DNA from: Spirochaetales bacterium
GTDB lineage: Bacteria > Spirochaetota > Spirochaetia > Treponematales > UBA12059
Assembly: GCA_016928955.1 (NCBI GenBank)
Contig: JAFGJV010000014.1
Span: 6,014 to 70,013, forward strand
Direction of reading: 5' to 3'
Length of the DNA: 64,000 nucleotides
The stretch's first letter is position 1. Each line of letters starts with the position of its first letter. Below are positions 1 through 64,000 of the stretch, piece after piece. The translations under genes were made by a program, and so were the position numbers. The notes under the pieces were generated by a model, which saw nothing but the letters and a program-made list of their open reading frames with translations, ran no database searches and was not told the origin of the DNA.

Positions 1-276
1 GGGCCCGGTTTTGACAAAGCCGCGGTTGGACTTGATGAAGCGGGCCAGGATGTTCAGTCGCGTGAGCTGGTCGGCGGGCAAGCCGGCTTTCAGCAGGCGC
101 TTGCCGTCCCTTACCTCAAAGGCGGCGTCCAGCATGGCTTTGTCCTTGGGCAATTCTATGTGCCTGAGGTAGCGGCGCTGGAATTTTTTCTCCGGTATCG
201 GCTTGCGGTACATGGCATGGGGTTTTGGAACTTTGGCTGTCTTGGGAGCCTTGGGCTCTTTTTTTGCTGTTTTCAT
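1..276 (-). CDS. N-terminal fragment of an uncharacterised protein that continues past the window start; possibly the TIGR03545-family partner of the adjacent TIGR03546 gene
   Basis: The minus-strand frame is open from ATG 276-274 (MKTAKKEPKAPKTAKVPKPHAMYRKPIPEKKF...) to position 1 with no stop. It lies 10 nt downstream of the 287..835 gene. It is absent from the ORF track because it is truncated. The family call rests only on the known adjacency of TIGR03545 and TIGR03546 genes. Confidence 0.4.
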   Translation of the reverse strand, partial: MKTAKKEPKAPKTAKVPKPHAMYRKPIPEKKFQRRYLRHIELPKDKAMLDAAFEVRDGKRLLKAGLPADQLTRLNILARFIKSNRGFVKTGP

Positions 277-286
277 GACTCGCTCC

Positions 287-835
287 TCACGACGCTGAAG
301 CGCGGCCGCTTATTCCGGCCACGGCCTTGGCTATGGAACCGACCAGGGGCAGCTTTTTGATCGCCTTGCCCAACTTGGACGACGCTATGCGTTCGGCCCA
401 GCGTTCCCGGTACAGCCCTACCAGGATCCGGAACCCAAAATACGCCGGCAGCCAGAGCGCCAGGCCGGCAACCAGCCCGCCCATCACCAGCGTGTTGTTG
501 AAGCGGGTCAGCGGGGCCACAGGCAGGGCGTTGAGCGACGTGAACAGCGGCTTCAGCGCCGGGGCGGTCAGCACGGCCCAGCCCAAGGCGTCCAAGGGGC
601 CGCCGAGCAGGGGAAGGACCAGTTTGAATACGGCGCTGACCAGCAACGTCATGCCGTAGTGAACCTTGGTAAAGAAAATGAGCAGGAACAGGACTATCCA
701 CAACAGGTTCCCGGCGGGCACCAAGGCCAGGAGCAAGCCGGACGCCATGCCCGCCGCCACCTGGCCGCGGCTTGCGTTGGAATTGAGCGTGGCAAACAGG
801 CGCGCGATCATTTTTATGAACATGTTTTCCTCCAC
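287..835 (-). CDS. TIGR03546-family (DUF2062-like) small integral membrane protein
   Basis: 182-aa ORF with N-terminal ...LNSNASRGQVAAGMASGLLLALVP..., 3-4 hydrophobic helices and a ...LTRFNNTLVMGGLV... motif, which I recognise as typical of this family. The start could be any of three Met codons at 835, 823 or 811. Confidence 0.7.
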   Translation of the reverse strand: MEENMFIKMIARLFATLNSNASRGQVAAGMASGLLLALVPAGNLLWIVLFLLIFFTKVHYGMTLLVSAVFKLVLPLLGGPLDALGWAVLTAPALKPLFTSLNALPVAPLTRFNNTLVMGGLVAGLALWLPAYFGFRILVGLYRERWAERIASSKLGKAIKKLPLVGSIAKAVAGISGRASAS

Positions 836-887
836 TTCCGATCCCCGTTAGTATCGGGCGCGGCGCTGCGCGGGGCAAGCGCCGTCG

Positions 888-1979
888 TTACCTGATGGCC
901 GCGTCCAGGTCCAGGAAGAAGGCTCCTGTCCTACCGACCAGCGGAAACTTGTTTTCCTCCCAGAGGGCCATCAGCACGCCGCTAGACAGGCAGGCGGCCC
1001 GCACGCTGGCTCCCGCCACGGGGGGAGCCAGCTGCACCACCACCGGCTGCGTTGGGCCTTTTGCCAGGGCGCAGCGGCCATCCTCCAGCGCCAGGGCCTG
1101 GTAGCCGTCCTTGCGTTGGGCCTGGCCGGGCACGGCCGCCTCAAGCCGGCCCCTGACATAGGCTTGCCGTCCTCCGTCGTCCGCCCTGAGTTCTACAAGC
1201 AGGTCGCCGGCGAGCATGCCGGCCAGGGTGTGGAGCCACTCCGGCGCTTCCGATAGGGGCCGCGGCTGAACCGCGCACTCAAACGCGTCCCTGCCCAGAT
1301 CGGACACGGTTGTGCCGTCCGTCCAGCCGTAGGCTAGCTGGACGCGTTCGTCGTCCTCGCCGCGGGCTTGAAAAAAAAGGTCATTCGGGCGGCGGGGATA
1401 GACGGCCAGCAGGGGCAGGGCCGGCGCGTAGCCCGCGGGAAAGGGCGACCATACGTCAGCCGTGTCCGCGCTGACTTTCAGGAAGACGCCGGCCGGCGGA
1501 GCGCCGTGCGCCGGATCGCTAGACGGCCGGAGGAAGACCACGGCACGTTCTCCGTCCCGCCAGGCGCCGGCCACGTGCGCGGCCCGCAAAATGGCCGGTT
1601 CCACGGGTATGCCGGCGTAGCGCAGGCGCGGAGCCTGGCCGTCGCGCGTTTCAACGTGTATGTAATGGAGCGACCCTTTGTTGACGGCGGCCACAAATCC
1701 GGTATCCAAATCCTGGATGGCCGCCAGGGCCAACTGGTCCTCAAAGGGCCGGGCGGCCGCGGTGGCGGCCACCAGGGCGTCCTCGGTGGCGGGGACCAGC
1801 TCCCCGCTTTTGTCCACGACCAGCACCAGGCCGGCCGCCGGGAGGTCCAGCCCGCCGTCAGGCCCGGCATCCGACCACAGTTCGGAAGGCTCCGGCACTG
1901 GTTCGGCCGCGGGGCCGCAGGACGCGATCAGGGCCAGGGTGCACGACAGCGTGGCAAGGCAGATGCGGCGGATGACCAT
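888..1979 (-). CDS. Hypothetical lipoprotein
   Basis: ORF 888..2006 trimmed to ATG 1979, which is preceded by AAGGAG. The signal peptide carries a lipobox (MVIRRICLATLSCTLALIAS|C). I recognise no family. Confidence 0.65.
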   Translation of the reverse strand: MVIRRICLATLSCTLALIASCGPAAEPVPEPSELWSDAGPDGGLDLPAAGLVLVVDKSGELVPATEDALVAATAAARPFEDQLALAAIQDLDTGFVAAVNKGSLHYIHVETRDGQAPRLRYAGIPVEPAILRAAHVAGAWRDGERAVVFLRPSSDPAHGAPPAGVFLKVSADTADVWSPFPAGYAPALPLLAVYPRRPNDLFFQARGEDDERVQLAYGWTDGTTVSDLGRDAFECAVQPRPLSEAPEWLHTLAGMLAGDLLVELRADDGGRQAYVRGRLEAAVPGQAQRKDGYQALALEDGRCALAKGPTQPVVVQLAPPVAGASVRAACLSSGVLMALWEENKFPLVGRTGAFFLDLDAAIR

Positions 1980-2058
1980 GGACGCTCCTTGTGTCGGGTA
2001 CTCCACTATACCACGGAAGGCGTGGGCTTCGGCGCGCCTTCCCGCGCCTTGGGGCGTG

Positions 2059-2099
2059 AAAAAGCCGCCTCCGGGTTAGCGAAGGCGGCCGTGTTTTTT
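2059..2099. terminator. Bidirectional intrinsic terminator, most plausibly ending proS on the minus strand
   Basis: Stem GCCGCCT (2064-2070) pairs with AGGCGGC (2083-2089). It is flanked by AAAAA (2059-2063, a U-run on the minus strand) and TTTTTT (2094-2099). It lies 28 nt past the proS stop. Confidence 0.55.
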
Positions 2100-2126
2100 G
2101 CTTGCCGGCGCTGACGACGGCTGTTG

Positions 2127-3584
2127 TCAGTACGAGCGGGCAAAAATGGCCCGGTGCTTGGCCGGAGCTCCGCACAGGCAGCACGTGCCGTTAATGTCCT
2201 TCTGCCGGTCAAAGGGCATGTTGCGTATGGTCACCTTGAGGTCGGCCTTGAGCTTGGCCTCGCAATCGCGGCCGCCGCACCACAGGCCTTCTGCAAAGCC
2301 GCCCGGGGAATCGTCTGCCCCCGCCGTTTCCTTGCCGAAGAAGTCCAGGATAGCCTGGTAGTCGGCCACGGCTCGGGTGTTGGCGTCGCGGAAGGCCCGC
2401 GCCCTGTCCAGCAGGTTTTTCTGGATGGCGGCCAGCAGCTCGCGGGCCTTGGCCGGGGCCTCGGCGGCCTTGACCACGAGTTTTTCACCCGTGTCGCGCC
2501 GGACCATGACCACGTTGCCCGCCGCCGCGTCCTTGGGGCCCGCTTCCACGCGAACCGGCACGCCGCGCATTTCCCACTCGGCAAACTTCCAGCCGGGACT
2601 GGAGCTGTCGTCGTCGTCAAACGCCACGCGCCGTCCGTCCGCCTTGAGGGCGTCGGCCACGCCTTTGGCGTAGGCCAGGACCTCCGCCTTGTTGTCGCTC
2701 TTGAAGATGGGTATGACAACCAGTTCGTCCTGGGCAAGGAGCGGGGGCACGACCAGGCCCTTGTCGTCGGAATGGGTCATGATGACGCCGCCTACCAGGC
2801 GCGTGGACACGCCCCAGCTGGTCGCCCATACATAGTCCAGGTTGCCGTCCCGGTTCTGGAACTGCACGTCAAAGGCCTTGGCAAAGTTTTGACCCAGGAA
2901 ATGGCTGGTGCCCGCCTGCAGGGCTTTCTTGTCCTGCATCATGGCCTCTATGGAATAGGTATCCACCGCTCCCGCGAACTTTTCAGCCTCGCTTTTCTTG
3001 CCGGCTATGACGGGCAGGCAGAGGACCTCCTCAGCGAATTTCCTGTACACCTCGAGCATGCGCTCGGTTTCCTCCACGGCTTCCTGCCTGGTTTCATGGG
3101 CCGTGTGGCCTTCCTGCCAGAGGAATTCCGTGGTGCGGAGGAAGAGGCGGGTACGCTTCTCCCAGCGGACCACGTTGGCCCACTGGTTATAGAGGAGGGG
3201 CAGGTCGCGCCAGGACTGGATCCAGTTCTTGTAGGTGTTCCAGATGATGGTCTCGCTGGTGGGGCGGAGGACCAGGGGCTCGTCCAGCTTGTCGCCGCCG
3301 GCGTGGGTGACTACGGCCAATTCCGGGCTGAAACCTTCAACGTGCTCGGCTTCCTTCTTGAGGAAGCTCTCAGGTATCAACATGGGGAAGTAGCAGTTTT
3401 GGTGGCCCGTGTCCTTGAAGCGGCGGTCAAGCTCGTCGCGCAGCCGCTCCCATATAGCGTAGCCGCGGGGCCGGATCACCATGCAGCCCTTCACCGGCGA
3501 GTAGTCGGCGAGCTTGGCGTTGAGGACGATGTCGATGTACCACTGCGAGTAGTCGACGTTGCGTGGGGTGATCTTTTCTGCCAT
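2127..3584 (-). CDS. proS: Proline--tRNA ligase, archaeal/eukaryotic-like type
   Basis: ORF 2127..3653 trimmed to ATG 3584, which is preceded by GAGGAAGAGG. The N-terminus [20 protein letters not shown]... and class II core are present. The C-terminal Zn-binding tail ends ...[18 protein letters not shown], which is characteristic of this ProRS type. Confidence 0.95.
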
Positions 3585-3784
3585 GACCTCTTCCTCTCGT
3601 GCGGGAAATTCCGGGAGCCAGGGGTTCCCGTGGCAATGACTCCGCGTTGACATGAAAGCACCGGTCCCCAGAGGCTGTTTTGGTCAGCCGCGTACAGGCG
3701 GGGGCCGGTGCGTTCCGGATATGGCCGGGATGATACCTCAAAGGGCGGCGGCGTTTCAACGTGCCCGGCGCCGCCAGGGGAAAA

Positions 3785-4474
3785 TCAGGGCAGCTGGAAG
3801 GTTTCCACCATGTAGCGGAGGCCCGTTCCGGAACCGAGTTTCTCGGTACGTTCCACCAGCACGACCACGGTCTTGCCGTCCGGGGCCAGGACTATCCACC
3901 TGATGGCGTAGTCGCTGACGTTCTTGCGCCTGATCTGGGGATTGCCTGCCTTCATGCTGACCGACGCGCCGGACGCCTTCTTGACCGATACGTCCAGGCC
4001 GAACGACGACACCACGCTACCGTCGGCCGCCGTGTCCACCACCTCCCTGAGTACCACGTCCCACTGGTCCTTGGTGGCGTAATCCTTGAACGACAGGGTG
4101 TCGGAATCGTCGCCGTTGAGGGACAGGTATATCAGGCGGCCCTGGGCCAGATGGTCGATTTTGCGCCTGGACGCGGCGCTCACGGCCGTGCTGAACAGCT
4201 TATAGAAAGCTCCAGCGGCGTCCTGTCCCGGCTCTAGTCCTGCCGGATAGGCGGCCTCGAATTCGCCGTCGCTGGTAAAGTCGTTCTTCTTGGTGTCCAC
4301 CAGGAATATTTTTGCGTAGGGCTTGCCCGAGGACGGGTCCAGGCCGTAGAAACCGAACATGAAGTACGCCGAGTCGGGCGAAAAGCCGAGGTTGACGAGC
4401 GTCGCAACGTCGCCTCCAAAGGCTCCCGTGCCGAGCGCCAGCGTGACAAGGGCCAGGGCTACCAGTCGTTTCAT
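3785..4474 (-). CDS. Secreted protein, DUF2259-like
   Basis: ORF trimmed to the MKRLVALALVTLALGTGAFG signal peptide. The segment ...LGFSPDSAYFMFGFYGLDPSSGKPYAKIFLVDTKKNDF... resembles the DUF2259 predicted secreted protein family as I recall it. Confidence 0.55.
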   Translation of the reverse strand: MKRLVALALVTLALGTGAFGGDVATLVNLGFSPDSAYFMFGFYGLDPSSGKPYAKIFLVDTKKNDFTSDGEFEAAYPAGLEPGQDAAGAFYKLFSTAVSAASRRKIDHLAQGRLIYLSLNGDDSDTLSFKDYATKDQWDVVLREVVDTAADGSVVSSFGLDVSVKKASGASVSMKAGNPQIRRKNVSDYAIRWIVLAPDGKTVVVLVERTEKLGSGTGLRYMVETFQLP

Positions 4475-4618
4475 CGCGTTCTCCCTGGGGAGCCGGCCAT
4501 GCGGGAAGCTCCGCAACCCCGTGGTTCATGGAGCTTTCCATACGCCATCCCCTTTCTATCTTATCGGAAACGCTCCCCCGCCCTTGAGGGAAATGCCGTT
4601 AGGCGCTACCGTAGACGC

Positions 4619-5389
4619 ATGACCGCAAAACTCAGGAAACGCTTCGTGAGAGCCATGTTCGCGGTCGCGTGCGCCGTGGCTGTGGCGACCGCGGCGGGCT
4701 TGGTACTTGGGGACGGGGGCTCCTCAGTGTGGAGCCAGGCCGCCGGGTCGGACGCGGGCATCGTGTCCCTGGCCGGGGCCGGACTGTGCGCGCTGGCGTC
4801 CCTGACCGTGCTGACCCTCTTTGCCCTGAAGGCTGGCGCGTCGGTGTCACCCGAGTTGTTTTTCTTTTCCCTCTGGGCCTTTGGCCTGGTCTTTGAGCTT
4901 GGCCGCCCGCTCGGCGCCCTGGCCTTTGGCTGGAGCCCGGGCCTGCTTCCGCTATTCATGCGCATGACGCTTTTCGGCCGCTATCTGTGCGTGCTAGCGC
5001 CGGTTTTGGGAAGCGTTTTTTCCGTGGGACTGGGGCATGAACGGACTGGCATGCTGGCCGGCGTGACGGGATCGGCAGCACTGTTTTTTGCGGCCATGCA
5101 CCCCCTGTCCAACGCCGGACCCTTAGGCGGTTTTGGTTACGTGGGTCTGATGAGGACCTTTGAGGGCGCGCTTACCCTGCTAGCCCTGGTCAATTACGTG
5201 CTTGCGTGGAAGGAGCACCGGGATAAGTCGTACGCGTACGCTGGCCTGGCCCTCTTTGCCTGCGTGGCCGCGTCTTGGGCTTTGCGCTACGGCCAGTCAT
5301 GGATACCCGTGGCGGCCGGCACGCTGGTCCTGGGCGTGGGCGCCTTCGCGCACATGAAGACGCTCTACGCCAGTTACCTGTGGAGATGA
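4619..5389 (+). CDS. Hypothetical polytopic membrane protein
   Basis: ORF 4499..5389 trimmed to ATG 4619 (MTAKLRKRFVRAMFAVACAV...). It has about 7 hydrophobic segments and no recognisable motif. Confidence 0.6.
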   Translation: MTAKLRKRFVRAMFAVACAVAVATAAGLVLGDGGSSVWSQAAGSDAGIVSLAGAGLCALASLTVLTLFALKAGASVSPELFFFSLWAFGLVFELGRPLGALAFGWSPGLLPLFMRMTLFGRYLCVLAPVLGSVFSVGLGHERTGMLAGVTGSAALFFAAMHPLSNAGPLGGFGYVGLMRTFEGALTLLALVNYVLAWKEHRDKSYAYAGLALFACVAASWALRYGQSWIPVAAGTLVLGVGAFAHMKTLYASYLWR

Positions 5390-5430
5390 TGGTCTTGGCG
5401 CTCTGACGTGCCGGCGGGGTTCAGGCAGGC

Positions 5431-6057
5431 TTACAGCATGACCAGCATGGCCACGAGTCCCGTGCCCAGTGGCAGAAGCAGGTTGTCGGCGTCCTTGGTG
5501 GGGGCGGCCTCCAGCACGGTGGCCGTTACGGCTATGACGGCCGACGAGCCCACGCTCTGGGTGACCGCGTACGACGACGACAGCACCGCCACAAAGCAGG
5601 TAAGGCTGCCCTCAAGCGACTTGCCGCCGGTGAAGGGCAGGCGGATGCTGCCAAGGGCACGGCCGACCAGGCTGGACAGGCCATCGCCAAAGGCCAGGGC
5701 GTAAATAGCCACGGAGGCGGCGGGTTCGGGATACAGAATCAGGGAGAGCAGGGCCCCAAGGCCCAGGGTGACCGGCCCCATGACGAATTTGCCCGCGTCC
5801 CGCTTGCGCGCCGCCAGGGCCGTGACGCGGGACAGAAGCACGACTTCTATGCCCTGGCGCCGGAGAATTTCCGCGTACGCATACACGATGATGCCCGCTC
5901 CCAGAAGGGCCACCGTGGCGCCGTAATTCCAGGCGGCCAGGGTGGGCGTCAGTCCTATGAGCAGATGGATGCTTTTTCTGAGTATTTCAGTCCGAATATC
6001 CTGGGCCCAGGGAACGGGCCGGGTAATACCATACAGGATTCCGCTCAACTCGGGCAC
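5431..6057 (-). CDS. Polyprenol/diacylglycerol (dolichol/phytol) kinase family membrane protein (CTP-dependent, CdsA-related)
   Basis: GTG start at 6057 preceded by GAGGTGA. It is multi-TM. The motif FGDGLSSLVGRALG...GGKSLEGS is typical of the SEC59/DGK1/VTE5 family. Confidence 0.65.
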   Translation of the reverse strand: MPELSGILYGITRPVPWAQDIRTEILRKSIHLLIGLTPTLAAWNYGATVALLGAGIIVYAYAEILRRQGIEVVLLSRVTALAARKRDAGKFVMGPVTLGLGALLSLILYPEPAASVAIYALAFGDGLSSLVGRALGSIRLPFTGGKSLEGSLTCFVAVLSSSYAVTQSVGSSAVIAVTATVLEAAPTKDADNLLLPLGTGLVAMLVML

Positions 6058-6402
6058 GACATCACCTCGTGGAAAAATACATGCAAAATCCGGGCCAAAT
6101 CGATATAGGCATATAGCTCGTTTTCAAATGGTTGTATGGCAAGCAAATAGCGGGCGAGCCCGCGTTTTGTAATGCTCCATAATGCATAATTGTATCATAA
6201 ATCATACAGAAGGCCTCTAAAAACCCCTTGATGGCTGTTCGTACCGCGCCCCCGGGTGTCCCGCCTGGCGCCACACCCGCCCATGGAGCTGGCCAAAGGA
6301 CCCACGCGTTGACACGGCGCGACCCTTTAGTGTAAGGTTGGCGACAAGATCCGGCATCGGGTCGAACAATGGAAGGTTTCCTTCCTCAATGGCGTTTTTG
6401 GT

Positions 6403-6477
6403 GGGCGATTAACTCAGCGGGAGAGTGCTACCTTCACACGGTAGAAGTCACTGGTTCAAATCCAGTATCGCCCACCA
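6403..6477 (+). tRNA. tRNA-Val (anticodon CAC), CCA encoded
   Basis: The sequence folds by hand into a cloverleaf. The acceptor stem is GGGCGAT/ATCGCCC. The anticodon stem is CTACC/GGTAG with loop TTCACAC. The T-arm is ACTGG TTCAAAT CCAGT. The discriminator is A, followed by CCA. Confidence 0.9.
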
Positions 6478-6515
6478 AGAGCGCCTTTTTTTATTTCCCC
6501 CCTGCTTGATTCCTC

Positions 6516-9500
6516 CTACGGCTGCGGGTAGCTCATGTCCGCGGGCAGATCCCTATACCACATCAGGTCTATGCCGCGTTTTGGGTGCAGGATAAAGTCT
6601 ATGTTCAAGGTACCCAGGTTCTTACTTTCAGAGCGTATCATGGTGGTTTCGTCACGGGTCAGCGAGTCGAACAGTTTTGAGGACTCCGTGAAGGCGACCA
6701 TGGCGTCCGCGCGCTTGCGGGAGTCTCCCATCCGGTCGCCGATACGGTACAGGGTGGCGCCGAGATTGTTTTGGGCCATGGTCAACAGTTCGACAAGTTC
6801 GCCGTGGGACGGCCGTTTTTGCGGCTCGATCAGGCTGATGGTTCGCAGGTCGAACTCCAGGGTGTCCGCCAGCATGGCATAGTAGCCCTGGGCGGCAAAA
6901 TAGTCCTCTCGGGCGACCAGGGTATTGGCCGTGGCCCACAGCAGGTAGGGGCTGGCCTCCGTGTCCAGGCCCGCCCGGTAGAAGAAGCGCAGGGCCTCGT
7001 CTGGCCTGGGCGGCATTGCCCTGTAATGGATGAAGCCACGGCGGTAGTCAGAATCCGGGGTGGTGTAACCATGGCTTTCGGCCTTGTCGTACAGGGCCAG
7101 GGCCGAATCAAAGTCACCCCGGTCGCGGTAATAGACATCGGCCAGCAGGGAATAGGCCTTCCCGAACTCGGGGGCCACGTTGAGGATGCGCTCCGAAAGC
7201 GCCCGTTCGTAGCGGTCTATGGCCAGGCCCAGGGCGTCTTCCGCACCCAGGCCCTCGCTCGGGTTGCCCATCCTGACCTCGGCCAGGCGTATGAGCGCGT
7301 CCAGGTAGGTGCGGACCCGGCGGGGAGAGAGCGGGCCGGCGTTGTCCAGCTGGCCGTACAGCCTGGTGGCGTTTTCTAGGGCTTTGCGCTCTTCCGCCGG
7401 GAAGCCGGTGCGGCGGTTCCAGGCTGCCAGGGTGGCGTGCACCTCCGGCACGTCGGGATCCCGCTCGTAGGCCGACCTTAGGATGGCGTCCACGTGTTCC
7501 GTCTTGTCGTGGGCCATGAGATAGGAGCCCAGTTCGGCAAGGGTTGCGCCTGAAAAGGCGCTTTTTTTGTTGTCCACAAAGTATTGGGCCAGCGGCAGGA
7601 CATCCGCGGACTTGTCGCCCGCGCCGGCCCGCTCCACGCGCATGAAATACGTCAGCATGCGCTCCAGGTAGCCGTCGCTCCTGCCATGATGTTCCATGAC
7701 CATGCCCAGGCGCCGGCGGGCATCCTCGTACAGGCGCTGGATCAGGGCGGTGTCCGGTTCGCCGTAGCGCTGTTCCTCGAAATCGGCCCGGGCCATGGAA
7801 TTGTCCACGGCCAGAAGTAGGGCCTCCTGATTGAAGTAATCCCGTTCGAGCACGTATTGGGTGAGGATGTCCTCGGCCCGCGCGTAATTCTGGCGTTTGA
7901 CCGATTCCATGGCGGCGTATTCCAGGGCCGCCTGGGTGTCCTTGGGCCACGACCCGAGGAGTTCCTGGTATTTATCGGCCGCCAAGCCGTACTGAGATGC
8001 GTCCGAGTAGGCGCGGGCATATCGGTAATACCAGCCCTTCATGCGCCACACGTCGTCGGCCTGCTTGAACAGCTGTCCCGATTCCGGGTACTGCCTATCC
8101 TGGATGGCCTCGTACCCTTCCGTGTACAGGGAGTTGGCTTTGAGCGGCCGGTACACCAGGTTGTAGCCGACCAGGAAGACGAGGCCCGCCGCCAGCCCCG
8201 CAAGCAGGGTCGCCACCAGGATGGGCACAATGGTGTGCCGGAACGCGTAGGCGAGGGTGCCTCGCTCCGCCTCGAAGGCCGCTCCGCTCCGCTTCTCGAA
8301 GCCGGCCGGCACCTCGATGTAACGCTTGAGGATCTTGCCGGCCGTCTTGGCCGCTTCCTTGGCGCCCGCTCCCTCGACCAGCAGCCATACCAGGGCGTTT
8401 TGCTGTTCCTCGGAACCGCGGCCGTTGGCTATGATGTCTTCCAGGGCCAGCCTGAGGTTGAGGGGATAGGATAGGAGCGTGTCCTGGAGGGCGTCCACCT
8501 GGGCGTCCGTGAGCGACACGGTCTTGGCTGTCGGAGCGGCGCCGGCCTGAGTTACCCCGTCCGGGCGGCTGTCCGAGCGCGCCGCCTTGCGCGTCGGCTT
8601 TTTTTCAGGTTCTGGGGCTGGCTTGGCGTTTTCCGCGCCGAGTTCAAAGCCGGGCATGGCAAAATCGCCGCCCCAGCCTGAGTCCAGGGAAAAGTGGCCG
8701 TCCGACTCAGGCTCGCCGCCCAGCCCGGGCGTTGGCGACGAAAAATCGTCTGGTCCCAGGTCAGGAAGGATATCAGGCGGCGGAGTTTGCCCAAAGGCTT
8801 CCTCGCCACCCAGGTCAAAGCCCATGGCTTCCGGAGCTTCGGGCGGCGGGCCGCCCAACGGTTCTTCGGCTGGTTCAGCGAGCTCCATCCCGTCAGCGGG
8901 CAAATCAAAGGCAGGGGTGGGTTCGACGCCAAGATTGTCGGAACCAAGGCCTTCCTGGGCTTGGTCGCCAAGGTCGCCCAGATCAGGCAGGTCAAACGAC
9001 GGCAGCTCAAAGCTCTCAGGCGCCAGCGGCTGCTCGGAAGGCGGTTCCGAAGGCGCTTCCGCCAGCTCATCGGCGGTGCCGGCCGGTCCGGGTTCGTTCA
9101 TGCTGTCAGGGCTCAAGGCTCCCGCGTCCTGGGGGATATCGTCAAAGGACGGCAGGGAGAAATCCTCGGCCGCGGCCGGCTCCCCGTACTGGTCCGGGCT
9201 TTCAGCAGGGGCTTCCGCTTCTAGGTCCGGGAGCTCGAAGGGCGGCAGGGTAAAACCGCCCGGCTCCGACTCGGCTTCCCCACCCTGATGGACAATTTCC
9301 TCCTGGGCGTCTTCGGCCGCGGTTTGTTCGGCGCTGGTTTCAAGGTCGCCTTCCAAGCCGGCAAGCAAGGCTTCCGGGGCGGAGAACTGGTCGTCCTCAG
9401 CCGCAAGCTCGGGACGTGCAGGTTCGGACTGCTGTTCCGGCATCTGTTCAAGCGGAAGGCTGTCCAAGAAGGACGAAAATTCCTCCGCCGACCCGGTGTC

Positions 9501-9680
9501 GTCCGCCGCCTCCGCGGCTATTGGCCCGCCGGACAGGAGGGCTTCAAGGTCGCCAGGTACGCCCTGCGGAGGAGGTGGAAGGTCTTCCTGTTCCTCTCCC
9601 CAGCGCTGGAGGGTTTCCTGTTCGTGGCCCAGGGCGCGCAAGGAGGCTTTGAACTGCTCAATATCCTTCAGTTTGGGCAT
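6516..9680 (-). CDS. Bitopic membrane protein with a long acidic, disordered N-terminal region and a TPR-like C-terminal region
   Basis: 1054-aa ORF. Residues about 30-375 are D/E/P-rich with repeated F-x-LP-x-F-[DE]-LPDL motifs. There is a single TM helix (HTIVPILVATLLAGLAAGLVFLVGY). The C-terminal half has helical repeats of TPR character. Confidence 0.8.
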   Translation of the reverse strand: MPKLKDIEQFKASLRALGHEQETLQRWGEEQEDLPPPPQGVPGDLEALLSGGPIAAEAADDTGSAEEFSSFLDSLPLEQMPEQQSEPARPELAAEDDQFSAPEALLAGLEGDLETSAEQTAAEDAQEEIVHQGGEAESEPGGFTLPPFELPDLEAEAPAESPDQYGEPAAAEDFSLPSFDDIPQDAGALSPDSMNEPGPAGTADELAEAPSEPPSEQPLAPESFELPSFDLPDLGDLGDQAQEGLGSDNLGVEPTPAFDLPADGMELAEPAEEPLGGPPPEAPEAMGFDLGGEEAFGQTPPPDILPDLGPDDFSSPTPGLGGEPESDGHFSLDSGWGGDFAMPGFELGAENAKPAPEPEKKPTRKAARSDSRPDGVTQAGAAPTAKTVSLTDAQVDALQDTLLSYPLNLRLALEDIIANGRGSEEQQNALVWLLVEGAGAKEAAKTAGKILKRYIEVPAGFEKRSGAAFEAERGTLAYAFRHTIVPILVATLLAGLAAGLVFLVGYNLVYRPLKANSLYTEGYEAIQDRQYPESGQLFKQADDVWRMKGWYYRYARAYSDASQYGLAADKYQELLGSWPKDTQAALEYAAMESVKRQNYARAEDILTQYVLERDYFNQEALLLAVDNSMARADFEEQRYGEPDTALIQRLYEDARRRLGMVMEHHGRSDGYLERMLTYFMRVERAGAGDKSADVLPLAQYFVDNKKSAFSGATLAELGSYLMAHDKTEHVDAILRSAYERDPDVPEVHATLAAWNRRTGFPAEERKALENATRLYGQLDNAGPLSPRRVRTYLDALIRLAEVRMGNPSEGLGAEDALGLAIDRYERALSERILNVAPEFGKAYSLLADVYYRDRGDFDSALALYDKAESHGYTTPDSDYRRGFIHYRAMPPRPDEALRFFYRAGLDTEASPYLLWATANTLVAREDYFAAQGYYAMLADTLEFDLRTISLIEPQKRPSHGELVELLTMAQNNLGATLYRIGDRMGDSRKRADAMVAFTESSKLFDSLTRDETTMIRSESKNLGTLNIDFILHPKRGIDLMWYRDLPADMSYPQP

Positions 9681-9796
9681 GAATCGCTCTCTTCGTATAT
9701 TAACGGCGAATAAGCGCGATTGTATAGGACGAAATACCGCCCCGGGGCGGCTTCAAGAAGCGCCGTATACGCGCCGATACTCGGTACAGGAACACC

Positions 9797-10498
9797 ATGA
9801 AGACAATCCACGTCCGTGTTGCGGTCCTGGCGGCCCTTCTTGCGGCAAGCGCCTGGGCCCTGGAAGAACCGAGCCTCAAACTCCACATCCACCTGACCGG
9901 CCTGGATACAGCTGTGGCCCCCCATATCGTGGACGGGCACCTGATACTGAGCGTGGTCGGCCCTTACCGCCACGTGGGTGCGGCTTTCTCGCACGAGGAC
10001 TGGAAGCGGGTTCATTCCTTCCAGCTTAACCGCAACGGTGTGTTCGTGCTGGCCCTGCCCCTGCCCTTGGGCGACGCCCGGCTTGTCCAGTACCGCCTGG
10101 TGGTTGACGGAGCGTGGTCCCACGATCCGTCCAATCCCCGCACCCAACGGGACAGGGCCACGGGAGCCACGGTGTCCCTTGCGGATTTCCCCGCGCGGTC
10201 CCTGACCGAGCTCGGCGTGTGGGATCCCGCCATGGACGGTGCCGCGCACTTCTATTTTGAGGGCGAAAGCGGCCAGCGCGTCAGCGTGGCCGGAACGTTC
10301 AACGGATGGGATCCTTTCATCCACGAATTGGCCGAGACGGCGCCGGGCCGCTACGAACTGATCCTGGACCTGGCCCCGGGCGACTACTATTATGTGTTCG
10401 TGTACATGGGACGGCGCCTGTCCGACCCCCTGAACATGCGGCTGACCTACTCGCCTGACGGGCGGGAGCTGTCAGTTATCACGGTGGCCAGGCGCTAG
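9797..10498 (+). CDS. Secreted protein with two CBM48/AMPK-beta-like glycogen-binding modules
   Basis: Signal peptide MKTIHVRVAVLAALLAASAWA. The segments ...VSVAGTFNGWDPFIHELAE...GRYELILDLAPGDYYYVFVY are typical of the CBM48 / early-set fold. Confidence 0.65.
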   Translation: MKTIHVRVAVLAALLAASAWALEEPSLKLHIHLTGLDTAVAPHIVDGHLILSVVGPYRHVGAAFSHEDWKRVHSFQLNRNGVFVLALPLPLGDARLVQYRLVVDGAWSHDPSNPRTQRDRATGATVSLADFPARSLTELGVWDPAMDGAAHFYFEGESGQRVSVAGTFNGWDPFIHELAETAPGRYELILDLAPGDYYYVFVYMGRRLSDPLNMRLTYSPDGRELSVITVARR

Positions 10499-10511
10499 CC
10501 GGGCACCTCGC

Positions 10512-11138
10512 TCAGGCGGACGGCCCATCCCCGGCCGGAGTTACCATGCTGGCCAGGGCCAGGGCGCATTGTTCCGCCCCCAGCGTACCCACATCCAGCG
10601 TTTCCGATCCGCTCCAGCGCGCCATGAGCCTGTCCCTGATCTCCGGGCGGGCCATGACCACGGCTGCCCGGTATCCGGGGGCGGCAGCCGCGTGCCAGGT
10701 GTCCAGCGCCTTGAGCGCGAGCGTGAAACCCAGGCCGTGGTCCAGTTCCAGGGGGCCCAGTTCGTCCACCAAGGCGGCCCGTGCAAAAGCGTCGCGCGAG
10801 CCAAGAGACAGGATGGCCGCCTCAAGTACCCGGTCGGCGTTTTCAAGCTCGGCCCGGTCGAACAGCCAGCGGCCCAGGCGCAGGCCCAGGGGGTGCTCGG
10901 GATCCAGGCTCGGGCGTCCTGGCTGGTCAGGCGATTCCGGATAGGCCCTGGCCAGAACCCGGGACAAGTCGGAGCCCACGCGGAGCCAGCGTATATCGGT
11001 CTTGGCCGAGCCCAGAAAGGTGGCGGGGCACAAGACGCCGTCGCAGCGCGCCCGGCTCTTTGCCATATCCGCCGCGCGCTTGGCGCAGCTGGTTTTGCCC
11101 GAGCCACGTTCCCCGCTGACCAGTATGATCCTGCCCAT
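10512..11138 (-). CDS. P-loop NTPase (THEP1/DUF2478-like)
   Basis: Walker A motif ILVSGERGSGKTS at the N-terminus. The ORF is 208 aa and sits 5 nt downstream of the preceding gene. Confidence 0.65.
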   Translation of the reverse strand: MGRIILVSGERGSGKTSCAKRAADMAKSRARCDGVLCPATFLGSAKTDIRWLRVGSDLSRVLARAYPESPDQPGRPSLDPEHPLGLRLGRWLFDRAELENADRVLEAAILSLGSRDAFARAALVDELGPLELDHGLGFTLALKALDTWHAAAAPGYRAAVVMARPEIRDRLMARWSGSETLDVGTLGAEQCALALASMVTPAGDGPSA

Positions 11139-11143
11139 GGGGC

Positions 11144-11794
11144 CTACTCCATTTCAAGGGGCGCAAAGACAACGTCCACTGTGCCAAGTTTGAGTCCCGC
11201 GCGCCGGGCAAAGTCCTCCGCCAGGGCCTTGAGCGCGTCCGCGGCTTCCCGCCTGAGCGCCGGGTCGTCCAGCAGGGCCGTGGCCGCTTCCGTAAAACGC
11301 AGGGTGAGCGACGCCCGGGCGTCGTCCAAAAGCTTGTCCTCGTCCAGGAAGATGGACCGGTCTGAGGCGCGGGCCTCCACGCTGTCCGTGAGCACGGCCG
11401 GCGTGAGCAGGGTCAGGGGAGGGGCGGCTATATACAGGGTGCCTTGCCCGGCACCGCTATAGTGCAGGCTCCAGGGCTCAGCCGTCTTGAAATCGACCAC
11501 AAAGGCCAGGTCCGCCCATGCGGACAGCTCGATGACGGCGTCCGAGCGTATGTTGAGGAACTGCCCAAGGGCGCTGTCGCCAAACAGCCGGCCAGGCACC
11601 GTTTCCTGGATGCTGACCCTCTGGCGCGTTTTGATAAGCACCAGGGCGCCGGCTTCCAGCCTGTCTTCCACAAAGGACAGGAAGTTCCGCTCCACGCGCG
11701 CGATCCTGCCCGCGCTCAGGGCCAGGGCCAGGACGGCTCCCGCGACGAGCAGGGCAACGGCCGCTCCCGCGCCCAGCCAAAAATGGTTTTTCAT
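11144..11794 (-). CDS. Membrane-anchored hypothetical protein (DUF4230-like size and topology)
   Basis: ORF trimmed to ATG 11794 (MKNHFWLGAGAAVALLVAGAVLALALSAG...). It has a single N-terminal TM helix. The family assignment is tentative. Confidence 0.55.
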   Translation of the reverse strand: MKNHFWLGAGAAVALLVAGAVLALALSAGRIARVERNFLSFVEDRLEAGALVLIKTRQRVSIQETVPGRLFGDSALGQFLNIRSDAVIELSAWADLAFVVDFKTAEPWSLHYSGAGQGTLYIAAPPLTLLTPAVLTDSVEARASDRSIFLDEDKLLDDARASLTLRFTEAATALLDDPALRREAADALKALAEDFARRAGLKLGTVDVVFAPLEME

Positions 11795-11869
11795 CACGAC
11801 TCCTTGCTGACGCGACGATGCCCGGCGCCGGAACACCCGGGCCCTGTCAGGCGGCCCGTAGGGCGGCGC

Positions 11870-12403
11870 CTACGGCCGTATGGCCAAAAACCGCGGCCGG
11901 GACAGGCTGCCGGCGAGCTCGAACATTTTCACGTCATAGGCGCCCATGGAACTGGGCGGGGCCTCAACCACGGCAAAGCTCGGGCCGTACCGACTTCGCG
12001 GCCGGGACAGGCTACCGGGATTCACCAGCAGTACCCCGGACACCAGGTCCCAGAACGGCACATGGGTGTGGCCAAAGAAGCAGGCGTCGGCGCCTTCGTG
12101 CTTTGCCGCCTGAACCAGGGGCCGGTAGGAATTGCCGCCGAGCTGCGTGTGACCGTGCACAGCCAGGATCTTGCGGTCGTACGCCCACAGGATCCTGGAC
12201 GCGGGGACCGACCAGTCGCCGTCCACATTGCCCCTGACCGCGTACCAGGGCGGCATGGGTACGCCCGAGCTGGCGGCCGCTTCCACGTCCGAAGCGCCGT
12301 CGCCCAGGTGCACCAGCATCTGGACCGAGCGGCCGAGCTTGGACAGCACGGCAGCAAGGCCCCTGGGATCGCCATGCGTGTCCGACACCAGGAGTATCCT
12401 CAT
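11870..12403 (-). CDS. YfcE/MJ0936-family metallophosphoesterase (phosphodiesterase)
   Basis: ORF trimmed to ATG 12403 (MRILLVSDTHGD...). The motifs DTHGD, HLGDG, RGNVDG and GHTH are present. The start overlaps the upstream stop by ATGA (12400-12403). Confidence 0.85.
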   Translation of the reverse strand: MRILLVSDTHGDPRGLAAVLSKLGRSVQMLVHLGDGASDVEAAASSGVPMPPWYAVRGNVDGDWSVPASRILWAYDRKILAVHGHTQLGGNSYRPLVQAAKHEGADACFFGHTHVPFWDLVSGVLLVNPGSLSRPRSRYGPSFAVVEAPPSSMGAYDVKMFELAGSLSRPRFLAIRP

Positions 12404-13692
12404 GGTCCGTCGCTTCTCTTGATACGCCGGTTGTTGGCGGACAGGCGGGAGGCCATCTGGGTGACCAGGCGCCTGGACGCCTCCGGGTCCTGGTCCAGGA
12501 CCGTGCGGAACAAGGCGGCCGGCAGGCGGAACACCGTTACGTCCTCCGCGGCCACGGCCCACGCTGAACGGGTTTCGTCCAGTATCAGGGCCAGTTCGCC
12601 GAAAAATTCGCCTTCCGACACGGACGAAACCGGCGGCGCGCCTCCGGCCGGATCGTCCAGGTATATGTGGACGCGGCCCTTGTACAGGTAATAGGCGTCC
12701 GCGCTCTTATCCCCCATCTTGAAGATGACGGAGCCCGCGGCAAGTGTGCGGGCGTAACGCCTGGTCAGGCGCTCGGGCTGGCCAAAGAGGGCGCGCTCCA
12801 GCCTGTTGGCGCCTTTTGTGGCCGTGTCCAGGCGGTGGAAGCGCGCGAACAGGAGCGAGTCGAAATGCTCAAGGGTAAAGGTCAGTTCGACAAAGAAAAA
12901 ATACAGCCAGAAAAAGGAGTATACCTTGATGAGTCCGAGCACCAGGCTCCCCAGTATGCCGTACAGGATTCCGTAGCGCTCGGGGTTGAGGGCCAGGTTC
13001 AAGAGCGAGCCGAGTATCGCGTACGACACGATGCAGAGGAGCGACGCTATCAGGGCATGCGCCGTTTTTGGGTGGGTCTGGGGCACCTTGAGGAAGGTCA
13101 GGAAGACGAACAGCCACAGGGCGGCCATGGGCACGAGTTCCGACGCCAGGGGAGCCAGCCAGGCGAACAGCGAGCGGGCAGGTTCCCAGCCTATGGCCGC
13201 CAGGATCACCTTGGCCGCCTGGCTTGCCGCCAGGAGCGCTATGACAGCGAATAGGAAAATCAGCTCCACCACGAACGTGAGCAGGCCCTCTCGGACGGGA
13301 TTGACGGGGGCCGTGCCCGCGTACACCACGCGCACCCCGCGCTGTATGGACACGACGAACAGCCGGGCGGCCCAAATCAGGCTGACCGCGCCGATCGCGC
13401 CGGCGGCGCCAAGTCCCGGCCCCTCCAGGATGCCCGCCAGGCCCGCTGAGCCACCAAAGGCCTCCAGGTAGGGTTCCAGCGACGCCAGCGCCGCCCTCAT
13501 GTCCAGGCCCAGAAGCCGGGTTATCAGGCTGGACGCGTACAGAACGACCAGGAGACCGGGCGCTGCCGACAGGAGAAATGCATAGGCGCCGGCCGCTGCG
13601 TGGTTGGCCATCTCGTCGCGCGTGAACTGCTCGAGGCAAAAGAGGGCGCGCTGGGCAAAAGGCGTAAGGATGCCGGCTTTTTTGCTGGCCAT
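12400..13692 (-). CDS. YihY/BrkB-family membrane protein fused to a C-terminal cyclic-nucleotide-binding (CAP_ED) domain
   Basis: The N-terminal six-TM region begins ...FTRDEMANHAAAGAYAFLLSAAPGLLVV..., as in YihY. The C-terminal region ...GSVIFKMGDKSADAYYLYKGRVHIY...GEFFGELALILDETRSAWAVAAEDV... shows the cNMP-binding signature. ATG 13692 is preferred over TTG 13728. Confidence 0.8.
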   Translation of the reverse strand: MASKKAGILTPFAQRALFCLEQFTRDEMANHAAAGAYAFLLSAAPGLLVVLYASSLITRLLGLDMRAALASLEPYLEAFGGSAGLAGILEGPGLGAAGAIGAVSLIWAARLFVVSIQRGVRVVYAGTAPVNPVREGLLTFVVELIFLFAVIALLAASQAAKVILAAIGWEPARSLFAWLAPLASELVPMAALWLFVFLTFLKVPQTHPKTAHALIASLLCIVSYAILGSLLNLALNPERYGILYGILGSLVLGLIKVYSFFWLYFFFVELTFTLEHFDSLLFARFHRLDTATKGANRLERALFGQPERLTRRYARTLAAGSVIFKMGDKSADAYYLYKGRVHIYLDDPAGGAPPVSSVSEGEFFGELALILDETRSAWAVAAEDVTVFRLPAALFRTVLDQDPEASRRLVTQMASRLSANNRRIKRSDGP

Positions 13693-13742
13693 ACGTTTAT
13701 TGTGTACCGGTCCCCGCCAGGCGCGCAAGGGCGGTCGTGATC

Positions 13743-14858
13743 TCAGGGGGCGCAGAAGGCCACGGCCCGGTCTCGACCCTGGTTTTTGGCCGCGTACAAG
13801 GCGGTATCGGCGCGCGCGAACAGGGCCTGGGGCGTGTCTCCCTGCCCGGGGGCGGCGCAGGCGCAGCCTAGGCTCACGGACAGGATACCGTCCCCGGACG
13901 GCGCCCCCTCATGCCGTATGCCGAGCGCCTTGACCGCGTCGTGCATGCGCCTGGCCATGTTCAAAGCCCCGTCTTGTTCGGTAAAGGGCAGGATGACGGC
14001 GAATTCCTCTCCGCCCCAGCGGCACGCGCAGTCCGTATCGCGGGCCAGGCAGCCCTTGACGGCGGCGGCCACCTTTTCCAGGACCCCGTCGCCGGCCAGG
14101 TGGCCGTTGCGGTCGTTGTATTGCTTGAAGAAATCTATGTCCAACAGGATGATGGCCAGACGGCTCCTGGCGCGTTGCGTGTAGCGCCAGGCTTCCTGCA
14201 GTTCCATGTCAAAGCCCCGGCGGTTTTTGAGGCCTGTCAGCTGGTCCACAACGCTGAGCCGCGCAAGCTCCGCCCGTGAGCTTTCCAGAAGGCCCTGGGC
14301 ACGGTGCCTGATGAACTCAAGGCCAAAGGCCATGAGAAAGGCGCTCATGTACAAAAGAGGAAAGCGCAGGCGGAAGGTGGCCGTGTACGTGGTGGCCAAG
14401 CGGTCGGCCAGGGGCGACCACAAGGCGCCTGTCAGAATGACCATCATGACCAGGCTGGTCACGGTTCCGCGGGTCTTGCCCAGGAGGAACATGCTGGTAC
14501 TGGGCATCAGGATGATCCATATCGGGCTGAAATTGTCGGCCCCGCCCGTGTACAGGAGGTACGTGAACAGGGGCACGGCGGCCGACACAATGATGGTAGA
14601 CGGAAGTTCGGGGCGGGAGGACACCACGGTCACAACCAGGGCCGAAAGCGACACCAGCGCGTACAGGCCCGTGGCTATGCCAAGGGCCGTGTACCCTTTG
14701 CCCAGGTTGGCTATGGTCAGTATGGCGCACACCACGATCAGGATGACGCATACCACGGCGGTCTGGAGACGCATCCGGAGTTTGTCGTTGTCCAGGATGC
14801 GGTCAAGGGTGAGCTTTTCTTCCTGGAGTTCCGGGTAGTCGGTATCCCCGTCCGTCAT
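13743..14858 (-). CDS. Membrane-bound diguanylate cyclase (GGDEF)
   Basis: ORF 13743..15254 trimmed to ATG 14858 (MTDGDTDYPELQ...). It has about 6 TM helices followed by a GGDEF domain with active site RWGGEEFAV. The upstream part of the ORF overlaps the neighbouring gene and is Arg/Trp-rich, which looks non-coding. Confidence 0.85.
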   Translation of the reverse strand: MTDGDTDYPELQEEKLTLDRILDNDKLRMRLQTAVVCVILIVVCAILTIANLGKGYTALGIATGLYALVSLSALVVTVVSSRPELPSTIIVSAAVPLFTYLLYTGGADNFSPIWIILMPSTSMFLLGKTRGTVTSLVMMVILTGALWSPLADRLATTYTATFRLRFPLLYMSAFLMAFGLEFIRHRAQGLLESSRAELARLSVVDQLTGLKNRRGFDMELQEAWRYTQRARSRLAIILLDIDFFKQYNDRNGHLAGDGVLEKVAAAVKGCLARDTDCACRWGGEEFAVILPFTEQDGALNMARRMHDAVKALGIRHEGAPSGDGILSVSLGCACAAPGQGDTPQALFARADTALYAAKNQGRDRAVAFCAP

Positions 14859-14916
14859 GGGTTCAGTATAGGACGTAATGCGCGGAGACGCTATGCCATA
14901 CCCGATCAAACACGAG

Positions 14917-15390
14917 CTACCGGCCGTCCGCTTGCGTATCCTGGGCCGCCAGCTCGGCCAGTATGCGCGGCTCCAGCCTGAAGGGGCTGCCCCTGCCCTG
15001 CAGGAAACGGTGGACGCGCAGAAGATGGATGGACAGGTCGCTGTACGCGGCAAGCTCCCTGCCGTCCATGCCACGCACCACGATCGAGTTCTTGTGGAAA
15101 AGGCCGTCGTGCCAGGGACAGGCCAGCATGCCGCGGGCGTCGCCCGAGCTGACCAGCCAGCGGCCGCCCACGGTGACCGGCTCGCCCAGCCCGGTCTGCG
15201 CCGCGTCCCGCAGGCGCTCCAGGGTGTCAGCGGCCGCGTCCGGATCCACGCCAAGGCGACTCAGCTCCTCCAGGTCGGCCTCCACGATGTCGCCCAGGGC
15301 CCGCTGGTCGTTCCCCAGGAACCCCCCGGCGGTGATGCGGCCGGGCGCCATGCGCTCGCGCGCCTCTATGTCGGCCTGCGTGCTTTTCAT
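14917..15390 (-). CDS. Hypothetical 157-aa protein immediately downstream of nqrF
   Basis: ORF trimmed to ATG 15390, preceded by GGAGGA (MKSTQADIEARERMAPGR...). GC3 is high throughout the frame. I recognise no family. Confidence 0.55.
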   Translation of the reverse strand: MKSTQADIEARERMAPGRITAGGFLGNDQRALGDIVEADLEELSRLGVDPDAAADTLERLRDAAQTGLGEPVTVGGRWLVSSGDARGMLACPWHDGLFHKNSIVVRGMDGRELAAYSDLSIHLLRVHRFLQGRGSPFRLEPRILAELAAQDTQADGR

Positions 15391-15410
15391 GTGTCCTCCA
15401 GAGCCGCCCT

Positions 15411-16532
15411 TTAGGCGAACTTGTCGTAGAAAATCTCGGACTCGGACATGCCGTTGGCCGTCATCACGTTTATGCACGCGTTGATCATGCCCGGGCTGCC
15501 GCACAGGTAGCCCTCTAGGCCCTTGTCCTTGCCTATCGTGTTCTTGATGTAGCGGTCCAGCACGTCCGTAATCAGGCCCGTGTCGCCCGTCCACGCGTCG
15601 TCCGGACCCGGCTCCGACAGGGCCGGCACAAAGTGGAAGCGGGGCCATTCCTTTTCCAGGGCCTTAAGCTCGTCCAGGTAGAACATGTCCTTCATGGACC
15701 GCGCGCCGAAGAAGTACCAGACGTCCTTCTGCGGAAAGGCGTCGCGCTCCTTCATGTCGTGGAACATGGACTTGAACGGCGCCATGCCCGAGCCGCCGGC
15801 CACGCATACCATGGCCTTGGGGGTGTCGTGCACGCGGAACTCGCCAAAGGGGCCCACCAGCTCCGCGCGGTCGCCCTCCTTGAGGTGCTTGTGCACCCAG
15901 GTGGTGGCCAGGCCTCCGGGCACCAGCCTAATGATCAGCTCTACATGCTTGCCGTCCGAGGGAGCTGACGACATGGAGTAGGCGCGCTGGACGCTCTCTC
16001 CCAGGTCGCCGTAGGGCGGGACCACCAGCTGTACGTATTGACCGGAGCTGAACTCTATGGCGTCGGGCCCTTCCAGGCGGAACAGCACTTCCTTGATGTC
16101 GTAGGTGAGGTCACGCACGCGTTCGGCGGTGGCCGTGAATTTGCGCACGCTGAACAGCTCGTCAGGAAGCTCTATGGCTATGTCCTTCTTCAGCTTGATC
16201 TGGCAGGACAGGCGCACGTTCCTGGCAGTTTCCTCCGGCGACAAATAGGGCGTCTCCGTGGGCAGGTGGGGTCCCACGTCCGACAGCACGCGGACCTTGC
16301 ACGCGCCGCAGGAGCCGCGGCCGCCGCATGCCGAGGGCACGAACACGCCAAGGCCAGCCAGGGTGCCCAGGAGCGGGGCGCCACCCCTGGCCGTGAACGT
16401 TTTCTTGCCGCCGTTGATGTCTATGGTCACCTCGCCGTAGTCGTTGACCACGCGGTCGACCAGGGCAATGACCAGGGCCAGGAAGGCCGTTATGCCGGCG
16501 CTGACCAGGGGACCGAGCACGAGGGTCGTCAC
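15411..16532 (-). CDS. nqrF: NqrF-type subunit (TM anchor, 2Fe-2S ferredoxin and FAD/NADH-binding reductase)
   Basis: GTG start preceded by TAAGGAGG. There is an N-terminal TM helix. Motifs present are CGGRGSCGAC (C-x5-C-x2-C), RAYSMSS (FAD) and VAGGSGMAPF (NAD). Confidence 0.9.
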   Translation of the reverse strand: MTTLVLGPLVSAGITAFLALVIALVDRVVNDYGEVTIDINGGKKTFTARGGAPLLGTLAGLGVFVPSACGGRGSCGACKVRVLSDVGPHLPTETPYLSPEETARNVRLSCQIKLKKDIAIELPDELFSVRKFTATAERVRDLTYDIKEVLFRLEGPDAIEFSSGQYVQLVVPPYGDLGESVQRAYSMSSAPSDGKHVELIIRLVPGGLATTWVHKHLKEGDRAELVGPFGEFRVHDTPKAMVCVAGGSGMAPFKSMFHDMKERDAFPQKDVWYFFGARSMKDMFYLDELKALEKEWPRFHFVPALSEPGPDDAWTGDTGLITDVLDRYIKNTIGKDKGLEGYLCGSPGMINACINVMTANGMSESEIFYDKFA

Positions 16533-16542
16533 GCGCGCCTCC

Positions 16543-17136
16543 TTACTGGACGGCTATCATGCCGGAAAAGCCGGTGAAGGCCATGGCCATGAAACCGATG
16601 GTGATGAGGGTGATGCCCGGGCCCTTGAGGCCGGCGGGCACGGGGTTCTTGTCCACGCGTTCGCGTATCGCGGACAAAAGGAGTATGGCCAGCCACCAGC
16701 CCAGGCCCGAGCCCGCGCCGAACGACACGGTCTGTATGAAGGAGTAGGAGCGGATCTGGATGAAGAGTATGGCACCCAGTATGGCGCAGTTGACGGTGAT
16801 CAGGGGCAGGAAGATGCCCAGGGACAGGTAGAGCGCCGGGCTGGACCGGTCTATGACCATTTCCAGGATCTGCACCACGGCCGCGATCACGATGATGAAC
16901 ACGATGAAGGACAGGTACTCTATGCCCAACGGTATGAGCACCAGGTGGAGCACCGCCCAGCTCACGGCCGCCGTGATGGTCATCACAAAGGTGACGGCCA
17001 TGCCCAGGCCAAAGGAGCTTTTCCAGTCCTTGGATATCGATATGAACGAGCACATCCCCAGGAAATTGGTCAAAAGGATGTTGCTGGTGAACACCGAGGC
17101 GAAAAACAGGGTGATGGGGTTTATCAACGGCGGCAT
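16543..17136 (-). CDS. nqrE: NqrE/RnfA-family membrane subunit
   Basis: ATG 17136 preceded by AAGGAGGA. The six-TM protein has the characteristic ...SNILLTNFLGMC... and ...LITVNCAILG... segments. Confidence 0.9.
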   Translation of the reverse strand: MPPLINPITLFFASVFTSNILLTNFLGMCSFISISKDWKSSFGLGMAVTFVMTITAAVSWAVLHLVLIPLGIEYLSFIVFIIVIAAVVQILEMVIDRSSPALYLSLGIFLPLITVNCAILGAILFIQIRSYSFIQTVSFGAGSGLGWWLAILLLSAIRERVDKNPVPAGLKGPGITLITIGFMAMAFTGFSGMIAVQ

Positions 17137-17187
17137 GTTCTGTCCTCCTTGTGGGGACCGCAAGCGGTACGCTGGCGCGTTTTCATA

Positions 17188-17832
17188 TCATCGCCCCTGC
17201 GGGGCCACAGCAGCCGGCCGGGGCGCGGACTTGGCGGGCTTCCTGGCCTGCATGGTCTTGGCCGCCCATATCGTTATGGCCACCAGGAAGAACGCGCTTG
17301 GCGCCATGACCATAATGGTCCAGGGCGTAAAGCCGGCGGGCAGGACGCGCAGGCCGAACAGGCTCCCGAAGCCCAACAGCTCCCGGACGGCCGCTATGGC
17401 CATGAGCACGGCCATGTAGCCCAGGCCGCTCGTGATGCCGTCCCAGAAAGACAGAAGCGGCTTGTTGGCCTGGGCAAAAGCCTCCGCACGGCCCATGATG
17501 ATGCAGTTGGTGATGATCAGGCCAACGTAGGGACCCAGCTGGCGCGACACGTCCGGCAGGTACGCCCGCAGGACTATGTCTATCAGGATGACATAGAACG
17601 ATATGACCAGGACCTGCACGATCATGCGCACCTTGCGCGGTATGAGGTCCTTCATGGCCGACAGGGTCATGCTGGAAAAGGCCGTGGTCAGGGCCACGCC
17701 CACGGTCATGACCAGGGTGTTGCGCAGGTTGTTGGTCACGGCCAGGGTGGAACAGATGCCCAGGATCTGTATGAGCACCGGGTTGTTGGTCCACACGTTT
17801 TCCTTGAGCACGGTTAAGGCTTTGGACGCCAT
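17188..17832 (-). CDS. nqrD: NqrD/RnfE-family membrane subunit
   Basis: The segments ...NNPVLIQILGICSTLAVT... and ...GLIITNCIIMGRAEAFA... are present. The start overlaps the nqrC stop (TGATG). Confidence 0.9.
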   Translation of the reverse strand: MASKALTVLKENVWTNNPVLIQILGICSTLAVTNNLRNTLVMTVGVALTTAFSSMTLSAMKDLIPRKVRMIVQVLVISFYVILIDIVLRAYLPDVSRQLGPYVGLIITNCIIMGRAEAFAQANKPLLSFWDGITSGLGYMAVLMAIAAVRELLGFGSLFGLRVLPAGFTPWTIMVMAPSAFFLVAITIWAAKTMQARKPAKSAPRPAAVAPQGR

Positions 17833-18446
17833 CACAGACCTCCCGATATGGCGCGAACCCTGGCAAGGGCGGCGTTCACGATGGTTCCAAAGGCGACGCT
17901 CGTGCGCGACGCGCCCGTGACGCCGTCCACGCGGCCGTTGTCAGGATCCGGGTCGCCTAAGCCTGACAGCTCCGCGCCCACGGCCACGTCTATGCCGCCG
18001 TCGGAGCGCTCCCCGCGGAACTGGTCCAGGAAGGCCGCCTCCTCGATGCGGCCGCCCAGGCCGGGGGTTTCGTTCTGGGCCAGGATGGCCACGCCCGACA
18101 CGCGGCCGGCGTCCGGACGGGCGGCCAGCATGATGGTGATGGCTCCCCAGAGGCCTGCCCCGGTCTCTTGGACGACGACAAGGCTCTGGCCGTCAATCGT
18201 CGCCTTCCACGCCGGTCCTGTAGCGTCGCCCGCATCCAGCGTCAGCTCCGCGAACAGCCGCCGGGCCTCGTCCGGGTCCGCGTAGTCCACGCCCAGGGCC
18301 TTAAGCACGGCGCTCTGCGTTGCGAAGGCTTTATTGTCGGCCACGCGCGCCGCTGTCAGGTCGTTGGCCAGGGCAAGCACGAACACAAAGGCCAGGGCCA
18401 CCACAAAGGTGAACACCACCGTGTATACAAGGCTGTCTTTTTTCAT
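17832..18446 (-). CDS. nqrC: NqrC/RnfG-family FMN-binding subunit
   Basis: ORF 17832..19169 trimmed to ATG 18446 (MKKDSLVYTVVFTFVVALAF...). It has a single TM helix and an FMN_bind domain with the flavinylation-type motif DGVTGAS. It overlaps the upstream gene by ATGA. Confidence 0.85.
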   Translation of the reverse strand: MKKDSLVYTVVFTFVVALAFVFVLALANDLTAARVADNKAFATQSAVLKALGVDYADPDEARRLFAELTLDAGDATGPAWKATIDGQSLVVVQETGAGLWGAITIMLAARPDAGRVSGVAILAQNETPGLGGRIEEAAFLDQFRGERSDGGIDVAVGAELSGLGDPDPDNGRVDGVTGASRTSVAFGTIVNAALARVRAISGGL

Positions 18447-19399
18447 CGGGTAGCCTCCGCCTGGCCGGCCCCTGCAGGCGATTTGGCGGCGCGCGCCGTC
18501 TGGGCCCGGGACGCCATCCTGTCGAACAGGGGACCAAAGCTGTTGCCCAGGAGTACGGCAAAGCTCGTGCCTTCCGGAAAGAGGCTGAAGCTGCGTATGA
18601 CCACGGCCGCCGTGCCTATCAGGCAGCCGTACGCCCACTGGGCGCCTTTTTTCTTGGGGGCGCTCACGGGATCCGTGGCCATGAACACGGCAACGAAGGG
18701 CAGGCTGCCGGCCAGCAGGGCCTGGGGAGGCAGAGCGCGGGGAACGCCGGCCAGGTACAGGGCCAGGGTCAGGGCAGCGGCCGAGCCCAGGGTGGACAGC
18801 ATGAGGCGCCATTGCGCGGTCTTGGTGGCCAGGAGGTACACGGCCGCCAGGGCTATAAGGATCACGCTGGACTCTCCCAGGGCGCTCACCCTGGTGCCCA
18901 GGAGCAGGTCTTTGAGCTCGGGGGAGCCGCCCGTGCGCATGAGGGCCAGGGGCGACGCCGCCGACACGGCGTCCGTGGCGCCGAACAGGCTGCCAGCCGC
19001 CTGGCCAAAGCCTCCGGGCGCGTAATATGAGGCGCCAAGCGCCCCGGCAAAGGATATGTATATGAACAGGCGGCCGGCTATGGCCGGATTGAACACGTTG
19101 CGGCCAAAGCCGCCGTAGGCCTCTTTGGCCATGGACACGGCAAAGACGATGCCCACCAGCACGATCCACAGGGGCGTTGCCGGAGGCAGGGACAGGGAGA
19201 ACAGGGTGCCCGTCACCAGGACGGCCTCGCTCACCTTGCCGCCTTTTTTACGCTCGAACAGCCATTCCGTGAGTACGGCGCCGCCAAGGCCCACGGCCAG
19301 CACGGCCAGGGCCCGGGGTCCGTACAGCCACACGGAAAAGGCGGCTATGGGCGCCAGGGACAGGAGCACCCGGCGCATCATGATCTGCTTCTGGAACAC
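18443..19399 (-). CDS. NqrB/RnfD-family membrane subunit; at 318 aa it is of RnfD-like length
   Basis: GTG 19399 is preceded by AAGGAG. The protein is polytopic, with ...GGFGRNVFNPAIAGR... and a flavinylation-like DAVSAAS motif. Confidence 0.85.
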   Translation of the reverse strand: MFQKQIMMRRVLLSLAPIAAFSVWLYGPRALAVLAVGLGGAVLTEWLFERKKGGKVSEAVLVTGTLFSLSLPPATPLWIVLVGIVFAVSMAKEAYGGFGRNVFNPAIAGRLFIYISFAGALGASYYAPGGFGQAAGSLFGATDAVSAASPLALMRTGGSPELKDLLLGTRVSALGESSVILIALAAVYLLATKTAQWRLMLSTLGSAAALTLALYLAGVPRALPPQALLAGSLPFVAVFMATDPVSAPKKKGAQWAYGCLIGTAAVVIRSFSLFPEGTSFAVLLGNSFGPLFDRMASRAQTARAAKSPAGAGQAEATR

Positions 19400-19446
19400 G
19401 AACGACTCCTTGCCAACGGGATCCGACAGCGTGTTCGGATGAAACC

Positions 19447-19474
19447 ATTATAACCGGCTGTGCGGGCGGGGCAA
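19447..19474 (-). promoter_or_regulatory. Candidate sigma70-type promoter of the rnfD/nqr operon
   Basis: On the minus strand the sequence reads TTGCCC (19474-19469), a 16-nt spacer, then TATAAT (19452-19447). It lies about 48 nt upstream of the GTG start. Confidence 0.4.
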
Positions 19475-19495
19475 GGTTGAAAGCCGAGCGTTTAG

Positions 19496-19630
19496 AGCCA
19501 ATTTCAAAAGTCTGTTACTTCTGAAATTGGCTTTGCGATTGCTCGCGGTTGTTTACATATTTCGCAACCGCTACGCAAATCACGTCTCAATGTGTAGCTC
19601 TTTCAAAACTCGTCTGACTTTTGAAAGAGC
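19496..19630. repeat. Low-GC block of three consecutive hairpins (REP-like), related in style to the repeats at 57077 and 59350
   Basis: Hairpin 1: 19496-19506/19522-19532 (11 bp, perfect). Hairpin 2: 19545-19551/19565-19571 (7 bp, with outer TTTGCG/CGCAAA). Hairpin 3: 19597-19608/19619-19630 (12 bp, perfect, GCTCTTTCAAAA/TTTTGAAAGAGC). Confidence 0.6.
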
Positions 19631-19645
19631 CTCTTTACCTAAGAA

Positions 19646-20626
19646 TTAGCAGGCTGCTGGAAGGCGGATCTCAAAGCGGCAGGTATCCGCTCCGTCCAGC
19701 ACGGACTCCACCACCCGGGCTTCCGTGTCCGCTGCCAGCACCACGTCAAACCTGAATTTCTGGTAACCGGCCGAACACGCGCACCAGGCGGCCGGCACCG
19801 TGGAGCCGGCTTCCGTGATGCCCGAAACGGCGAGCGGGCAGTGGCAGGCCAGGCGACGCCTGGTCAGCCTGTCCGTGGCTTTGAGGTAGGCGTCAGGGTC
19901 ATAGGGTATCTTGGTCTCGAATACCGAGTTCCCGTGCCGGACGCCGGCCAGGATTTCCTGGTTGGATCGGACAAAGGCCACAACGTCCTGGGTGATGCGT
20001 TGCTCGAACCACAGCGTGCCCTCGTCGGCGTGCTTCTGGAGCACGGCCACCTGGCGGGCGTGGTAGTCGGCCAGCCAGGCGTCCACCGAGCCCAGGGAGA
20101 GGTAGCGCTCGCGCTCGTCGGCAAAGGCAGCGGCCGGTATGCCGTGCACGTTCCAGGTGAGCACCTGGCGGGCGCGTTCCGGCCCCAGCTCGGATTCAAG
20201 GGCGCGCACAAAGGCTGCTGTTTTTTCAGGGTAGGCTTCCGGGGGCGAGCCGGGCGCGGGAACGGAAAAAGCTTCCATGACCCGGTTCCGGGCGGCCGCC
20301 CCTGCCAGGGTCCCAAGGCGGCTACTCATGTCCGGGAGAACGCCTATGGGCAGAAGATAGGCCAAAAAGCGTATGGCCAGGGCAAGCTCCCCAGTGGCCG
20401 TAAAGTACCGGGCCAGGGCCCGCACGGCTTGTTCGCCGTTGGCGCCGCTTGCCACCTGGTCGGCCAGAAAGGCTTCCGCCGCGCTGGTGTCGGGTTTGTC
20501 CATGGAAAACCCGGCTGCACTGAACCATGTCTCAAGCCTGGCCAGGAAACCCAGTTCATGGTCTATGGCTGTTTGATCCAGGCCGCGCTGGCGGCACCGC
20601 TCAACAAAATCGGCTTCTTTGTGCAT
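19646..20626 (-). CDS. Hypothetical protein with a Cys-rich C-terminal region
   Basis: ORF 19646..20752 trimmed to ATG 20626, preceded by GGGAGG; ATG 20668 is also possible. The C-terminus reads ...LACHCPLAVSG...AAWCACSAGYQKF...ADTCRFEI, which suggests a metal or cofactor site. I recognise no family. Confidence 0.55.
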   Translation of the reverse strand: MHKEADFVERCRQRGLDQTAIDHELGFLARLETWFSAAGFSMDKPDTSAAEAFLADQVASGANGEQAVRALARYFTATGELALAIRFLAYLLPIGVLPDMSSRLGTLAGAAARNRVMEAFSVPAPGSPPEAYPEKTAAFVRALESELGPERARQVLTWNVHGIPAAAFADERERYLSLGSVDAWLADYHARQVAVLQKHADEGTLWFEQRITQDVVAFVRSNQEILAGVRHGNSVFETKIPYDPDAYLKATDRLTRRRLACHCPLAVSGITEAGSTVPAAWCACSAGYQKFRFDVVLAADTEARVVESVLDGADTCRFEIRLPAAC

Positions 20627-20742
20627 GGAGCCTCCCGTGGCGGGTGTGCTTCGGAGCTCTTTGGTCATGCGCGCCGCCGCGCCTCCATATAATGGAGCGC
20701 GCGGCGACGCCAGCGTTTCCCCTATCATAACGTTCAACTTAT

Positions 20743-20772
20743 TTGAACGCAAGAGGGTATATCGCCTATAAT
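20743..20772 (+). promoter_or_regulatory. Candidate sigma70-type promoter for the M28 peptidase gene, embedded in TTGAAC/GTTCAA repeats
   Basis: TTGAAC (20743-20748), an 18-nt spacer, then TATAAT (20767-20772). Confidence 0.4.
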
Positions 20773-20904
20773 TGAACTATACTTGCGTTCTGGTAGCCTG
20801 ACAGCACCAGCAGCCGGCGTCAGCCTGCCAGTCGCCTGCCAGTGCGCCATAGCTTTGATAAACGGGCAGAATCCCGGGCTCATACGCGGGAAAAGGAGCT
20901 GATT

Positions 20905-22224
20905 ATGGTCCGCCGTGTGTATGTGGTGTCTGTCGTCCTGGCAATCGTCGTGGGCTCGGCCTGCGTCCGTGATCCCGAACCCGCCAATCCGGTTCCCGCC
21001 GGCAAGCTGGACGCCGACGGTATGTATGCCCTGGGTGTGGCCACGGAACTGGCCGACAAACTGTACGCCGGGCGCCAGGTGGGTTCCGCGGGCGGCAGGC
21101 TGGCTGGGGACAGGCTCCTGGCCGAACTCGAGGCCATAGGGCTAGAGGCGCGTGCCCAGGAATTCGCCTGGCGGACAGCCATGAACGAGGGACCCGCCAT
21201 CCTGGAGCTCAGGCGGGAAGACGGGGAACCCGCGCGCGTATATGAATATAGAAGGGATTTCCGCGAGGCTGTCCGGGGCGCCTATGAGGGCGGCCAGGCC
21301 GAGGGTCCGCTGTTTGTCATGGAAGACTCGCGCGCCAGTTTTCCGGCGGGCGCCGTGTTGCTCCTGTCCAAGGAAGCATACAACCCGAACGTGACCGACC
21401 GGTACCTTGAGGGCGGGGCGGCGGGTTTCCTGGTGGAAGTGGGCGATCAGTATATGCCCCAGCGGCCCCTGTTCGCTGGGCAGGCGCCCGGCACCCTGCC
21501 CGAGCCTCAATCAGGCCTCCCGCTCCTGGCCTTGTCGTCCAGCTGTTACCGGGAGCTGGCCCTGGCTGCGGCAAGCGGCGCCAGCGTCGTCATGCGGAGT
21601 CCGGTGCGCTTCAGGGACGTGACCGCGCGCAACCTGGTTGGCCTGTGGGACGGCGACGGCGGGGGCTGCGCGCCGACTGTCATGGTCATGGCCCATTACG
21701 ACCACGTGGGCCATGACGCGGACGGCAGCGTCTTTCCAGGCGCCCTGGACAACGCGTCCGGCGTGGGCGTGGCCCTGGCGGTGGCCAAGGCCTGGACGGC
21801 CCTCGGGATGGCTGCCGATTTCTGCGTGCTCCTCTCGGACGCCGAGGAAACGGGCCTGGCCGGCGCCGGGTATTTTGCCGCCCATCCGCCGTTCAGCCTG
21901 GCTGGCGTCCGGGTGCTCAACGTGGACATGGCCGGCTCCGTTACGGACATGGCCGTGTCGGTGCTGGCGGGTGACCGGGAACTGGCCCGTAGGGTTGCCG
22001 ATGCCTTGGGCGCGGCGGGCTTCCGCACAGAACTGGTTCAGGGATCGACGGCCGCCGACCACGCCGCCTTTGACCGCAGCGGCGCCCTGGCCGTAACGGT
22101 CAACGAGTACGACACGGCCGCCTACCACACCTACGGCGACCTGCCTTCAGGCTTGTCGGCCGCCGAGCTGGACGCGGTTGCCGACGCCGTGCTCGGGCTA
22201 CTTGCTACCCTGGCGTCAGAGTAG
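20905..22224 (+). CDS. M28-family metallopeptidase, lipoprotein
   Basis: ORF trimmed to ATG 20905, preceded by AAAGGAG. The lipobox is VVGSAC. The Zn-ligand motifs MAHYDHVG, LDNASGVG and SDAEETGLAG are present. Confidence 0.85.
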   Translation: MVRRVYVVSVVLAIVVGSACVRDPEPANPVPAGKLDADGMYALGVATELADKLYAGRQVGSAGGRLAGDRLLAELEAIGLEARAQEFAWRTAMNEGPAILELRREDGEPARVYEYRRDFREAVRGAYEGGQAEGPLFVMEDSRASFPAGAVLLLSKEAYNPNVTDRYLEGGAAGFLVEVGDQYMPQRPLFAGQAPGTLPEPQSGLPLLALSSSCYRELALAAASGASVVMRSPVRFRDVTARNLVGLWDGDGGGCAPTVMVMAHYDHVGHDADGSVFPGALDNASGVGVALAVAKAWTALGMAADFCVLLSDAEETGLAGAGYFAAHPPFSLAGVRVLNVDMAGSVTDMAVSVLAGDRELARRVADALGAAGFRTELVQGSTAADHAAFDRSGALAVTVNEYDTAAYHTYGDLPSGLSAAELDAVADAVLGLLATLASE

Positions 22225-22242
22225 GGCTTTTATGACGCCGGG

Positions 22243-23472
22243 TCAGCCGTCCGCCAGGCGTTTTTCCCCGGTCAGGGCCCGCTTGTCCGTCAGGTCCTGG
22301 CTGACCTCCAGGGTGCCCAGGTAGGAGCCGTCCTGGTCGCGCAGGGCGTAATACTCAATGGAAATGAAGCGGCCCTTCATGCTTATCCAGAAGGCCTCGT
22401 GGTCGCGCGCGCCCGAGCGGAACGCGTCCAGTATGGCCACAACGCGGCCCACGCTGGCGCCCGGGTGGCAGTTGCGCACGTCCCGCCCGACTATGGCCGG
22501 GCTCCGGGGGAAAATGCGGTGAGGCGAGTCCGAGTACCAACGCACCGTATCGTCTGCGTCCACCCAGGTCATGTCCACGGGCAGGGCGGCAAAGATGGCG
22601 GCCAAAGCTTCCGGGCTGAGGGAGCCGGTGCGGCCTGAGAAGCCCTGCCCGGCATGGTGGGGCGGTATTCCGGCCGTTCCGGGCACGGTTTTTTGGCCGG
22701 CGGCCAGGAAACGCGCCCTGTCGTCCGGGCTCAGGAAGCAGAAGCCGTATTCCAGGCACTGGTTGAACAGGGCGTCGGCATCGTCGTCCTTCATGAGGGA
22801 GCGCATCACCGGGTAGAGGGCTATTTCCTCCCGGAGGATGTTGGCGTTGAGGTCAAAATACAGGCGGCCGAGCACCCGGTTGAGCTCGGTTGTGTCCGGG
22901 GCGGTTTTGCCTGAAAGCAGGGCTGCCAGGTCCTTCATGCCGCGGCGGGCGTCGTCCTGTATGTCCCACATGAGCCGGACACAGCGGTATTCAGGGTAGT
23001 TTTTCTCGAACCACGGAAAGAGGACGTTTTCTTTCTTGCGGTAATGCGTTTCCACCTCCGCCACGCCGGCGGCCAGCTCCCTGAGGCCGTCTAGGGCGGC
23101 GGCCGATGCCGGATCGTCGTTGAAGGCGCGCGCCCAGGCCTTGCCCTTTGCAAGGAGGGAGGACAGACCGGCGTTCTCGGCCATGAGCGAGCTGAAGAGG
23201 CGCTCCCCGGCCGGGAGCTTGAGGCGGTGCGTGTCCAGGGCCGGGTGCAGGAGGTTGACCAATTTTGACACGGCGGGTTTGAGAAGCCCAAAGTCCACGC
23301 CGCGAGCCACCGCGTCGTCCACCGCGCCGGTCAGGTCTTCCGGCCTGGCGCCGTCTATCCACGGCCTGGCGCGCCGTACGTCCTCGGCCGACGCAAAGCC
23401 GCCGGTCAGGGCGGCCAGGAGGGCGCGGAAAGCTGCCGCGCGTTCGTGCGAGTTTTGCAGGGGTTCGCCCAT
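22243..23472 (-). CDS. DUF438 / hemerythrin-like / PAS(PAS_10) domain protein (COG2461-like)
   Basis: The C-terminal region LPVDMTWVDADDTVRWYSDSPHRIFPRSPAIVGRDVRNCHP...EFWISMKGRFISIEYYALRD...QDLT matches the conserved PAS_10 module of DUF438 proteins as I recall it. The central region is helical and hemerythrin-like. Confidence 0.75.
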   Translation of the reverse strand: MGEPLQNSHERAAAFRALLAALTGGFASAEDVRRARPWIDGARPEDLTGAVDDAVARGVDFGLLKPAVSKLVNLLHPALDTHRLKLPAGERLFSSLMAENAGLSSLLAKGKAWARAFNDDPASAAALDGLRELAAGVAEVETHYRKKENVLFPWFEKNYPEYRCVRLMWDIQDDARRGMKDLAALLSGKTAPDTTELNRVLGRLYFDLNANILREEIALYPVMRSLMKDDDADALFNQCLEYGFCFLSPDDRARFLAAGQKTVPGTAGIPPHHAGQGFSGRTGSLSPEALAAIFAALPVDMTWVDADDTVRWYSDSPHRIFPRSPAIVGRDVRNCHPGASVGRVVAILDAFRSGARDHEAFWISMKGRFISIEYYALRDQDGSYLGTLEVSQDLTDKRALTGEKRLADG

Positions 23473-23478
23473 GGTCGT

Positions 23479-24015
23479 TCAGCCTTCCGACCGCGGACGC
23501 TTGGTCCAGCCCATGATCAGCCCAAGGGCCACCGACCACAGGGCGGCCAGTCCAATCTGGTACTCCTGCGGCAGCATGAAGGTAAGGGTGTGCGCGGGCA
23601 CCCAGAACCAGGCCAGGGTGGTAAGGCTGGCGCGTATGCCCTGGTAGCCCCGTGCGCCGCTGATCAGGTTGTCCGTGCTGCGGTGGATGAACATGAGGAG
23701 GGGCCCGAACTGGGCATTCATGGCCACGGACAGCAGGAAGGCCCTTAAGAAACCCGGTTCCATGGCGGGCGCTGGCAGGAAGCCCGCGTGGACGAGCCCT
23801 TCCAGGTACCCGGAAAAGCCCTTGAACGAGTATTTGACCAGGATGCCAAGGAAACCCCACACCACGGCCTTGGCCAGCCACTCCAAAACCTTGGCGGACG
23901 GCTTCCGCTTGGCCGCCAGCACGCCAAGGAGCTCGCCCAAGGTGCCCAGGATTGCAAATTGTATAAAAGCTGACAGAAGCACATTGTTCTTGACCCAGTC
24001 CACGTACCACGCCAT
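23479..24015 (-). CDS. Hypothetical 4-5 TM membrane protein, 6 nt upstream of the DUF438 gene
   Basis: ORF trimmed to ATG 24015, preceded by GGGAGGA (MAWYVDWVKNNVLLSAFIQFAILG...). Confidence 0.6.
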   Translation of the reverse strand: MAWYVDWVKNNVLLSAFIQFAILGTLGELLGVLAAKRKPSAKVLEWLAKAVVWGFLGILVKYSFKGFSGYLEGLVHAGFLPAPAMEPGFLRAFLLSVAMNAQFGPLLMFIHRSTDNLISGARGYQGIRASLTTLAWFWVPAHTLTFMLPQEYQIGLAALWSVALGLIMGWTKRPRSEG

Positions 24016-24197
24016 AGGAAATCCTCCCGTTTTTTGTGAGCGCTGGAGCCAGTATAATCCCAACGCACCGTTTAGTGAACGTTTAAGGCCCTGTCCGAGC
24101 TACCAGTGTCGTGGTATACTGCCTTGGAAGTTGAAACGGCGTTTTGTTATATGAAACACGGCTGGCGCATCCGGCCAGCCTGACCGAGGAGACCCGC

Positions 24198-25406
24198 ATG
24201 CCCGTGGCTACCGCAGTCAAGGCCAATCTTGAGCGCAGTTCATGGATACGACGCATGTTCGAGGACGGCCGTGCCCTCAAGGCCGAGTTCGGGGAAGAAA
24301 ACGTATACGACTTTTCCCTGGGCAACCCCGACCTTGAGCCGCCCAAGGCCTTTTTGGACGCCCTGAAGGACGCTGTCGGCTCGCCCGAGCAGGGCATGCA
24401 CGCCTATATGCCCAACGCCGGCTTCCCGTCGGCCAGGGCGGCCATGGCGGAGAAAATCTCGTCCGAGCACGGCGTGGCAGCGTCCGCCGAGGACGTGATC
24501 CTGACCGTGGGCGCGGCGGGCGCCCTCAACGTGGTGCTCAAGACCGTGCTCAATCCGGGCGACGAGGTGGTGGTCATACGGCCGTATTTTGCCGAGTACG
24601 GTTTTTATATTTCGAACCACGGCGGCGTTATGCGCACTGTGGACGCGGCGCCTGATTTTTCTCTTGATCCCGGTGCCGTGGCCGCCGCCCTGGGGCCGCA
24701 GACGGCCGCCGTCATCATCAACACGCCCAACAATCCCTCAGGCCGGGTGTATGACCGCCCGTCCCTAGAAAAACTGGCCGCCGTCCTCACCGCCCACGGC
24801 CAGGCGTGCGGGCGGGCGCCGTACCTGATCCTGGACGAGCCCTACCGGGATATCGTGTACGACGGGCTGGCCGCCCCACCGGTCATAGACGCCTATCCGG
24901 AAAGCATCGTGGTGTCCAGCTTCTCCAAGACCCTGTCCATACCGGGCGAGCGCCTGGGCTACGTGGGCGTCAATCCCGCCATAGCCGACAAGGCCCTGCT
25001 CATGGCGGGCCTGACCATGGCCAACCGCATACTGGGCTTTGTCAACGCGCCGGCCCTGGTCCAGCGGGCGGCCGCCGCCAGCTGGAAGGCCCGCGCGGAC
25101 GTTGCCCGCTACGAACGGAGGCGAACCATGCTGGCCGGCGTCCTCCGCATAGCCCAGATCGAGCACGCCAAGCCGGAAGGCGCCTTCTATCTGTTCTGCA
25201 AGGTGCCGGAGGGCGGGCCAGCGTCGGCTGGCGGCCGCGATGTGGCCTTTGCCATGCACCTGAAGGGCTTTCATATACTGGCCGTGCCGGGCGAGGGCTT
25301 TGGCTACCCGGGCTGGTTCCGCTTGTCGTACTGTGTGCCCGAACGTACAATCGAGGATAGCGCCGTGGCCTGGGCGGAGGCGGTCAGGAACTGGCGCTCC
25401 ATATAA
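24198..25406 (+). CDS. Class I/II PLP-dependent aminotransferase (aspartate/aromatic type)
   Basis: ORF trimmed to ATG 24198, preceded by GAGGAG. The PLP-lysine motif SSFSKTLSIPGERLGY is present, together with ...NPSGRVY... Confidence 0.9.
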   Translation: MPVATAVKANLERSSWIRRMFEDGRALKAEFGEENVYDFSLGNPDLEPPKAFLDALKDAVGSPEQGMHAYMPNAGFPSARAAMAEKISSEHGVAASAEDVILTVGAAGALNVVLKTVLNPGDEVVVIRPYFAEYGFYISNHGGVMRTVDAAPDFSLDPGAVAAALGPQTAAVIINTPNNPSGRVYDRPSLEKLAAVLTAHGQACGRAPYLILDEPYRDIVYDGLAAPPVIDAYPESIVVSSFSKTLSIPGERLGYVGVNPAIADKALLMAGLTMANRILGFVNAPALVQRAAAASWKARADVARYERRRTMLAGVLRIAQIEHAKPEGAFYLFCKVPEGGPASAGGRDVAFAMHLKGFHILAVPGEGFGYPGWFRLSYCVPERTIEDSAVAWAEAVRNWRSI

Positions 25407-25439
25407 TCGCGATCCGGGCGCTTCCCGGGGAGGTTGTTC

Positions 25440-26024
25440 ATGAAACGTAGCGTTCTTCTGGTCTTGATCCTGGCGTGCGCGGCCGCGGCCGGCGCCCAGA
25501 ATTTTTCCATTGGGCCCCTGATCACCTGGCAGGTACAGAGCACCACGATAGACGAGACCACCACGTCCTATTCCGACCTGGAGTTCGGCGTGGTGGTGCC
25601 CATAGAGCTCAAGGGCGGCCTGGAAGTGGCTCCGGAGCTGGCCTTGATCCTGGAAGAAGACCCAGCCACCACGGGCTTCAGATTCGGCACAGGCCTTTAT
25701 TGGGCCATGGCCAAGGCGGGCGCCTTCTCTCTCCGGACTGGCCCCCGGGTCATGCTCACCGTCTATACCGAGTTCAATGGAGTGTCCAAGGACGACGACG
25801 AGAATTTCTCCCGGATGAACCTGGACCTGGGCGTGCCCCTGATAGCCGACCTGACCGTGTCGTCCTTCCTGACGCTCAGGGTAATGCAGCCCATCGTCAC
25901 GATGGACTGGACATCCAGCGGCAGCACCACGGTTCTCAGCCAGAAACGTACCGATTCGGACTTTGCCTTCTCGTCGTTCTACAAGGGCTTCAACCCGACC
26001 TTCATCTTTCTGTTTAATTTATAG
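25440..26024 (+). CDS. Small putative outer-membrane beta-barrel protein
   Basis: ATG 25440 is preceded by GGGGAGG. The signal peptide is MKRSVLLVLILACAAAAGAQ. The sequence shows an alternating amphipathic strand pattern and an aromatic-rich C-terminus (...NPTFIFLFNL). Confidence 0.5.
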   Translation: MKRSVLLVLILACAAAAGAQNFSIGPLITWQVQSTTIDETTTSYSDLEFGVVVPIELKGGLEVAPELALILEEDPATTGFRFGTGLYWAMAKAGAFSLRTGPRVMLTVYTEFNGVSKDDDENFSRMNLDLGVPLIADLTVSSFLTLRVMQPIVTMDWTSSGSTTVLSQKRTDSDFAFSSFYKGFNPTFIFLFNL

Positions 26025-26041
26025 GGAAGCCTGGGTGACTG

Positions 26042-26070
26042 GAGAGCGGAAACGTGGCGTTTCCGCTCTC
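26042..26070 (+). terminator. Strong hairpin after the small OMP gene; there is no U-run
   Basis: 13-bp perfect stem GAGAGCGGAAACG (26042-26054) / CGTTTCCGCTCTC (26058-26070) with a 3-nt loop. Confidence 0.4.
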
Positions 26071-26185
26071 TCGCCGCGCCCGCTTGGCCGAGGCCGTGCG
26101 CGCATGGACATGCTAAATCGGTTTAAATTCCTGACACTTTAGTAAAAAATTGTCAAAAAACTCCGTTTCCCAACCTAAAAAAAAC

Positions 26186-26215
26186 TTGACACCGCCAAAT
26201 TTGCGGGGATATACT
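26186..26215 (+). promoter_or_regulatory. Near-consensus sigma70-type promoter for the 26289 outer-membrane protein gene
   Basis: TTGACA (26186-26191), an 18-nt spacer, then TATACT (26210-26215). It sits in an A/T-rich upstream region, and the gene has the strong RBS AAGGAGGA. Confidence 0.55.
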
Positions 26216-26288
26216 CCCCATAAAGCTAAGGGGAACGCGGCAACCCTAGGTTCTGCACCCCGCTTTATTCCTACAAGGAGGAATCTAG

Positions 26289-27419
26289 ATGAAGAAAGCT
26301 ATCGTGCTTCTTCTGGCCCTCATGGCCGCTGTGGGCGCTTTTGCCCAGACCCCTGTGGTCTCCGCTGACGCGACTCTCACCTGGGGTATGGACCTCAACA
26401 CCAACGCCACCGGTTTCCTGAACGAGTACAGCGCCGACGTGACCATTCCCTTCGCGGTTGAAGACGCTGAAGCCACCGGCGAGGGCGTCCATGGCTACAT
26501 CGCGCTGACCGGCATCACCTTCGAGCTGTTTGACGACCCCGTGGCTGGCGCATCTGGCCTCGGCTTCAACGATGACGATGCTTATGCCACCCCCGCCTCC
26601 CTCGAGGCCAAGATCGTGTCCGGCCCCCTGTACGCCATGGTGTACAGCCAGTCCAGCCTCGATTTCGACGCCGCTGGCGAGCTCCTGGATGGCGCCGTTG
26701 CTGGCGTGTTCCATGCCAACACCTACGGCACCCAGATCGGTTACGACAGCGAAATGTACGATGTCGGCCTCATCATCAACTCCAAGGGTGACTGGACGAC
26801 CAACGTTGACAACGAGTACGGCATGGGCATCGTGGCCAGCCTGACCTTCGTTCCCGACACCCTGGCCCTGGACGCCGGTTTCTCCTATGACCTGACCGAC
26901 GTTACCAAGGACATGGGTTTCTGGCTGTCCGTCCCCGTGACCGTGGCCGGCTTTGCCATCACCCCCGCCGCCGATTTCTACATCGCCGATGGCGCTGACA
27001 TGGCCTTTGATGCCCGCCTGGACCTGGGTTATGACATCACCGACGCCACCAACGTCGCGGTCGCCGTGTACTACGGCGGCGATGAGGACCTTGAGATGTC
27101 CATCGACTTCTACGAGGACGGCGGTCTGGTAGAGAACCTGTACTTTGGCTTTGGTTTTGGTTACTACAACGCCATGGAGACGGTCGTTGCCGCCACCTGG
27201 GACGCTTATGCTGACCTCACCTACACCATCGCCATGGACGGTGACTACTACGTGATGCCCTACGCCTACTTCAACATCGACAGCACCGACCTGGTTACCC
27301 TGGACGTCGGCGTCGAGGCCTTCCTGATCCCGAACACCACGTTCACCCTGGACTGGATCACCACCGACATCGCGAACGACAAAGGTATCCTGACCTTTGC
27401 CACCAACGTCAGCCTCTAA
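26289..27419 (+). CDS. Abundant-type acidic outer-membrane or surface protein (porin-like), family unknown
   Basis: Signal peptide MKKAIVLLLALMAAVGAFAQ. The protein has no Cys, is D/T/Y/G-rich, and shows an alternating beta-strand pattern. The gene is flanked by a consensus-like promoter, a strong RBS and a textbook terminator. Confidence 0.7.
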   Translation: MKKAIVLLLALMAAVGAFAQTPVVSADATLTWGMDLNTNATGFLNEYSADVTIPFAVEDAEATGEGVHGYIALTGITFELFDDPVAGASGLGFNDDDAYATPASLEAKIVSGPLYAMVYSQSSLDFDAAGELLDGAVAGVFHANTYGTQIGYDSEMYDVGLIINSKGDWTTNVDNEYGMGIVASLTFVPDTLALDAGFSYDLTDVTKDMGFWLSVPVTVAGFAITPAADFYIADGADMAFDARLDLGYDITDATNVAVAVYYGGDEDLEMSIDFYEDGGLVENLYFGFGFGYYNAMETVVAATWDAYADLTYTIAMDGDYYVMPYAYFNIDSTDLVTLDVGVEAFLIPNTTFTLDWITTDIANDKGILTFATNVSL

Positions 27420-27441
27420 TCTTTCCTGACAGAGCTGATGG

Positions 27442-27473
27442 GGCGCGCGCCGCAAGGCGCGCGCCTTTTTTTT
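27442..27473 (+). terminator. Rho-independent terminator
   Basis: GGCGCGCGCC (27442-27451), loop GCAA, GGCGCGCGCC (27456-27465), followed by TTTTTTTT (27466-27473). Confidence 0.9.
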
Positions 27474-27518
27474 GTGCCCTGTCTAGGACCTTTTGCCCGC
27501 CTGGTATATTGTCAGTCC

Positions 27519-28388
27519 ATGATTTGGATAATCGGACGGGCTGGCCTCTTAGGCGCTGAAGTCTCCAAGGCAGTGGAAAAGCTCGGCCTTTCCTTCGCGG
27601 CCACCGGCCGCGAGCTGGACATCCTGGCCCCTCACGCCCTCCGGGATTTTGCGCGCGGCAAGGACATCCACGCCATCGTCAACTGCGCCGGGTATACGGC
27701 GGTGGACAGGGCGGAGGCTGAGGAAGACCTGGCCGTCCGCGTCAACGCGGAAGGGCCGGAAAACCTGGCGCGCCTTTCCCTTCGGCTCGGGGCCCGCCTC
27801 ATCCACCTGTCCACGGATTACGTCTTCTCAGGCACCAAACGCGAGCCGTACCTGGAAAGCGACGCTCCAGATCCAGTCAACGCCTATGGACGCTCAAAAG
27901 CAGAAGGAGAGACGCGCGTGCTTGCTGCTGGCCCGGATAGCGTCATCGTGCGGAGCGCCTGGCTGTACGGCAGGCATGGCGGCAATTTTGTGTCCACCAT
28001 GCTGAAGCTCATGCGCGAGAGGGACAGCGTCGACGTGGTGGACGACCAGCACGGCTCGCCCACCTGGGCCGCCGACCTTGCCGGCGTTTTGGCGGGTTTG
28101 GCCGCGCGCCCGGACCTGCCGGCGGGCATATACCATTACAGCGGAGAGGGACAGGCCAGCTGGTACGGCTTTGCCGTGGAAATTCAAAGCCTGGCCTTGA
28201 AGCACGGGCTCCTTGACCGGGCCTGCTCCCTACGGCCAGTGGCCACTTCCCAGTACCCTCGCGCGGCGCGGCGGCCTGCGTATTCCGTCTTGTCCCAGGA
28301 AAAAATCAAGGCCCTGGGTTTCAGGGCGCCGCCATGGCGTGAAAGCCTTGAGCGCTTCATACTGAGCCTACGGGGCATGCAGTCATGA
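27519..28388 (+). CDS. rfbD: dTDP-4-dehydrorhamnose reductase
   Basis: ORF trimmed to ATG 27519 (MIWIIGRAGLLG...). The Y-x3-K motif is in NAYGRSKAEGE. The gene overlaps rfbB by ATGA. Confidence 0.9.
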   Translation: MIWIIGRAGLLGAEVSKAVEKLGLSFAATGRELDILAPHALRDFARGKDIHAIVNCAGYTAVDRAEAEEDLAVRVNAEGPENLARLSLRLGARLIHLSTDYVFSGTKREPYLESDAPDPVNAYGRSKAEGETRVLAAGPDSVIVRSAWLYGRHGGNFVSTMLKLMRERDSVDVVDDQHGSPTWAADLAGVLAGLAARPDLPAGIYHYSGEGQASWYGFAVEIQSLALKHGLLDRACSLRPVATSQYPRAARRPAYSVLSQEKIKALGFRAPPWRESLERFILSLRGMQS

Positions 28389-29473
28389 GGACGTATTCAG
28401 CGATCTTGGTATCAGGCGGCGCGGGGTTCATAGGCTCTAATTTCATACGCTACCTCCTGGGCCCGGAGTCGGGCTTCCAGGGCCTGGTGGTCAACGTGGA
28501 CGCCTTGAGCTACGCGGGCAACCTGGACAATCTGTCGGACCTGGCCGCCGGCTTGGGCGGCACCCGCTACTTCTTCGAGCGCGCCGATATATGCGACAGG
28601 GCGGCCGTGGAAGACATCGTCGCCCGCTATCGCATAGACGCGGTCTGCCATCTGGCGGCTGAAAGCCACGTGGACAGGTCCATCATGGGCCCAGAGGCCT
28701 TTGTGCGCACCAACGTGCTGGGCACCTTTACCCTGCTGGACGTGGTCAGGCAGGCCTGGCGCGGCAGGGATGGCGTGTGGTTCCACCAGGTATCCACCGA
28801 CGAGGTATACGGCACCCTGGGCCCCTCTGGTAGCTTCTCGGAAGCCAGCCCCTACGCCCCGCGCTCTCCGTACTCGGCCAGCAAGGCGGCCGCCGACCAC
28901 CTGGTCATGGCCTACCACCACAGCTACGGCCTTCCGGTAAGCGTGAGCAACTGCGGCAACAACTACGGCCCCCGGCAGTTTCCGGAAAAGCTTGTGCCCC
29001 TCATGATCCTCAATATGCTTGAGGGCAAACGCCTGCCCGTGTACGGAGACGGCAGGCAGGTGCGGGACTGGCTGTACGTGGACGACCATGCCCGCGCCGT
29101 CTGGGCCATCATGCGGGGCGGCCGCCCCGGCCACAGCTACGTGGTGGGCGGCGGCAACGAGCGGGAAAACCTCAGCCTGGTGGAACGGCTGGCAGATATC
29201 GTGGCTGAGGAGACCGGTGCCGGCGCGGAGCTCTACCGCGGGCTCATCACCTTGGTGCCGGACCGCCCGGGCCACGACCGGCGCTACGCCCTGGACTCGG
29301 GCAAAATCCGGCGCGAGCTGGGCTGGGAACCCCGTATGGAGTTTGACCGGGGACTCAGGGAAACGGTCCGCTGGTATCTGGACAACCCTGCCTGGATAGA
29401 GCGCGTGCGCTCCGGCGAGTACCGGCGCTGGCTGGACAGTAATTACGGCTGGCGCCAGGGCGGCAAAGCATAA
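28385..29473 (+). CDS. rfbB: dTDP-glucose 4,6-dehydratase
   Basis: The Rossmann motif GGAGFIGSNF and catalytic PYSASKAAADH are present. The conserved ...PLMILNMLEGKRLPVYGDGRQVRDWLYVDDH... segment is also present. Confidence 0.95.
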   Translation: MRTYSAILVSGGAGFIGSNFIRYLLGPESGFQGLVVNVDALSYAGNLDNLSDLAAGLGGTRYFFERADICDRAAVEDIVARYRIDAVCHLAAESHVDRSIMGPEAFVRTNVLGTFTLLDVVRQAWRGRDGVWFHQVSTDEVYGTLGPSGSFSEASPYAPRSPYSASKAAADHLVMAYHHSYGLPVSVSNCGNNYGPRQFPEKLVPLMILNMLEGKRLPVYGDGRQVRDWLYVDDHARAVWAIMRGGRPGHSYVVGGGNERENLSLVERLADIVAEETGAGAELYRGLITLVPDRPGHDRRYALDSGKIRRELGWEPRMEFDRGLRETVRWYLDNPAWIERVRSGEYRRWLDSNYGWRQGGKA

Positions 29474-29509
29474 AAAGGGTCCCCGTCCCTACAAGGCGGA
29501 ACGGGGACC
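29472..29509. terminator. Hairpin between convergent operons; it works as an intrinsic terminator on the minus strand
   Basis: 9-bp stem GGTCCCCGT (29478-29486) / ACGGGGACC (29501-29509). AAAAA (29472-29476) supplies a U-run for the minus-strand efflux operon transcript. Confidence 0.55.
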
Positions 29510-29518
29510 GTGGACGTA

Positions 29519-30706
29519 TCATTCCCAGGACAGGGCCACCGTGGGATCCAGCCGGGCGGCGCGGGCGGCCGGATACATGCCAAAGAATATGCCCGTGCCA
29601 GCGGAAAAGCCTATGGCCAGCAGGGCCTCGGGCAGGGACGCGCTGAAGCCCCAGCCCAGCACGGTCAGGGCTATGGCGCTGCCGCCCCAGCCCAGGGCCA
29701 GGCCCAGCACGCCTCCTGACACGGTGATCACGGCGGCCTCCACCAGGAACTGCATGCGTATGGCAGATGGCGTGGCTCCTATGGCCTTGCGCACGCCTAT
29801 CTCCTTGGTGCGCTCGGTAACGGACACAAGCATGATGTTCATGATGCCTATGCCGCCCACCAGAAGGCTGATGGCCGCCACGCCGGCCAGGAAACCGGCC
29901 AGGGTGTCGGTCACGCCGGTGGCCGTCTCGGCTATGGTAGACGGCGACATGACCCGGTACGCGGTCTCAGAGCCCAGTTTGTCCAGCATAAGCGCTTCCA
30001 CGCGCTCGGCGGTTTGCAGTACGTCCTGGTCGGCGTCCGCCCTGAGCACGTAGCGGTCCACGCGCTCGGCCTTGGCCACGCGGGTCAGGTAGCTGGTCCT
30101 GGGCACAAAGATGTTCGAGTCAAAGGAAAAGCCGTAGGTGTCGCTCTTTTTCTCAAGGACGCCAACCACCTTGAACTGGCGCGGCGTCTCGCCCAGGAAC
30201 CTGATGGACGAGCCCACGGCCCCGCCGTCCGGGAACAGGGTGTCGGCCAGCTCGGCTCCCAGCACGGCCACTGCCCCGCGGCTGTCCATGTCGGCCTGGC
30301 TCAGGAAGCGCCCTTCCGCCAGCTCCAGGGAGAATATCGACACAAACCCGGGCGTGGAACTGGTGACCGTTTCCCTGGCGTCGGCATTGGCGCTTTTTAC
30401 GTACACATAGGTCTGGTTGACCGGCGCCGCCTCCAGGACGCCGCTTACCAAGGCCAGCTCGTCGGCCAGGTTTTCCTGGAAAACGCGCTCCACCGTGGCC
30501 GATGTGACGCGGCCCGGCTGGACTATGATGGTTTCCAGGCCGGCTTCGGCTATCTGAGCGGTTATGCTGTCCGCGGCGCTCCTGCCCATGGTGGTCACCG
30601 CCACCACGGACGCCACGCCTATCACGATGCCTATCATGGACAGGGCGCTCCGCAGCTTGTTGCCCGCAAGGCTCTGCCCGGCCGATCGTACATGTTCCAG
30701 TATCAT
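29519..30706 (-). CDS. ABC transporter permease, MacB/FtsX type
   Basis: It has an N-terminal TM helix, a large periplasmic domain and a C-terminal FtsX 3-TM bundle. It overlaps the ATPase gene by ATGA. Confidence 0.9.
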   Translation of the reverse strand: MILEHVRSAGQSLAGNKLRSALSMIGIVIGVASVVAVTTMGRSAADSITAQIAEAGLETIIVQPGRVTSATVERVFQENLADELALVSGVLEAAPVNQTYVYVKSANADARETVTSSTPGFVSIFSLELAEGRFLSQADMDSRGAVAVLGAELADTLFPDGGAVGSSIRFLGETPRQFKVVGVLEKKSDTYGFSFDSNIFVPRTSYLTRVAKAERVDRYVLRADADQDVLQTAERVEALMLDKLGSETAYRVMSPSTIAETATGVTDTLAGFLAGVAAISLLVGGIGIMNIMLVSVTERTKEIGVRKAIGATPSAIRMQFLVEAAVITVSGGVLGLALGWGGSAIALTVLGWGFSASLPEALLAIGFSAGTGIFFGMYPAARAARLDPTVALSWE

Positions 30707-31404
30707 GCCGCCGCTCCCGCCAGAAGGCCGTCCCGTATGTGGATGACGCGCCTGCAGCGGTCGGCCACGTCGGGGTCATGGGTGACGACGACGATGGTGA
30801 CGCCGCCGGACGCTATGCCGTCGAACAACTGGAGCACGGTCTCGCCCGTGCGCGTGTCCAGGGCGCCGGTCGGCTCGTCGGCCAACAAGAGGGACGGTTC
30901 GTTCACCAGGGCCCGGGCTATGGCCGCGCGCTGTCGCTGGCCGCCGGACAGCTGGCTGGGGCGGTGGCGCACGCGGTCGCCCAGTTCCACCTTTTCAAGG
31001 GCCTCCCGGGCGCGCTCAAGGCGCTCCTTGCGGGGCACGCCCGAGTACAAAAGGGGCAGGGCCACGTTTTCCAGGATGGACAGCCGGGGCAGAAGGTTGA
31101 AGGCCTGGAACACAAATCCTATGCGCTGGTTGCGCACCCGGGCCAGCGTGGCCTGGTCCATGGAGGCCACCTCCACGCCGTCTATCAGCACCGAGCCGCT
31201 GGTGGGCGAATCCAGGCAGCCCATGATGTGCATCAGGGTGGACTTGCCCGAGCCCGAGGGTCCTATGACCGCGGCGTATTCCCCGCGGCCTATGTCCAGG
31301 CTCACGCCGCGCAGGGCATGGACTTCCTCGTCGCCCACATGGTACACGCGGTGGAGTTCGCGCACGCTGACCACCGGCACGCCGGCGTCGCCTGCCCGGC
31401 TCAT
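30703..31404 (-). CDS. ABC transporter ATP-binding protein (MacB/LolD-like)
   Basis: ORF trimmed to ATG 31404. Walker A is GPSGSGKST, the signature motif is LSGGQRQR, and Walker B is LLLADEPT. It overlaps the adaptor gene by ATGA. Confidence 0.9.
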   Translation of the reverse strand: MSRAGDAGVPVVSVRELHRVYHVGDEEVHALRGVSLDIGRGEYAAVIGPSGSGKSTLMHIMGCLDSPTSGSVLIDGVEVASMDQATLARVRNQRIGFVFQAFNLLPRLSILENVALPLLYSGVPRKERLERAREALEKVELGDRVRHRPSQLSGGQRQRAAIARALVNEPSLLLADEPTGALDTRTGETVLQLFDGIASGGVTIVVVTHDPDVADRCRRVIHIRDGLLAGAAA

Positions 31405-32681
31405 CGGGAGCCTCCGGACTGCCTGAGGCCAGATCCCGGGACCGCGCCGGCCGGCGGCTGGCCGCCCGGCATGCCGCCCATGCCCGGTATGGCAAAATTG
31501 ATGCCCTGAGCGGCCGCGCCCGATGACGCCGTGCTTTCGGTCACCTGCACCAGGACCACAGCGCCGGCTTCCAGGCCGGACACGATCTGTATGGTTCCGT
31601 CGCTCCGCAGGAAGCCCACAAAGTCTTTCAGCACCGGGGTGCCGTTGTCGCCGGGCACGTAACACTGGAAGGTCCGGCCCCTGGCCGCGCTGGCAGACGC
31701 CGGGCTTGTGGCCTGCGCGCCGCTTGAGTCCTTGCCGCTGGGTGCCGCGGGACTGACGGCGCCGACGGCGCCCGTGACGGGGGCCGCGCCCTGGGCGGCC
31801 GTCTGGTCGGCTGCCTCGGCCGAGCCGCGCCGGGTAAAGCCTCCCGAGGGCATGACCACGGCCGACAGGGGCAGGGTCAGCACGGGCTCGGCCTGGGATA
31901 CCACCACGCGGGCAGAAAACGAGAAGCCGGGCAACAGCTCGGCCGGCGGATTGGGTATGGTCGCCGTTACGTCGAACACGGCAAGGCCCTGGCTGGTAAC
32001 GCGGCCCACCGGCGGTATGCGCGTGACCGTGCCGGCGTAACTGGAACCCGGCAGGGCGTCGAAGGAAAAGAGCACCTTCTGGCCGACCTTGAGCTGGGGT
32101 ATGTCCACCTCGTCTATCTGGAGCGTCGCCACCAGGCTGGAACGGTCCACCAGGGACAGGACCACGGTGCCGTTGGACACGTACTCGCCGGGCTCCACCT
32201 CCACGCTGGTCACAAAACCGGAAAACGGGGCGCGTATGGTCGCCTTATCAAGGTTGTTGGCCTTGGCCTCCAGTTCCAGCTCGGCCAGGGCCGTCTGGCG
32301 CGCGTTGCCGGTCAGGCGGTACTGTTCCAGGCGTTGCTTGGCCTCCTCGTAGGCGTAACGCTGTTCCACGTCGTCCAGGGCGGCCAGCTCCTGGCCCTTG
32401 TCCACGCCGTCGCCTTCCGCGACGTACAGCCTGGACACCAGGCCGGTGCCTGCAAAGGACAGGTCGCCGTAGCGTATGGCCTCTATGTTTCCGGACGACT
32501 CTATGGTCACGGAATCGTCGGTCTCCTTGACCTGGACCCTGGTCCAGCCCGACGCGGCCTCGCCGCCCTTGCTGGTCAGTGCCAGGATCAGGACGACCAG
32601 TATGGCCATGGCGCCCAGGCTGAGCGCCAGGCGCAGGGGGCGCTTGAACAAGCCCTTGAGGGCTGAAAGATCGATCTTCAT
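31401..32681 (-). CDS. Efflux periplasmic adaptor (HlyD/MacA family)
   Basis: It has an N-terminal TM helix, a lipoyl/coiled-coil hairpin region and a beta-barrel region. A Gly/Ala/Ser-rich tail follows. It overlaps the TolC-like gene by ATGA. Confidence 0.85.
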   Translation of the reverse strand: MKIDLSALKGLFKRPLRLALSLGAMAILVVLILALTSKGGEAASGWTRVQVKETDDSVTIESSGNIEAIRYGDLSFAGTGLVSRLYVAEGDGVDKGQELAALDDVEQRYAYEEAKQRLEQYRLTGNARQTALAELELEAKANNLDKATIRAPFSGFVTSVEVEPGEYVSNGTVVLSLVDRSSLVATLQIDEVDIPQLKVGQKVLFSFDALPGSSYAGTVTRIPPVGRVTSQGLAVFDVTATIPNPPAELLPGFSFSARVVVSQAEPVLTLPLSAVVMPSGGFTRRGSAEAADQTAAQGAAPVTGAVGAVSPAAPSGKDSSGAQATSPASASAARGRTFQCYVPGDNGTPVLKDFVGFLRSDGTIQIVSGLEAGAVVLVQVTESTASSGAAAQGINFAIPGMGGMPGGQPPAGAVPGSGLRQSGGSR

Positions 32682-34177
32682 TCCGTATCTCCTTCATCGG
32701 TGCCTGCTTCTGCATGGTTCGACGGGTCCCCGGCCAGTATCCAGGTGGACCCCAGGCGGGCCCTGCTCTGGGCCGCGCTCCAGGCCGCGGATTCCCGGGC
32801 GGCGTAGGCGCTATACAGGTCTTCCTGCGCCTCGGTCAGCTCGTCGTCCGTGATATAGCCGCCCGAGTGCAACTGCGCGGCTTCCTCAGCCGCAAGGAAG
32901 GCCGCCTGGTACGCGGCGGCAAGGCGCTCGGCTTCCAAGGCTTCAAGAAGCTGGCTCAGCCGCAGGTCTTTAAGGCTCGACGCGGCGTCGGCCAGGGCGC
33001 TGTCCAGGGCAAGCTCAAACGACGTAAGGTCGGCGTTGGCCGCTTTTTTACGGCTGGCGCGGGCGGATAGGTCATTAGGCGACCAGGTCAGGCTCAGGCT
33101 GCCGTAGGGCAGGCCGGATTCCAGGTTCCAGCCCACTGACGCGGCCGCGTCCAGGGTATCCCAGCCAAGGCTGGCGCCCAGCGCCGCCTGTTCTGCGTCG
33201 CGGCTCTGCTCATAGGACAGGGTTACATCCAGCTGTGCCTGCTTGCCCCATTCGTCGGCATAGCTCCTGCGCTGGATATCCAGGCTGTTCTCGGCTTTTC
33301 GCACGGCTATGGCCTGGTCGGCGCTGAGGCTGGATTGGTCAAAGGCGGGCACTGACGGGGCGGCCGGAGGCAGGGCTTCGGGCTCGAATCCGCACAGTTC
33401 GGCCACCAGCTCCCGCGCGTGTTCCAGGTTCAGCCGCGCCTTTTCCAGGGCCAGGCGGGCGGCCGTGGCCGAGCTTTCCAGTTTGGCCAAGGCCGACGAG
33501 CCGGCATCGTAGGTGCCCAGGGCTTTGGCGTTTTGGAGCTGGCTGGCGGCGGACGCGGAAAGGAATTCCTGCCGGGCCTGCTCGTTGGCCGCCCCGGCCC
33601 AATCTGCAAGGGCTCCCAGGACGGCCGCCTCGCGCTCGGCAAGGACCGATGCCAGGGCGTAGCGGGCTTCCTCCACGGCGTACCTGGCCCTGAGGACGTC
33701 CAGCGGAACGAGCCCGCTCAAGGGCTCGCTCAGGTTCTGGCGTACGCTGACGGATGGATACGCGTTGGAGCCGCTGGGGTCATTCTGCACGGCAAGCGAC
33801 GCGTCCACGCTGGTATACTCGTAGCGTCCAAGGCCCACCCTGATCCAGGGGGCCGCGCTGAACGTGGTGCCTGCTTCCGTGGACGCCAAGGCGGTCTGGC
33901 CGGTTCCCGCCGAGAACGACGCGAACGAACCACGTTCCAAGGCGGCCAGGGACGCCGAAGCGGATTCCAGGGCCAGGACCCTGGCGGCTACCTTGTCGTC
34001 CTGTTCGAGGGCCGCCGCTATGTACTCCGATGCCGGCATGGCGCCGGATGGCCGGGACGGGTTGCCCTGGGCAAAAGCCAATGCCGCCGATACCCACAGT
34101 ATCGCGGCTGTGACGATCTCTCTGCGCACGATCGCTCCCACAGACGCCGATTTGCCCCCGAAGGCGGCCCGCGTCAT
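32678..34177 (-). CDS. TolC-family outer-membrane efflux protein
   Basis: It has a signal peptide and two long helical OEP repeats rich in A/L/E. It is the first gene of the four-gene operon. Confidence 0.8.
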   Translation of the reverse strand: MTRAAFGGKSASVGAIVRREIVTAAILWVSAALAFAQGNPSRPSGAMPASEYIAAALEQDDKVAARVLALESASASLAALERGSFASFSAGTGQTALASTEAGTTFSAAPWIRVGLGRYEYTSVDASLAVQNDPSGSNAYPSVSVRQNLSEPLSGLVPLDVLRARYAVEEARYALASVLAEREAAVLGALADWAGAANEQARQEFLSASAASQLQNAKALGTYDAGSSALAKLESSATAARLALEKARLNLEHARELVAELCGFEPEALPPAAPSVPAFDQSSLSADQAIAVRKAENSLDIQRRSYADEWGKQAQLDVTLSYEQSRDAEQAALGASLGWDTLDAAASVGWNLESGLPYGSLSLTWSPNDLSARASRKKAANADLTSFELALDSALADAASSLKDLRLSQLLEALEAERLAAAYQAAFLAAEEAAQLHSGGYITDDELTEAQEDLYSAYAARESAAWSAAQSRARLGSTWILAGDPSNHAEAGTDEGDTE

Positions 34178-34433
34178 GTGTGAGTGTATCCATGGCCACG
34201 CGAGCGTCCTAGGCGCAATCAGGTAAGGAATGTAAGGAACGTGTCAAAACCAGGCGGCTAGGCCAAAGCGGCGTACCGTGGATGTTGCGGGACGCCCCGC
34301 TGGCGGGCGCCTACCCGTGGCACGTATGGCTGGGCTTCCCTGCTCGATGGTATACTGATAGCCATACCAAGCCCGGCGTTCCCCGGAGCTTTGGCCGGCC
34401 ACGCGGGAATGGGGCCGCGGACGGGAGGCGAGG

Positions 34434-34898
34434 GTGATTAGCGAGCTGTTGAAACGTGGCGGCGTATGGTACAACCTGGACGCCTCAACGCCCCAGGAAG
34501 CCATTCGCAAGGCCAGCGAGGTCGTGTGCGCGCGGCTGTACCCAGGGGTCATAGACAAGGACGCGTCCGAGCTTGCCGGCGCGGCGCTGGAGCGGGAGGG
34601 CCAATCGTCAACGGCCGTGGGAGAGGGCTTGGCTTTTCCCCACGCCCGCGCTCCCTTTCTCAGGAACCGCGAAGCGGCGTTCATGGCCCTGTTCTACCCG
34701 CGCTTCCCGATACTCTGGGCGGCGCCTGACGGCCTCCCCGTGCGCGCTTTCTTCCTGATCGCGTCAGCCAGCCCGGCCGAGCACCTGTCGTCGCTGTCGT
34801 CATTGGCCAAACGCTGTTCCAACCCGGAGTTCGCGCGGCTGTTGGCCGGAAAGGCCACGCAGGACCAGCTCCTCAGCCTGCTTGGGCGGGTTTCCTGA
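34434..34898 (+). CDS. PTS EIIA type-2 (PtsN/EIIA-Ntr-like) protein, orphan
   Basis: GTG start preceded by GGGAGG. The active-site region is GEGLAFPHAR. No other PTS genes lie in the window. Confidence 0.75.
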   Translation: MISELLKRGGVWYNLDASTPQEAIRKASEVVCARLYPGVIDKDASELAGAALEREGQSSTAVGEGLAFPHARAPFLRNREAAFMALFYPRFPILWAAPDGLPVRAFFLIASASPAEHLSSLSSLAKRCSNPEFARLLAGKATQDQLLSLLGRVS

Positions 34899-35481
34899 CC
34901 AGGCCCAGAATGTAGGTTTCAAAGCTCTGGGGCCTGCAGGTTTTGGGTTTGAAGGCGCGCGCGCTTCCGTAGGCTCCGCGCAGGCGTTCCAGCAGGGCTT
35001 TTTGGCCCCCACCCATGAAGAGCTTGGCCGCTACCGAGCCTCCCGGGGCCAGCATGTCGTCCGCGTAATCCAGTACGGCCTCAACCAGGGCTTCCGACCG
35101 GTCGGTGTCCAGGCCGTGGTTGCCGCTGGTGGCTGGCGCCGCGTCTGAAAGCACCAGGTTGTAGGGACCGCGCTCCCGTATGGCGTCCCGAACCGCCTGG
35201 TCGTAGATGTCGCCCTGGACGAAAAACGAAGCCGACGGGTCCAGGGCTATCCGCAGTGGCTGAAGGTCAACGGCGGCCAGGAATCCTGATGGACCTATCC
35301 TCCTGGCCACCCACATGCTCCAGCTACCAGGGGCCGCCCCTATGTCCAAAACGCGCATGCCGGGTTTCAGGAGTTTGAATTTCTCGTCCAGTTCCTGCAG
35401 TTTGTATACCGATCGGGCTGGGTAGCCTTCCTTCTTGGCTTTCTTTGCCCAAAAATCCGCTTGTTCGTATCCTGTGGCCAT
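34873..35481 (-). CDS. rlmE: 23S rRNA (uridine2552-2'-O)-methyltransferase RlmE/FtsJ
   Basis: ...RSVYKLQELDEKFKLLKPGMRVLDIGAAPGSWS...VLSDAAP... matches the FtsJ SAM-binding and catalytic motifs. Confidence 0.9.
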   Translation of the reverse strand: MATGYEQADFWAKKAKKEGYPARSVYKLQELDEKFKLLKPGMRVLDIGAAPGSWSMWVARRIGPSGFLAAVDLQPLRIALDPSASFFVQGDIYDQAVRDAIRERGPYNLVLSDAAPATSGNHGLDTDRSEALVEAVLDYADDMLAPGGSVAAKLFMGGGQKALLERLRGAYGSARAFKPKTCRPQSFETYILGLVRKPAQAG

Positions 35482-35559
35482 TCGTTTTCCGCCTTGTTTG
35501 TGGAACCGGCGGCCTTTTTTTCGGCCGCCCGGGCGCCTATACTATACGCGGAAGGGGCT

Positions 35560-36114
35560 ATGGGTTCCAATACGCTCGTAGAGGCAGATATCTGGACGGT
35601 CGCCCAGACCGAGCAGGGCAACGTGGTGTTGGTGCGTCCCAAGCACTCCGACGTGGCCGTGCCCATTTTCATAGGCCAGCTGGAAACGCAGGCCATACTG
35701 ATAGGCCTGGGGCGAGTGGACATGCCCAGGCCTCTGACGCACGACCTCTTCCTGTCCGTATTGTCGAGCATGGGCGCCGCCCTGGGCCGCGTGGAGATCC
35801 ATGACCTGCGCGAGGGCACCTTTTACGCCCGCCTGATCGTGGAGACGGCCGACGGGGAGCGCATGTTTGACTCGCGGCCGTCCGACGCCATGGCCCTGGC
35901 CGTGCGCTGCAACGCGGCCGTGTACATAGCCGAGTCGATAGTGGAGGAGGCCGGCGTGCCCGTGGACATGGTGCACGAGCAGACCCAGAAGACGGATGCC
36001 GTACCGGAGGTGTCGGAAGAGCGCGAGCGCGTTCTCAAGGAGCTGGACAAGGCCATAGCCGACGAAAACTACGAGCTTGCCGCCGAGCTCAGGGACAGGC
36101 TCAAAAAACTGTAG
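35560..36114 (+). CDS. Bifunctional nuclease (DUF151/BFN) with a C-terminal UVR motif
   Basis: ORF trimmed to ATG 35560. The segments ...VPIFIGQLETQAILIGL...RPLTHDL... and the tail ADENYELAAELRDRLKKL are present. Confidence 0.8.
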   Translation: MGSNTLVEADIWTVAQTEQGNVVLVRPKHSDVAVPIFIGQLETQAILIGLGRVDMPRPLTHDLFLSVLSSMGAALGRVEIHDLREGTFYARLIVETADGERMFDSRPSDAMALAVRCNAAVYIAESIVEEAGVPVDMVHEQTQKTDAVPEVSEERERVLKELDKAIADENYELAAELRDRLKKL

Positions 36115-36259
36115 CGGGAGCGTGAAGGATCAGCTAGAGGTTCACCAAAAAGCCCGCCGGGGCGCGGCGCTTGTCCTTTTCATTTGGCCTGCGGGGGAGT
36201 ACAATATCCTCCCCGCTGTCTCTTCGTTGATGTGCGGAAAACCCGGTCGGGAGGCGTGA

Positions 36260-38440
36260 ATGAGAGCGGCAGCCCTGGCTTTGATTTTCATCCTGTGCCT
36301 TGCCCCCTGTGCCACGGCCCAGGCCGAGGGAGCGGCGTCCGTGGTGGATCTGTCGCGCATTGACGTGTACGTGCGGGAAGGGTTCGCCCTGGAGTGGACC
36401 TTCCAGGCTCCCCTGCCGAACGATTCGGCCTGGAAGCGGGTCAAGGCGGTGGCCGGGAAACGTACTTTGGCGGTGCGCGAGCTGGGCCTGCCTGAGACGC
36501 CCGGACCGACGCTGTTCCCCGCTCCGGGCAGAAAGCCCGCCGAGCGCTACTGCGTGATCGTTCCCTTTACCGCGTCGTCCGCTTTGTTGTCCGCTACCAG
36601 CGGCGTGGGTCTGTACCTGCCGGAGATCGGGCAGAATTGGCAGGCCTACCTCAACGGCTACCTGATCCGGGACGAAACCTACTTTGACGAAACCGGCCGC
36701 ATACGCGTTCAACGCTCGGTCCGCGGCGGCCTCATACAGCTGGACGCGCGCTGGCTCAGGGAGGGCATGAACACGCTGGCTTTCATGGTGGCCGGCAACC
36801 CCGCGGATCCCCTGACCGGACTCGGTTCCAGGGGCTCCTACCTGATAGGCCCGTACGACCGCTTGGCCGAGCTGCGGAGCGAGACGCCCCGCCTCATGCT
36901 GGTAGGCATCTATTTTTTCTTTGCCCTCTACCACTGGGTGCTGTACGGCTTACGGCCAAAGGAAAAGAGCTACCTGTTTTACGGCGTAGCAACCGTCATC
37001 CTGGCGTTCTACATTTTTGCCAGGACCTACGTGGTGTTTGACGTGCTCCTTGACACCAACCTCATCCGGGGCATGGACGCGGCCTTCAGTTTTGTGCTGA
37101 TACCCGTCTTCATGGCCTTTTTCAACGCCGTGCTCAGGCGCAAGCCGTCCGTCTTCGAATACGTGTACGGTGCGGCGTGCGCGGCGCTGGCCATCCTGCA
37201 GTTCGCGCTCTGGAGGGAATTTTTCACCCTGGTATGGAAATGGACGCTCCCCCTGCCCATCGCCTACCTGGCTGTCTTTGACATCATCCTGCCCCTGGCC
37301 AGGAGCATACGGCACTACGTTGGGCTGGCGGGGAAGAAAAAACGGTTCCAGGCCGTGCTCCGCGCGTTGGCCAAAAGCGACGCTACCAAACTGTTGCTTG
37401 GTGGAGCCCTGGTAGGAGGCACTGCCCTTCTGGATTCCCTCGGGGTGCGGTTCGTCAGCTTCATGAACTACATGGACCTGGGTTTCCTGGTCCTGGTGTT
37501 CGGCACGGGCGCGGTGCTTGCCGGCCAGTTCATACGCGTGTACCAGGGCGTGGACCGTACCCGCCAGGACCTTGAGCGACGCGTTGAGACCCGCACCAGG
37601 GAGCTGGAAACCACGCTGGCCGAGGAGGAAGCGCTGAGCGTGCGCCTGTCTGATACCAGCGCCAAGCTGAAAACCGCCGCCGACATAGCGGGCAAGGACC
37701 TTCAGATAGCCACGCAGGTGCAGCAGGGCTTCTTTCCCAAGAAGGCCCCCGTGACCGGAGCCTGGGAAGCCGCCTTTGCCTTCCTGCCAGCCGGCGGCAT
37801 ATCGGGCGACTTCTACGATTTTTACCAGAGCGGGGAGAGGCTGGAAGGCCTGGTGGTTGGCGACGTGTCCGGGCACGGGATAGCCAGCGGCCTGATTACC
37901 GTGCTGGCGCGCTCCGTGTTCCACCGCAACTTCTACGAGCGCAAGCACCGCAGCCTGGGCGCCGTGCTCGAGGCCATCAACGCGGAGCTGATTCCCGAGC
38001 TCTCGGCGGTGGAGAATTTCATCACCGCGGCAGTGCTCAGGCTGGACGAGTCGGGGCAGGTGGAGTACGCAAGCGCGGCCCATACGGAAATCCTGTACCG
38101 CGGCGTTGGGCGGCCCAGGGCCCTGGCGCTGAAACCGCAGGGCGGGGCTGAGTACAAGGGCCCTCCCCTGGGCCGCGAAGGCATAGAAGCCCCGTACAAG
38201 TCCGTCCGTTTCTCGCTCAAGCAGGGCGACTCCATACTCCTGTACACGGACGGCCTTGACGAAAGCCGCAACGTGGACGGCGAGCCCTTTGGCATAGAGG
38301 GCGTGCTGGCCAGCTATTCGACCGCGCCGCAGGGGGAAGCCGCGCAGATGCTGGACTATGTCATGCAGGAGTGGCGCTTCCACACCAGCGGCGCGAAGGT
38401 GGCCGACGACACCACGGTGGTCCTGCTCAAGAAGCTGTAA
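36260..38440 (+). CDS. 7TM receptor (7TMR-DISM-like) fused to a SpoIIE/PP2C phosphatase
   Basis: It has a signal peptide, an extracellular domain of about 190 aa, seven TM helices and a coiled coil. The PP2C motifs GGISGDFYDF, VGDVSGHG, LLYTDGL and ADDTTVVLLK follow. Confidence 0.85.
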   Translation: MRAAALALIFILCLAPCATAQAEGAASVVDLSRIDVYVREGFALEWTFQAPLPNDSAWKRVKAVAGKRTLAVRELGLPETPGPTLFPAPGRKPAERYCVIVPFTASSALLSATSGVGLYLPEIGQNWQAYLNGYLIRDETYFDETGRIRVQRSVRGGLIQLDARWLREGMNTLAFMVAGNPADPLTGLGSRGSYLIGPYDRLAELRSETPRLMLVGIYFFFALYHWVLYGLRPKEKSYLFYGVATVILAFYIFARTYVVFDVLLDTNLIRGMDAAFSFVLIPVFMAFFNAVLRRKPSVFEYVYGAACAALAILQFALWREFFTLVWKWTLPLPIAYLAVFDIILPLARSIRHYVGLAGKKKRFQAVLRALAKSDATKLLLGGALVGGTALLDSLGVRFVSFMNYMDLGFLVLVFGTGAVLAGQFIRVYQGVDRTRQDLERRVETRTRELETTLAEEEALSVRLSDTSAKLKTAADIAGKDLQIATQVQQGFFPKKAPVTGAWEAAFAFLPAGGISGDFYDFYQSGERLEGLVVGDVSGHGIASGLITVLARSVFHRNFYERKHRSLGAVLEAINAELIPELSAVENFITAAVLRLDESGQVEYASAAHTEILYRGVGRPRALALKPQGGAEYKGPPLGREGIEAPYKSVRFSLKQGDSILLYTDGLDESRNVDGEPFGIEGVLASYSTAPQGEAAQMLDYVMQEWRFHTSGAKVADDTTVVLLKKL

Positions 38441-38482
38441 GCGGCTTGCCCGGGCAGCCGGAGCGCAAGCGTCGCCCAGCTA

Positions 38483-38521
38483 AGGGAACATCTCATAATC
38501 ATGGGTTTCTAAATGTTCCCT
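38483..38521. repeat. GGGAAC...GTTCCC hairpin between convergent genes, resembling the first hairpin of the 57077 repeat
   Basis: 9-bp stem AGGGAACAT (38483-38491) / ATGTTCCCT (38513-38521) with a 21-nt A/T-rich loop. Confidence 0.5.
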
Positions 38522-38527
38522 CTCACG

Positions 38528-38716
38528 CTAGCGCACGCAGGCTTTGCGTTCGTAGGCTGGGCAGTGTCTGCCCGTGGCGGCGTACACCTCGTGGCTGGGA
38601 AGCTTGCGGGTCTTGATCTCAAACATGCGGCAGCCGCGCGGAAAGGCCGCGTCCCAGGTCACGTAGAAGTGGACGCAGGACAGGCAGTTAGGAGCGCGCG
38701 CGGGACACTCTGGCAT
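38528..38716 (-). CDS. Small conserved Cys-rich protein (62 aa)
   Basis: MPECPARAPNCLSCVHFYVTWDAAFPRGCRMFEIKTRKLPSHEVYAATGRHCPAYERK. The C-x(7)-C-x2-C ... C ... C pattern matches a widespread small-protein family that I recall is sometimes mis-annotated as uracil-DNA glycosylase. Confidence 0.55.
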   Translation of the reverse strand: MPECPARAPNCLSCVHFYVTWDAAFPRGCRMFEIKTRKLPSHEVYAATGRHCPAYERKACVR

Positions 38717-38781
38717 GGCCTTGAGTGTAGCCTCCCGGGCCGGGCTTGGCTAGCGTCGGCTTTTTTTCGTACATTGTAGCC

Positions 38782-39420
38782 ATGAACTTACTCAGAACCC
38801 TGCGAAAACCCTTCCGCTACACCCAGAGCAACGCCACGCTGATACTCATAGGCGTGAACGTTTTTGTGTTCGTCCTCGGTTACGCGGTGAAGGAAATAGG
38901 CGGCTACCTGGCCCTGTGGCCGGTAGCCGTGGTGGAAGGCCCCTGGCTGTGGCAACCGTTCACGTACATGTTCGTCCATGCGGACCTTCAGCACTTGTTT
39001 TTCAACATGCTGGGCCTTCTGTTGTTCGGCATGGCCGTTGAGCGCGAGCTGGGCAGTCGGGAATTCACGCTGTTCTACCTTCTGTCCGGCACGGTAGCCG
39101 GCCTGTGCTCCCTGCTGGCCTTCATCATAGGCGGGGCGTGGAACGCCTATCTGGTGGGGGCGTCCGGAGCCGTGTACGCCGTGCTCTTGGCCTTTGCCGT
39201 GCTCCATCCGCGCGCCCGCATCTTTATCTGGGGTCTGGTACCGGTGCCGTCCGCCGTGCTGGTAGCCCTGTATACGGTGGTAGAGCTGTGGTCTGAGGTG
39301 TTCGGGCTCGGGGGCAACGTGGCGCACCTGACCCACCTGTTCGGCTTTGCGGCGGCCGCCCTGTATTTCCCCGTGCGTTTTGGGGTCAATCCAATCCGGC
39401 GCCTTATCAAAGGCTCCTGA
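38782..39420 (+). CDS. Rhomboid-family intramembrane serine protease
   Basis: ORF trimmed to ATG 38782. It has six TM helices, the catalytic GASGAVYAV motif and a downstream His in AHLTHLFGF. Confidence 0.85.
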   Translation: MNLLRTLRKPFRYTQSNATLILIGVNVFVFVLGYAVKEIGGYLALWPVAVVEGPWLWQPFTYMFVHADLQHLFFNMLGLLLFGMAVERELGSREFTLFYLLSGTVAGLCSLLAFIIGGAWNAYLVGASGAVYAVLLAFAVLHPRARIFIWGLVPVPSAVLVALYTVVELWSEVFGLGGNVAHLTHLFGFAAAALYFPVRFGVNPIRRLIKGS

Positions 39421-39500
39421 GAAAAGAGCGTCGCGCGTCGTGCCGATACTGTAAGGGGCGGTCCGCCGGGCCACGGATGCTGCCCCCAACGGAGGTATGC

Positions 39501-40244
39501 ATGCGTGCGTTCAAGGCAAAAGGCGGGATACTCGGGCTGGTCCTGCTTGCCGCCCTGGCGGCCGGCGCCCATGCCCAGGACAGGGATGTGGCCCTCAGGG
39601 CGGAATTTCCCGCGGATCTTGAAAGTGTCCCGCCAGCGCCGGGCTTTCCCGGCGTGCCCGATCCCCTGTACAACCCGCGCGTTCCCGACAAAGAAGTAGC
39701 CTTGGCCATACTGGAAGAAGCGCGCTGGGTGTTCGCGGGCATGGTGTGGGGCTTTTCCTACCGCTACACCCCCAGCGACAAGGCCAGGGCCATTGCCGAG
39801 CTGTTCCAGGCCGAGCCGCGCGGCGAACTGCCCCTTGGCTACCCCGGGGTGCGCTTTCCGTCCGTACGGCAGGAAGGCTTTACCGTATACGCCACGGTGG
39901 AGTGGGTGCTGAGTCCGGCTGACCGATCCGAGTACGGGGCATGGGCCGGAGCTCCCTACGCGTCTGGACAGGGGCAAGGATCGGCAAGGGCGTACCTGCC
40001 GGGGCGGGGCGGGGAGGATACGGGCCTGGGCCAGGTTGGCGCGCGCAGGGAAGCCATGCTGGACGCCGCACGGTCGGCCGTGCGCGAATACCTGCGCGGC
40101 ATCACGCACAACAAGCCGCGGGAGGCCACGGGGAGCTTTGCGTTCGCGGGGCCGCCCCGGGTGATACTCAGGGAAGGGAACTGGATAGCCACGGTACGGC
40201 TCCGGATCAGTGTGGACGAAATATCGTCATACGGAAGCTATTAA
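39501..40244 (+). CDS. Hypothetical secreted protein
   Basis: ATG 39501 is preceded by GGAGG. The signal peptide is MRAFKAKGGILGLVLLAALAAGAHA. I recognise no family. Confidence 0.6.
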   Translation: MRAFKAKGGILGLVLLAALAAGAHAQDRDVALRAEFPADLESVPPAPGFPGVPDPLYNPRVPDKEVALAILEEARWVFAGMVWGFSYRYTPSDKARAIAELFQAEPRGELPLGYPGVRFPSVRQEGFTVYATVEWVLSPADRSEYGAWAGAPYASGQGQGSARAYLPGRGGEDTGLGQVGARREAMLDAARSAVREYLRGITHNKPREATGSFAFAGPPRVILREGNWIATVRLRISVDEISSYGSY

Positions 40245-40344
40245 CGGAACCTTCAACAGGATGTTGAAAACCGGATGCCCTTCAGCATCCTGCCAAGCAC
40301 ATGCGTTGGTTCAGGCTGATGGAAGGGCGGCCGGCCTTTGCGGC

Positions 40345-41226
40345 CTACAGGCTCCGCTCCGCCTCCTCATGCATGGTTTCCAGTCCCGCCATGAGCGCGT
40401 CCACGATCACCTGCTTCTTGTCGTCACGGAAATGCTTGTGCTGTTTGGCCCTGTCACGGAATTCCTCGCAGGACAGGGGCGCGCCGGCGGTGAACACCAC
40501 CTTGTCCTTGCACACCAGGTCTTCGTGCATCTCGCCCTCGGGATTGACCCTGAGTATGTTGCCGTTGACCGCCACCAGGGACATGTAATCGAAGGACTTG
40601 AGGTACGAGTCTATCTCCCGCACGCCCTTCTTGCTTGAAGGGTCCCAGGGCCGGTAGCGGGTACCCGCGGGGAAAACCAGGATCAGCTTGCCGGATTTTT
40701 TGAGTTGGCCCAGGGCTTTCATGGCCGCGTGGTTTATGCTGGCGCCCTTCATCATTTCCGAAACCAGTTCTTTGGGGTCCTTGATATTGTTTTTGATGAT
40801 CTCCAGGGAGCGGCTGGGGTAGATGACCAGGCGGGAATAGGCCTCGCTGAAGGCGGCGACCACCGGGTCGGTTTCCGTCAGCTTGATGCCCGCCACGGCG
40901 ACGATACGGGAGTCTATGTCCACGCCTTCCTTGCCGGCCTGCCTGAGCAGGTAGGAGAAAGCCGGCAGGTCAAAGTTGCTGTAATGCTCCAGCAAGAGCA
41001 GGCAGGACGCTCCGTCCGCGGCCAAGCGCGCCAGTTCCACCAGGTTTTCCAGGGAGCGGATCCCGCTGCCGGGTTCCACGTTCTCCGACACCATGGTGTC
41101 GATAAAGGGCAGAAGCTTGGGGTTGCCGGGGCGATACACGTCGTCGCTGGTTACCGTGGTGCTCCTGCTGGAATACTTGATCATGTTCAGGATCAGGTCT
41201 TTGTAGCGGCCGCTTATCGCTTCCAT
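40345..41226 (-). CDS. Glycerolipid acyltransferase (PlsC/GPAT superfamily)
   Basis: The H-x4-D motif is in LLLEHYSNFD and the downstream motif is LVFPAGTR. Confidence 0.7.
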   Translation of the reverse strand: MEAISGRYKDLILNMIKYSSRSTTVTSDDVYRPGNPKLLPFIDTMVSENVEPGSGIRSLENLVELARLAADGASCLLLLEHYSNFDLPAFSYLLRQAGKEGVDIDSRIVAVAGIKLTETDPVVAAFSEAYSRLVIYPSRSLEIIKNNIKDPKELVSEMMKGASINHAAMKALGQLKKSGKLILVFPAGTRYRPWDPSSKKGVREIDSYLKSFDYMSLVAVNGNILRVNPEGEMHEDLVCKDKVVFTAGAPLSCEEFRDRAKQHKHFRDDKKQVIVDALMAGLETMHEEAERSL

Positions 41227-41313
41227 CTGTCGGTTCCTTCCGGATTTGGGCCTGGTTGCCCGGACGGCGCCAGTATAGACATCGCCAAAACTGATGTCAA
41301 CATGAACGACGAT

Positions 41314-42557
41314 TCAGAATGGAAATTCCACGGGTAGCCAATCTTCGATATCGGACATCGAGCTGTCGATCAAACCGATATCGACCTTGGCCGTGGTTTC
41401 GGCTATTACCCAGTTCTGGTCGCGGTACGGGTACCGGGCACCTCCTCCCGGCACCTTGACGGCGGCCAGGGCGTGCTGGTGCTCAAGCGATACCAGCAAA
41501 AGGGTTTCTATGCCTTCCCTCCTGAGCAGGGCGGCCAGGACCAGCGCCCGGGAATCGCAGTCGCCCCGGCCTTCCATGGCAGCGCTCAAAGGATTGACCA
41601 CGTCCGAGCCTTGAGGGTTGCGCTGATAGGTCCAGTTCTGGGTCCAGTTCAGAAGGGCCGCCGCGTATGCCCGGGGATCGGCGGCCGTGCCGTGGCTGGG
41701 CGAGGGGCCGTCTGATTTCCGGGGCGCCTGTCCGCCCGGCCCGGCCCAGGCTCCAGACGACCATGCGTGGGCCAGCTCCAGGGCCAACCTGTCCAGCGAC
41801 GGGGCACAGTCGCGCCACACCATCCGGTAGAAGCGCTTGACCGCGGCGTCAACCAGTTCAGGCATCGCGCCATACGGGGCCAGGACGCGGTACTCCCGCT
41901 CGGTGGTATCCTGGGCCACAGCCCCTTCCCGGGGATCCCAGTCAAGGACAAGGCTGGCCTGGCCAAAACTCAGGTTCACGCGTGTGGCCCTGGCTTTTCC
42001 AAGCTGGGCCCGGGCCCGGGTACCCAAGGGGCCGGGGGCGGCCCTGTGAGCGGCGTCGGCCGAGAATCCGTCCAAGGCGGACGCTATGACGTCCTTTGTA
42101 GCTCCATAGTCGCCCGCAAGCGAGTATACGAGCAGGGTCAGGTCGTAGGCTTCCGCGTCCGCCGATGGGCCGTCCAGCACAAAAAGCAGGCCCTTGAACG
42201 ACGACGTACCGCTGCCGAAGGACACTTCGGCCAGCAAGGCGTCCCGGTTGGCGTAGCGGTACGCGTACGGCGAGCCCGCCGTGGCCAGTTTCTTGGCCAC
42301 GCTGTCCCACGCGGATCTGGCCGTGGGGTATCGTGCGCCGGGAGCCACCTGGATTTCGGCCACCACGGACTGGTCCAGGGACAGGAAGGTAAAACTGGAT
42401 TCGCCGTCGCCGCCCGCCAGGTCAAAGCCCTCGGGCAGGTCAATGAAGAACCCCTTGTCCGAGTACCATTCGTCGGCCAGGGCGGGAACGGCCAGGATCA
42501 GGGCCAGCGCCGCCACCGCCAGTGGATGCCCGGCCCGCGGGCGCGTGTGGATGCTCA
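41314..42557 (-). CDS. Secreted protein with a C-terminal transglutaminase-like cysteine protease fold
   Basis: ORF trimmed to ATG 42557 (MSIHTRPRAGHPLAVAALALILAVPALA). The C-terminal region GRGDCDSRALVLAALLRREGIE...HQHALAAVKV...NWVIAETT fits the Cys-His-Asp/Glu pattern. Confidence 0.6.
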
Positions 42558-42610
42558 TACAGCCAGTATACCGCGCCCGGGGCTCCGGGTCGACACGGGC
42601 GCGGCGCGCT

Positions 42611-42988
42611 CTAGATTGTCCGCTTGTCCGGTGACGTGCCGTCCTTGCCGGTTTGGGCGGGGGCAAGGTCCCTGTCCAGGGCGGCAACGGCCATGCTTCT
42701 GAAGGTCTCGTAGGAAGGAGCCTGGTCGAACGAGGCCAGCACGCCCCTGCCCGACGCGTCCTCGCGGGTGAGCTTCCACGCGCCCAGGAGGTCGGATTCC
42801 AGGTTGACGGCCAGCACGGGAGCGTTCAGGCCAGCTTCGAAGAAGAACATGCGGTAGCGGTAGCGCTCGCCACTGCCGGAGGGCGGCACTATGACCGTGG
42901 CAACACGAAACCGGCCCCAGTCGAAACGTTCTGCCGGGGTGCCGGCGTAGAGGTACTTCATCCAGGAAACGTCGCGGAGAGACTGCAT
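42611..42988 (-). CDS. Hypothetical 125-aa protein
   Basis: The frame has coding-like composition and lies 53 nt upstream of the transglutaminase-like gene. I recognise no family. The overlapping 42555..43217 ORF is Arg/Pro-rich and was rejected. Confidence 0.5.
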   Translation of the reverse strand: MQSLRDVSWMKYLYAGTPAERFDWGRFRVATVIVPPSGSGERYRYRMFFFEAGLNAPVLAVNLESDLLGAWKLTREDASGRGVLASFDQAPSYETFRSMAVAALDRDLAPAQTGKDGTSPDKRTI

Positions 42989-43089
42989 GCAAGGCTCCCT
43001 CGCTCTGGGTAAGGATAGACCATCCGCGTCGGAAATGCCATGGCGTAAGGAAACGCTCCGTGGTCACAGCTGTTAGCGCGCGGCTACGG

Positions 43090-43118
43090 CGCTTACGCGC
43101 TTGCCCCGCCCCGCTCGG
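43090..43118 (+). promoter_or_regulatory. Candidate sigma70-type promoter giving a leader of about 220 nt for corA
   Basis: TTGCCC (43090-43095), a 17-nt spacer, then TATACT (43113-43118). Confidence 0.4.
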
Positions 43119-43343
43119 GGAGCTATACTGCCTGGTAGCGGCCTTGCGGCCGGCCATCCACGCAATGAAGGGGGACACGTCCATGCCGGACCCGGACTCT
43201 AGTTCCAGGCACGACATTCAGCCATACCCACGTACGCCCCCGGACGGATGGTTCTCTGACCTGAGCTGAGTCTCGGGACCTTCCGTTCGGGAGCCCATCC
43301 CGGCAAGCCCCAGGTGTACGCGCCTGGGCCGGAAGGAATTCTC

Positions 43344-44333
43344 ATGACCCGATACTGGAAGAAGGACGGGAACCGCCTTGCGCCCGTCGATTCCCCGGGC
43401 AAGGGCGTCTGGATAGACGTCCGCGGCGCCACGCGCGAGGACCTGGACGCCATCGAGCGCGACCTTGGCGTCCTTCCCGAGCATCTCCAGGACATGCTCG
43501 ACATGGACGAGCGCTCGCGCATAGAAAAAGAAGATCACTACACCATGATCATCCTGCGCCTGCCCATGTACGACACCAGCTACGAGGTGATCTACTTCAC
43601 CGCGCCCGTGGGCGTCATCCTGTTCAAGGACCGCATCGTGACCCTGTCGGCCACGGATTGCGAGGTTCTGCACGAGCTGGCCCAGGGCAAGGCCAGGGAC
43701 CTGGACCCGGCCAACAAGAGCGCTTTCCTCCTGTCCCTGATGGGCCGGGCGGCCATCCTGTACCTGCGCTACCTCAAGGACCTGAACCGGCGCACCGCGG
43801 CCATAGAGCGCGAGCTCCAGCGCTCGGTCAAGAACAACGAGCTGGTGCAGCTCCTGGCCATATCCAGCTCCCTGGTGTTTTTCACCACGTCACTGCGCTC
43901 GGACGAGCTGGTGCTGGAAAAGCTCCAGAAATCCGGCCTGGTGCGCTTCAAGGAGGACGAGGGCGAGCTCCTGGAGGACGTGGCCACCGATTTCCGCCAG
44001 GCCATAGAAATGTCCAACATATACAGCGACATCCTGGCCGGCATGATGGACGCGTACGCGTCGGTCATATCGAACAACCTCAACATAGTCATGAAACGGC
44101 TGACCATCATATCCATCACCCTGATGATACCGACCTTCCTGGCCAGCCTGTACGGCATGAACGTGCCCCTGCCGCTGGCTCACAGCCCTTGGGCCTTCCC
44201 GATCATCCTGGGGGCGTGCGGCCTTGGGGCGACGCTGTCGGTCCTGCTGCTCCGGGACAAGCGCAAGCCCACCCGCAAGGCCCTCTTGGCGCCGGCGGCC
44301 GGGGGCATGGTCCTGGGCCGGGGAGCCGGCTGA
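43344..44333 (+). CDS. corA: CorA-family Mg2+/Co2+ transporter
   Basis: ORF trimmed to ATG 43344, preceded by GGAAGGA. The YGMNV motif lies between two C-terminal TM helices. Confidence 0.9.
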   Translation: MTRYWKKDGNRLAPVDSPGKGVWIDVRGATREDLDAIERDLGVLPEHLQDMLDMDERSRIEKEDHYTMIILRLPMYDTSYEVIYFTAPVGVILFKDRIVTLSATDCEVLHELAQGKARDLDPANKSAFLLSLMGRAAILYLRYLKDLNRRTAAIERELQRSVKNNELVQLLAISSSLVFFTTSLRSDELVLEKLQKSGLVRFKEDEGELLEDVATDFRQAIEMSNIYSDILAGMMDAYASVISNNLNIVMKRLTIISITLMIPTFLASLYGMNVPLPLAHSPWAFPIILGACGLGATLSVLLLRDKRKPTRKALLAPAAGGMVLGRGAG

Positions 44334-44401
44334 GAACGGGTCTGGCGCTCCGGCATATCGGGCCTTGCGCTCCGTGGCGGCTGACCTTATGCTATGGCGC
44401 C

Positions 44402-45073
44402 ATGGTGCCCGCGCTCTACTCCGACGACGACATACTCATCCTTGACAAGCCGTCCGGGCTCCCGTCCCAGCCGGGCCAGGGCGTGCGCGTCAGCGTGGTG
44501 GAGGCGGTGGAGCGCGACTACGGCTTCAGGCCCTGGCTGGTCCACCGGCTGGACCGGGACACGGCCGGTTGCCTGATCGTTGCCCGGTCGGCGCGGGCCG
44601 CCGCCGACGCATCCGCCCTCCTGGAGTCGCGCCGGGCCAGGAAACTGTACCGCGCCGTGGTTCTGGGCGGGCCGGATGAACCCGAGGGCCAACTGAGCTC
44701 GGACGTGTCCGTCCGGGGCAAGGCCGTGGCCGCGCTCACCCGCTACCGGCTCCTTGGCCGCTCGTCCGGCCTGGCCTACGTGGAGGCGGAGCTGGGCACC
44801 GGCCGCATGCACCAGCTCAGGCAGCATTTTGCCGATTCGCTGTGGCCCATCCTGGCCGACGACCGCTACGGAAACTTCAGCCGCAACAAGGAGCTGGGCA
44901 GGCTGTACGGTGCCAAGCGGCTGTTCCTCTGGTCCTGGCGCCTGGTCCTGCCCCTCAGTCATGGCGTGGTGGACGTACGCTCGTCGGTCCCGCCACATTT
45001 TTTGTCGCTGCTTGAGAGGCTGGATCTGGATCCCCTGATGGGCGACGCCGGCGGCCCAGGGAGCCTGCCATGA
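44402..45073 (+). CDS. RluA-family pseudouridine synthase
   Basis: This is the C-terminal part of ORF 43658..45073, taken from ATG 44402. The catalytic motif is HRLDRDTAGCLIVA, and GRMHQLRQH is also present. The start is uncertain because no clear RBS is visible. Confidence 0.8.
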   Translation: MVPALYSDDDILILDKPSGLPSQPGQGVRVSVVEAVERDYGFRPWLVHRLDRDTAGCLIVARSARAAADASALLESRRARKLYRAVVLGGPDEPEGQLSSDVSVRGKAVAALTRYRLLGRSSGLAYVEAELGTGRMHQLRQHFADSLWPILADDRYGNFSRNKELGRLYGAKRLFLWSWRLVLPLSHGVVDVRSSVPPHFLSLLERLDLDPLMGDAGGPGSLP

Positions 45074-45492
45074 AGACGCGCGTTGACGGCACGGTGTCGC
45101 CTTTTACCTGGACCCGGGGCGCGGTGTGGCTCCTGCCCGACGGCTCGTCCCTGGTGGTGCCCGGTTTCCATGACGACTGGATACGCAACCACCAGGACCT
45201 GGTTCCCGACTGCGACAACGTGTGCGACGTGGTCAGGCGCAAGGGCTGGCTGTCCGTGGTCGCCTACGCCGAGGGCTACGTGGAACTCATGATCCCGTCG
45301 CGCAACGACAAGGCGGCCCTGGCCCTCTGCCACGAGCACCTGGCGCGCAACGCCGGACACTGGAAAACCGCCCTGGTCATGACCATGGACGAGGAGGGCT
45401 ACGCCCGGCTGACCCCGGAAGACGTAGCCGCCTGCGCTACGCCCGAGCATCTCCTGGACAGCATGCTCACGCAGGGAACAGGAGTTCTTTAA
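45070..45492 (+). CDS. Hypothetical 140-aa protein, ATGA-coupled to the pseudouridine synthase gene
   Basis: ATG 45070 overlaps the TGA at 45071-45073 and GGGAG lies upstream. I recognise no family. Confidence 0.6.
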   Translation: MKTRVDGTVSPFTWTRGAVWLLPDGSSLVVPGFHDDWIRNHQDLVPDCDNVCDVVRRKGWLSVVAYAEGYVELMIPSRNDKAALALCHEHLARNAGHWKTALVMTMDEEGYARLTPEDVAACATPEHLLDSMLTQGTGVL

Positions 45493-46246
45493 GGCGCGTG
45501 GCGTTTTTCACGGCCTTGCCCTTGGCGTGGTTGTTGAAGGCGACGATCAGGGTCTTGGCAGCCTTGGCCATGCGCCGCACCCGCGGCACGCAGCTTTCCA
45601 GCTCGTCGTCAGAGTACAGATAGTCGTAGCGGCTCACGTTGTCGCCCGTCCACCAGGACTGCGCGTTGCGGCCGTGGAAGCGCAGGTAGCCAAGTCCTCC
45701 GGTGACCGCGTCTGCCTGATTGGGCAAGCCGGGCAGGTCCGGCCTGTCCACGGCCACCAGGCCCACGCCGCGCCTGTCCAGTTCTTCCAGCACGCGCTGG
45801 CCTCCCCACTCGTTGTTACGGAATTCCACAGCCAGGGGCAGGGGTGACAGGGCGTCCAGCACGTCCGCCAGGTAGGTGCGGTTTTCCGGCGTATGGTGGA
45901 AGCTGAACGGCAGCTGGACCAGCACGGCGGCAAGCCGCCGCGCATCTGCCAGGGCGCCCGCGGCGCGGACAAAGGCCAGCGCGTCGTCCCTCCAGCCGGG
46001 CCCCCCCTCGTGGGTGATGCTCCTGTGCGCCTTCAGCGTGAACAGGAAGCCATCGGGCGTGCGCCCGACCATGCCCGAAAGGCCGCGCGCGCTCGGCATG
46101 GCGTAATACGAGAAATTGAGTTCCACGAAGGGGAAAAAGAGCGCGTAGTAGCGGAGGAATTCCTCCTTTGGGAGCTCGTCGGGATAGAATTCCCCGCGCC
46201 AGTCGTCGTAGGAATAGCCGCTGGTCGCTATCAGGATTTCGCCCAT
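45467..46246 (-). CDS. DUF72-family protein
   Basis: ORF trimmed to ATG 46246. The sequence MGEILIATSGYSYDDWRGEFYPDELPKEEFLRYYALFFPFVELNFSYY... is a typical DUF72 N-terminus. Confidence 0.85.
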   Translation of the reverse strand: MGEILIATSGYSYDDWRGEFYPDELPKEEFLRYYALFFPFVELNFSYYAMPSARGLSGMVGRTPDGFLFTLKAHRSITHEGGPGWRDDALAFVRAAGALADARRLAAVLVQLPFSFHHTPENRTYLADVLDALSPLPLAVEFRNNEWGGQRVLEELDRRGVGLVAVDRPDLPGLPNQADAVTGGLGYLRFHGRNAQSWWTGDNVSRYDYLYSDDELESCVPRVRRMAKAAKTLIVAFNNHAKGKAVKNATRLKELLFPA

Positions 46247-46383
46247 GCAATGTACTATGCGTCCAGGGCGGGCCGGCGCGCAAGGGGACGCGCCACTCAG
46301 CCCGCGCTTTGGGCCCCGCGCCGCCAATGCCGTGGTATACTGCCCCGCGGGCGGACGCGCCCCGTGCGAACAAAGGAGGAATC

Positions 46384-47610
46384 ATGGCAAAGAGGACCAT
46401 CATCAAGGCACGCGCGCTGTACAGCGGCGGCAAACGCCTGGAAAACCAGGCCATCGTTGTGGAAGGCGACAGGATAACGGACGTGGGCGCCGCGGGATCG
46501 GTCAAGGCCGACTACGAAGGCTGGGTGACGCCCGCCTTCATAGACGCGCACTCGCACATCGGCATGTTCAGGGAAGGCGAGCCCCAGGCGGAGGCCGAGG
46601 GCAATGACCAGAGCGCGCAGATCATGCCCCTGTCCGATCCCCTGAACTCGATATATTTTGACGACCGCGCTTTCTCGGACGCCGTGGATTTTGGCGTGCT
46701 GTACTCGTGCGTGGTGCCCGGCTCGGGCAACCTGGTGGGCGGCAAGGCCCGCGTGATACGCACCTTTGCGCGCAACCGCAAGGACGCCCTAGTGGCCGAT
46801 TACGGCTACAAGATGGCCCTGGGCTACAATCCCCGCTCCACCACCGCGTGGAAGGGCGAGCGCCCCGACACGCGCATGGGCATATACCAGCTCCTGGAAA
46901 AACGCTTTGACGACGTCCTGGCCAAGAAGGCCAAGAGCGACCTGGCCCTGGACCGCAAGCTCCGCGACCTGGCCCGCACGGCCCCGGACAAGGGCATGGG
47001 CCCCAAGGAGCTGGACGCGGAGCGCGCGGCGGCGCGGAAGGAAGCCCAGCTGGAGCTGTCCAGCGAGGACCAGGCCATCCTGGACCTCCTGTCCGGCAAC
47101 AAAACCGTCAAGGTGCACGTCCACAAGGAAGACGACGCCCTGTACCTTATCGACCTCAAGAAGCGCTACGGCTTCCGCTGTACCGCGGACCACGTGGGAG
47201 ACGTGCACCACAAGGAGATCTTCGACGAGCTGGCCAAGGCCGGCATACCCATCGTGTACGGCCCCCTGGGGAGCCTTGCCTACAAGGTGGAGCTCAAGCA
47301 CGAGGACTACCGCAACACGGCCCTCCTCATGAAGAGCAAGGCCGAGTACGGGCTCATGACCGACCACCCGGTCATCCTGTCGTATCAGCTGCGAGACAGC
47401 CTGAAGTATTTCCTGATAGCCGGCATGGACGAGGCCCAGGCCCTGTCCATCATCACCGAGCGCAACGCCAGGCTCCTGGGCCTGGACGCGGAACTCGGCT
47501 CCGTGGCCGCCGGCAAGCTGGCAAGCCTCGTGGTGTGGAACCGGGAGCCTTTGCATCTTGGGGCTTTCCCCAAGCTGGTCATGGCAGAGGGCGTGGCCGT
47601 CAGGAAATAG
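46384..47610 (+). CDS. Amidohydrolase-superfamily metallohydrolase
   Basis: ATG 46384 is preceded by AAAGGAGGA. The H-x-H metal motif is in FIDAHSHIG. The ORF is 408 aa. Confidence 0.85.
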   Translation: MAKRTIIKARALYSGGKRLENQAIVVEGDRITDVGAAGSVKADYEGWVTPAFIDAHSHIGMFREGEPQAEAEGNDQSAQIMPLSDPLNSIYFDDRAFSDAVDFGVLYSCVVPGSGNLVGGKARVIRTFARNRKDALVADYGYKMALGYNPRSTTAWKGERPDTRMGIYQLLEKRFDDVLAKKAKSDLALDRKLRDLARTAPDKGMGPKELDAERAAARKEAQLELSSEDQAILDLLSGNKTVKVHVHKEDDALYLIDLKKRYGFRCTADHVGDVHHKEIFDELAKAGIPIVYGPLGSLAYKVELKHEDYRNTALLMKSKAEYGLMTDHPVILSYQLRDSLKYFLIAGMDEAQALSIITERNARLLGLDAELGSVAAGKLASLVVWNREPLHLGAFPKLVMAEGVAVRK

Positions 47611-49312
47611 TGGCCCGGGGGCCGGCCGGATTTAGGCTGAGCCGGCCCTCGAACAAGGCGCGGAATTCCGGGCTTGTCTCGATTAGTTCATTAGCGTGGC
47701 CGGAAAGAACACCGCCTTTTCCTATGAATAAGGTTCGGTCAGTTCTGGCAAGGGTCTCATAGTCGTGTGACACGATGATGGTGATACGGGTGCTTTTGTC
47801 TTTCAGCACTGTGTCCGAAAGGAGCTGGGCGGCCTGTGCGTCCAAGCCGCCGGTCGGCTCGTCCAGAATCAGGATATCGGGCTTTCTAGCTAAAGCACGG
47901 GCCAAGGCGATTCTGAGTATCTGTCCGCCGCTCAGGTTGGTGCCAGCTGAAACAACATGGCTTTCCAGCCCGTCGGGCAGGTTTGCCAATTCTTCCAGAA
48001 AAGCGCTATTCAGCTCCGCGGCACCTAGACCAAGCTCTACATTCGACTTAATGGTGCCCTTTATTAAAAAAGGGTCCTGTGGCACGAAGGCGGTCAAATT
48101 CCTGAATGACTTAAGAGCTAGGTTCTCTATGGCTTGATCGTTTATCAATAATCTGCCCGAGTCGGAACTGTAGATGCCTAAAAGCAATCTCAGAAGCGTT
48201 GTCTTGCCTGATCCATTTGCCCCGGCTATTCCTATGCTGTCCCCACGCACGGCCTTGAATGAAACCGGCCCTAGGGTGAAATTTCTCTGGGTCCGGTTAA
48301 AAATTACATCCCTTACTTCAAGAGACTCCACGGACGTCACCTGACATCCGTCGTCTCGCTCTAGCGGCAAAGCTAGTATCTCCTCAAGTCGAGCGGTGGC
48401 GGCTTTTCCGGAGCTGGCCTGCGTGTTGTACTGCACAAGCCCTGCCGCCGCTGCCAGCACGGCGCCAAGGAACGTGTAAAAAACGAAAAAATCCTCAAAC
48501 CCAATGCGTCCAGCCGCTATCGATAGGCCACATATGGCCACAAGGGATGCCTGCCCCATGATTGATGAAAGCTGACCGAAGCCAGAAGGCAGGCAGGACC
48601 AGAGGAATCGCCTGATTGAACTTTTCTTGTAATTGCTAAAAGCGCCTGAGTAGGATCCGATTGCTGAATCCACGGCGCCGAGGCAACGTAATTCCACACG
48701 TCCTGCTATTGCCTCCAGCTTCCGTGCTGAAGTTTCCGATTTGGCCTCAAGCCTGATAGCGGAACGTTGCTGCATGCCAGCGTTAAAAGCCCGTAATGAA
48801 ACAAAGAGGGTGGGAACGGCAACTATGAATGCAGCCGTGGCCAGGGGGTCTATTATAAATGCAGTAGCCATGGTGGCCACAAGCTTGAGGATATCCATGA
48901 CAAGGGATAGGCGGGCATCAAACAGCCAGGCCAAGGCTCCGTCCGTATCTGATTCGATGCGCTCGGATAGGTAGCCGGAATCCAGCTCGTGGATAGGCGC
49001 CCATGAAGAGCTCAGAAATCTTCTGATCACGGCTTCCTTCATGCCACCTTCAATAGGATATCTGGCAACATTTGCTAGGCCCGATGCGAGAAAGCCAATT
49101 CCAACCTGAAGTAGTCCTAGGCCTGCGACGGCAAGGCCCCAGATCGCAGCAGCTTTCGTTGTACCGGTAACGGCTATGTTCTTAAGGAATATTCGTATAG
49201 CCAATGGAAACAGGGCGACAAGGGCCGCCTTAGTCGCGCTTGCTAATAGAAGTCCACATAATACGCCCGGTTGTTTTCGTACGCATGAGTTGAATAGACT
49301 GCAGGCCCTCAT
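47600..49312 (-). CDS. ABC exporter half-transporter (6-TM domain plus NBD)
   Basis: Walker A is GANGSGKTT, the signature motif is LSGGQILR, and Walker B is ILILDEPT. GC content is markedly lower than in the flanks. The start overlaps the upstream stop by ATGA (49309-49312). Confidence 0.9.
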   Translation of the reverse strand: MRACSLFNSCVRKQPGVLCGLLLASATKAALVALFPLAIRIFLKNIAVTGTTKAAAIWGLAVAGLGLLQVGIGFLASGLANVARYPIEGGMKEAVIRRFLSSSWAPIHELDSGYLSERIESDTDGALAWLFDARLSLVMDILKLVATMATAFIIDPLATAAFIVAVPTLFVSLRAFNAGMQQRSAIRLEAKSETSARKLEAIAGRVELRCLGAVDSAIGSYSGAFSNYKKSSIRRFLWSCLPSGFGQLSSIMGQASLVAICGLSIAAGRIGFEDFFVFYTFLGAVLAAAAGLVQYNTQASSGKAATARLEEILALPLERDDGCQVTSVESLEVRDVIFNRTQRNFTLGPVSFKAVRGDSIGIAGANGSGKTTLLRLLLGIYSSDSGRLLINDQAIENLALKSFRNLTAFVPQDPFLIKGTIKSNVELGLGAAELNSAFLEELANLPDGLESHVVSAGTNLSGGQILRIALARALARKPDILILDEPTGGLDAQAAQLLSDTVLKDKSTRITIIVSHDYETLARTDRTLFIGKGGVLSGHANELIETSPEFRALFEGRLSLNPAGPRATIS

Positions 49313-52300
49313 GCGTTGCGCCGGATCACCATGATGGTCAGGTCGTCGTACTGCTCGTCTTCCTTGAGGTGACGGTAATAGAGATACTCGGAACGCCGGG
49401 GGTCGGGGTGGGGTATCTTGTCGCGGCAGAAGGCCGCGTATTGCACGAAACAGCGCTCAAGGGTCTGGTCCACCTTGGCGTCCACCAGGACCATGTCCTC
49501 TTCGGTGGAGGCTGGGTCGGGGACCATGCGGAACACTTTTTCCACGGCGGCCAGGCCAAGCACCAGGTCCTCCGGCGTGCCTTTGGACGAGCTGAAGTCG
49601 AACTCGTACGTGCTGTCCTGGCCCAGGGGGTCGTCGGCCTTGCGCAGGGTAAAGCGACGCCCGGTCATGATGGCCTCGATGGCTTCCTTGATGCGCTCGT
49701 TGCCCAGCTCCTCGGTTTCCTCGGACTCGTGCTCGGTTTCCTTGCCTTCGCGGTCGCGGAGGATTTCCTTCTTGGTGACGACGCTGAAATCCGGGTTGCG
49801 GCGCTTGCGGTTGGATTCCTCAAAGCCGTCCGTGAAGAGCACCATCATGTCGCCAACGCCTATGGTTTTCTTGACCTGGGTGAACGGGGCGCGGCTGAGC
49901 ATGATCATGTCGTTGTCCAGGGGGCCGGCCGCGGGTGAGTCCACCAGCTCTGACTGCTCGAAGGCTCGACGCGCCGCGGAGTAGGTGTACAGGAATTTGT
50001 CGCCGGCGTGGCATATGTACGCGTCGCCGGTGCGGGAATCGTATACGCCCATCATGAAGGCGGCAAAGCGGCCCTTGAAGCCGCGCCGGTACAGGAAATC
50101 GTTGATGCGGTAGGTCAGCTGGTCCAGCTTGATGCCGTTCTTGCGGAGCGACCAGTCCTGGAACTCGCTGGTGAATATGGTGGCCACGCCGACCATGATG
50201 AGGGCGGCAGGCACGCCCTTGCCGGACACGTCGCATTTGATGAAGGCCCAGTGCCGCTCGTCCAGCTGGCGGTAGTCAAAGTAGTCGCCCGACACGCCCT
50301 TGGCGCCCTCGTAGTAGCCAAAGTATGTGTGGGTGGGCCGCTCGTCCTTGCCCGTGGTCAGCTTCTCGCCGGCGGCGTTGGTCTCGAGCGGGATGAACAT
50401 CTTCTGGACTTCCTTGCCCACCGTGAGGAACTCGGCCTCGCGGGCGGCTATCACCAGGCCCATGGTCATTTCGTTGATGGTGTCCGCCAGCGTGCCTATC
50501 TCGTCGCGACTCTTCACCTCGATGGAGAAATCCGCCAGCTCCTTCTTGTCGGGAGTGTCTCGTATGTACTCGATGCCGCGCACCAGCTTGCGTATCGGCT
50601 TGATGATGATGCCGGCCAGTATGATCGATCCGAAGATGCCTATGCCCAGGGCGGCGGCGGCCACCAGGCCCACGTTGCGGAACAGGATGTTGCGCGAACG
50701 GATGATTTCCTTGACGATCAGGTCCGTGCTGACGGACACGCGCACCAGGCCCCGGAAATACACGGGCTCCGAGCCCTGGCGGTACAGGATGGGTTTGTAG
50801 AACACGTAGTCCAACGGGCTCAAGCTGATGTCCGTGGGGTCAAAGCGCGGTACGCTGGACACGGAGTCCTCCGCTATGGCCGCGAGTCTCGCCGACAGTT
50901 CGCGCTGGAGGGCCACTTGGGCTGACGACAGCTCGTCCAGGCGCGCCTGGCTGGCCGTGTCCAGGCGCAGGGCCAGGGGGCGGGCCTCGTCGATCAGCTT
51001 CTGGATTTCCTCGGACAGGGCGCCGACCTCCGCGTTGGCCCGTTCGTTGATGGCCGCCGCCATGTCCTGGACGGCGGGCGACACGGAGTCGCTCAGGGCG
51101 CTCTGGCCCGGCCTGAGTTCTCCGCCGCCTATTTTGCCCGCCAGGTCAGGGTCGTTGCTGGCCCACACGATGTCCGGGTTGATGGACGCGTCGCGGCCGT
51201 AACCGGTCACGGTCAGGTAGCGGGCTTCCGCCATGGCAGACACCTGCTCGGGCAGCGATGCCAGCTCTATCTGGTTGCGGGCCGGCAGGTACAGCCGGCC
51301 GCCCTGGGCCGCGCTCTCCAGGAGCACGCGGACGCGCTCCCCCAGCCCGGTGGCCAGGACCTCTCCCTGGCTGCGCATCATCTGCACACCCAAGGGCACG
51401 GACACCAGGGCCACGACGAACAGCATGAGCAGGCTGATGGTAAAGGCGAACTTGGCCGTGAGGCCGGTTCCCTTGCGCAGGGCGGCCTTGACCGCCCGTT
51501 CGCGTTCTATGGCTGGCATGGAGCTTCCCTCCAGGAGCGCTATGGCTTCCAGGCGCACAACCTGGCTCTCGTGGGCAACGGCAAAGACCTGGCGCAGGGT
51601 CAGGATCATGCCGGCCGCCGAAAACAGGATGGCGCCGATCAGGAACAGGATACCCGGGTCCACCGTGGTTTTATCCGCCGCTGGGAAAATCCAGGACGGA
51701 GTCCAGTCCGGCCCAAAGAGGCCGAATTTGGCGGTACCCGACACGTCTATGCTGAGGCGGGGCGCGGTGAAGTACCAGCCCCGTACCGGATGGTACAGGC
51801 CTATGCGGTATTCTCCCACGGGCAGGTCCTCGAGCGTCACGCCGTCCAGAAGGCGGTCCGAGCGTATGCTGAAGGCGTCCGTGCTGAGGTCCCAGGGTTC
51901 CCGGCCGTCCGCGTCCACGGCCAGCTGGGTTACCGGACCGTCCTCGGCAAAGCCCCGGCCAAGGAGCCGGAGGCTGACCTGCCCGAAGTCGTCCCTGGAC
52001 TGGACCACGTCCGATATCAGGGTATAGGGCACAAAGCGCTCGGCCCTGAGGATGACGCGCGACGCCGGTCCTATGTTGCCCGACGCGTCGATGGCGGCCA
52101 CCGAGAAGGAATAATAGCCGTTGTCCACGTTCTGGAACGCTGACTCGGCTTGCCTGGTGCGGAGCACGGGCGGCGGCGGCGCAGGAGCGCGTTCCCACAG
52201 CGAGCGTTCGTAGTCGGTGGCCGGACCAAAACTGTAGTCGTCCGGCGGGGCGGCTTCCGGCGCGGTCGTGCCGCCGGGACGCTGGCGGGCAGGGGGCCTG

Positions 52301-53991
52301 TCCAAGCGTCCAAGGTACTCAAGCGACCAGGTGTAGCCGGCCACGTCCGTCTCGGCCGGCGGATCCCATGCCAGGCTGAAGCTGTTGGACAGAAGGAAGC
52401 CGTCGGCGTCGGCGACGGGAGCCTGGGGTTTGGGAGCGCCGGGGGGCGTGGTGTCTCGGGTAAAGGTCAGGCGCGCGGGGGCCGACCAGTTGCCGGCGTA
52501 ATCCTGGGCGCGCACGCTGAAATACCACGGGCCGTCCGCGTCCGCGCTTTGTGCTGAACGCGTAACGTCGTCCAGCACCATGATGGAGCGGCTGGGCTCG
52601 GCGTCGGGGTCCCTGGACCACAGGTAGGAGAAGCCGGCTATGCCCGACGAGTCGTCGGGCACGGTCCAGCGGAAGGTGGCGCGGTCGCGGTTGTACGCCT
52701 GGCCCGCGCTAAAGTCAGCGGCGCTCAGTGCCGGCGCCTTGACGCTGATGTCAGGGGCCATGCCGTACACGGCCGCCTGGGCGCCGCGGCCGGTTTGCCA
52801 GAACGCCCATATGGAGCCGTCCAGATAAACGGCCCGCCCGAACGAGGACTCGCCCCGCGTGCGCAGGGACAGGTCGCGGTCGCGCCACAGGACGCCTTCC
52901 CGGAATGCCAGATACACGTGGCTGGAGCCGGTGCGGTCGTCGTACCACACCATGGCCGGCTCACCAGCGCTTTCCACTATGCGCGGTTCCGACGCCGATC
53001 CCCGGCCTTGGCTCACCCGCTCCACGCTACCGGGCACCACGCGTCCGGAGTCGTCCAGCCTGGCCGCGTACGCCTGGGGCGAGCCTGACAAAACGCGCCG
53101 TTCCCAGGACAGCCAGAGCTGGCCGTCCACGGCGGCAAGATGGGGGCGCTGGTTGTCAAAATCGTCCACGGACGTCCGGTCGCGTTCTATGGGATCCAGG
53201 AAGTCGGTGACCCGGACGGGCTCGGACCAGGTGGAGCCTCCGTCGTCGCTCACGCGGGAGAACAGCTGGAAACTGGCGCGTTCCCCGCTGACCAGGGCTT
53301 GGAACACCACCATGTCGCGCGAGCCGACAGACGCTGCGGCCGGAAGGTAGCTCAGCTGGAAATCAGGATTGGCCGTGTCCACAAAGGGCTGGAACGGTCC
53401 CCACGACCGGCCATCCGCCGACGCCGCGTACTCGATGGCCACGGCGCGCACCACGGGCGACCCGGCTCCCACGTCCGCTTCCAGCTGGCCCCTGCTGAGG
53501 AACAGGAGCCAGCCTCCGCTTGCGGTGGGGAAGACACGCGGCGCCACAAAGGGTCCTCCCGAGTCCACGGACACGGGCTCGGAGAAGCTTAAGCCCCCGT
53601 CCATGGACAGGTACAGGTCTACGGATGACGATGACGACGCCACCGCCACGGCTATCCTGCCGCGTTCGTTTGCGGCGGCCGAGAAGAGAACGGGAGCGTC
53701 ACCCTGGTAGGCTATCGGACCGGCGAAACGCTCCAGCCGCTTGGTACCGTCGTCGCCATAGCTGGACAAGGACAGCCAGGCCCTGCCGCCGTCGCCGGCC
53801 GCCTGATGCTCCTGCCAGAGCGCAACCACGCGCTCGCCCACGCGCAGGGCCTGCGGATAGGCGCCCGCCTGGCCGGACAGGCGCTCGGGGGCTTCCCAGT
53901 AGAAGTCCTGGGCCCGCAGGGTATGCGGGCCGCCCGCCAGCAGGGCCGCGGCCAGGGCAAGGCAGCCGAGTTTCAGCCATCGTCGTCGCAT
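49309..53991 (-). CDS. Giant (1560-aa) receptor phosphatase with a periplasmic BNR/Asp-box propeller, two Fn3-like modules, 3 TM helices, a second periplasmic domain, HAMP and SpoIIE/PP2C
   Basis: A signal peptide is present. The Asp-boxes are SMDGGLSF, SADGRSW and SDDGGSTW. Two ...AGFSY..W...DG.WYFSV.A.D.AGNWS-type modules follow. The TM helices lie near aa 779-800, 846-868 and 1106-1129. The HAMP region is KPIRKLV...IGTLADTINEM. The PP2C motifs are GVSGDYFDY, CDVSGKG, LFTDGF and DDLTIMVIRR. Confidence 0.9.
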   Translation of the reverse strand: MRRRWLKLGCLALAAALLAGGPHTLRAQDFYWEAPERLSGQAGAYPQALRVGERVVALWQEHQAAGDGGRAWLSLSSYGDDGTKRLERFAGPIAYQGDAPVLFSAAANERGRIAVAVASSSSSVDLYLSMDGGLSFSEPVSVDSGGPFVAPRVFPTASGGWLLFLSRGQLEADVGAGSPVVRAVAIEYAASADGRSWGPFQPFVDTANPDFQLSYLPAAASVGSRDMVVFQALVSGERASFQLFSRVSDDGGSTWSEPVRVTDFLDPIERDRTSVDDFDNQRPHLAAVDGQLWLSWERRVLSGSPQAYAARLDDSGRVVPGSVERVSQGRGSASEPRIVESAGEPAMVWYDDRTGSSHVYLAFREGVLWRDRDLSLRTRGESSFGRAVYLDGSIWAFWQTGRGAQAAVYGMAPDISVKAPALSAADFSAGQAYNRDRATFRWTVPDDSSGIAGFSYLWSRDPDAEPSRSIMVLDDVTRSAQSADADGPWYFSVRAQDYAGNWSAPARLTFTRDTTPPGAPKPQAPVADADGFLLSNSFSLAWDPPAETDVAGYTWSLEYLGRLDRPPARQRPGGTTAPEAAPPDDYSFGPATDYERSLWERAPAPPPPVLRTRQAESAFQNVDNGYYSFSVAAIDASGNIGPASRVILRAERFVPYTLISDVVQSRDDFGQVSLRLLGRGFAEDGPVTQLAVDADGREPWDLSTDAFSIRSDRLLDGVTLEDLPVGEYRIGLYHPVRGWYFTAPRLSIDVSGTAKFGLFGPDWTPSWIFPAADKTTVDPGILFLIGAILFSAAGMILTLRQVFAVAHESQVVRLEAIALLEGSSMPAIERERAVKAALRKGTGLTAKFAFTISLLMLFVVALVSVPLGVQMMRSQGEVLATGLGERVRVLLESAAQGGRLYLPARNQIELASLPEQVSAMAEARYLTVTGYGRDASINPDIVWASNDPDLAGKIGGGELRPGQSALSDSVSPAVQDMAAAINERANAEVGALSEEIQKLIDEARPLALRLDTASQARLDELSSAQVALQRELSARLAAIAEDSVSSVPRFDPTDISLSPLDYVFYKPILYRQGSEPVYFRGLVRVSVSTDLIVKEIIRSRNILFRNVGLVAAAALGIGIFGSIILAGIIIKPIRKLVRGIEYIRDTPDKKELADFSIEVKSRDEIGTLADTINEMTMGLVIAAREAEFLTVGKEVQKMFIPLETNAAGEKLTTGKDERPTHTYFGYYEGAKGVSGDYFDYRQLDERHWAFIKCDVSGKGVPAALIMVGVATIFTSEFQDWSLRKNGIKLDQLTYRINDFLYRRGFKGRFAAFMMGVYDSRTGDAYICHAGDKFLYTYSAARRAFEQSELVDSPAAGPLDNDMIMLSRAPFTQVKKTIGVGDMMVLFTDGFEESNRKRRNPDFSVVTKKEILRDREGKETEHESEETEELGNERIKEAIEAIMTGRRFTLRKADDPLGQDSTYEFDFSSSKGTPEDLVLGLAAVEKVFRMVPDPASTEEDMVLVDAKVDQTLERCFVQYAAFCRDKIPHPDPRRSEYLYYRHLKEDEQYDDLTIMVIRRNA

Positions 53992-53995
53992 CGGC

Positions 53996-56900
53996 CTAGT
54001 ACCCCAGGGCTTTCAGGCGGTTGTCCAGTTCCACCACTTTCTGCACGCGGGAAGCCTGGGCGTAGGCCGACAGGAGGCGGGACAGCCTGGCCCGGGCTCC
54101 TATGTAGTCGGCGCGGGAGAAAGCGCTCTCCGCCTCCGCGTACAGGGCCTCAGCGGCGGCCGGCAGGACTATGGTCTGGGTGCCGCCGGTATAGAGCAGG
54201 ATGCGGTCCTTCAGCCTGGACGCGGTTTCATTGTTGGGATCCAGGACCAGGGCCCGCTCGAGCTGGGCCAGGGCCGTGGGAAAGCGGGAGCGGTCGCCGG
54301 AATCGTAAATGGCCTGGGCCGCCTGGGTGAGCTGTCTGGCCTCGGCCACGGCCTTGGGGTCAGGGGGCGGCAGCCGTATGCCTATGAGTATTTCCACCCG
54401 CTCTATGAGCTCGCGCAGCCCGGAATAGCGGGGATTGATCTCGTACAGGTCCTTGAGGTCGCTGTACACGGTGGCCAGGTCCTGCCTGGCGTCTACCTTG
54501 CGCCTGGCCTCGGCGACCATGTCCGCGAATTTCCTGTTGAACTGGTCGCTGTCAACCAGCTGGTCTATGCGCAAGTCGAGGACGCGGGCCGCCTGGTTGA
54601 GCGGGAACATCACCTTGACCTCCGCGATCTTTTCCCGGGCCTGGCCGAGCACTTCCAGGGCACTGCGCGTGTCGCGACTGGACATGAAGGCGGCCCCTTC
54701 CTCGAACAGGGATTTTGCCTGGGACAGAAGGAGGCTCATCTCCGGGTACAGGGGCGCGGTTACCGGTATGTCGCGGCCGGATTCCACCTGCAGCGCCGTC
54801 TGCACCAGCTTGAGCCAGTATTCCACTTCCGTTTCCGGCTTGTCGTTGGTGCGGCTCCAGGTGCTTCGGGCCTGGAGTAACGACGATTCTGCCCGGGCGA
54901 ACTGGCCCTGTAGGTACAGGGACTTGCCCTCGGTACGCAGCCTGGACGTTTCGGCTATCACCAGGTCGTTCTGGGCCTTGACTATGGCCGCGCCGAGCTC
55001 GGCCAGCAATTTGTCGCTGGACGCGCGCAATTCCGGGTTTTCCTCGTAGCCAAGCGATGCCACGTAGCGCTCGCTGGCCCTGTCCAGCCGTTCCCGGGCC
55101 GTCTCAAAGTTGGCCGCGCGGAGGGCGGATCGGACTTCATCCACGCGCCGCTGGGCTTCGTTGGCGGCCAGGTCAGCCAGGCGTTTCTGTTCCGATGCCC
55201 TGGCCAGGAGTCCCGCGTTCTCGGCGGTCCGCTCAGCCAGGGCCTGCGAGAGGGACGCGGCTTTTTCCACCCATTCCAGCACGGAAACCGAGCTGGCCAG
55301 GTAGGCCGGCAGCGCGCGGTAGGCGGCAAGATAGTCGGTCAACCGTTTGGACAAAGCCTTGAGGTCGCCGTCCACCTTGGTGAAGGACGCCAGGGCCTTG
55401 CCCGGGTACTTGAGAACTGCGTCAGGCAGGTTAGGATCCTCGGAGGGGAGGCCTTGGAGGAGGGTAGTGCCTTCGGCGACGAGGGTGGCCGTGCCTTCAA
55501 GATCGGCGGCCATGAGCCCGTATTCCCAGGCGGCTTGTTTGCCCACCAGGGATGTCTCGTCTGTCCGTGCCTGGTCTATGCCGGCCTGGACGCTGCCGTC
55601 CAGGGCGCCCTGCAGTTCCATGGCAGCGGACAGGCCATAGCCAAGGTTGACAAAGCGGGCCAGTTCCTGGGCCCTGTCTCCCGAGGCGGTCTGCAGGTCG
55701 CTTGCTTCCTGGATCAGGGCCAGGATGGCCGTCCTGCGCCTGACAAAGCCGTCCAGCCCTTCTGTTCGGGAATCGGCCGGCTGGTACGACTCGGCCAGGT
55801 CGGCTTCTTGGCTCAGGTCCAGCCTGAGGCCGGCAAGGGCCGACCAGGCGCGTGCGCTGTCGGCCGCGTGTAGGTATGACAGGTAGAACGCGCCCTGTTC
55901 GGCCAGCTTGGCCGTGCCGAAGTTGGTTTGCCTTTGGGCAAGGTCTGACGGCACGTAATGGGCCCACAATGCCTGCATGGGCACGGCGCGTTCGGCCAGG
56001 GCCGCAGCCTTGTCAAAGGCTGTGCCTGCTTCTTGCCATTGGCCCCCGGTGTAGGCCAGGCGCGCTGCCGCGAGAGCGTCCGTCAGGGCCCGGTCCACAG
56101 CATCCCGCGCTCTTTTCAGGGCTTGGTCCCAGTCTGCGTCCATGGCTCCGGCCACGCCCTCGGGCAGGGTCTCGCTGGAGCGGCCAAGCACCAGGCGGGA
56201 GGCAAAGGGAAGGTACGAGTTGTCCGTGGCCGTGGCCTGTTCGCTCTTGAACTGTGCGAAATTGGCTTCCAGGGCACGGCCGGCGTCAACTACCAGGCGG
56301 CGTACCTTGGAGTGTTCGGCGGCCGCCAGGCGCTCGGTTTCCATGGCCGCGGCCAGGGCTTGTCCGGCGGCGGCTTCCCGGGAGGCTGGCGCCCGGGCGT
56401 AGTCCTCATAGGCTGCCGCCAGGGCGCGCGACGCGTCCCGGAGCCTGGATCCCACCTCGGCGTAGTACGCTATGGCCGAATTGACCTCTTCCGTGGTGGC
56501 TATGCTCGAGTCTATCAGTTCTTGGCTGACACCCGAGTCCAGGAAACGCTGGCGGTACAGGGTAAACCCCGACGCGTACAGGTTCATGGCCTGGGCATAG
56601 GAGCCCTGGTTTATCAGCTCCCTGCCCCTGGCCATGATGGACTCAAAGGTGTCGCGGTTGGTCGTGAATTCGGCGTATTCGTAGGTTTTGGCTATGAAAT
56701 CGCGCATCGTCTCGTTGGACGGGTCCTCTATGCCGGTCATGTCCTCGATAATCGCCTTGATCTCGTCGTCGCTTATGCCCGGACGGAACAGCTCCAGGGC
56801 TTTTTCGTTCCACTCGGCGCGCAGTTTGGCGATTTTCTGGAGTTTTTTCTGGCCTTCCTCAAAGCGCTCCGGGTATTGTTTCATGAAATCGGCCAGGTAC

Positions 56901-57040
56901 AGGATGGCCTGGTCGTATTCCTGGGCGGCTATCAGGCGGTCCGCCTCTATCAGCGGATCTTCCTTGCCGCCAAGGGCGTGGGCCGACAGGCCGGACATGA
57001 GGATGCTGAGGATGATCAAGGCCACATAACGGACGCGCAT
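53996..57040 (-). CDS. 1014-aa exported TPR/helical-repeat protein, first gene of the operon
   Basis: The signal/anchor sequence is MRVRYVALIILSILMSGLSAHA. The protein is A/L/E/R-rich with helical repeats, and TPR-like segments lie at both ends. The stop lies 4 nt before the start of the giant gene. Confidence 0.8.
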   Translation of the reverse strand: MRVRYVALIILSILMSGLSAHALGGKEDPLIEADRLIAAQEYDQAILYLADFMKQYPERFEEGQKKLQKIAKLRAEWNEKALELFRPGISDDEIKAIIEDMTGIEDPSNETMRDFIAKTYEYAEFTTNRDTFESIMARGRELINQGSYAQAMNLYASGFTLYRQRFLDSGVSQELIDSSIATTEEVNSAIAYYAEVGSRLRDASRALAAAYEDYARAPASREAAAGQALAAAMETERLAAAEHSKVRRLVVDAGRALEANFAQFKSEQATATDNSYLPFASRLVLGRSSETLPEGVAGAMDADWDQALKRARDAVDRALTDALAAARLAYTGGQWQEAGTAFDKAAALAERAVPMQALWAHYVPSDLAQRQTNFGTAKLAEQGAFYLSYLHAADSARAWSALAGLRLDLSQEADLAESYQPADSRTEGLDGFVRRRTAILALIQEASDLQTASGDRAQELARFVNLGYGLSAAMELQGALDGSVQAGIDQARTDETSLVGKQAAWEYGLMAADLEGTATLVAEGTTLLQGLPSEDPNLPDAVLKYPGKALASFTKVDGDLKALSKRLTDYLAAYRALPAYLASSVSVLEWVEKAASLSQALAERTAENAGLLARASEQKRLADLAANEAQRRVDEVRSALRAANFETARERLDRASERYVASLGYEENPELRASSDKLLAELGAAIVKAQNDLVIAETSRLRTEGKSLYLQGQFARAESSLLQARSTWSRTNDKPETEVEYWLKLVQTALQVESGRDIPVTAPLYPEMSLLLSQAKSLFEEGAAFMSSRDTRSALEVLGQAREKIAEVKVMFPLNQAARVLDLRIDQLVDSDQFNRKFADMVAEARRKVDARQDLATVYSDLKDLYEINPRYSGLRELIERVEILIGIRLPPPDPKAVAEARQLTQAAQAIYDSGDRSRFPTALAQLERALVLDPNNETASRLKDRILLYTGGTQTIVLPAAAEALYAEAESAFSRADYIGARARLSRLLSAYAQASRVQKVVELDNRLKALGY

Positions 57041-57076
57041 GATTGTGGAAGCCCCTGCCTCCCCTCCCTGTCTTGA

Positions 57077-57229
57077 GGGAACCTCTAAAAACCCTATGGT
57101 TATGAGAGGTTCCCCGCGTTTTCGGCAGAAAACGCTGGTTTTTTAAGGTAACCCTCCAAAAACTGAAGTTTTCAGAGGCTACCTTGAGCTTTAAGAGGCC
57201 GTTGAAAAGCATCGAGTTTTTCAACAGCC
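57077..57229. repeat. Low-GC four-hairpin intergenic repeat; this is the most complete copy of the family
   Basis: Hairpin 1: 57077-57086/57105-57114 (10 bp). Hairpin 2: 57116-57123/57128-57135 (8 bp). Hairpin 3: 57147-57183 (imperfect). Hairpin 4: 57197-57229 (GTTGAAAA/TTTTCAAC core). The block is homologous to 59350-59454. Confidence 0.65.
57116..57144 (+). terminator. Orphan intrinsic-terminator-like element inside the repeat
   Basis: GCGTTTTC, loop GGCA, GAAAACGC, then TGG and TTTTTT (57139-57144). No plus-strand gene lies upstream of it. Confidence 0.45.
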
Positions 57230-57379
57230 TGTTAAGGAGCCACCCGCCCCCGGATACGCGACGCTTCCCCGCTACTATTGTCGGCGCGTACCGGATTGGC
57301 CTCCAGCCGGATCGTCACGGGACCCTTCAGGTCTCCTCTATAGAAATTACGCCATTCTCACGCTATATTCCATGTTAGG

Positions 57380-58645
57380 ATGAAGCGCGGTACCGGCCTT
57401 GTTTGCACACTATGCCTCGCCTTAGGGACCGCTGCGTACGCCCAGCAGGCCCTGCCATCGGCCTATGAGCTCATCTTTGGCCTGTTTTCCCCCAACCCGG
57501 ACCCCAATGAGGGCCTTACGACCTTCCTTTCAACCCTGGTACCCATGGGCGGAACCGCGGAGAGCATGGGCATGGCCTATACGGCCGTGGCGTCGGACGC
57601 GTCGTTTTTGGAGATCAACCCGGCCGGCAGCGCCCTCCTTGAGCGCACGGAACTGGCCCTCTACCACAACAACTGGATAGCGGATACCCGCATAGAGGGC
57701 GCCGTATACGCCGTCCGCTTTGGCACACTGGGTCTGGCCGCCGGAGGCAAATGGCTGTATTTGCCCTTTACTGAGCGGGACGACTTTGGCCAGAGGGTGA
57801 GCGGCGGCTACTATTCCGAAGCCCTGGCCATAGGCAACGTTTCCCTCCACTTGTTTCCCGGCTACTATTTCTACGGCATTTCCCTGGGCGCCAATATCAA
57901 GCTGGCGTACCGCTCCTTCCCGGATTATAGCGACAACGAAGGCACCGTCATACCCGGCTCCGGGGCTAGCCAGTCGGCCGCGGCCATCATGGCCGACTTT
58001 GGCGCTATTACCCGCTTTGACCTGTTCAAGCTGTATTCGTCCAGGACAAAGAACATGTCCCTGGGCCTGGCCGTGAAGAACGTCGGCCTTCCCGTCCAGG
58101 GCGACCCTTTGCCCACGGTGGCCACCGTGGGCATGGCCTACAGCTTTTTCCGGCCCATACTGATATCCGCCGACCTGAGCTTTCCCATCAACCTGGTAGA
58201 CCCGTCCTTGAGCGAGCGGCCGTACTGGGGCATAGGCTACCGCATGACCATTACCGATTTCTGGTCGCTACGAGCCGGTTTCCTGGTGAAAGGCGGCAAT
58301 CCGCGGCTCAGCGTGGGGGCCTCCATAGCCCTGTCGCCCATGACGTTGGAGGTCAACTACACCCTTGACCTCATCACCCAGTTCACGCCGCTCAACCGCA
58401 TCAGCATAGAGGCCCGCTTTGACATGGGCGACATGGGCAGGGCGTCCAAGGCGGCCACCGTTGACTCACTCTACATAGCGGGCCTGGAGGCGTACGCCGC
58501 CGGAGACCTGGAAAAGGCTGTGGAATACTGGGACAAGGCCCTGGCCCTGGATCCGTACTTTGATCCCGCCAGGGAAGCCCGGGACAACGCCGTTGCGGCC
58601 CTGGAGATGATCAAGCGCATACAGGAATTGCAGACACTGGACTGA
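57380..58645 (+). CDS. FadL/UPF0164-like outer-membrane beta-barrel protein with a C-terminal TPR extension
   Basis: A signal peptide is present. The hatch-type motif is ASDASFLEINPAGSALL (NPA). Beta-strand periodicity runs for about 340 aa. The helical tail ...LYIAGLEAYAAGDLEKAVEYWDKALALDPYFDPAREARDNA... is TPR-like. Confidence 0.7.
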   Translation: MKRGTGLVCTLCLALGTAAYAQQALPSAYELIFGLFSPNPDPNEGLTTFLSTLVPMGGTAESMGMAYTAVASDASFLEINPAGSALLERTELALYHNNWIADTRIEGAVYAVRFGTLGLAAGGKWLYLPFTERDDFGQRVSGGYYSEALAIGNVSLHLFPGYYFYGISLGANIKLAYRSFPDYSDNEGTVIPGSGASQSAAAIMADFGAITRFDLFKLYSSRTKNMSLGLAVKNVGLPVQGDPLPTVATVGMAYSFFRPILISADLSFPINLVDPSLSERPYWGIGYRMTITDFWSLRAGFLVKGGNPRLSVGASIALSPMTLEVNYTLDLITQFTPLNRISIEARFDMGDMGRASKAATVDSLYIAGLEAYAAGDLEKAVEYWDKALALDPYFDPAREARDNAVAALEMIKRIQELQTLD

Positions 58646-58733
58646 ACGTGTACAGTGGACCTCAGACACGCGATGGTGCCAAAGATAACGCCCAGGCGCT
58701 TTCTTAGGCATTCCGCCACCTTTGGAGAGCCGA

Positions 58734-59324
58734 ATGGGCGTACTTGGAAGCGTTTTTTTCATCTTGTCCATGCTGGTTTCCGTGTATTCTCTGCTGTGCG
58801 TTGCCAGGATCGTGCTCAGCTGGTTTCCGGAAGGCATGCACGGACGCGTGGGTTCCCTGCTGGTAAGCGTCACCGAGCCCTGGATGGCCCCGTTCAGGCG
58901 CCTCCGATTCTTGAGGGGCGGCGGCATGGACTTTTCGCCAATAGCGGCCCTTACTGTCCTGGCCGTGCTTGCCCGGGCTTTCTCCCTGGCGGCGGTCAGG
59001 GCCCTGACCTTCAAACTGGCCATCGGCCTGGTCGTGCTGAGCGCCTGGACCATCGTGTCGTTCTTGCTCACCTTTATGGCGGTTTTGGTGGCCATCCGCT
59101 TGGTCGCCTACCTGGCCAGGTGGAACAGCCTGCACCCGGCATGGCGGGTGGTTGACGCCATCATCAATCCCGTGCTGTTCGAGATCAAACGCTTTCTGTT
59201 CAGGAAACGCATTGTGGGCTACGCGCAGGGCCTTGTGGTGGGTCTTGCGGTGCTGGCCGGGGGCTGGCTTGCCCTGCGCTATCTTTTCGGGCTCCTGCTC
59301 GGATTGTTCGGCCTGAGAATATGA
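58734..59324 (+). CDS. YggT-family membrane protein (duplicated)
   Basis: ATG 58734 lies 6 nt after GGAG. The segment ...LLCVARIVLSWFP... is a YggT signature, and a second repeat ...VVDAIINPVLFEIKRFL... follows. TTG 58722 in the ORF track is less likely to be the start. Confidence 0.75.
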   Translation: MGVLGSVFFILSMLVSVYSLLCVARIVLSWFPEGMHGRVGSLLVSVTEPWMAPFRRLRFLRGGGMDFSPIAALTVLAVLARAFSLAAVRALTFKLAIGLVVLSAWTIVSFLLTFMAVLVAIRLVAYLARWNSLHPAWRVVDAIINPVLFEIKRFLFRKRIVGYAQGLVVGLAVLAGGWLALRYLFGLLLGLFGLRI

Positions 59325-59349
59325 TATGGGCAGCCCGAGTCAGTATTCT

Positions 59350-59454
59350 GGGGACCCCCAAAACCTCCAGGGGTGGGAGAGGTTCCCAGCATTCTTGGCC
59401 GGGAACGCTCGGTTTAAGGTAGCCTTCTAAAAACTGATGTTTTTAGGAAGAGCC
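59350..59454. repeat. Second copy of the multi-hairpin intergenic repeat (three hairpins)
   Basis: It shares GAGAGGTTCCC, AACGCT, TTTAAGGTA and AAAAACTGA-GTTTT in the same order as 57104-57180. The hairpins are 59350-59356/59381-59387, 59388-59394/59403-59409 and 59424-59450. Confidence 0.65.
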
Positions 59455-59490
59455 GTGTGATGTATTCAGAAGAACTTTTGGAGAACGCGC

Positions 59491-59784
59491 ATGCTGAATT
59501 CCAAACAGCGGGCCAGGCTAGCGTCCCTGGCCGCCACGCTGGACCCTGTAGTCCGCCTGGGCAAGGCCGGGGCCGACGACGGAGTGGCCGCAACCCTGGA
59601 CAAGGCCCTGGCCGACCATGAGCTGGTCAAACTGCGCTTTGTCGATTTCAAGGACGACCGCAAGGAGCTGTCCCGTGCCCTGGCCGAGCGTTGCGCGGCC
59701 GAGCTGGTGCGCGTGATAGGCAACGTGGCCGTCTTTTACCGCCAGTCCCCGGATCCGGACAAACGCACGATAGCCCTGGACTGA
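59491..59784 (+). CDS. yhbY: YhbY/CRM-domain RNA-binding protein
   Basis: MLNSKQRARLASLAATLDPVVRLGKAGADDGVAATLDKALADHELVKLRF... is typical of YhbY. The ORF is 97 aa. Confidence 0.85.
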   Translation: MLNSKQRARLASLAATLDPVVRLGKAGADDGVAATLDKALADHELVKLRFVDFKDDRKELSRALAERCAAELVRVIGNVAVFYRQSPDPDKRTIALD

Positions 59785-59815
59785 CAGGCTGTTGACGACC
59801 CGCCAAGGCTCCGCG

Positions 59816-61843
59816 TCAGCGCTTTTGCTCGAAGTGGCTGAATTCCATTGAGAACGAGGCCCGGCCCTGGCTGGCCGAGCGCAGGGCGGTGGAAAAGCCG
59901 AACATGACGGCCAGCGGCGCCTCGGCGTGGATCAGGTCCATGGAAGGCCGCGACTCCGAGCCGTGTATGATGCCGCCGCGCTGGGACAGAAGGCTCATGA
60001 CGTCGCCCAGGTAGTCCTTGGGGGACATGATGTCCACCTTCATGACCGGTTCCAGGAGCACGGGGCCGGCCTTCCTGCACGCCTCGTCAAAGCCCATGGC
60101 CGCGCAGGCCTCAAAGGCAAAGGGCGTGCCGGTGAGCTCGTTCCAGTCTATGGCGACCAGGCTGACGCCTATGTCCACGCAGGGATAGCCCAGCACGATG
60201 CCGCCCTGGAAGGCCCGCTCCACCGAGCGCTCCACGGCCTCGAATATCTCGTCAGGCACATGATGGTCGCGGACGACGCGCTCGTAGCGGTTGCCCGAGC
60301 CGCGCTCAAGGGGCCGGACCGCCAGCGTTACGCCGGCGGCCACGTCTTTGCCGGCCAGCGTGCGCTCGTAGCGCTGGCTGTGCTCGAGCGTCGCGCTTAC
60401 GGATTCGCGGTACGACACCTGCGGGTTGCCTACCTTGGCGCCGACCTTGAAGTCGCGGAGCACCCTGGTTACCAGCACGTCCAGATGGAGCTCGCCCATG
60501 CCGCGGATGATCAGCTGGCCGGTTTCATCGTTCTCGCCGGTCTGGAAGGTGGGGTCCTCGCGCGACAGGATGTCCAGCGTCTCCTTGAGCTTGTCGCGGT
60601 CTGACATGGTTTTGGGCTCTATGGCCACCGATATGACCGGTTCCGGGAAATGCATGCGTTCCAGCAGGACGGGCTTGCCCTCGGAGCCGATGGTGTCGCC
60701 CGTTTGGGCAAGCTTCATGCCCACGAACACGGCTATGTCGCCCGCGGCCACCTCGTCCACGGCCTCAGAGCGGTTGGCGTGCATCCTGAGGACGCGCGTT
60801 ACCCGCTCGCGTTTCTTCTTGTTGACGTTGTATACGGTGCCGGCGGTCTTGATGGACCCCGAATACATGCGCACGTAGCACAGGGGGCCAGCTTCCCGGT
60901 CGTACTGGACCTTGAACACAAGGCCCAGGGGATAGCCGGCGGGGTCGCAGGGTACGGGAAGGTCTTCTTCACGTTTGGGATCGTGGGCCTGGGCGGGCGG
61001 AACCTCGTGGGGGGCAGGCAAATAGTCGACTATGGCGTCCAGCAGGGGTTGAACGCCCATGTTGCGCCTGGAAGCCCCGCAAAACACGGGCACGGCTTGC
61101 CTGGACAGGGTCTGCTTGCGGAGGGTGGCCCGTATCAGGTCCAGGGGTATGGTCTCGCCCGCGAGGTAGAGCTCGGTGATCTCGTCCGAGTGGGCGGACA
61201 GGGCGTCCAGCATCCGGTCGCGCCATGCTTCCGCGTCGGCCAAACGCGAGGCGTCCACGGGGGACCGGAGCGGCGGTTTGCTGGCGTCGTCCTGGTCAAA
61301 ACGGACTTCTTCCATGCTGGCCAGGTCTATGCAGCCCTCGAATGAGCTTTCCTTGCCGATGGGTATCTGGGCGGCCACCGGGTTGGCGGCGAATTTCTCT
61401 CGAATTTCGTCCAGTACGGCGTAAAAATCCGCGCCAAGGCGGTCCATTTTGTTGACGTAGGCTATGCGCGGAACGTGGTAGTGGTCTGCCTGGTGCCAGA
61501 CGGTTTCGCTCTGTGGTTCAACGCCGCCCACGGCGCAAAATACGGCCACGGCGCCGTCCAGCACGCGCAGGGAGCGCTCGACCTCGGCCGTGAAGTCCAC
61601 GTGACCGGGCGTGTCGATGATGTTGATCTGGTGGTCGCGCCAGAACGTGGTGGTGGCCGCGCTCTGGATGGTGATGCCGCGTTCCTGCTCCTGCTCCATC
61701 CAGTCCATGACGGCCTCTCCGTCGTCTACCTCGCCCAGCTTGTAGGTCTTGCCGGAATAGAAGAGGATGCGTTCAGTGGTGGTTGTCTTGCCGGCGTCGA
61801 TGTGGGCCATGATGCCGATGTTGCGCATACGTTCGAGGTTCAT
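59816..61843 (-). CDS. fusA: Elongation factor G, stand-alone paralog (675 aa, not in an rpsL-rpsG-fusA-tuf context)
   Basis: The G motifs [17 protein letters not shown] and NKMD are present, and domains II-V are recognisable. Confidence 0.95.
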
Positions 61844-61862
61844 GGGCTGCTCCGGAGGCCAC

Positions 61863-61890
61863 TATATACGGAAAAGCGATGAGTTTTCAA
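61863..61890 (-). promoter_or_regulatory. Candidate sigma70-type promoter for the EF-G paralog
   Basis: On the minus strand the sequence reads TTGAAA (61890-61885), a 16-nt spacer, then TATATA (61868-61863). It lies about 20 nt upstream of the ATG. Confidence 0.45.
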
Positions 61891-61956
61891 GCAGAACGCA
61901 GGCTATGCTTGCCAGCCCGGGTCCCGTAAAACAGGAGGAACCCGGACCGGCTTAGG

Positions 61957-63999
61957 TTATTGGTGCTCCTCGGCGTCTTCCACGCCGCCGGACGCCTCAT
62001 CTACGGCCTTGCGGGTCTTGAACCTGGACGTGCTCTGACGTATGCCCACTGCCGTGTCAGCGTTCTCCCTGGACAGCTCGGTCAGCTTGGACGCCGAATC
62101 GTCTATGCCCTGTATGCCCAGGGCTATCTCATCCGCCGCATTCCGGTTCTCGGCGGCCAGGTGCCTGACCGCGTCCACCGTCTGGGCTATGGCCTGCGAG
62201 CCGGACCGGAGGCTCAAGGCGGCTCCCGACAGGTTCTTTTCCGTGCTGTCCAGTTTTTCCAGGGCATCCGTTATTTCCCGGCTTTGGGCGGCCATGTCGG
62301 CCAGGCCGCTGGACACGGATTCCAGCTCCCGGCTCAGGCTCTCCACGGCTTCCGTCACAGACGCCATGGCCTCGTTGGTTTGGGCCGTTGTCTGGGCGGC
62401 CTCCTCTATGGCCGTAACCGTGTCGGCAATGGTGGAGCTGATGCCGTGGGCATTTTCCGCCGTGCTTTCGGACAATTTGCGGATTTCCTCGGCCACCACG
62501 GCAAAGCCCCTGCCTGCCTCGCCGGCGTGGGCCGCCTCTATGGCCGCGTTCATGGCCAGGAGCCTGGTCTGTTCGGCTATGCCGTCTATGATGCCAACCA
62601 GTTCGAGGGTCTGCTCGGCGCTGGCCTGCATGCGCTTCATGGCTTCGCCCGCGCCCTCGGCCTGGTCCCTACCCGACGCGCTGATGTCCGATACGCTGGC
62701 GGCAAGGGTGCGCTGGTTGTCGGACCGGGCGGCCATGTCCTTGAGCCGGATGATAGTGTTTTCTATCTGGCCGCGAGCCTGGTTGAGGGCGCTTTCAAGC
62801 TCGCCCACCGCGGACAGGACCGTGGAGCTGGCCTCCGACACGGCGGTTTCCGCCTTTTCGGCGTCGCCAGCGGACAGGTCCAAACGCTCGGTCTGGACTT
62901 TCATGGACGAAATATTGGCGCTGATCTGGGTGATGGTGGCTGCCGTTTCCGTTGCGTGGGCGGCAAGCGATTCCGACGACCGGGCGCTGGTGGCGGCAGC
63001 CTCGGCAAGGTCGTCCACGATGGCGCTCAGTTTGGAATTCAGCTCTCCAAGGGCACGCTGTATGCCGCCGATCTCGGTGTGGGACGTAACCTGGATGTCC
63101 GCCGTCAGGTCGCCCTGCGCAAGGGTCTGCATGGCCTTCATGATGCCGCCCACGTCTTTCATGACCCCGCGCATGAGTATGTACAGGACCACGATGCCTA
63201 TGCCAAGGGCCACCAGGGTGATGATGCCGGAAATCAGCATGGTCGCGCCCACGGTTTTCAGGGCGCTGGCCAGCGGTATGTACGAATAGATAGTCCAGTC
63301 CAGACCCCTGGAATCGCTGAATGGGCTGGAGCTGACAAAATATTTGGCTCCATCAAGGGTGATCTCGTGATACCAGGTATTGGAGTCCTCCGTGGCCGCC
63401 GCGCTTTCCCCGGATGCCTCCGGACTTTCCGCCCCTTCTTCCCACTCCTGCGACGCCGCTGTGGTCACGTCCACGCTGGCAAAGCTTGACGCCATGACGA
63501 GTACGGGGTCCGAGCACTCGCTGGTCTTTATCCGCTGATCCGTACCGTCCACGGTGGCCGTTATCGGCGTGTCGTTGGACGCCGCGACCAGGTAGCCGGC
63601 GTTGTCAGCGATGGCGCATATAGCCCCGGAACCTTGGCTCGCCAACCTGAGCACGTCGCCAAGCGTGGCCAGCGGAAGGTCGGCGCCAAGGACGCCCCGC
63701 GCGTACCGGGCGCCGGGATAGACCGGCGTGTAGGGCGTTATCACCAGCCCCTTGGTCACCGAGTCAATGTATATGTCCGTCCAGCCGGACGCCCCGTCGG
63801 CCATGGCTCCCTGGTACCAGGGCCGGCTAGATGGGCTGAATTCCATCTGGTCGCCCACAGCGCCCAGTTCCCCGCCATCCAGCAGTTCCTGGAATACCAG
63901 GTAGGGCCCGGTGGTCTCGTCCTTGACGCCTACCAGATTTGCGCTCCGGGCCAGGTAGAGGGTGTGTTCGCGCTCGTCGCCGTAATACACGGTGTCCAC
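61957..63999 (-). CDS. Methyl-accepting chemotaxis protein with a Cache-like periplasmic domain; the N-terminus lies outside the window
   Basis: The frame is open to the window edge. It has a periplasmic sensor domain, a TM helix ([24 protein letters not shown]) and a HAMP domain. The signalling hairpin [31 protein letters not shown] is present. Confidence 0.9.
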
Positions 64000-64000
64000 C

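Follow-up and report, generated by a model that had tools for sequence, protein, structure and literature searches.

Organization of the locus

The question raised by this locus was whether three closely packed genes, encoding a large exported helical protein, a receptor phosphatase and an ABC exporter, constitute a single system, as a preliminary description of the DNA had proposed. The window, i.e., the whole stretch of DNA analysed, was 64,000 nucleotides long. The features of interest within it are as follows:

47600-49312, minus strand: ABC half-transporter ORF, 570 aa
49309-53991, minus strand: receptor phosphatase ORF, 1560 aa
53992-53995, minus strand: 4-nt spacer from the stop codon of the TP0855-like gene to the start codon of the receptor gene
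53996-57040, minus strand: helical/TPR protein ORF, 1014 aa
57041-57379, no strand: 339-nt divergent intergenic region, where, from the gene map, both transcription units are presumed to have their promoters
57380-58645, plus strand: UPF0164 barrel ORF, 421 aa, divergent from the operon

The coordinates and both junctions of the minus-strand genes were as previously described. The helical protein/receptor junction reads TAG, then gccg, then ATG, and the receptor stop codon and ABC start codon share an ATGA overlap. At its 3' end the ABC gene overlaps a convergent amidohydrolase gene by 11 nt. Because of the ATGA overlap, and because no terminator was seen between the receptor and ABC genes in this genome, co-transcription of these two genes is likely here, and that of the trio can be graded as probable. 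A consensus scan of the divergent intergenic region gave only weak, non-significant promoter-like sites; a hairpin with a T-run lies within this region at 57116-57145 on the plus strand. Close gene packing is widespread among bacteria, and the informative signal is therefore whether the packing is conserved.

Conservation of gene order

Gene order was compared in a sample of 80 species-level spirochete genomes. A homolog of the 1014-aa gene lay directly upstream of the receptor gene in 66 of 68 loci, and at 63 of those 66 junctions the distance was between −4 and +6 nt; 53 of the 66 had a start/stop overlap, unlike the 4-nt gap found here. A divergent UPF0164 barrel ortholog was present in 46 of 49 loci, an adjacency kept across lineages in which the receptors are only ~40% identical and the genes further out differ. 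The C-terminal TPR tail of the barrel was aligned and conserved in every one of the 46 syntenic orthologs, and the earlier proposal that a FadL-like barrel with such a tail is linked to the operon was thus upheld. For the ABC gene, the test covered the 33 related loci whose sequence extends 1.8 kb or more downstream of the receptor; it adjoined the receptor in none of them. Packing is conserved at the helical protein/receptor junction (63/66) and not at the receptor/ABC junction (0/33). The predicted adjacency of homologs therefore held for the first pair of genes and failed for the exporter, and the three-gene TPR/PP2C/ABC system did not survive the synteny check. The conserved unit is the barrel, the helical protein and the receptor, with the ABC gene outside it.

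The same triad occurs in S. thermophila and in strain 38H-sp, with the Pfam families TP_0855_helical and TP_0855_C. In Treponema pallidum, TP0854 (SpoIIE, 1533 aa), TP0855 (hypothetical, 1127 aa) and TP0856 (UPF0164, a FadL ortholog, 394 aa) are adjacent. They belong to the three families of the receptor, helical protein and barrel described here, lie in matching order, and are similar in size to these proteins, which have 1560, 1014 and 421 aa, respectively. No ABC gene is listed beside TP0854, whose other neighbor is a MinD/ParA gene. The barrel/helical protein/receptor module is ancient and, as far as sampled, is found only in the class Spirochaetia. The preliminary description had stated that no described system has this composition. 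That statement stands with regard to function, since no functional study of TP0854, TP0855 or TP0856 was found in the literature, where the genes are only catalogued; it does not stand for the conserved part, which consists of annotated TP0854-TP0856 orthologs and includes Pfam families named for TP_0855.

The ABC gene

The ABC protein has Pfam ABC_membrane and ABC_tran domains, six TM segments and one NBD, in which the Walker A, Q-loop, LSGGQ, Walker B and H-loop motifs are all intact (GANGSGKT, LSGGQ, ILILDEPT and VSHD). Because the ATPase motifs and the six TM segments are intact, the protein is probably functional, and its domains and motifs assign it by sequence to the type-B exporter half-transporters. 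Generic type-B (MsbA/CydDC-like) half-transporters share both domains and all of the ATPase motifs with it; however, it fell below all equivalog cutoffs and was at most 30% identical to anything among the 5.8 billion proteins searched. The best NCBIfam equivalog was CydD (188 bits; cutoff 435), followed by MsbA (182 bits; cutoff 602), and every other one scored lower in relation to its cutoff. Assignment to a named exporter equivalog (CydDC, MsbA, HlyB or the bacteriocin exporters) was rejected, as the scores reached only 30–55% of any cutoff. The best non-self homolog was 29–30% identical, and no relative above ~30% identity was found among 5.8 billion proteins. No substrate or partner genes were seen near the ABC gene.

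The composition of the gene also sets it apart. Its GC3 is 0.552, compared to 0.807 ± 0.033 for the neighboring genes (z = −7.7), and the GC content falls exactly between ~47650 and 49300, matching the gene. In relatives, the spacer after the receptor gene contains a terminator-like hairpin with a T-run at the place where the ABC gene sits here. From the foreign GC3, the lack of a close relative and the occupied terminator spacer, we infer that the ABC gene is a horizontally acquired, lineage-specific passenger and not part of the signalling module. It would have inserted exactly in the terminator spacer, and it probably borrows the transcription of the operon and the stop-codon region of the receptor gene for its start. 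The passenger is probably recent, although the closest sampled relative is only 63–64% identical, which leaves room for an older arrival and for a functional link gained since then in this lineage. As read here, it would be a tidy, small-scale case in which a resident operon has received a horizontally acquired gene in its terminator region.

The alternative is that all three co-transcribed genes form a single envelope-spanning machine for sensing and export, with control passing from the PP2C phosphatase to the ABC exporter or the other way. Likely co-transcription and a probably functional ABC protein are what such a machine would show; however, the ABC gene is adjacent in 0/33 related loci, its composition is foreign, it has no homolog above ~30% identity in 5.8e9 proteins, it sits where relatives have a spacer with a terminator, and in hundreds of genomes, T. 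pallidum among them, the receptor family functions with no such gene. We regard this alternative as very improbable. Control between phosphatase and exporter thus has no comparative support, and that claim, being largely refuted by gene order, should be dropped.

The TP0855-like helical protein

The 1014-aa protein begins with a Sec signal peptide, with cleavage around SAHA/LGGKED, and a lipobox was present in only 1 of 51 TP0855-like orthologs. Its AlphaFold model (mean pLDDT 88.9) is all helical. The N-terminal two thirds consist of long-helix bundles, and TPR-like short helix pairs are limited to residues ~714-1014. No significant TPR match was obtained against Pfam, and the Foldseek matches were weak and generic (TPR/solenoid). 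The name "TPR protein" is thus appropriate for the C-terminal third of the model and not for the remainder. The model predicts a soluble, periplasmic, all-alpha protein, whereas TP0855 had earlier been predicted to be an outer-membrane protein.

A profile of the 51 orthologs matched the N-terminus of T. pallidum TP0855 (96.8 bits, E 3e-31). PF27421 (TP_0855_helical) is precomputed on a protein 99% identical to the 1014-aa protein, and both PF27421 and PF27427 (TP_0855_C) are recorded on its syntenic orthologs; family membership was therefore assigned through the orthologs and the 99% identical copy, not by direct scoring. On this basis the protein is a member of the TP_0855 family: secreted, all-helical and ~1000 aa long, with its gene directly upstream of that for a TP0854-type receptor. 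At E<=1e-30 the family comprises 387 representative clusters.

The receptor phosphatase

The receptor (1560 aa) is arranged as follows:

N-terminus: signal peptide, followed by three TM segments in the protein
~30-415: BNR/sialidase-type beta-propeller (Foldseek)
~420-750: Ig-like beta-sandwiches (AlphaFold)
~779-800: TM1, followed by a cytoplasmic helical loop
~846-870: TM2 (AlphaFold)
~872-1088: periplasmic alpha/beta domain of Cache-like topology (AlphaFold), followed by TM3
1125-1179: HAMP (Pfam)
~1200-1560: SpoIIE/PP2C domain, with a conserved ~150-aa insertion at 1393-1545

The BNR/HAMP/PP2C layout given in the preliminary description was confirmed by the Pfam HAMP and SpoIIE matches and by the Foldseek matches of the propeller; BNR_2 (PF13088) is also a precomputed match on several homologs of the receptor. 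Apart from the extent of TPR in the 1014-aa protein, the domains were as claimed. The AlphaFold model of residues 1-1200 had a mean pLDDT of 85.9, and the segment singled out earlier (869-1105) contains, in this model, the alpha/beta domain of Cache-like topology; sequence searches with this second periplasmic domain gave no assignment to Cache. About 1000 aa of the receptor lie outside the cytoplasm. Full-length homologs numbered 58, at 37–64% identity, and the N-terminal 400 aa of TP0854 aligned colinearly with the receptor in BLASTP (30.5% identity, E 8e-46).

The SpoIIE match (PF07228; residues 1245-1412) scored 75.7 bits, above the cutoff of 25 (E 5.8e-21). The motifs GVSGDYFDY, KCDVSGKG, FTDGFEE and QYDDLT correspond to GDxxD, DVxGxG, TDG and DD(L/I)T, and residues D1236, D1254, G1257, D1388, D1549 and D1550 were invariant in 12 receptor homologs. 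We take the motif aspartates to be metal sites, as is general for PPM phosphatases. By profile and motifs, the receptor is assigned to the SpoIIE/RsbU-type PPM (PP2C) phosphatase family; phmmer found no relative of the catalytic part in the PDB at E<=1e-3.

The propeller raises a second alternative, namely that the ectodomain is a periplasmic sialidase-like glycoside hydrolase or lyase with a glycan substrate, its activity being either reported on or regulated by the phosphatase. In that case the TP0855-like protein would serve as a scaffold in the metabolism of envelope glycans or peptidoglycan and would not relay a signal. Foldseek matched the propeller to sialidases and to GH145 and PL42 propellers (target TM ~0.6), the nearest being sialidases, GH145 BT3686 and a rhamnose-glucuronate lyase, and Phyre2 modelled TP0854 on sialidases (PMC5956850). 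The invariant propeller residues E33, R152, R282, E297, R298 and D351 may resemble an Arg-triad plus acid, judging from the sequence. However, identity to those enzymes is only 12–18%, the FRIP motif is not present in the propeller, and the Foldseek matches also include BT4663, a Bacteroides sensor with a BNR propeller. BNR propellers are also frequent as non-catalytic binding modules, and HAMP-PP2C wiring, which this receptor has, is typical of sensors. An enzymatic ectodomain therefore appears quite improbable.

The UPF0164 barrel

The divergent gene encodes a protein matching UPF0164 (PF03687) with 175.4 bits, above the cutoff of 21.4 (E 1.7e-51). Its match to the NCBIfam PorV/PorQ family (2.2e-18) was below the family cutoff. 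The helical tail occupies residues ~350-421; within it, TPR_2 matched at 363-392 (E 1.2e-5), its 25.5 bits being just below the cutoff of 27. An NPA hatch motif, described for treponemal FadL-like proteins (PMC8407342), reads EINPAGSA here and EANPAGSA in T. pallidum. These matches identify the protein as a UPF0164/treponemal FadL-like (PorV-like) outer-membrane protein with a TPR-type tail. In BLASTP it was closest to TP0865 and TP0859, which with TP0548 are the T. pallidum paralogs, in subgroups I and III, that have a C-terminal helical TPR tail (PMC8407342). The T. pallidum barrel is expanded in tandem (TP0856, TP0858 and TP0859); TP0856, the copy beside TP0855, is without the tail, and TP0859, two genes further, has it.

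The absence of the tail from TP0856 would agree with a third explanation, in which the TP0855-like protein and the receptor work alone, and the barrel is a conserved neighbor sharing a bidirectional promoter region, a nutrient channel without a signalling role. The FadL-like proteins of T. pallidum are regarded as importers of hydrophobic nutrients, and tp0856, tp0858 and tp0859 are co-transcribed among themselves (PMC8407342). Against this explanation, 46 of 49 loci keep the barrel gene as divergent neighbor even though the receptors are only ~40% identical, and the periplasmic tail is kept in 46/46. We consider it unlikely, if less so than an enzymatic ectodomain.

A proposed sensory pathway

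The reading that we favor, and hold to be moderately probable, is that the locus is of two ages, with an ancient trans-envelope sensor module and a foreign ABC passenger. In the sensor module, the FadL-like barrel would report a surface or envelope cue, for instance a ligand, hydrophobic or glycan in nature, or an altered state of the outer membrane. Its periplasmic TPR tail would contact the TP0855-like solenoid, which would span the periplasm to the receptor ectodomain and whose gene would be translationally coupled to the receptor gene. The ectodomain (propeller, Ig-like domains and alpha/beta sensor domain) would be wired through HAMP, which would switch the PP2C phosphatase; dephosphorylation of an unlinked STAS anti-anti-sigma protein would then flip the partner switch. 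Several points count against the sensor model: shared regulation by itself could account for the conserved divergent gene order; TP0856, the T. pallidum barrel beside TP0855, is without the TPR tail; the window contains no STAS or kinase gene; sequence searches did not place the second periplasmic domain in Cache; and the propeller might have an enzymatic instead of a sensory role. That the triad is a spirochete-specific device in which the barrel is physically coupled, via the solenoid, to a partner-switching phosphatase is accordingly a tentative proposal, which we think possible and somewhat doubtful.

The preliminary description had noted that partner-switching genes are missing nearby, and the Pfam scans agreed: among all sizeable ORFs of the 64-kb window, none gave a STAS or anti-sigma kinase (HATPase_c_2) match. 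Of the three STAS proteins of T. pallidum (TP0220, TP0233 and TP0540), none is encoded beside TP0854, which supports the idea of an unlinked STAS partner. Phospho-STAS proteins are known substrates of the Bacillus-type PF07228 phosphatases (PMC11418112). Bacillus RsbU, RsbP and SpoIIE belong to the same catalytic family as the receptor, with the metal-binding aspartate motifs conserved, but they either lie in the cytoplasm or are held by polytopic membrane anchors without extracytoplasmic sensor domains. The receptor, in contrast, has its ~1000 aa outside the cytoplasm and the ~150-aa insertion inside its PP2C domain. A parallel in layout is RsbU (CT588) of Chlamydia trachomatis, described as a partner-switching sensor phosphatase acting on STAS anti-anti-sigma proteins (PMC4552016, PMC11619594). 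Both are membrane receptors in which a sensor domain in the periplasm is combined with HAMP and a PP2C domain in the cytoplasm. The chlamydial protein is much smaller, with a single periplasmic domain; it lacks a propeller/Ig ectodomain, and neither a periplasmic solenoid nor an outer-membrane protein is dedicated to it. Its partners, a STAS protein and a kinase, are known, whereas no gene for either was found in the window here.

If the proposal is true, the triad would link the outer membrane to transcription by a pathway that differs from TonB/anti-sigma and Rcs signalling. As a trans-envelope sensor, it would offer a first way into the study of environmental sensing by treponemes, and would suggest a signalling role for the FadL-like proteins, which are now studied only as nutrient channels or vaccine targets; the T. 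pallidum barrel family includes vaccine candidates. A giant receptor phosphatase, its obligatory periplasmic partner and a barrel are conserved across the Spirochaetia, and the syphilis agent has kept them in spite of its reduced genome. All three genes, TP0854, TP0855 and TP0856, are recorded as expressed in T. pallidum, and TP0854 and TP0855 have been detected as proteins (PMC10600179).

Genes and junctions

The ORF list contained all four genes of the preliminary description, as follows:

47600-49312, minus strand: ABC exporter (570 aa); Pfam ABC_membrane and ABC_tran
49309-53991, minus strand: receptor (1560 aa); Pfam HAMP and SpoIIE
53996-57040, minus strand: helical/TPR protein (1014 aa); nothing significant in Pfam
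57380-58645, plus strand: barrel, the divergent neighbor (421 aa); Pfam UPF0164 (1.7e-51) and TPR_2 at residues 363-392

Both junctions read as that description had claimed. The stop codon of the 1014-aa gene is separated from the receptor start by four bases (TAG, gccg, ATG), and the receptor and ABC genes share an ATGA overlap in which the ATG of the ABC gene is made of the receptor's last codon and stop codon. Neither a STAS domain nor an anti-sigma kinase was detected when all sizeable ORFs of the 64-kb window were scanned with Pfam, in agreement with its statement that a partner-switching module is absent. A promoter/terminator consensus scan gave no clear excess (4 sites vs. 2.0 ± 1.6 expected; 11 vs. 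8.6 ± 3.1). The divergent intergenic region contains an 8-bp-stem hairpin (GCGTTTTC/GAAAACGC) followed by TGGTTTTTTA at 57116-57145 (+), the barrel-gene strand, between the two divergent start codons; it may act as a leader or attenuator, or may be due to chance.

Conservation of gene order

A scan across species-representative genomes gave 549 relatives, and the window proteins were compared by tblastn with the 80 best loci, which are all from spirochetes. The receptor family is approximately 1550 aa long and has kept its full-length architecture at 37–64% identity. In 66 of the 68 loci with upstream sequence, the gene for the 1014-aa protein lay directly upstream of the receptor gene and on its strand. 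At 63 of these 66 the distance from the upstream stop to the receptor start was −4 to +6 nt, and the genes overlapped in 53. The divergent UPF0164 gene was found in 46 of 49 loci, and the TPR tail of the barrel aligned in all 46 syntenic orthologs. Synteny thus upheld both the pairing of TPR protein with receptor and the divergent barrel with its TPR tail. It did not uphold the proposed three-gene unit: 0 of the 33 loci that extend at least 1.8 kb past the receptor had an ABC gene after it.

Beyond UPF0164, YggT and YhbY are found in the window and in its closer relatives, whereas Spirochaeta thermophila (locus L081, 3001-4723) and strain 38H-sp (L082, 2948-4649) have an ankyrin-repeat protein and a protein of ~260 aa; the outer flanks of the triad (barrel, 1014-aa protein, and receptor) therefore differ between clades. 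On the other side, more than 30 Treponema-type loci from metagenome-assembled genomes (L025, L028, L029, L033, L035, L036, L043, and others) reach the contig end ~0.6–1 kb downstream of the receptor. In the complete genome of Breznakiella homolactica, an rRNA operon (16S, tRNA, 23S, 5S) begins ~1.5 kb past the receptor (L031, 6091-11348). The contig breaks are probably due to a collapsed rRNA repeat, which would imply a conserved receptor-rRNA neighborhood in the Treponema-type clade.

Identity of the conserved unit

In T. pallidum, TP0854 (SpoIIE family phosphatase, 1533 aa), TP0855 (hypothetical, 1127 aa), and TP0856 (UPF0164, 394 aa) are reported as adjacent (PMC10600179). By BLASTP, the first 400 residues of TP0854 were colinear with the window receptor (30.5% identity, E 8e-46). 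The same program found no match between the 1014-aa protein and the TP0855 fragment (first ~400 residues), and a profile built from 51 orthologs was needed; it matched the TP0855 N-terminus with 96.8 bits. The orthology of TP0854 and TP0855 is thus drawn from the N-terminal ~400 residues together with protein length and gene order.

Contig look-up showed the same triad in S. thermophila and strain 38H-sp, where the upstream gene carries the newer Pfam families TP_0855_helical (PF27421) and TP_0855_C (PF27427); PF27421 is also recorded for a 99% identical copy of the window's 1014-aa protein. Among cultivable spirochetes, Treponema primitia, B. homolactica, Gracilinema caldarium, and S. thermophila proved to carry the triad. 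The 99% identical copy was all that a word-indexed search recovered, probably because the Ala-rich composition of the protein filled the candidate list. An exhaustive HMMER search found the family, with 387 representative clusters at E ≤ 1e-30; its named members are all from Spirochaetia and are all annotated as "hypothetical protein." In S. thermophila (L081, 6063-9004) the gene is called as two, of 416 and 630 aa, that share ~200 nt and stand in place of a single ~1000-aa gene; this points to a frameshift, a sequencing error, or a genuine split.

TP0548, TP0859, and TP0865 have been described as FadL-like barrels that end in a TPR helical bundle (PMC8407342). For TP0854, TP0855, and their orthologs, literature searches returned no functional study; the reports concerned only proteomic detection, localization prediction, structure modeling, and a typing locus. 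We conclude that the window's genes are new members of catalogued families, and that the whole module is an uncharacterized variant of sensor-phosphatase systems.

The ABC gene

The GC3 of the ABC gene was 0.552, vs. 0.807 ± 0.033 for the 43 other window genes (z = −7.7), and GC content falls exactly between about 47650 and 49300. Among 5.8 billion proteins, the best match to its product besides the window's own copy had 29–30% identity, and no NCBIfam equivalog came near its cutoff. In the closest relatives, the receptor stop is followed by a 110–200-nt spacer with a GC-rich hairpin and T-run, and then by a convergent amidohydrolase gene and DUF72. The last two also flank the window's locus, where the 1.7-kb ABC gene stands in place of the spacer. 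Because synteny is unbroken on both sides (the receptor on one, amidohydrolase and DUF72 on the other), an assembly chimera was rejected as the source of the gene. Its 3′ end overlaps the convergent amidohydrolase gene by 11 nt (47600-47610) with no terminator between them, so that the two transcripts would collide. The ATPase motifs read as intact, and the gene is therefore probably functional; expression would probably be by read-through.

A rival is the original three-gene model, in which the exporter, joined to the receptor by the ATGA overlap, belongs to the phosphatase system; its absence from all 33 informative loci stands against that model. No tie to the phosphatase was found, and the ABC gene is a passenger. 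We consider it very likely that the locus consists of a conserved triad plus a foreign ABC gene. The feature that drew the preliminary description, the exporter, is incidental.

Predicted architecture of the proteins

Hydrophobicity and AlphaFold gave the receptor a signal peptide and three TM segments (mean pLDDT 85.9 for residues 1-1200). In the model, the signal peptide is followed by a beta-propeller (~30-415), Ig-like sandwiches (~420-750), TM1, a cytoplasmic helical loop, TM2, an alpha/beta domain with a helical hairpin insertion (872-1088), TM3, and HAMP. By Foldseek, the closest structures to the propeller were sialidases, GH145 BT3686, and a PL42 lyase (target TM about 0.6, 12–18% identity), a placement with which an earlier Phyre2 note on TP0854 agrees (PMC5956850). 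A rival view, to which these neighbors are relevant, gives the propeller a catalytic role. The periplasmic domain between TM segments (872-1100) matched nothing significantly in Pfam or among PDB sequences, with only faint sCache_3 hits in 2–3 of 11 members; it is termed Cache-like solely on its predicted topology.

The PP2C motifs are invariant across the family, and phmmer of this domain against PDB sequences returned nothing at E ≤ 1e-3. A conserved insertion of ~150 aa (residues 1393-1545; window about 49357-49815) lies between the TDG and DDLT motifs. It matches nothing in Pfam, contains invariant FDF, EKVFR, and VD motifs, and could serve as a regulatory or docking subdomain specific to the family.

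The 1014-aa protein has a signal peptide by the same two methods and was modeled as all-alpha (mean pLDDT 88.9), with helices of 30–60 residues as far as about residue 710, beyond which the helices form TPR-like pairs. The earlier label "TPR protein" therefore fits the last third only. PDB comparison gave weak generic solenoid matches only. Its orthologs have a Sec signal peptide followed by a conserved GG(R/K)ED motif, with a lipobox in 1 of 51. Because of the all-alpha model, the Sec signal peptides, and the near-absence of a lipobox, we assign it as a soluble periplasmic protein rather than an outer-membrane one, as TP0855 was once predicted to be. Unusually long family members (1480 and 1861 aa) contained no informative fused domains. 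A helical protein of ~1078 aa at 6516-9752 (−), with a faint TPR_14 match, was rejected as a TP0855-like paralog (BLASTP best E 0.84).

Possible signaling role

Gene order and translational coupling are conserved, the phosphatase site is intact, and prediction places one product each in the outer membrane, the periplasm, and the inner membrane. The solenoid could link the TPR tail of the barrel to the receptor ectodomain in a chain spanning the periplasm, and HAMP would turn the resulting change into phosphatase activity. By analogy with other PF07228 enzymes, the substrate would be an unlinked phospho-STAS protein; in T. pallidum, the three STAS genes, TP0220, TP0233, and TP0540, are not beside TP0854. 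We give the full chain, from barrel to STAS protein, somewhat less than an even chance. A competing explanation is that the FadL-like barrel, despite its conserved position, is a nutrient channel with an unrelated role.

The closest characterized functional analogue is the transmembrane RsbU of chlamydiae, which likewise combines a periplasmic sensor, HAMP, and PP2C. Unlike the window receptor, RsbU lacks a propeller/Ig ectodomain, and it has no periplasmic or outer-membrane partner.

Other genes in the window

Positions 36260-38440 (+) encode a second SpoIIE/PP2C phosphatase, which differs in type from the receptor and pairs a 7TMR-DISM membrane domain with SpoIIE (E 1e-31). It too has no STAS partner nearby in the window, which suggests that the genome has several orphan sensor phosphatases. 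A MacB-type tripartite efflux cluster at 29519-34243 (−) comprises an FtsX/MacB_PCD permease, an HlyD-family adaptor, and a 521-aa protein that has no Pfam match and occupies the position expected for the outer-membrane factor. Additional signaling genes lie at 12400-15260 (−) and 22243-23478 (−); their products are a BrkB-like membrane protein with a fused cNMP-binding domain, a diguanylate cyclase of MASE6-GGDEF type, and a hemerythrin-PAS_10 protein.
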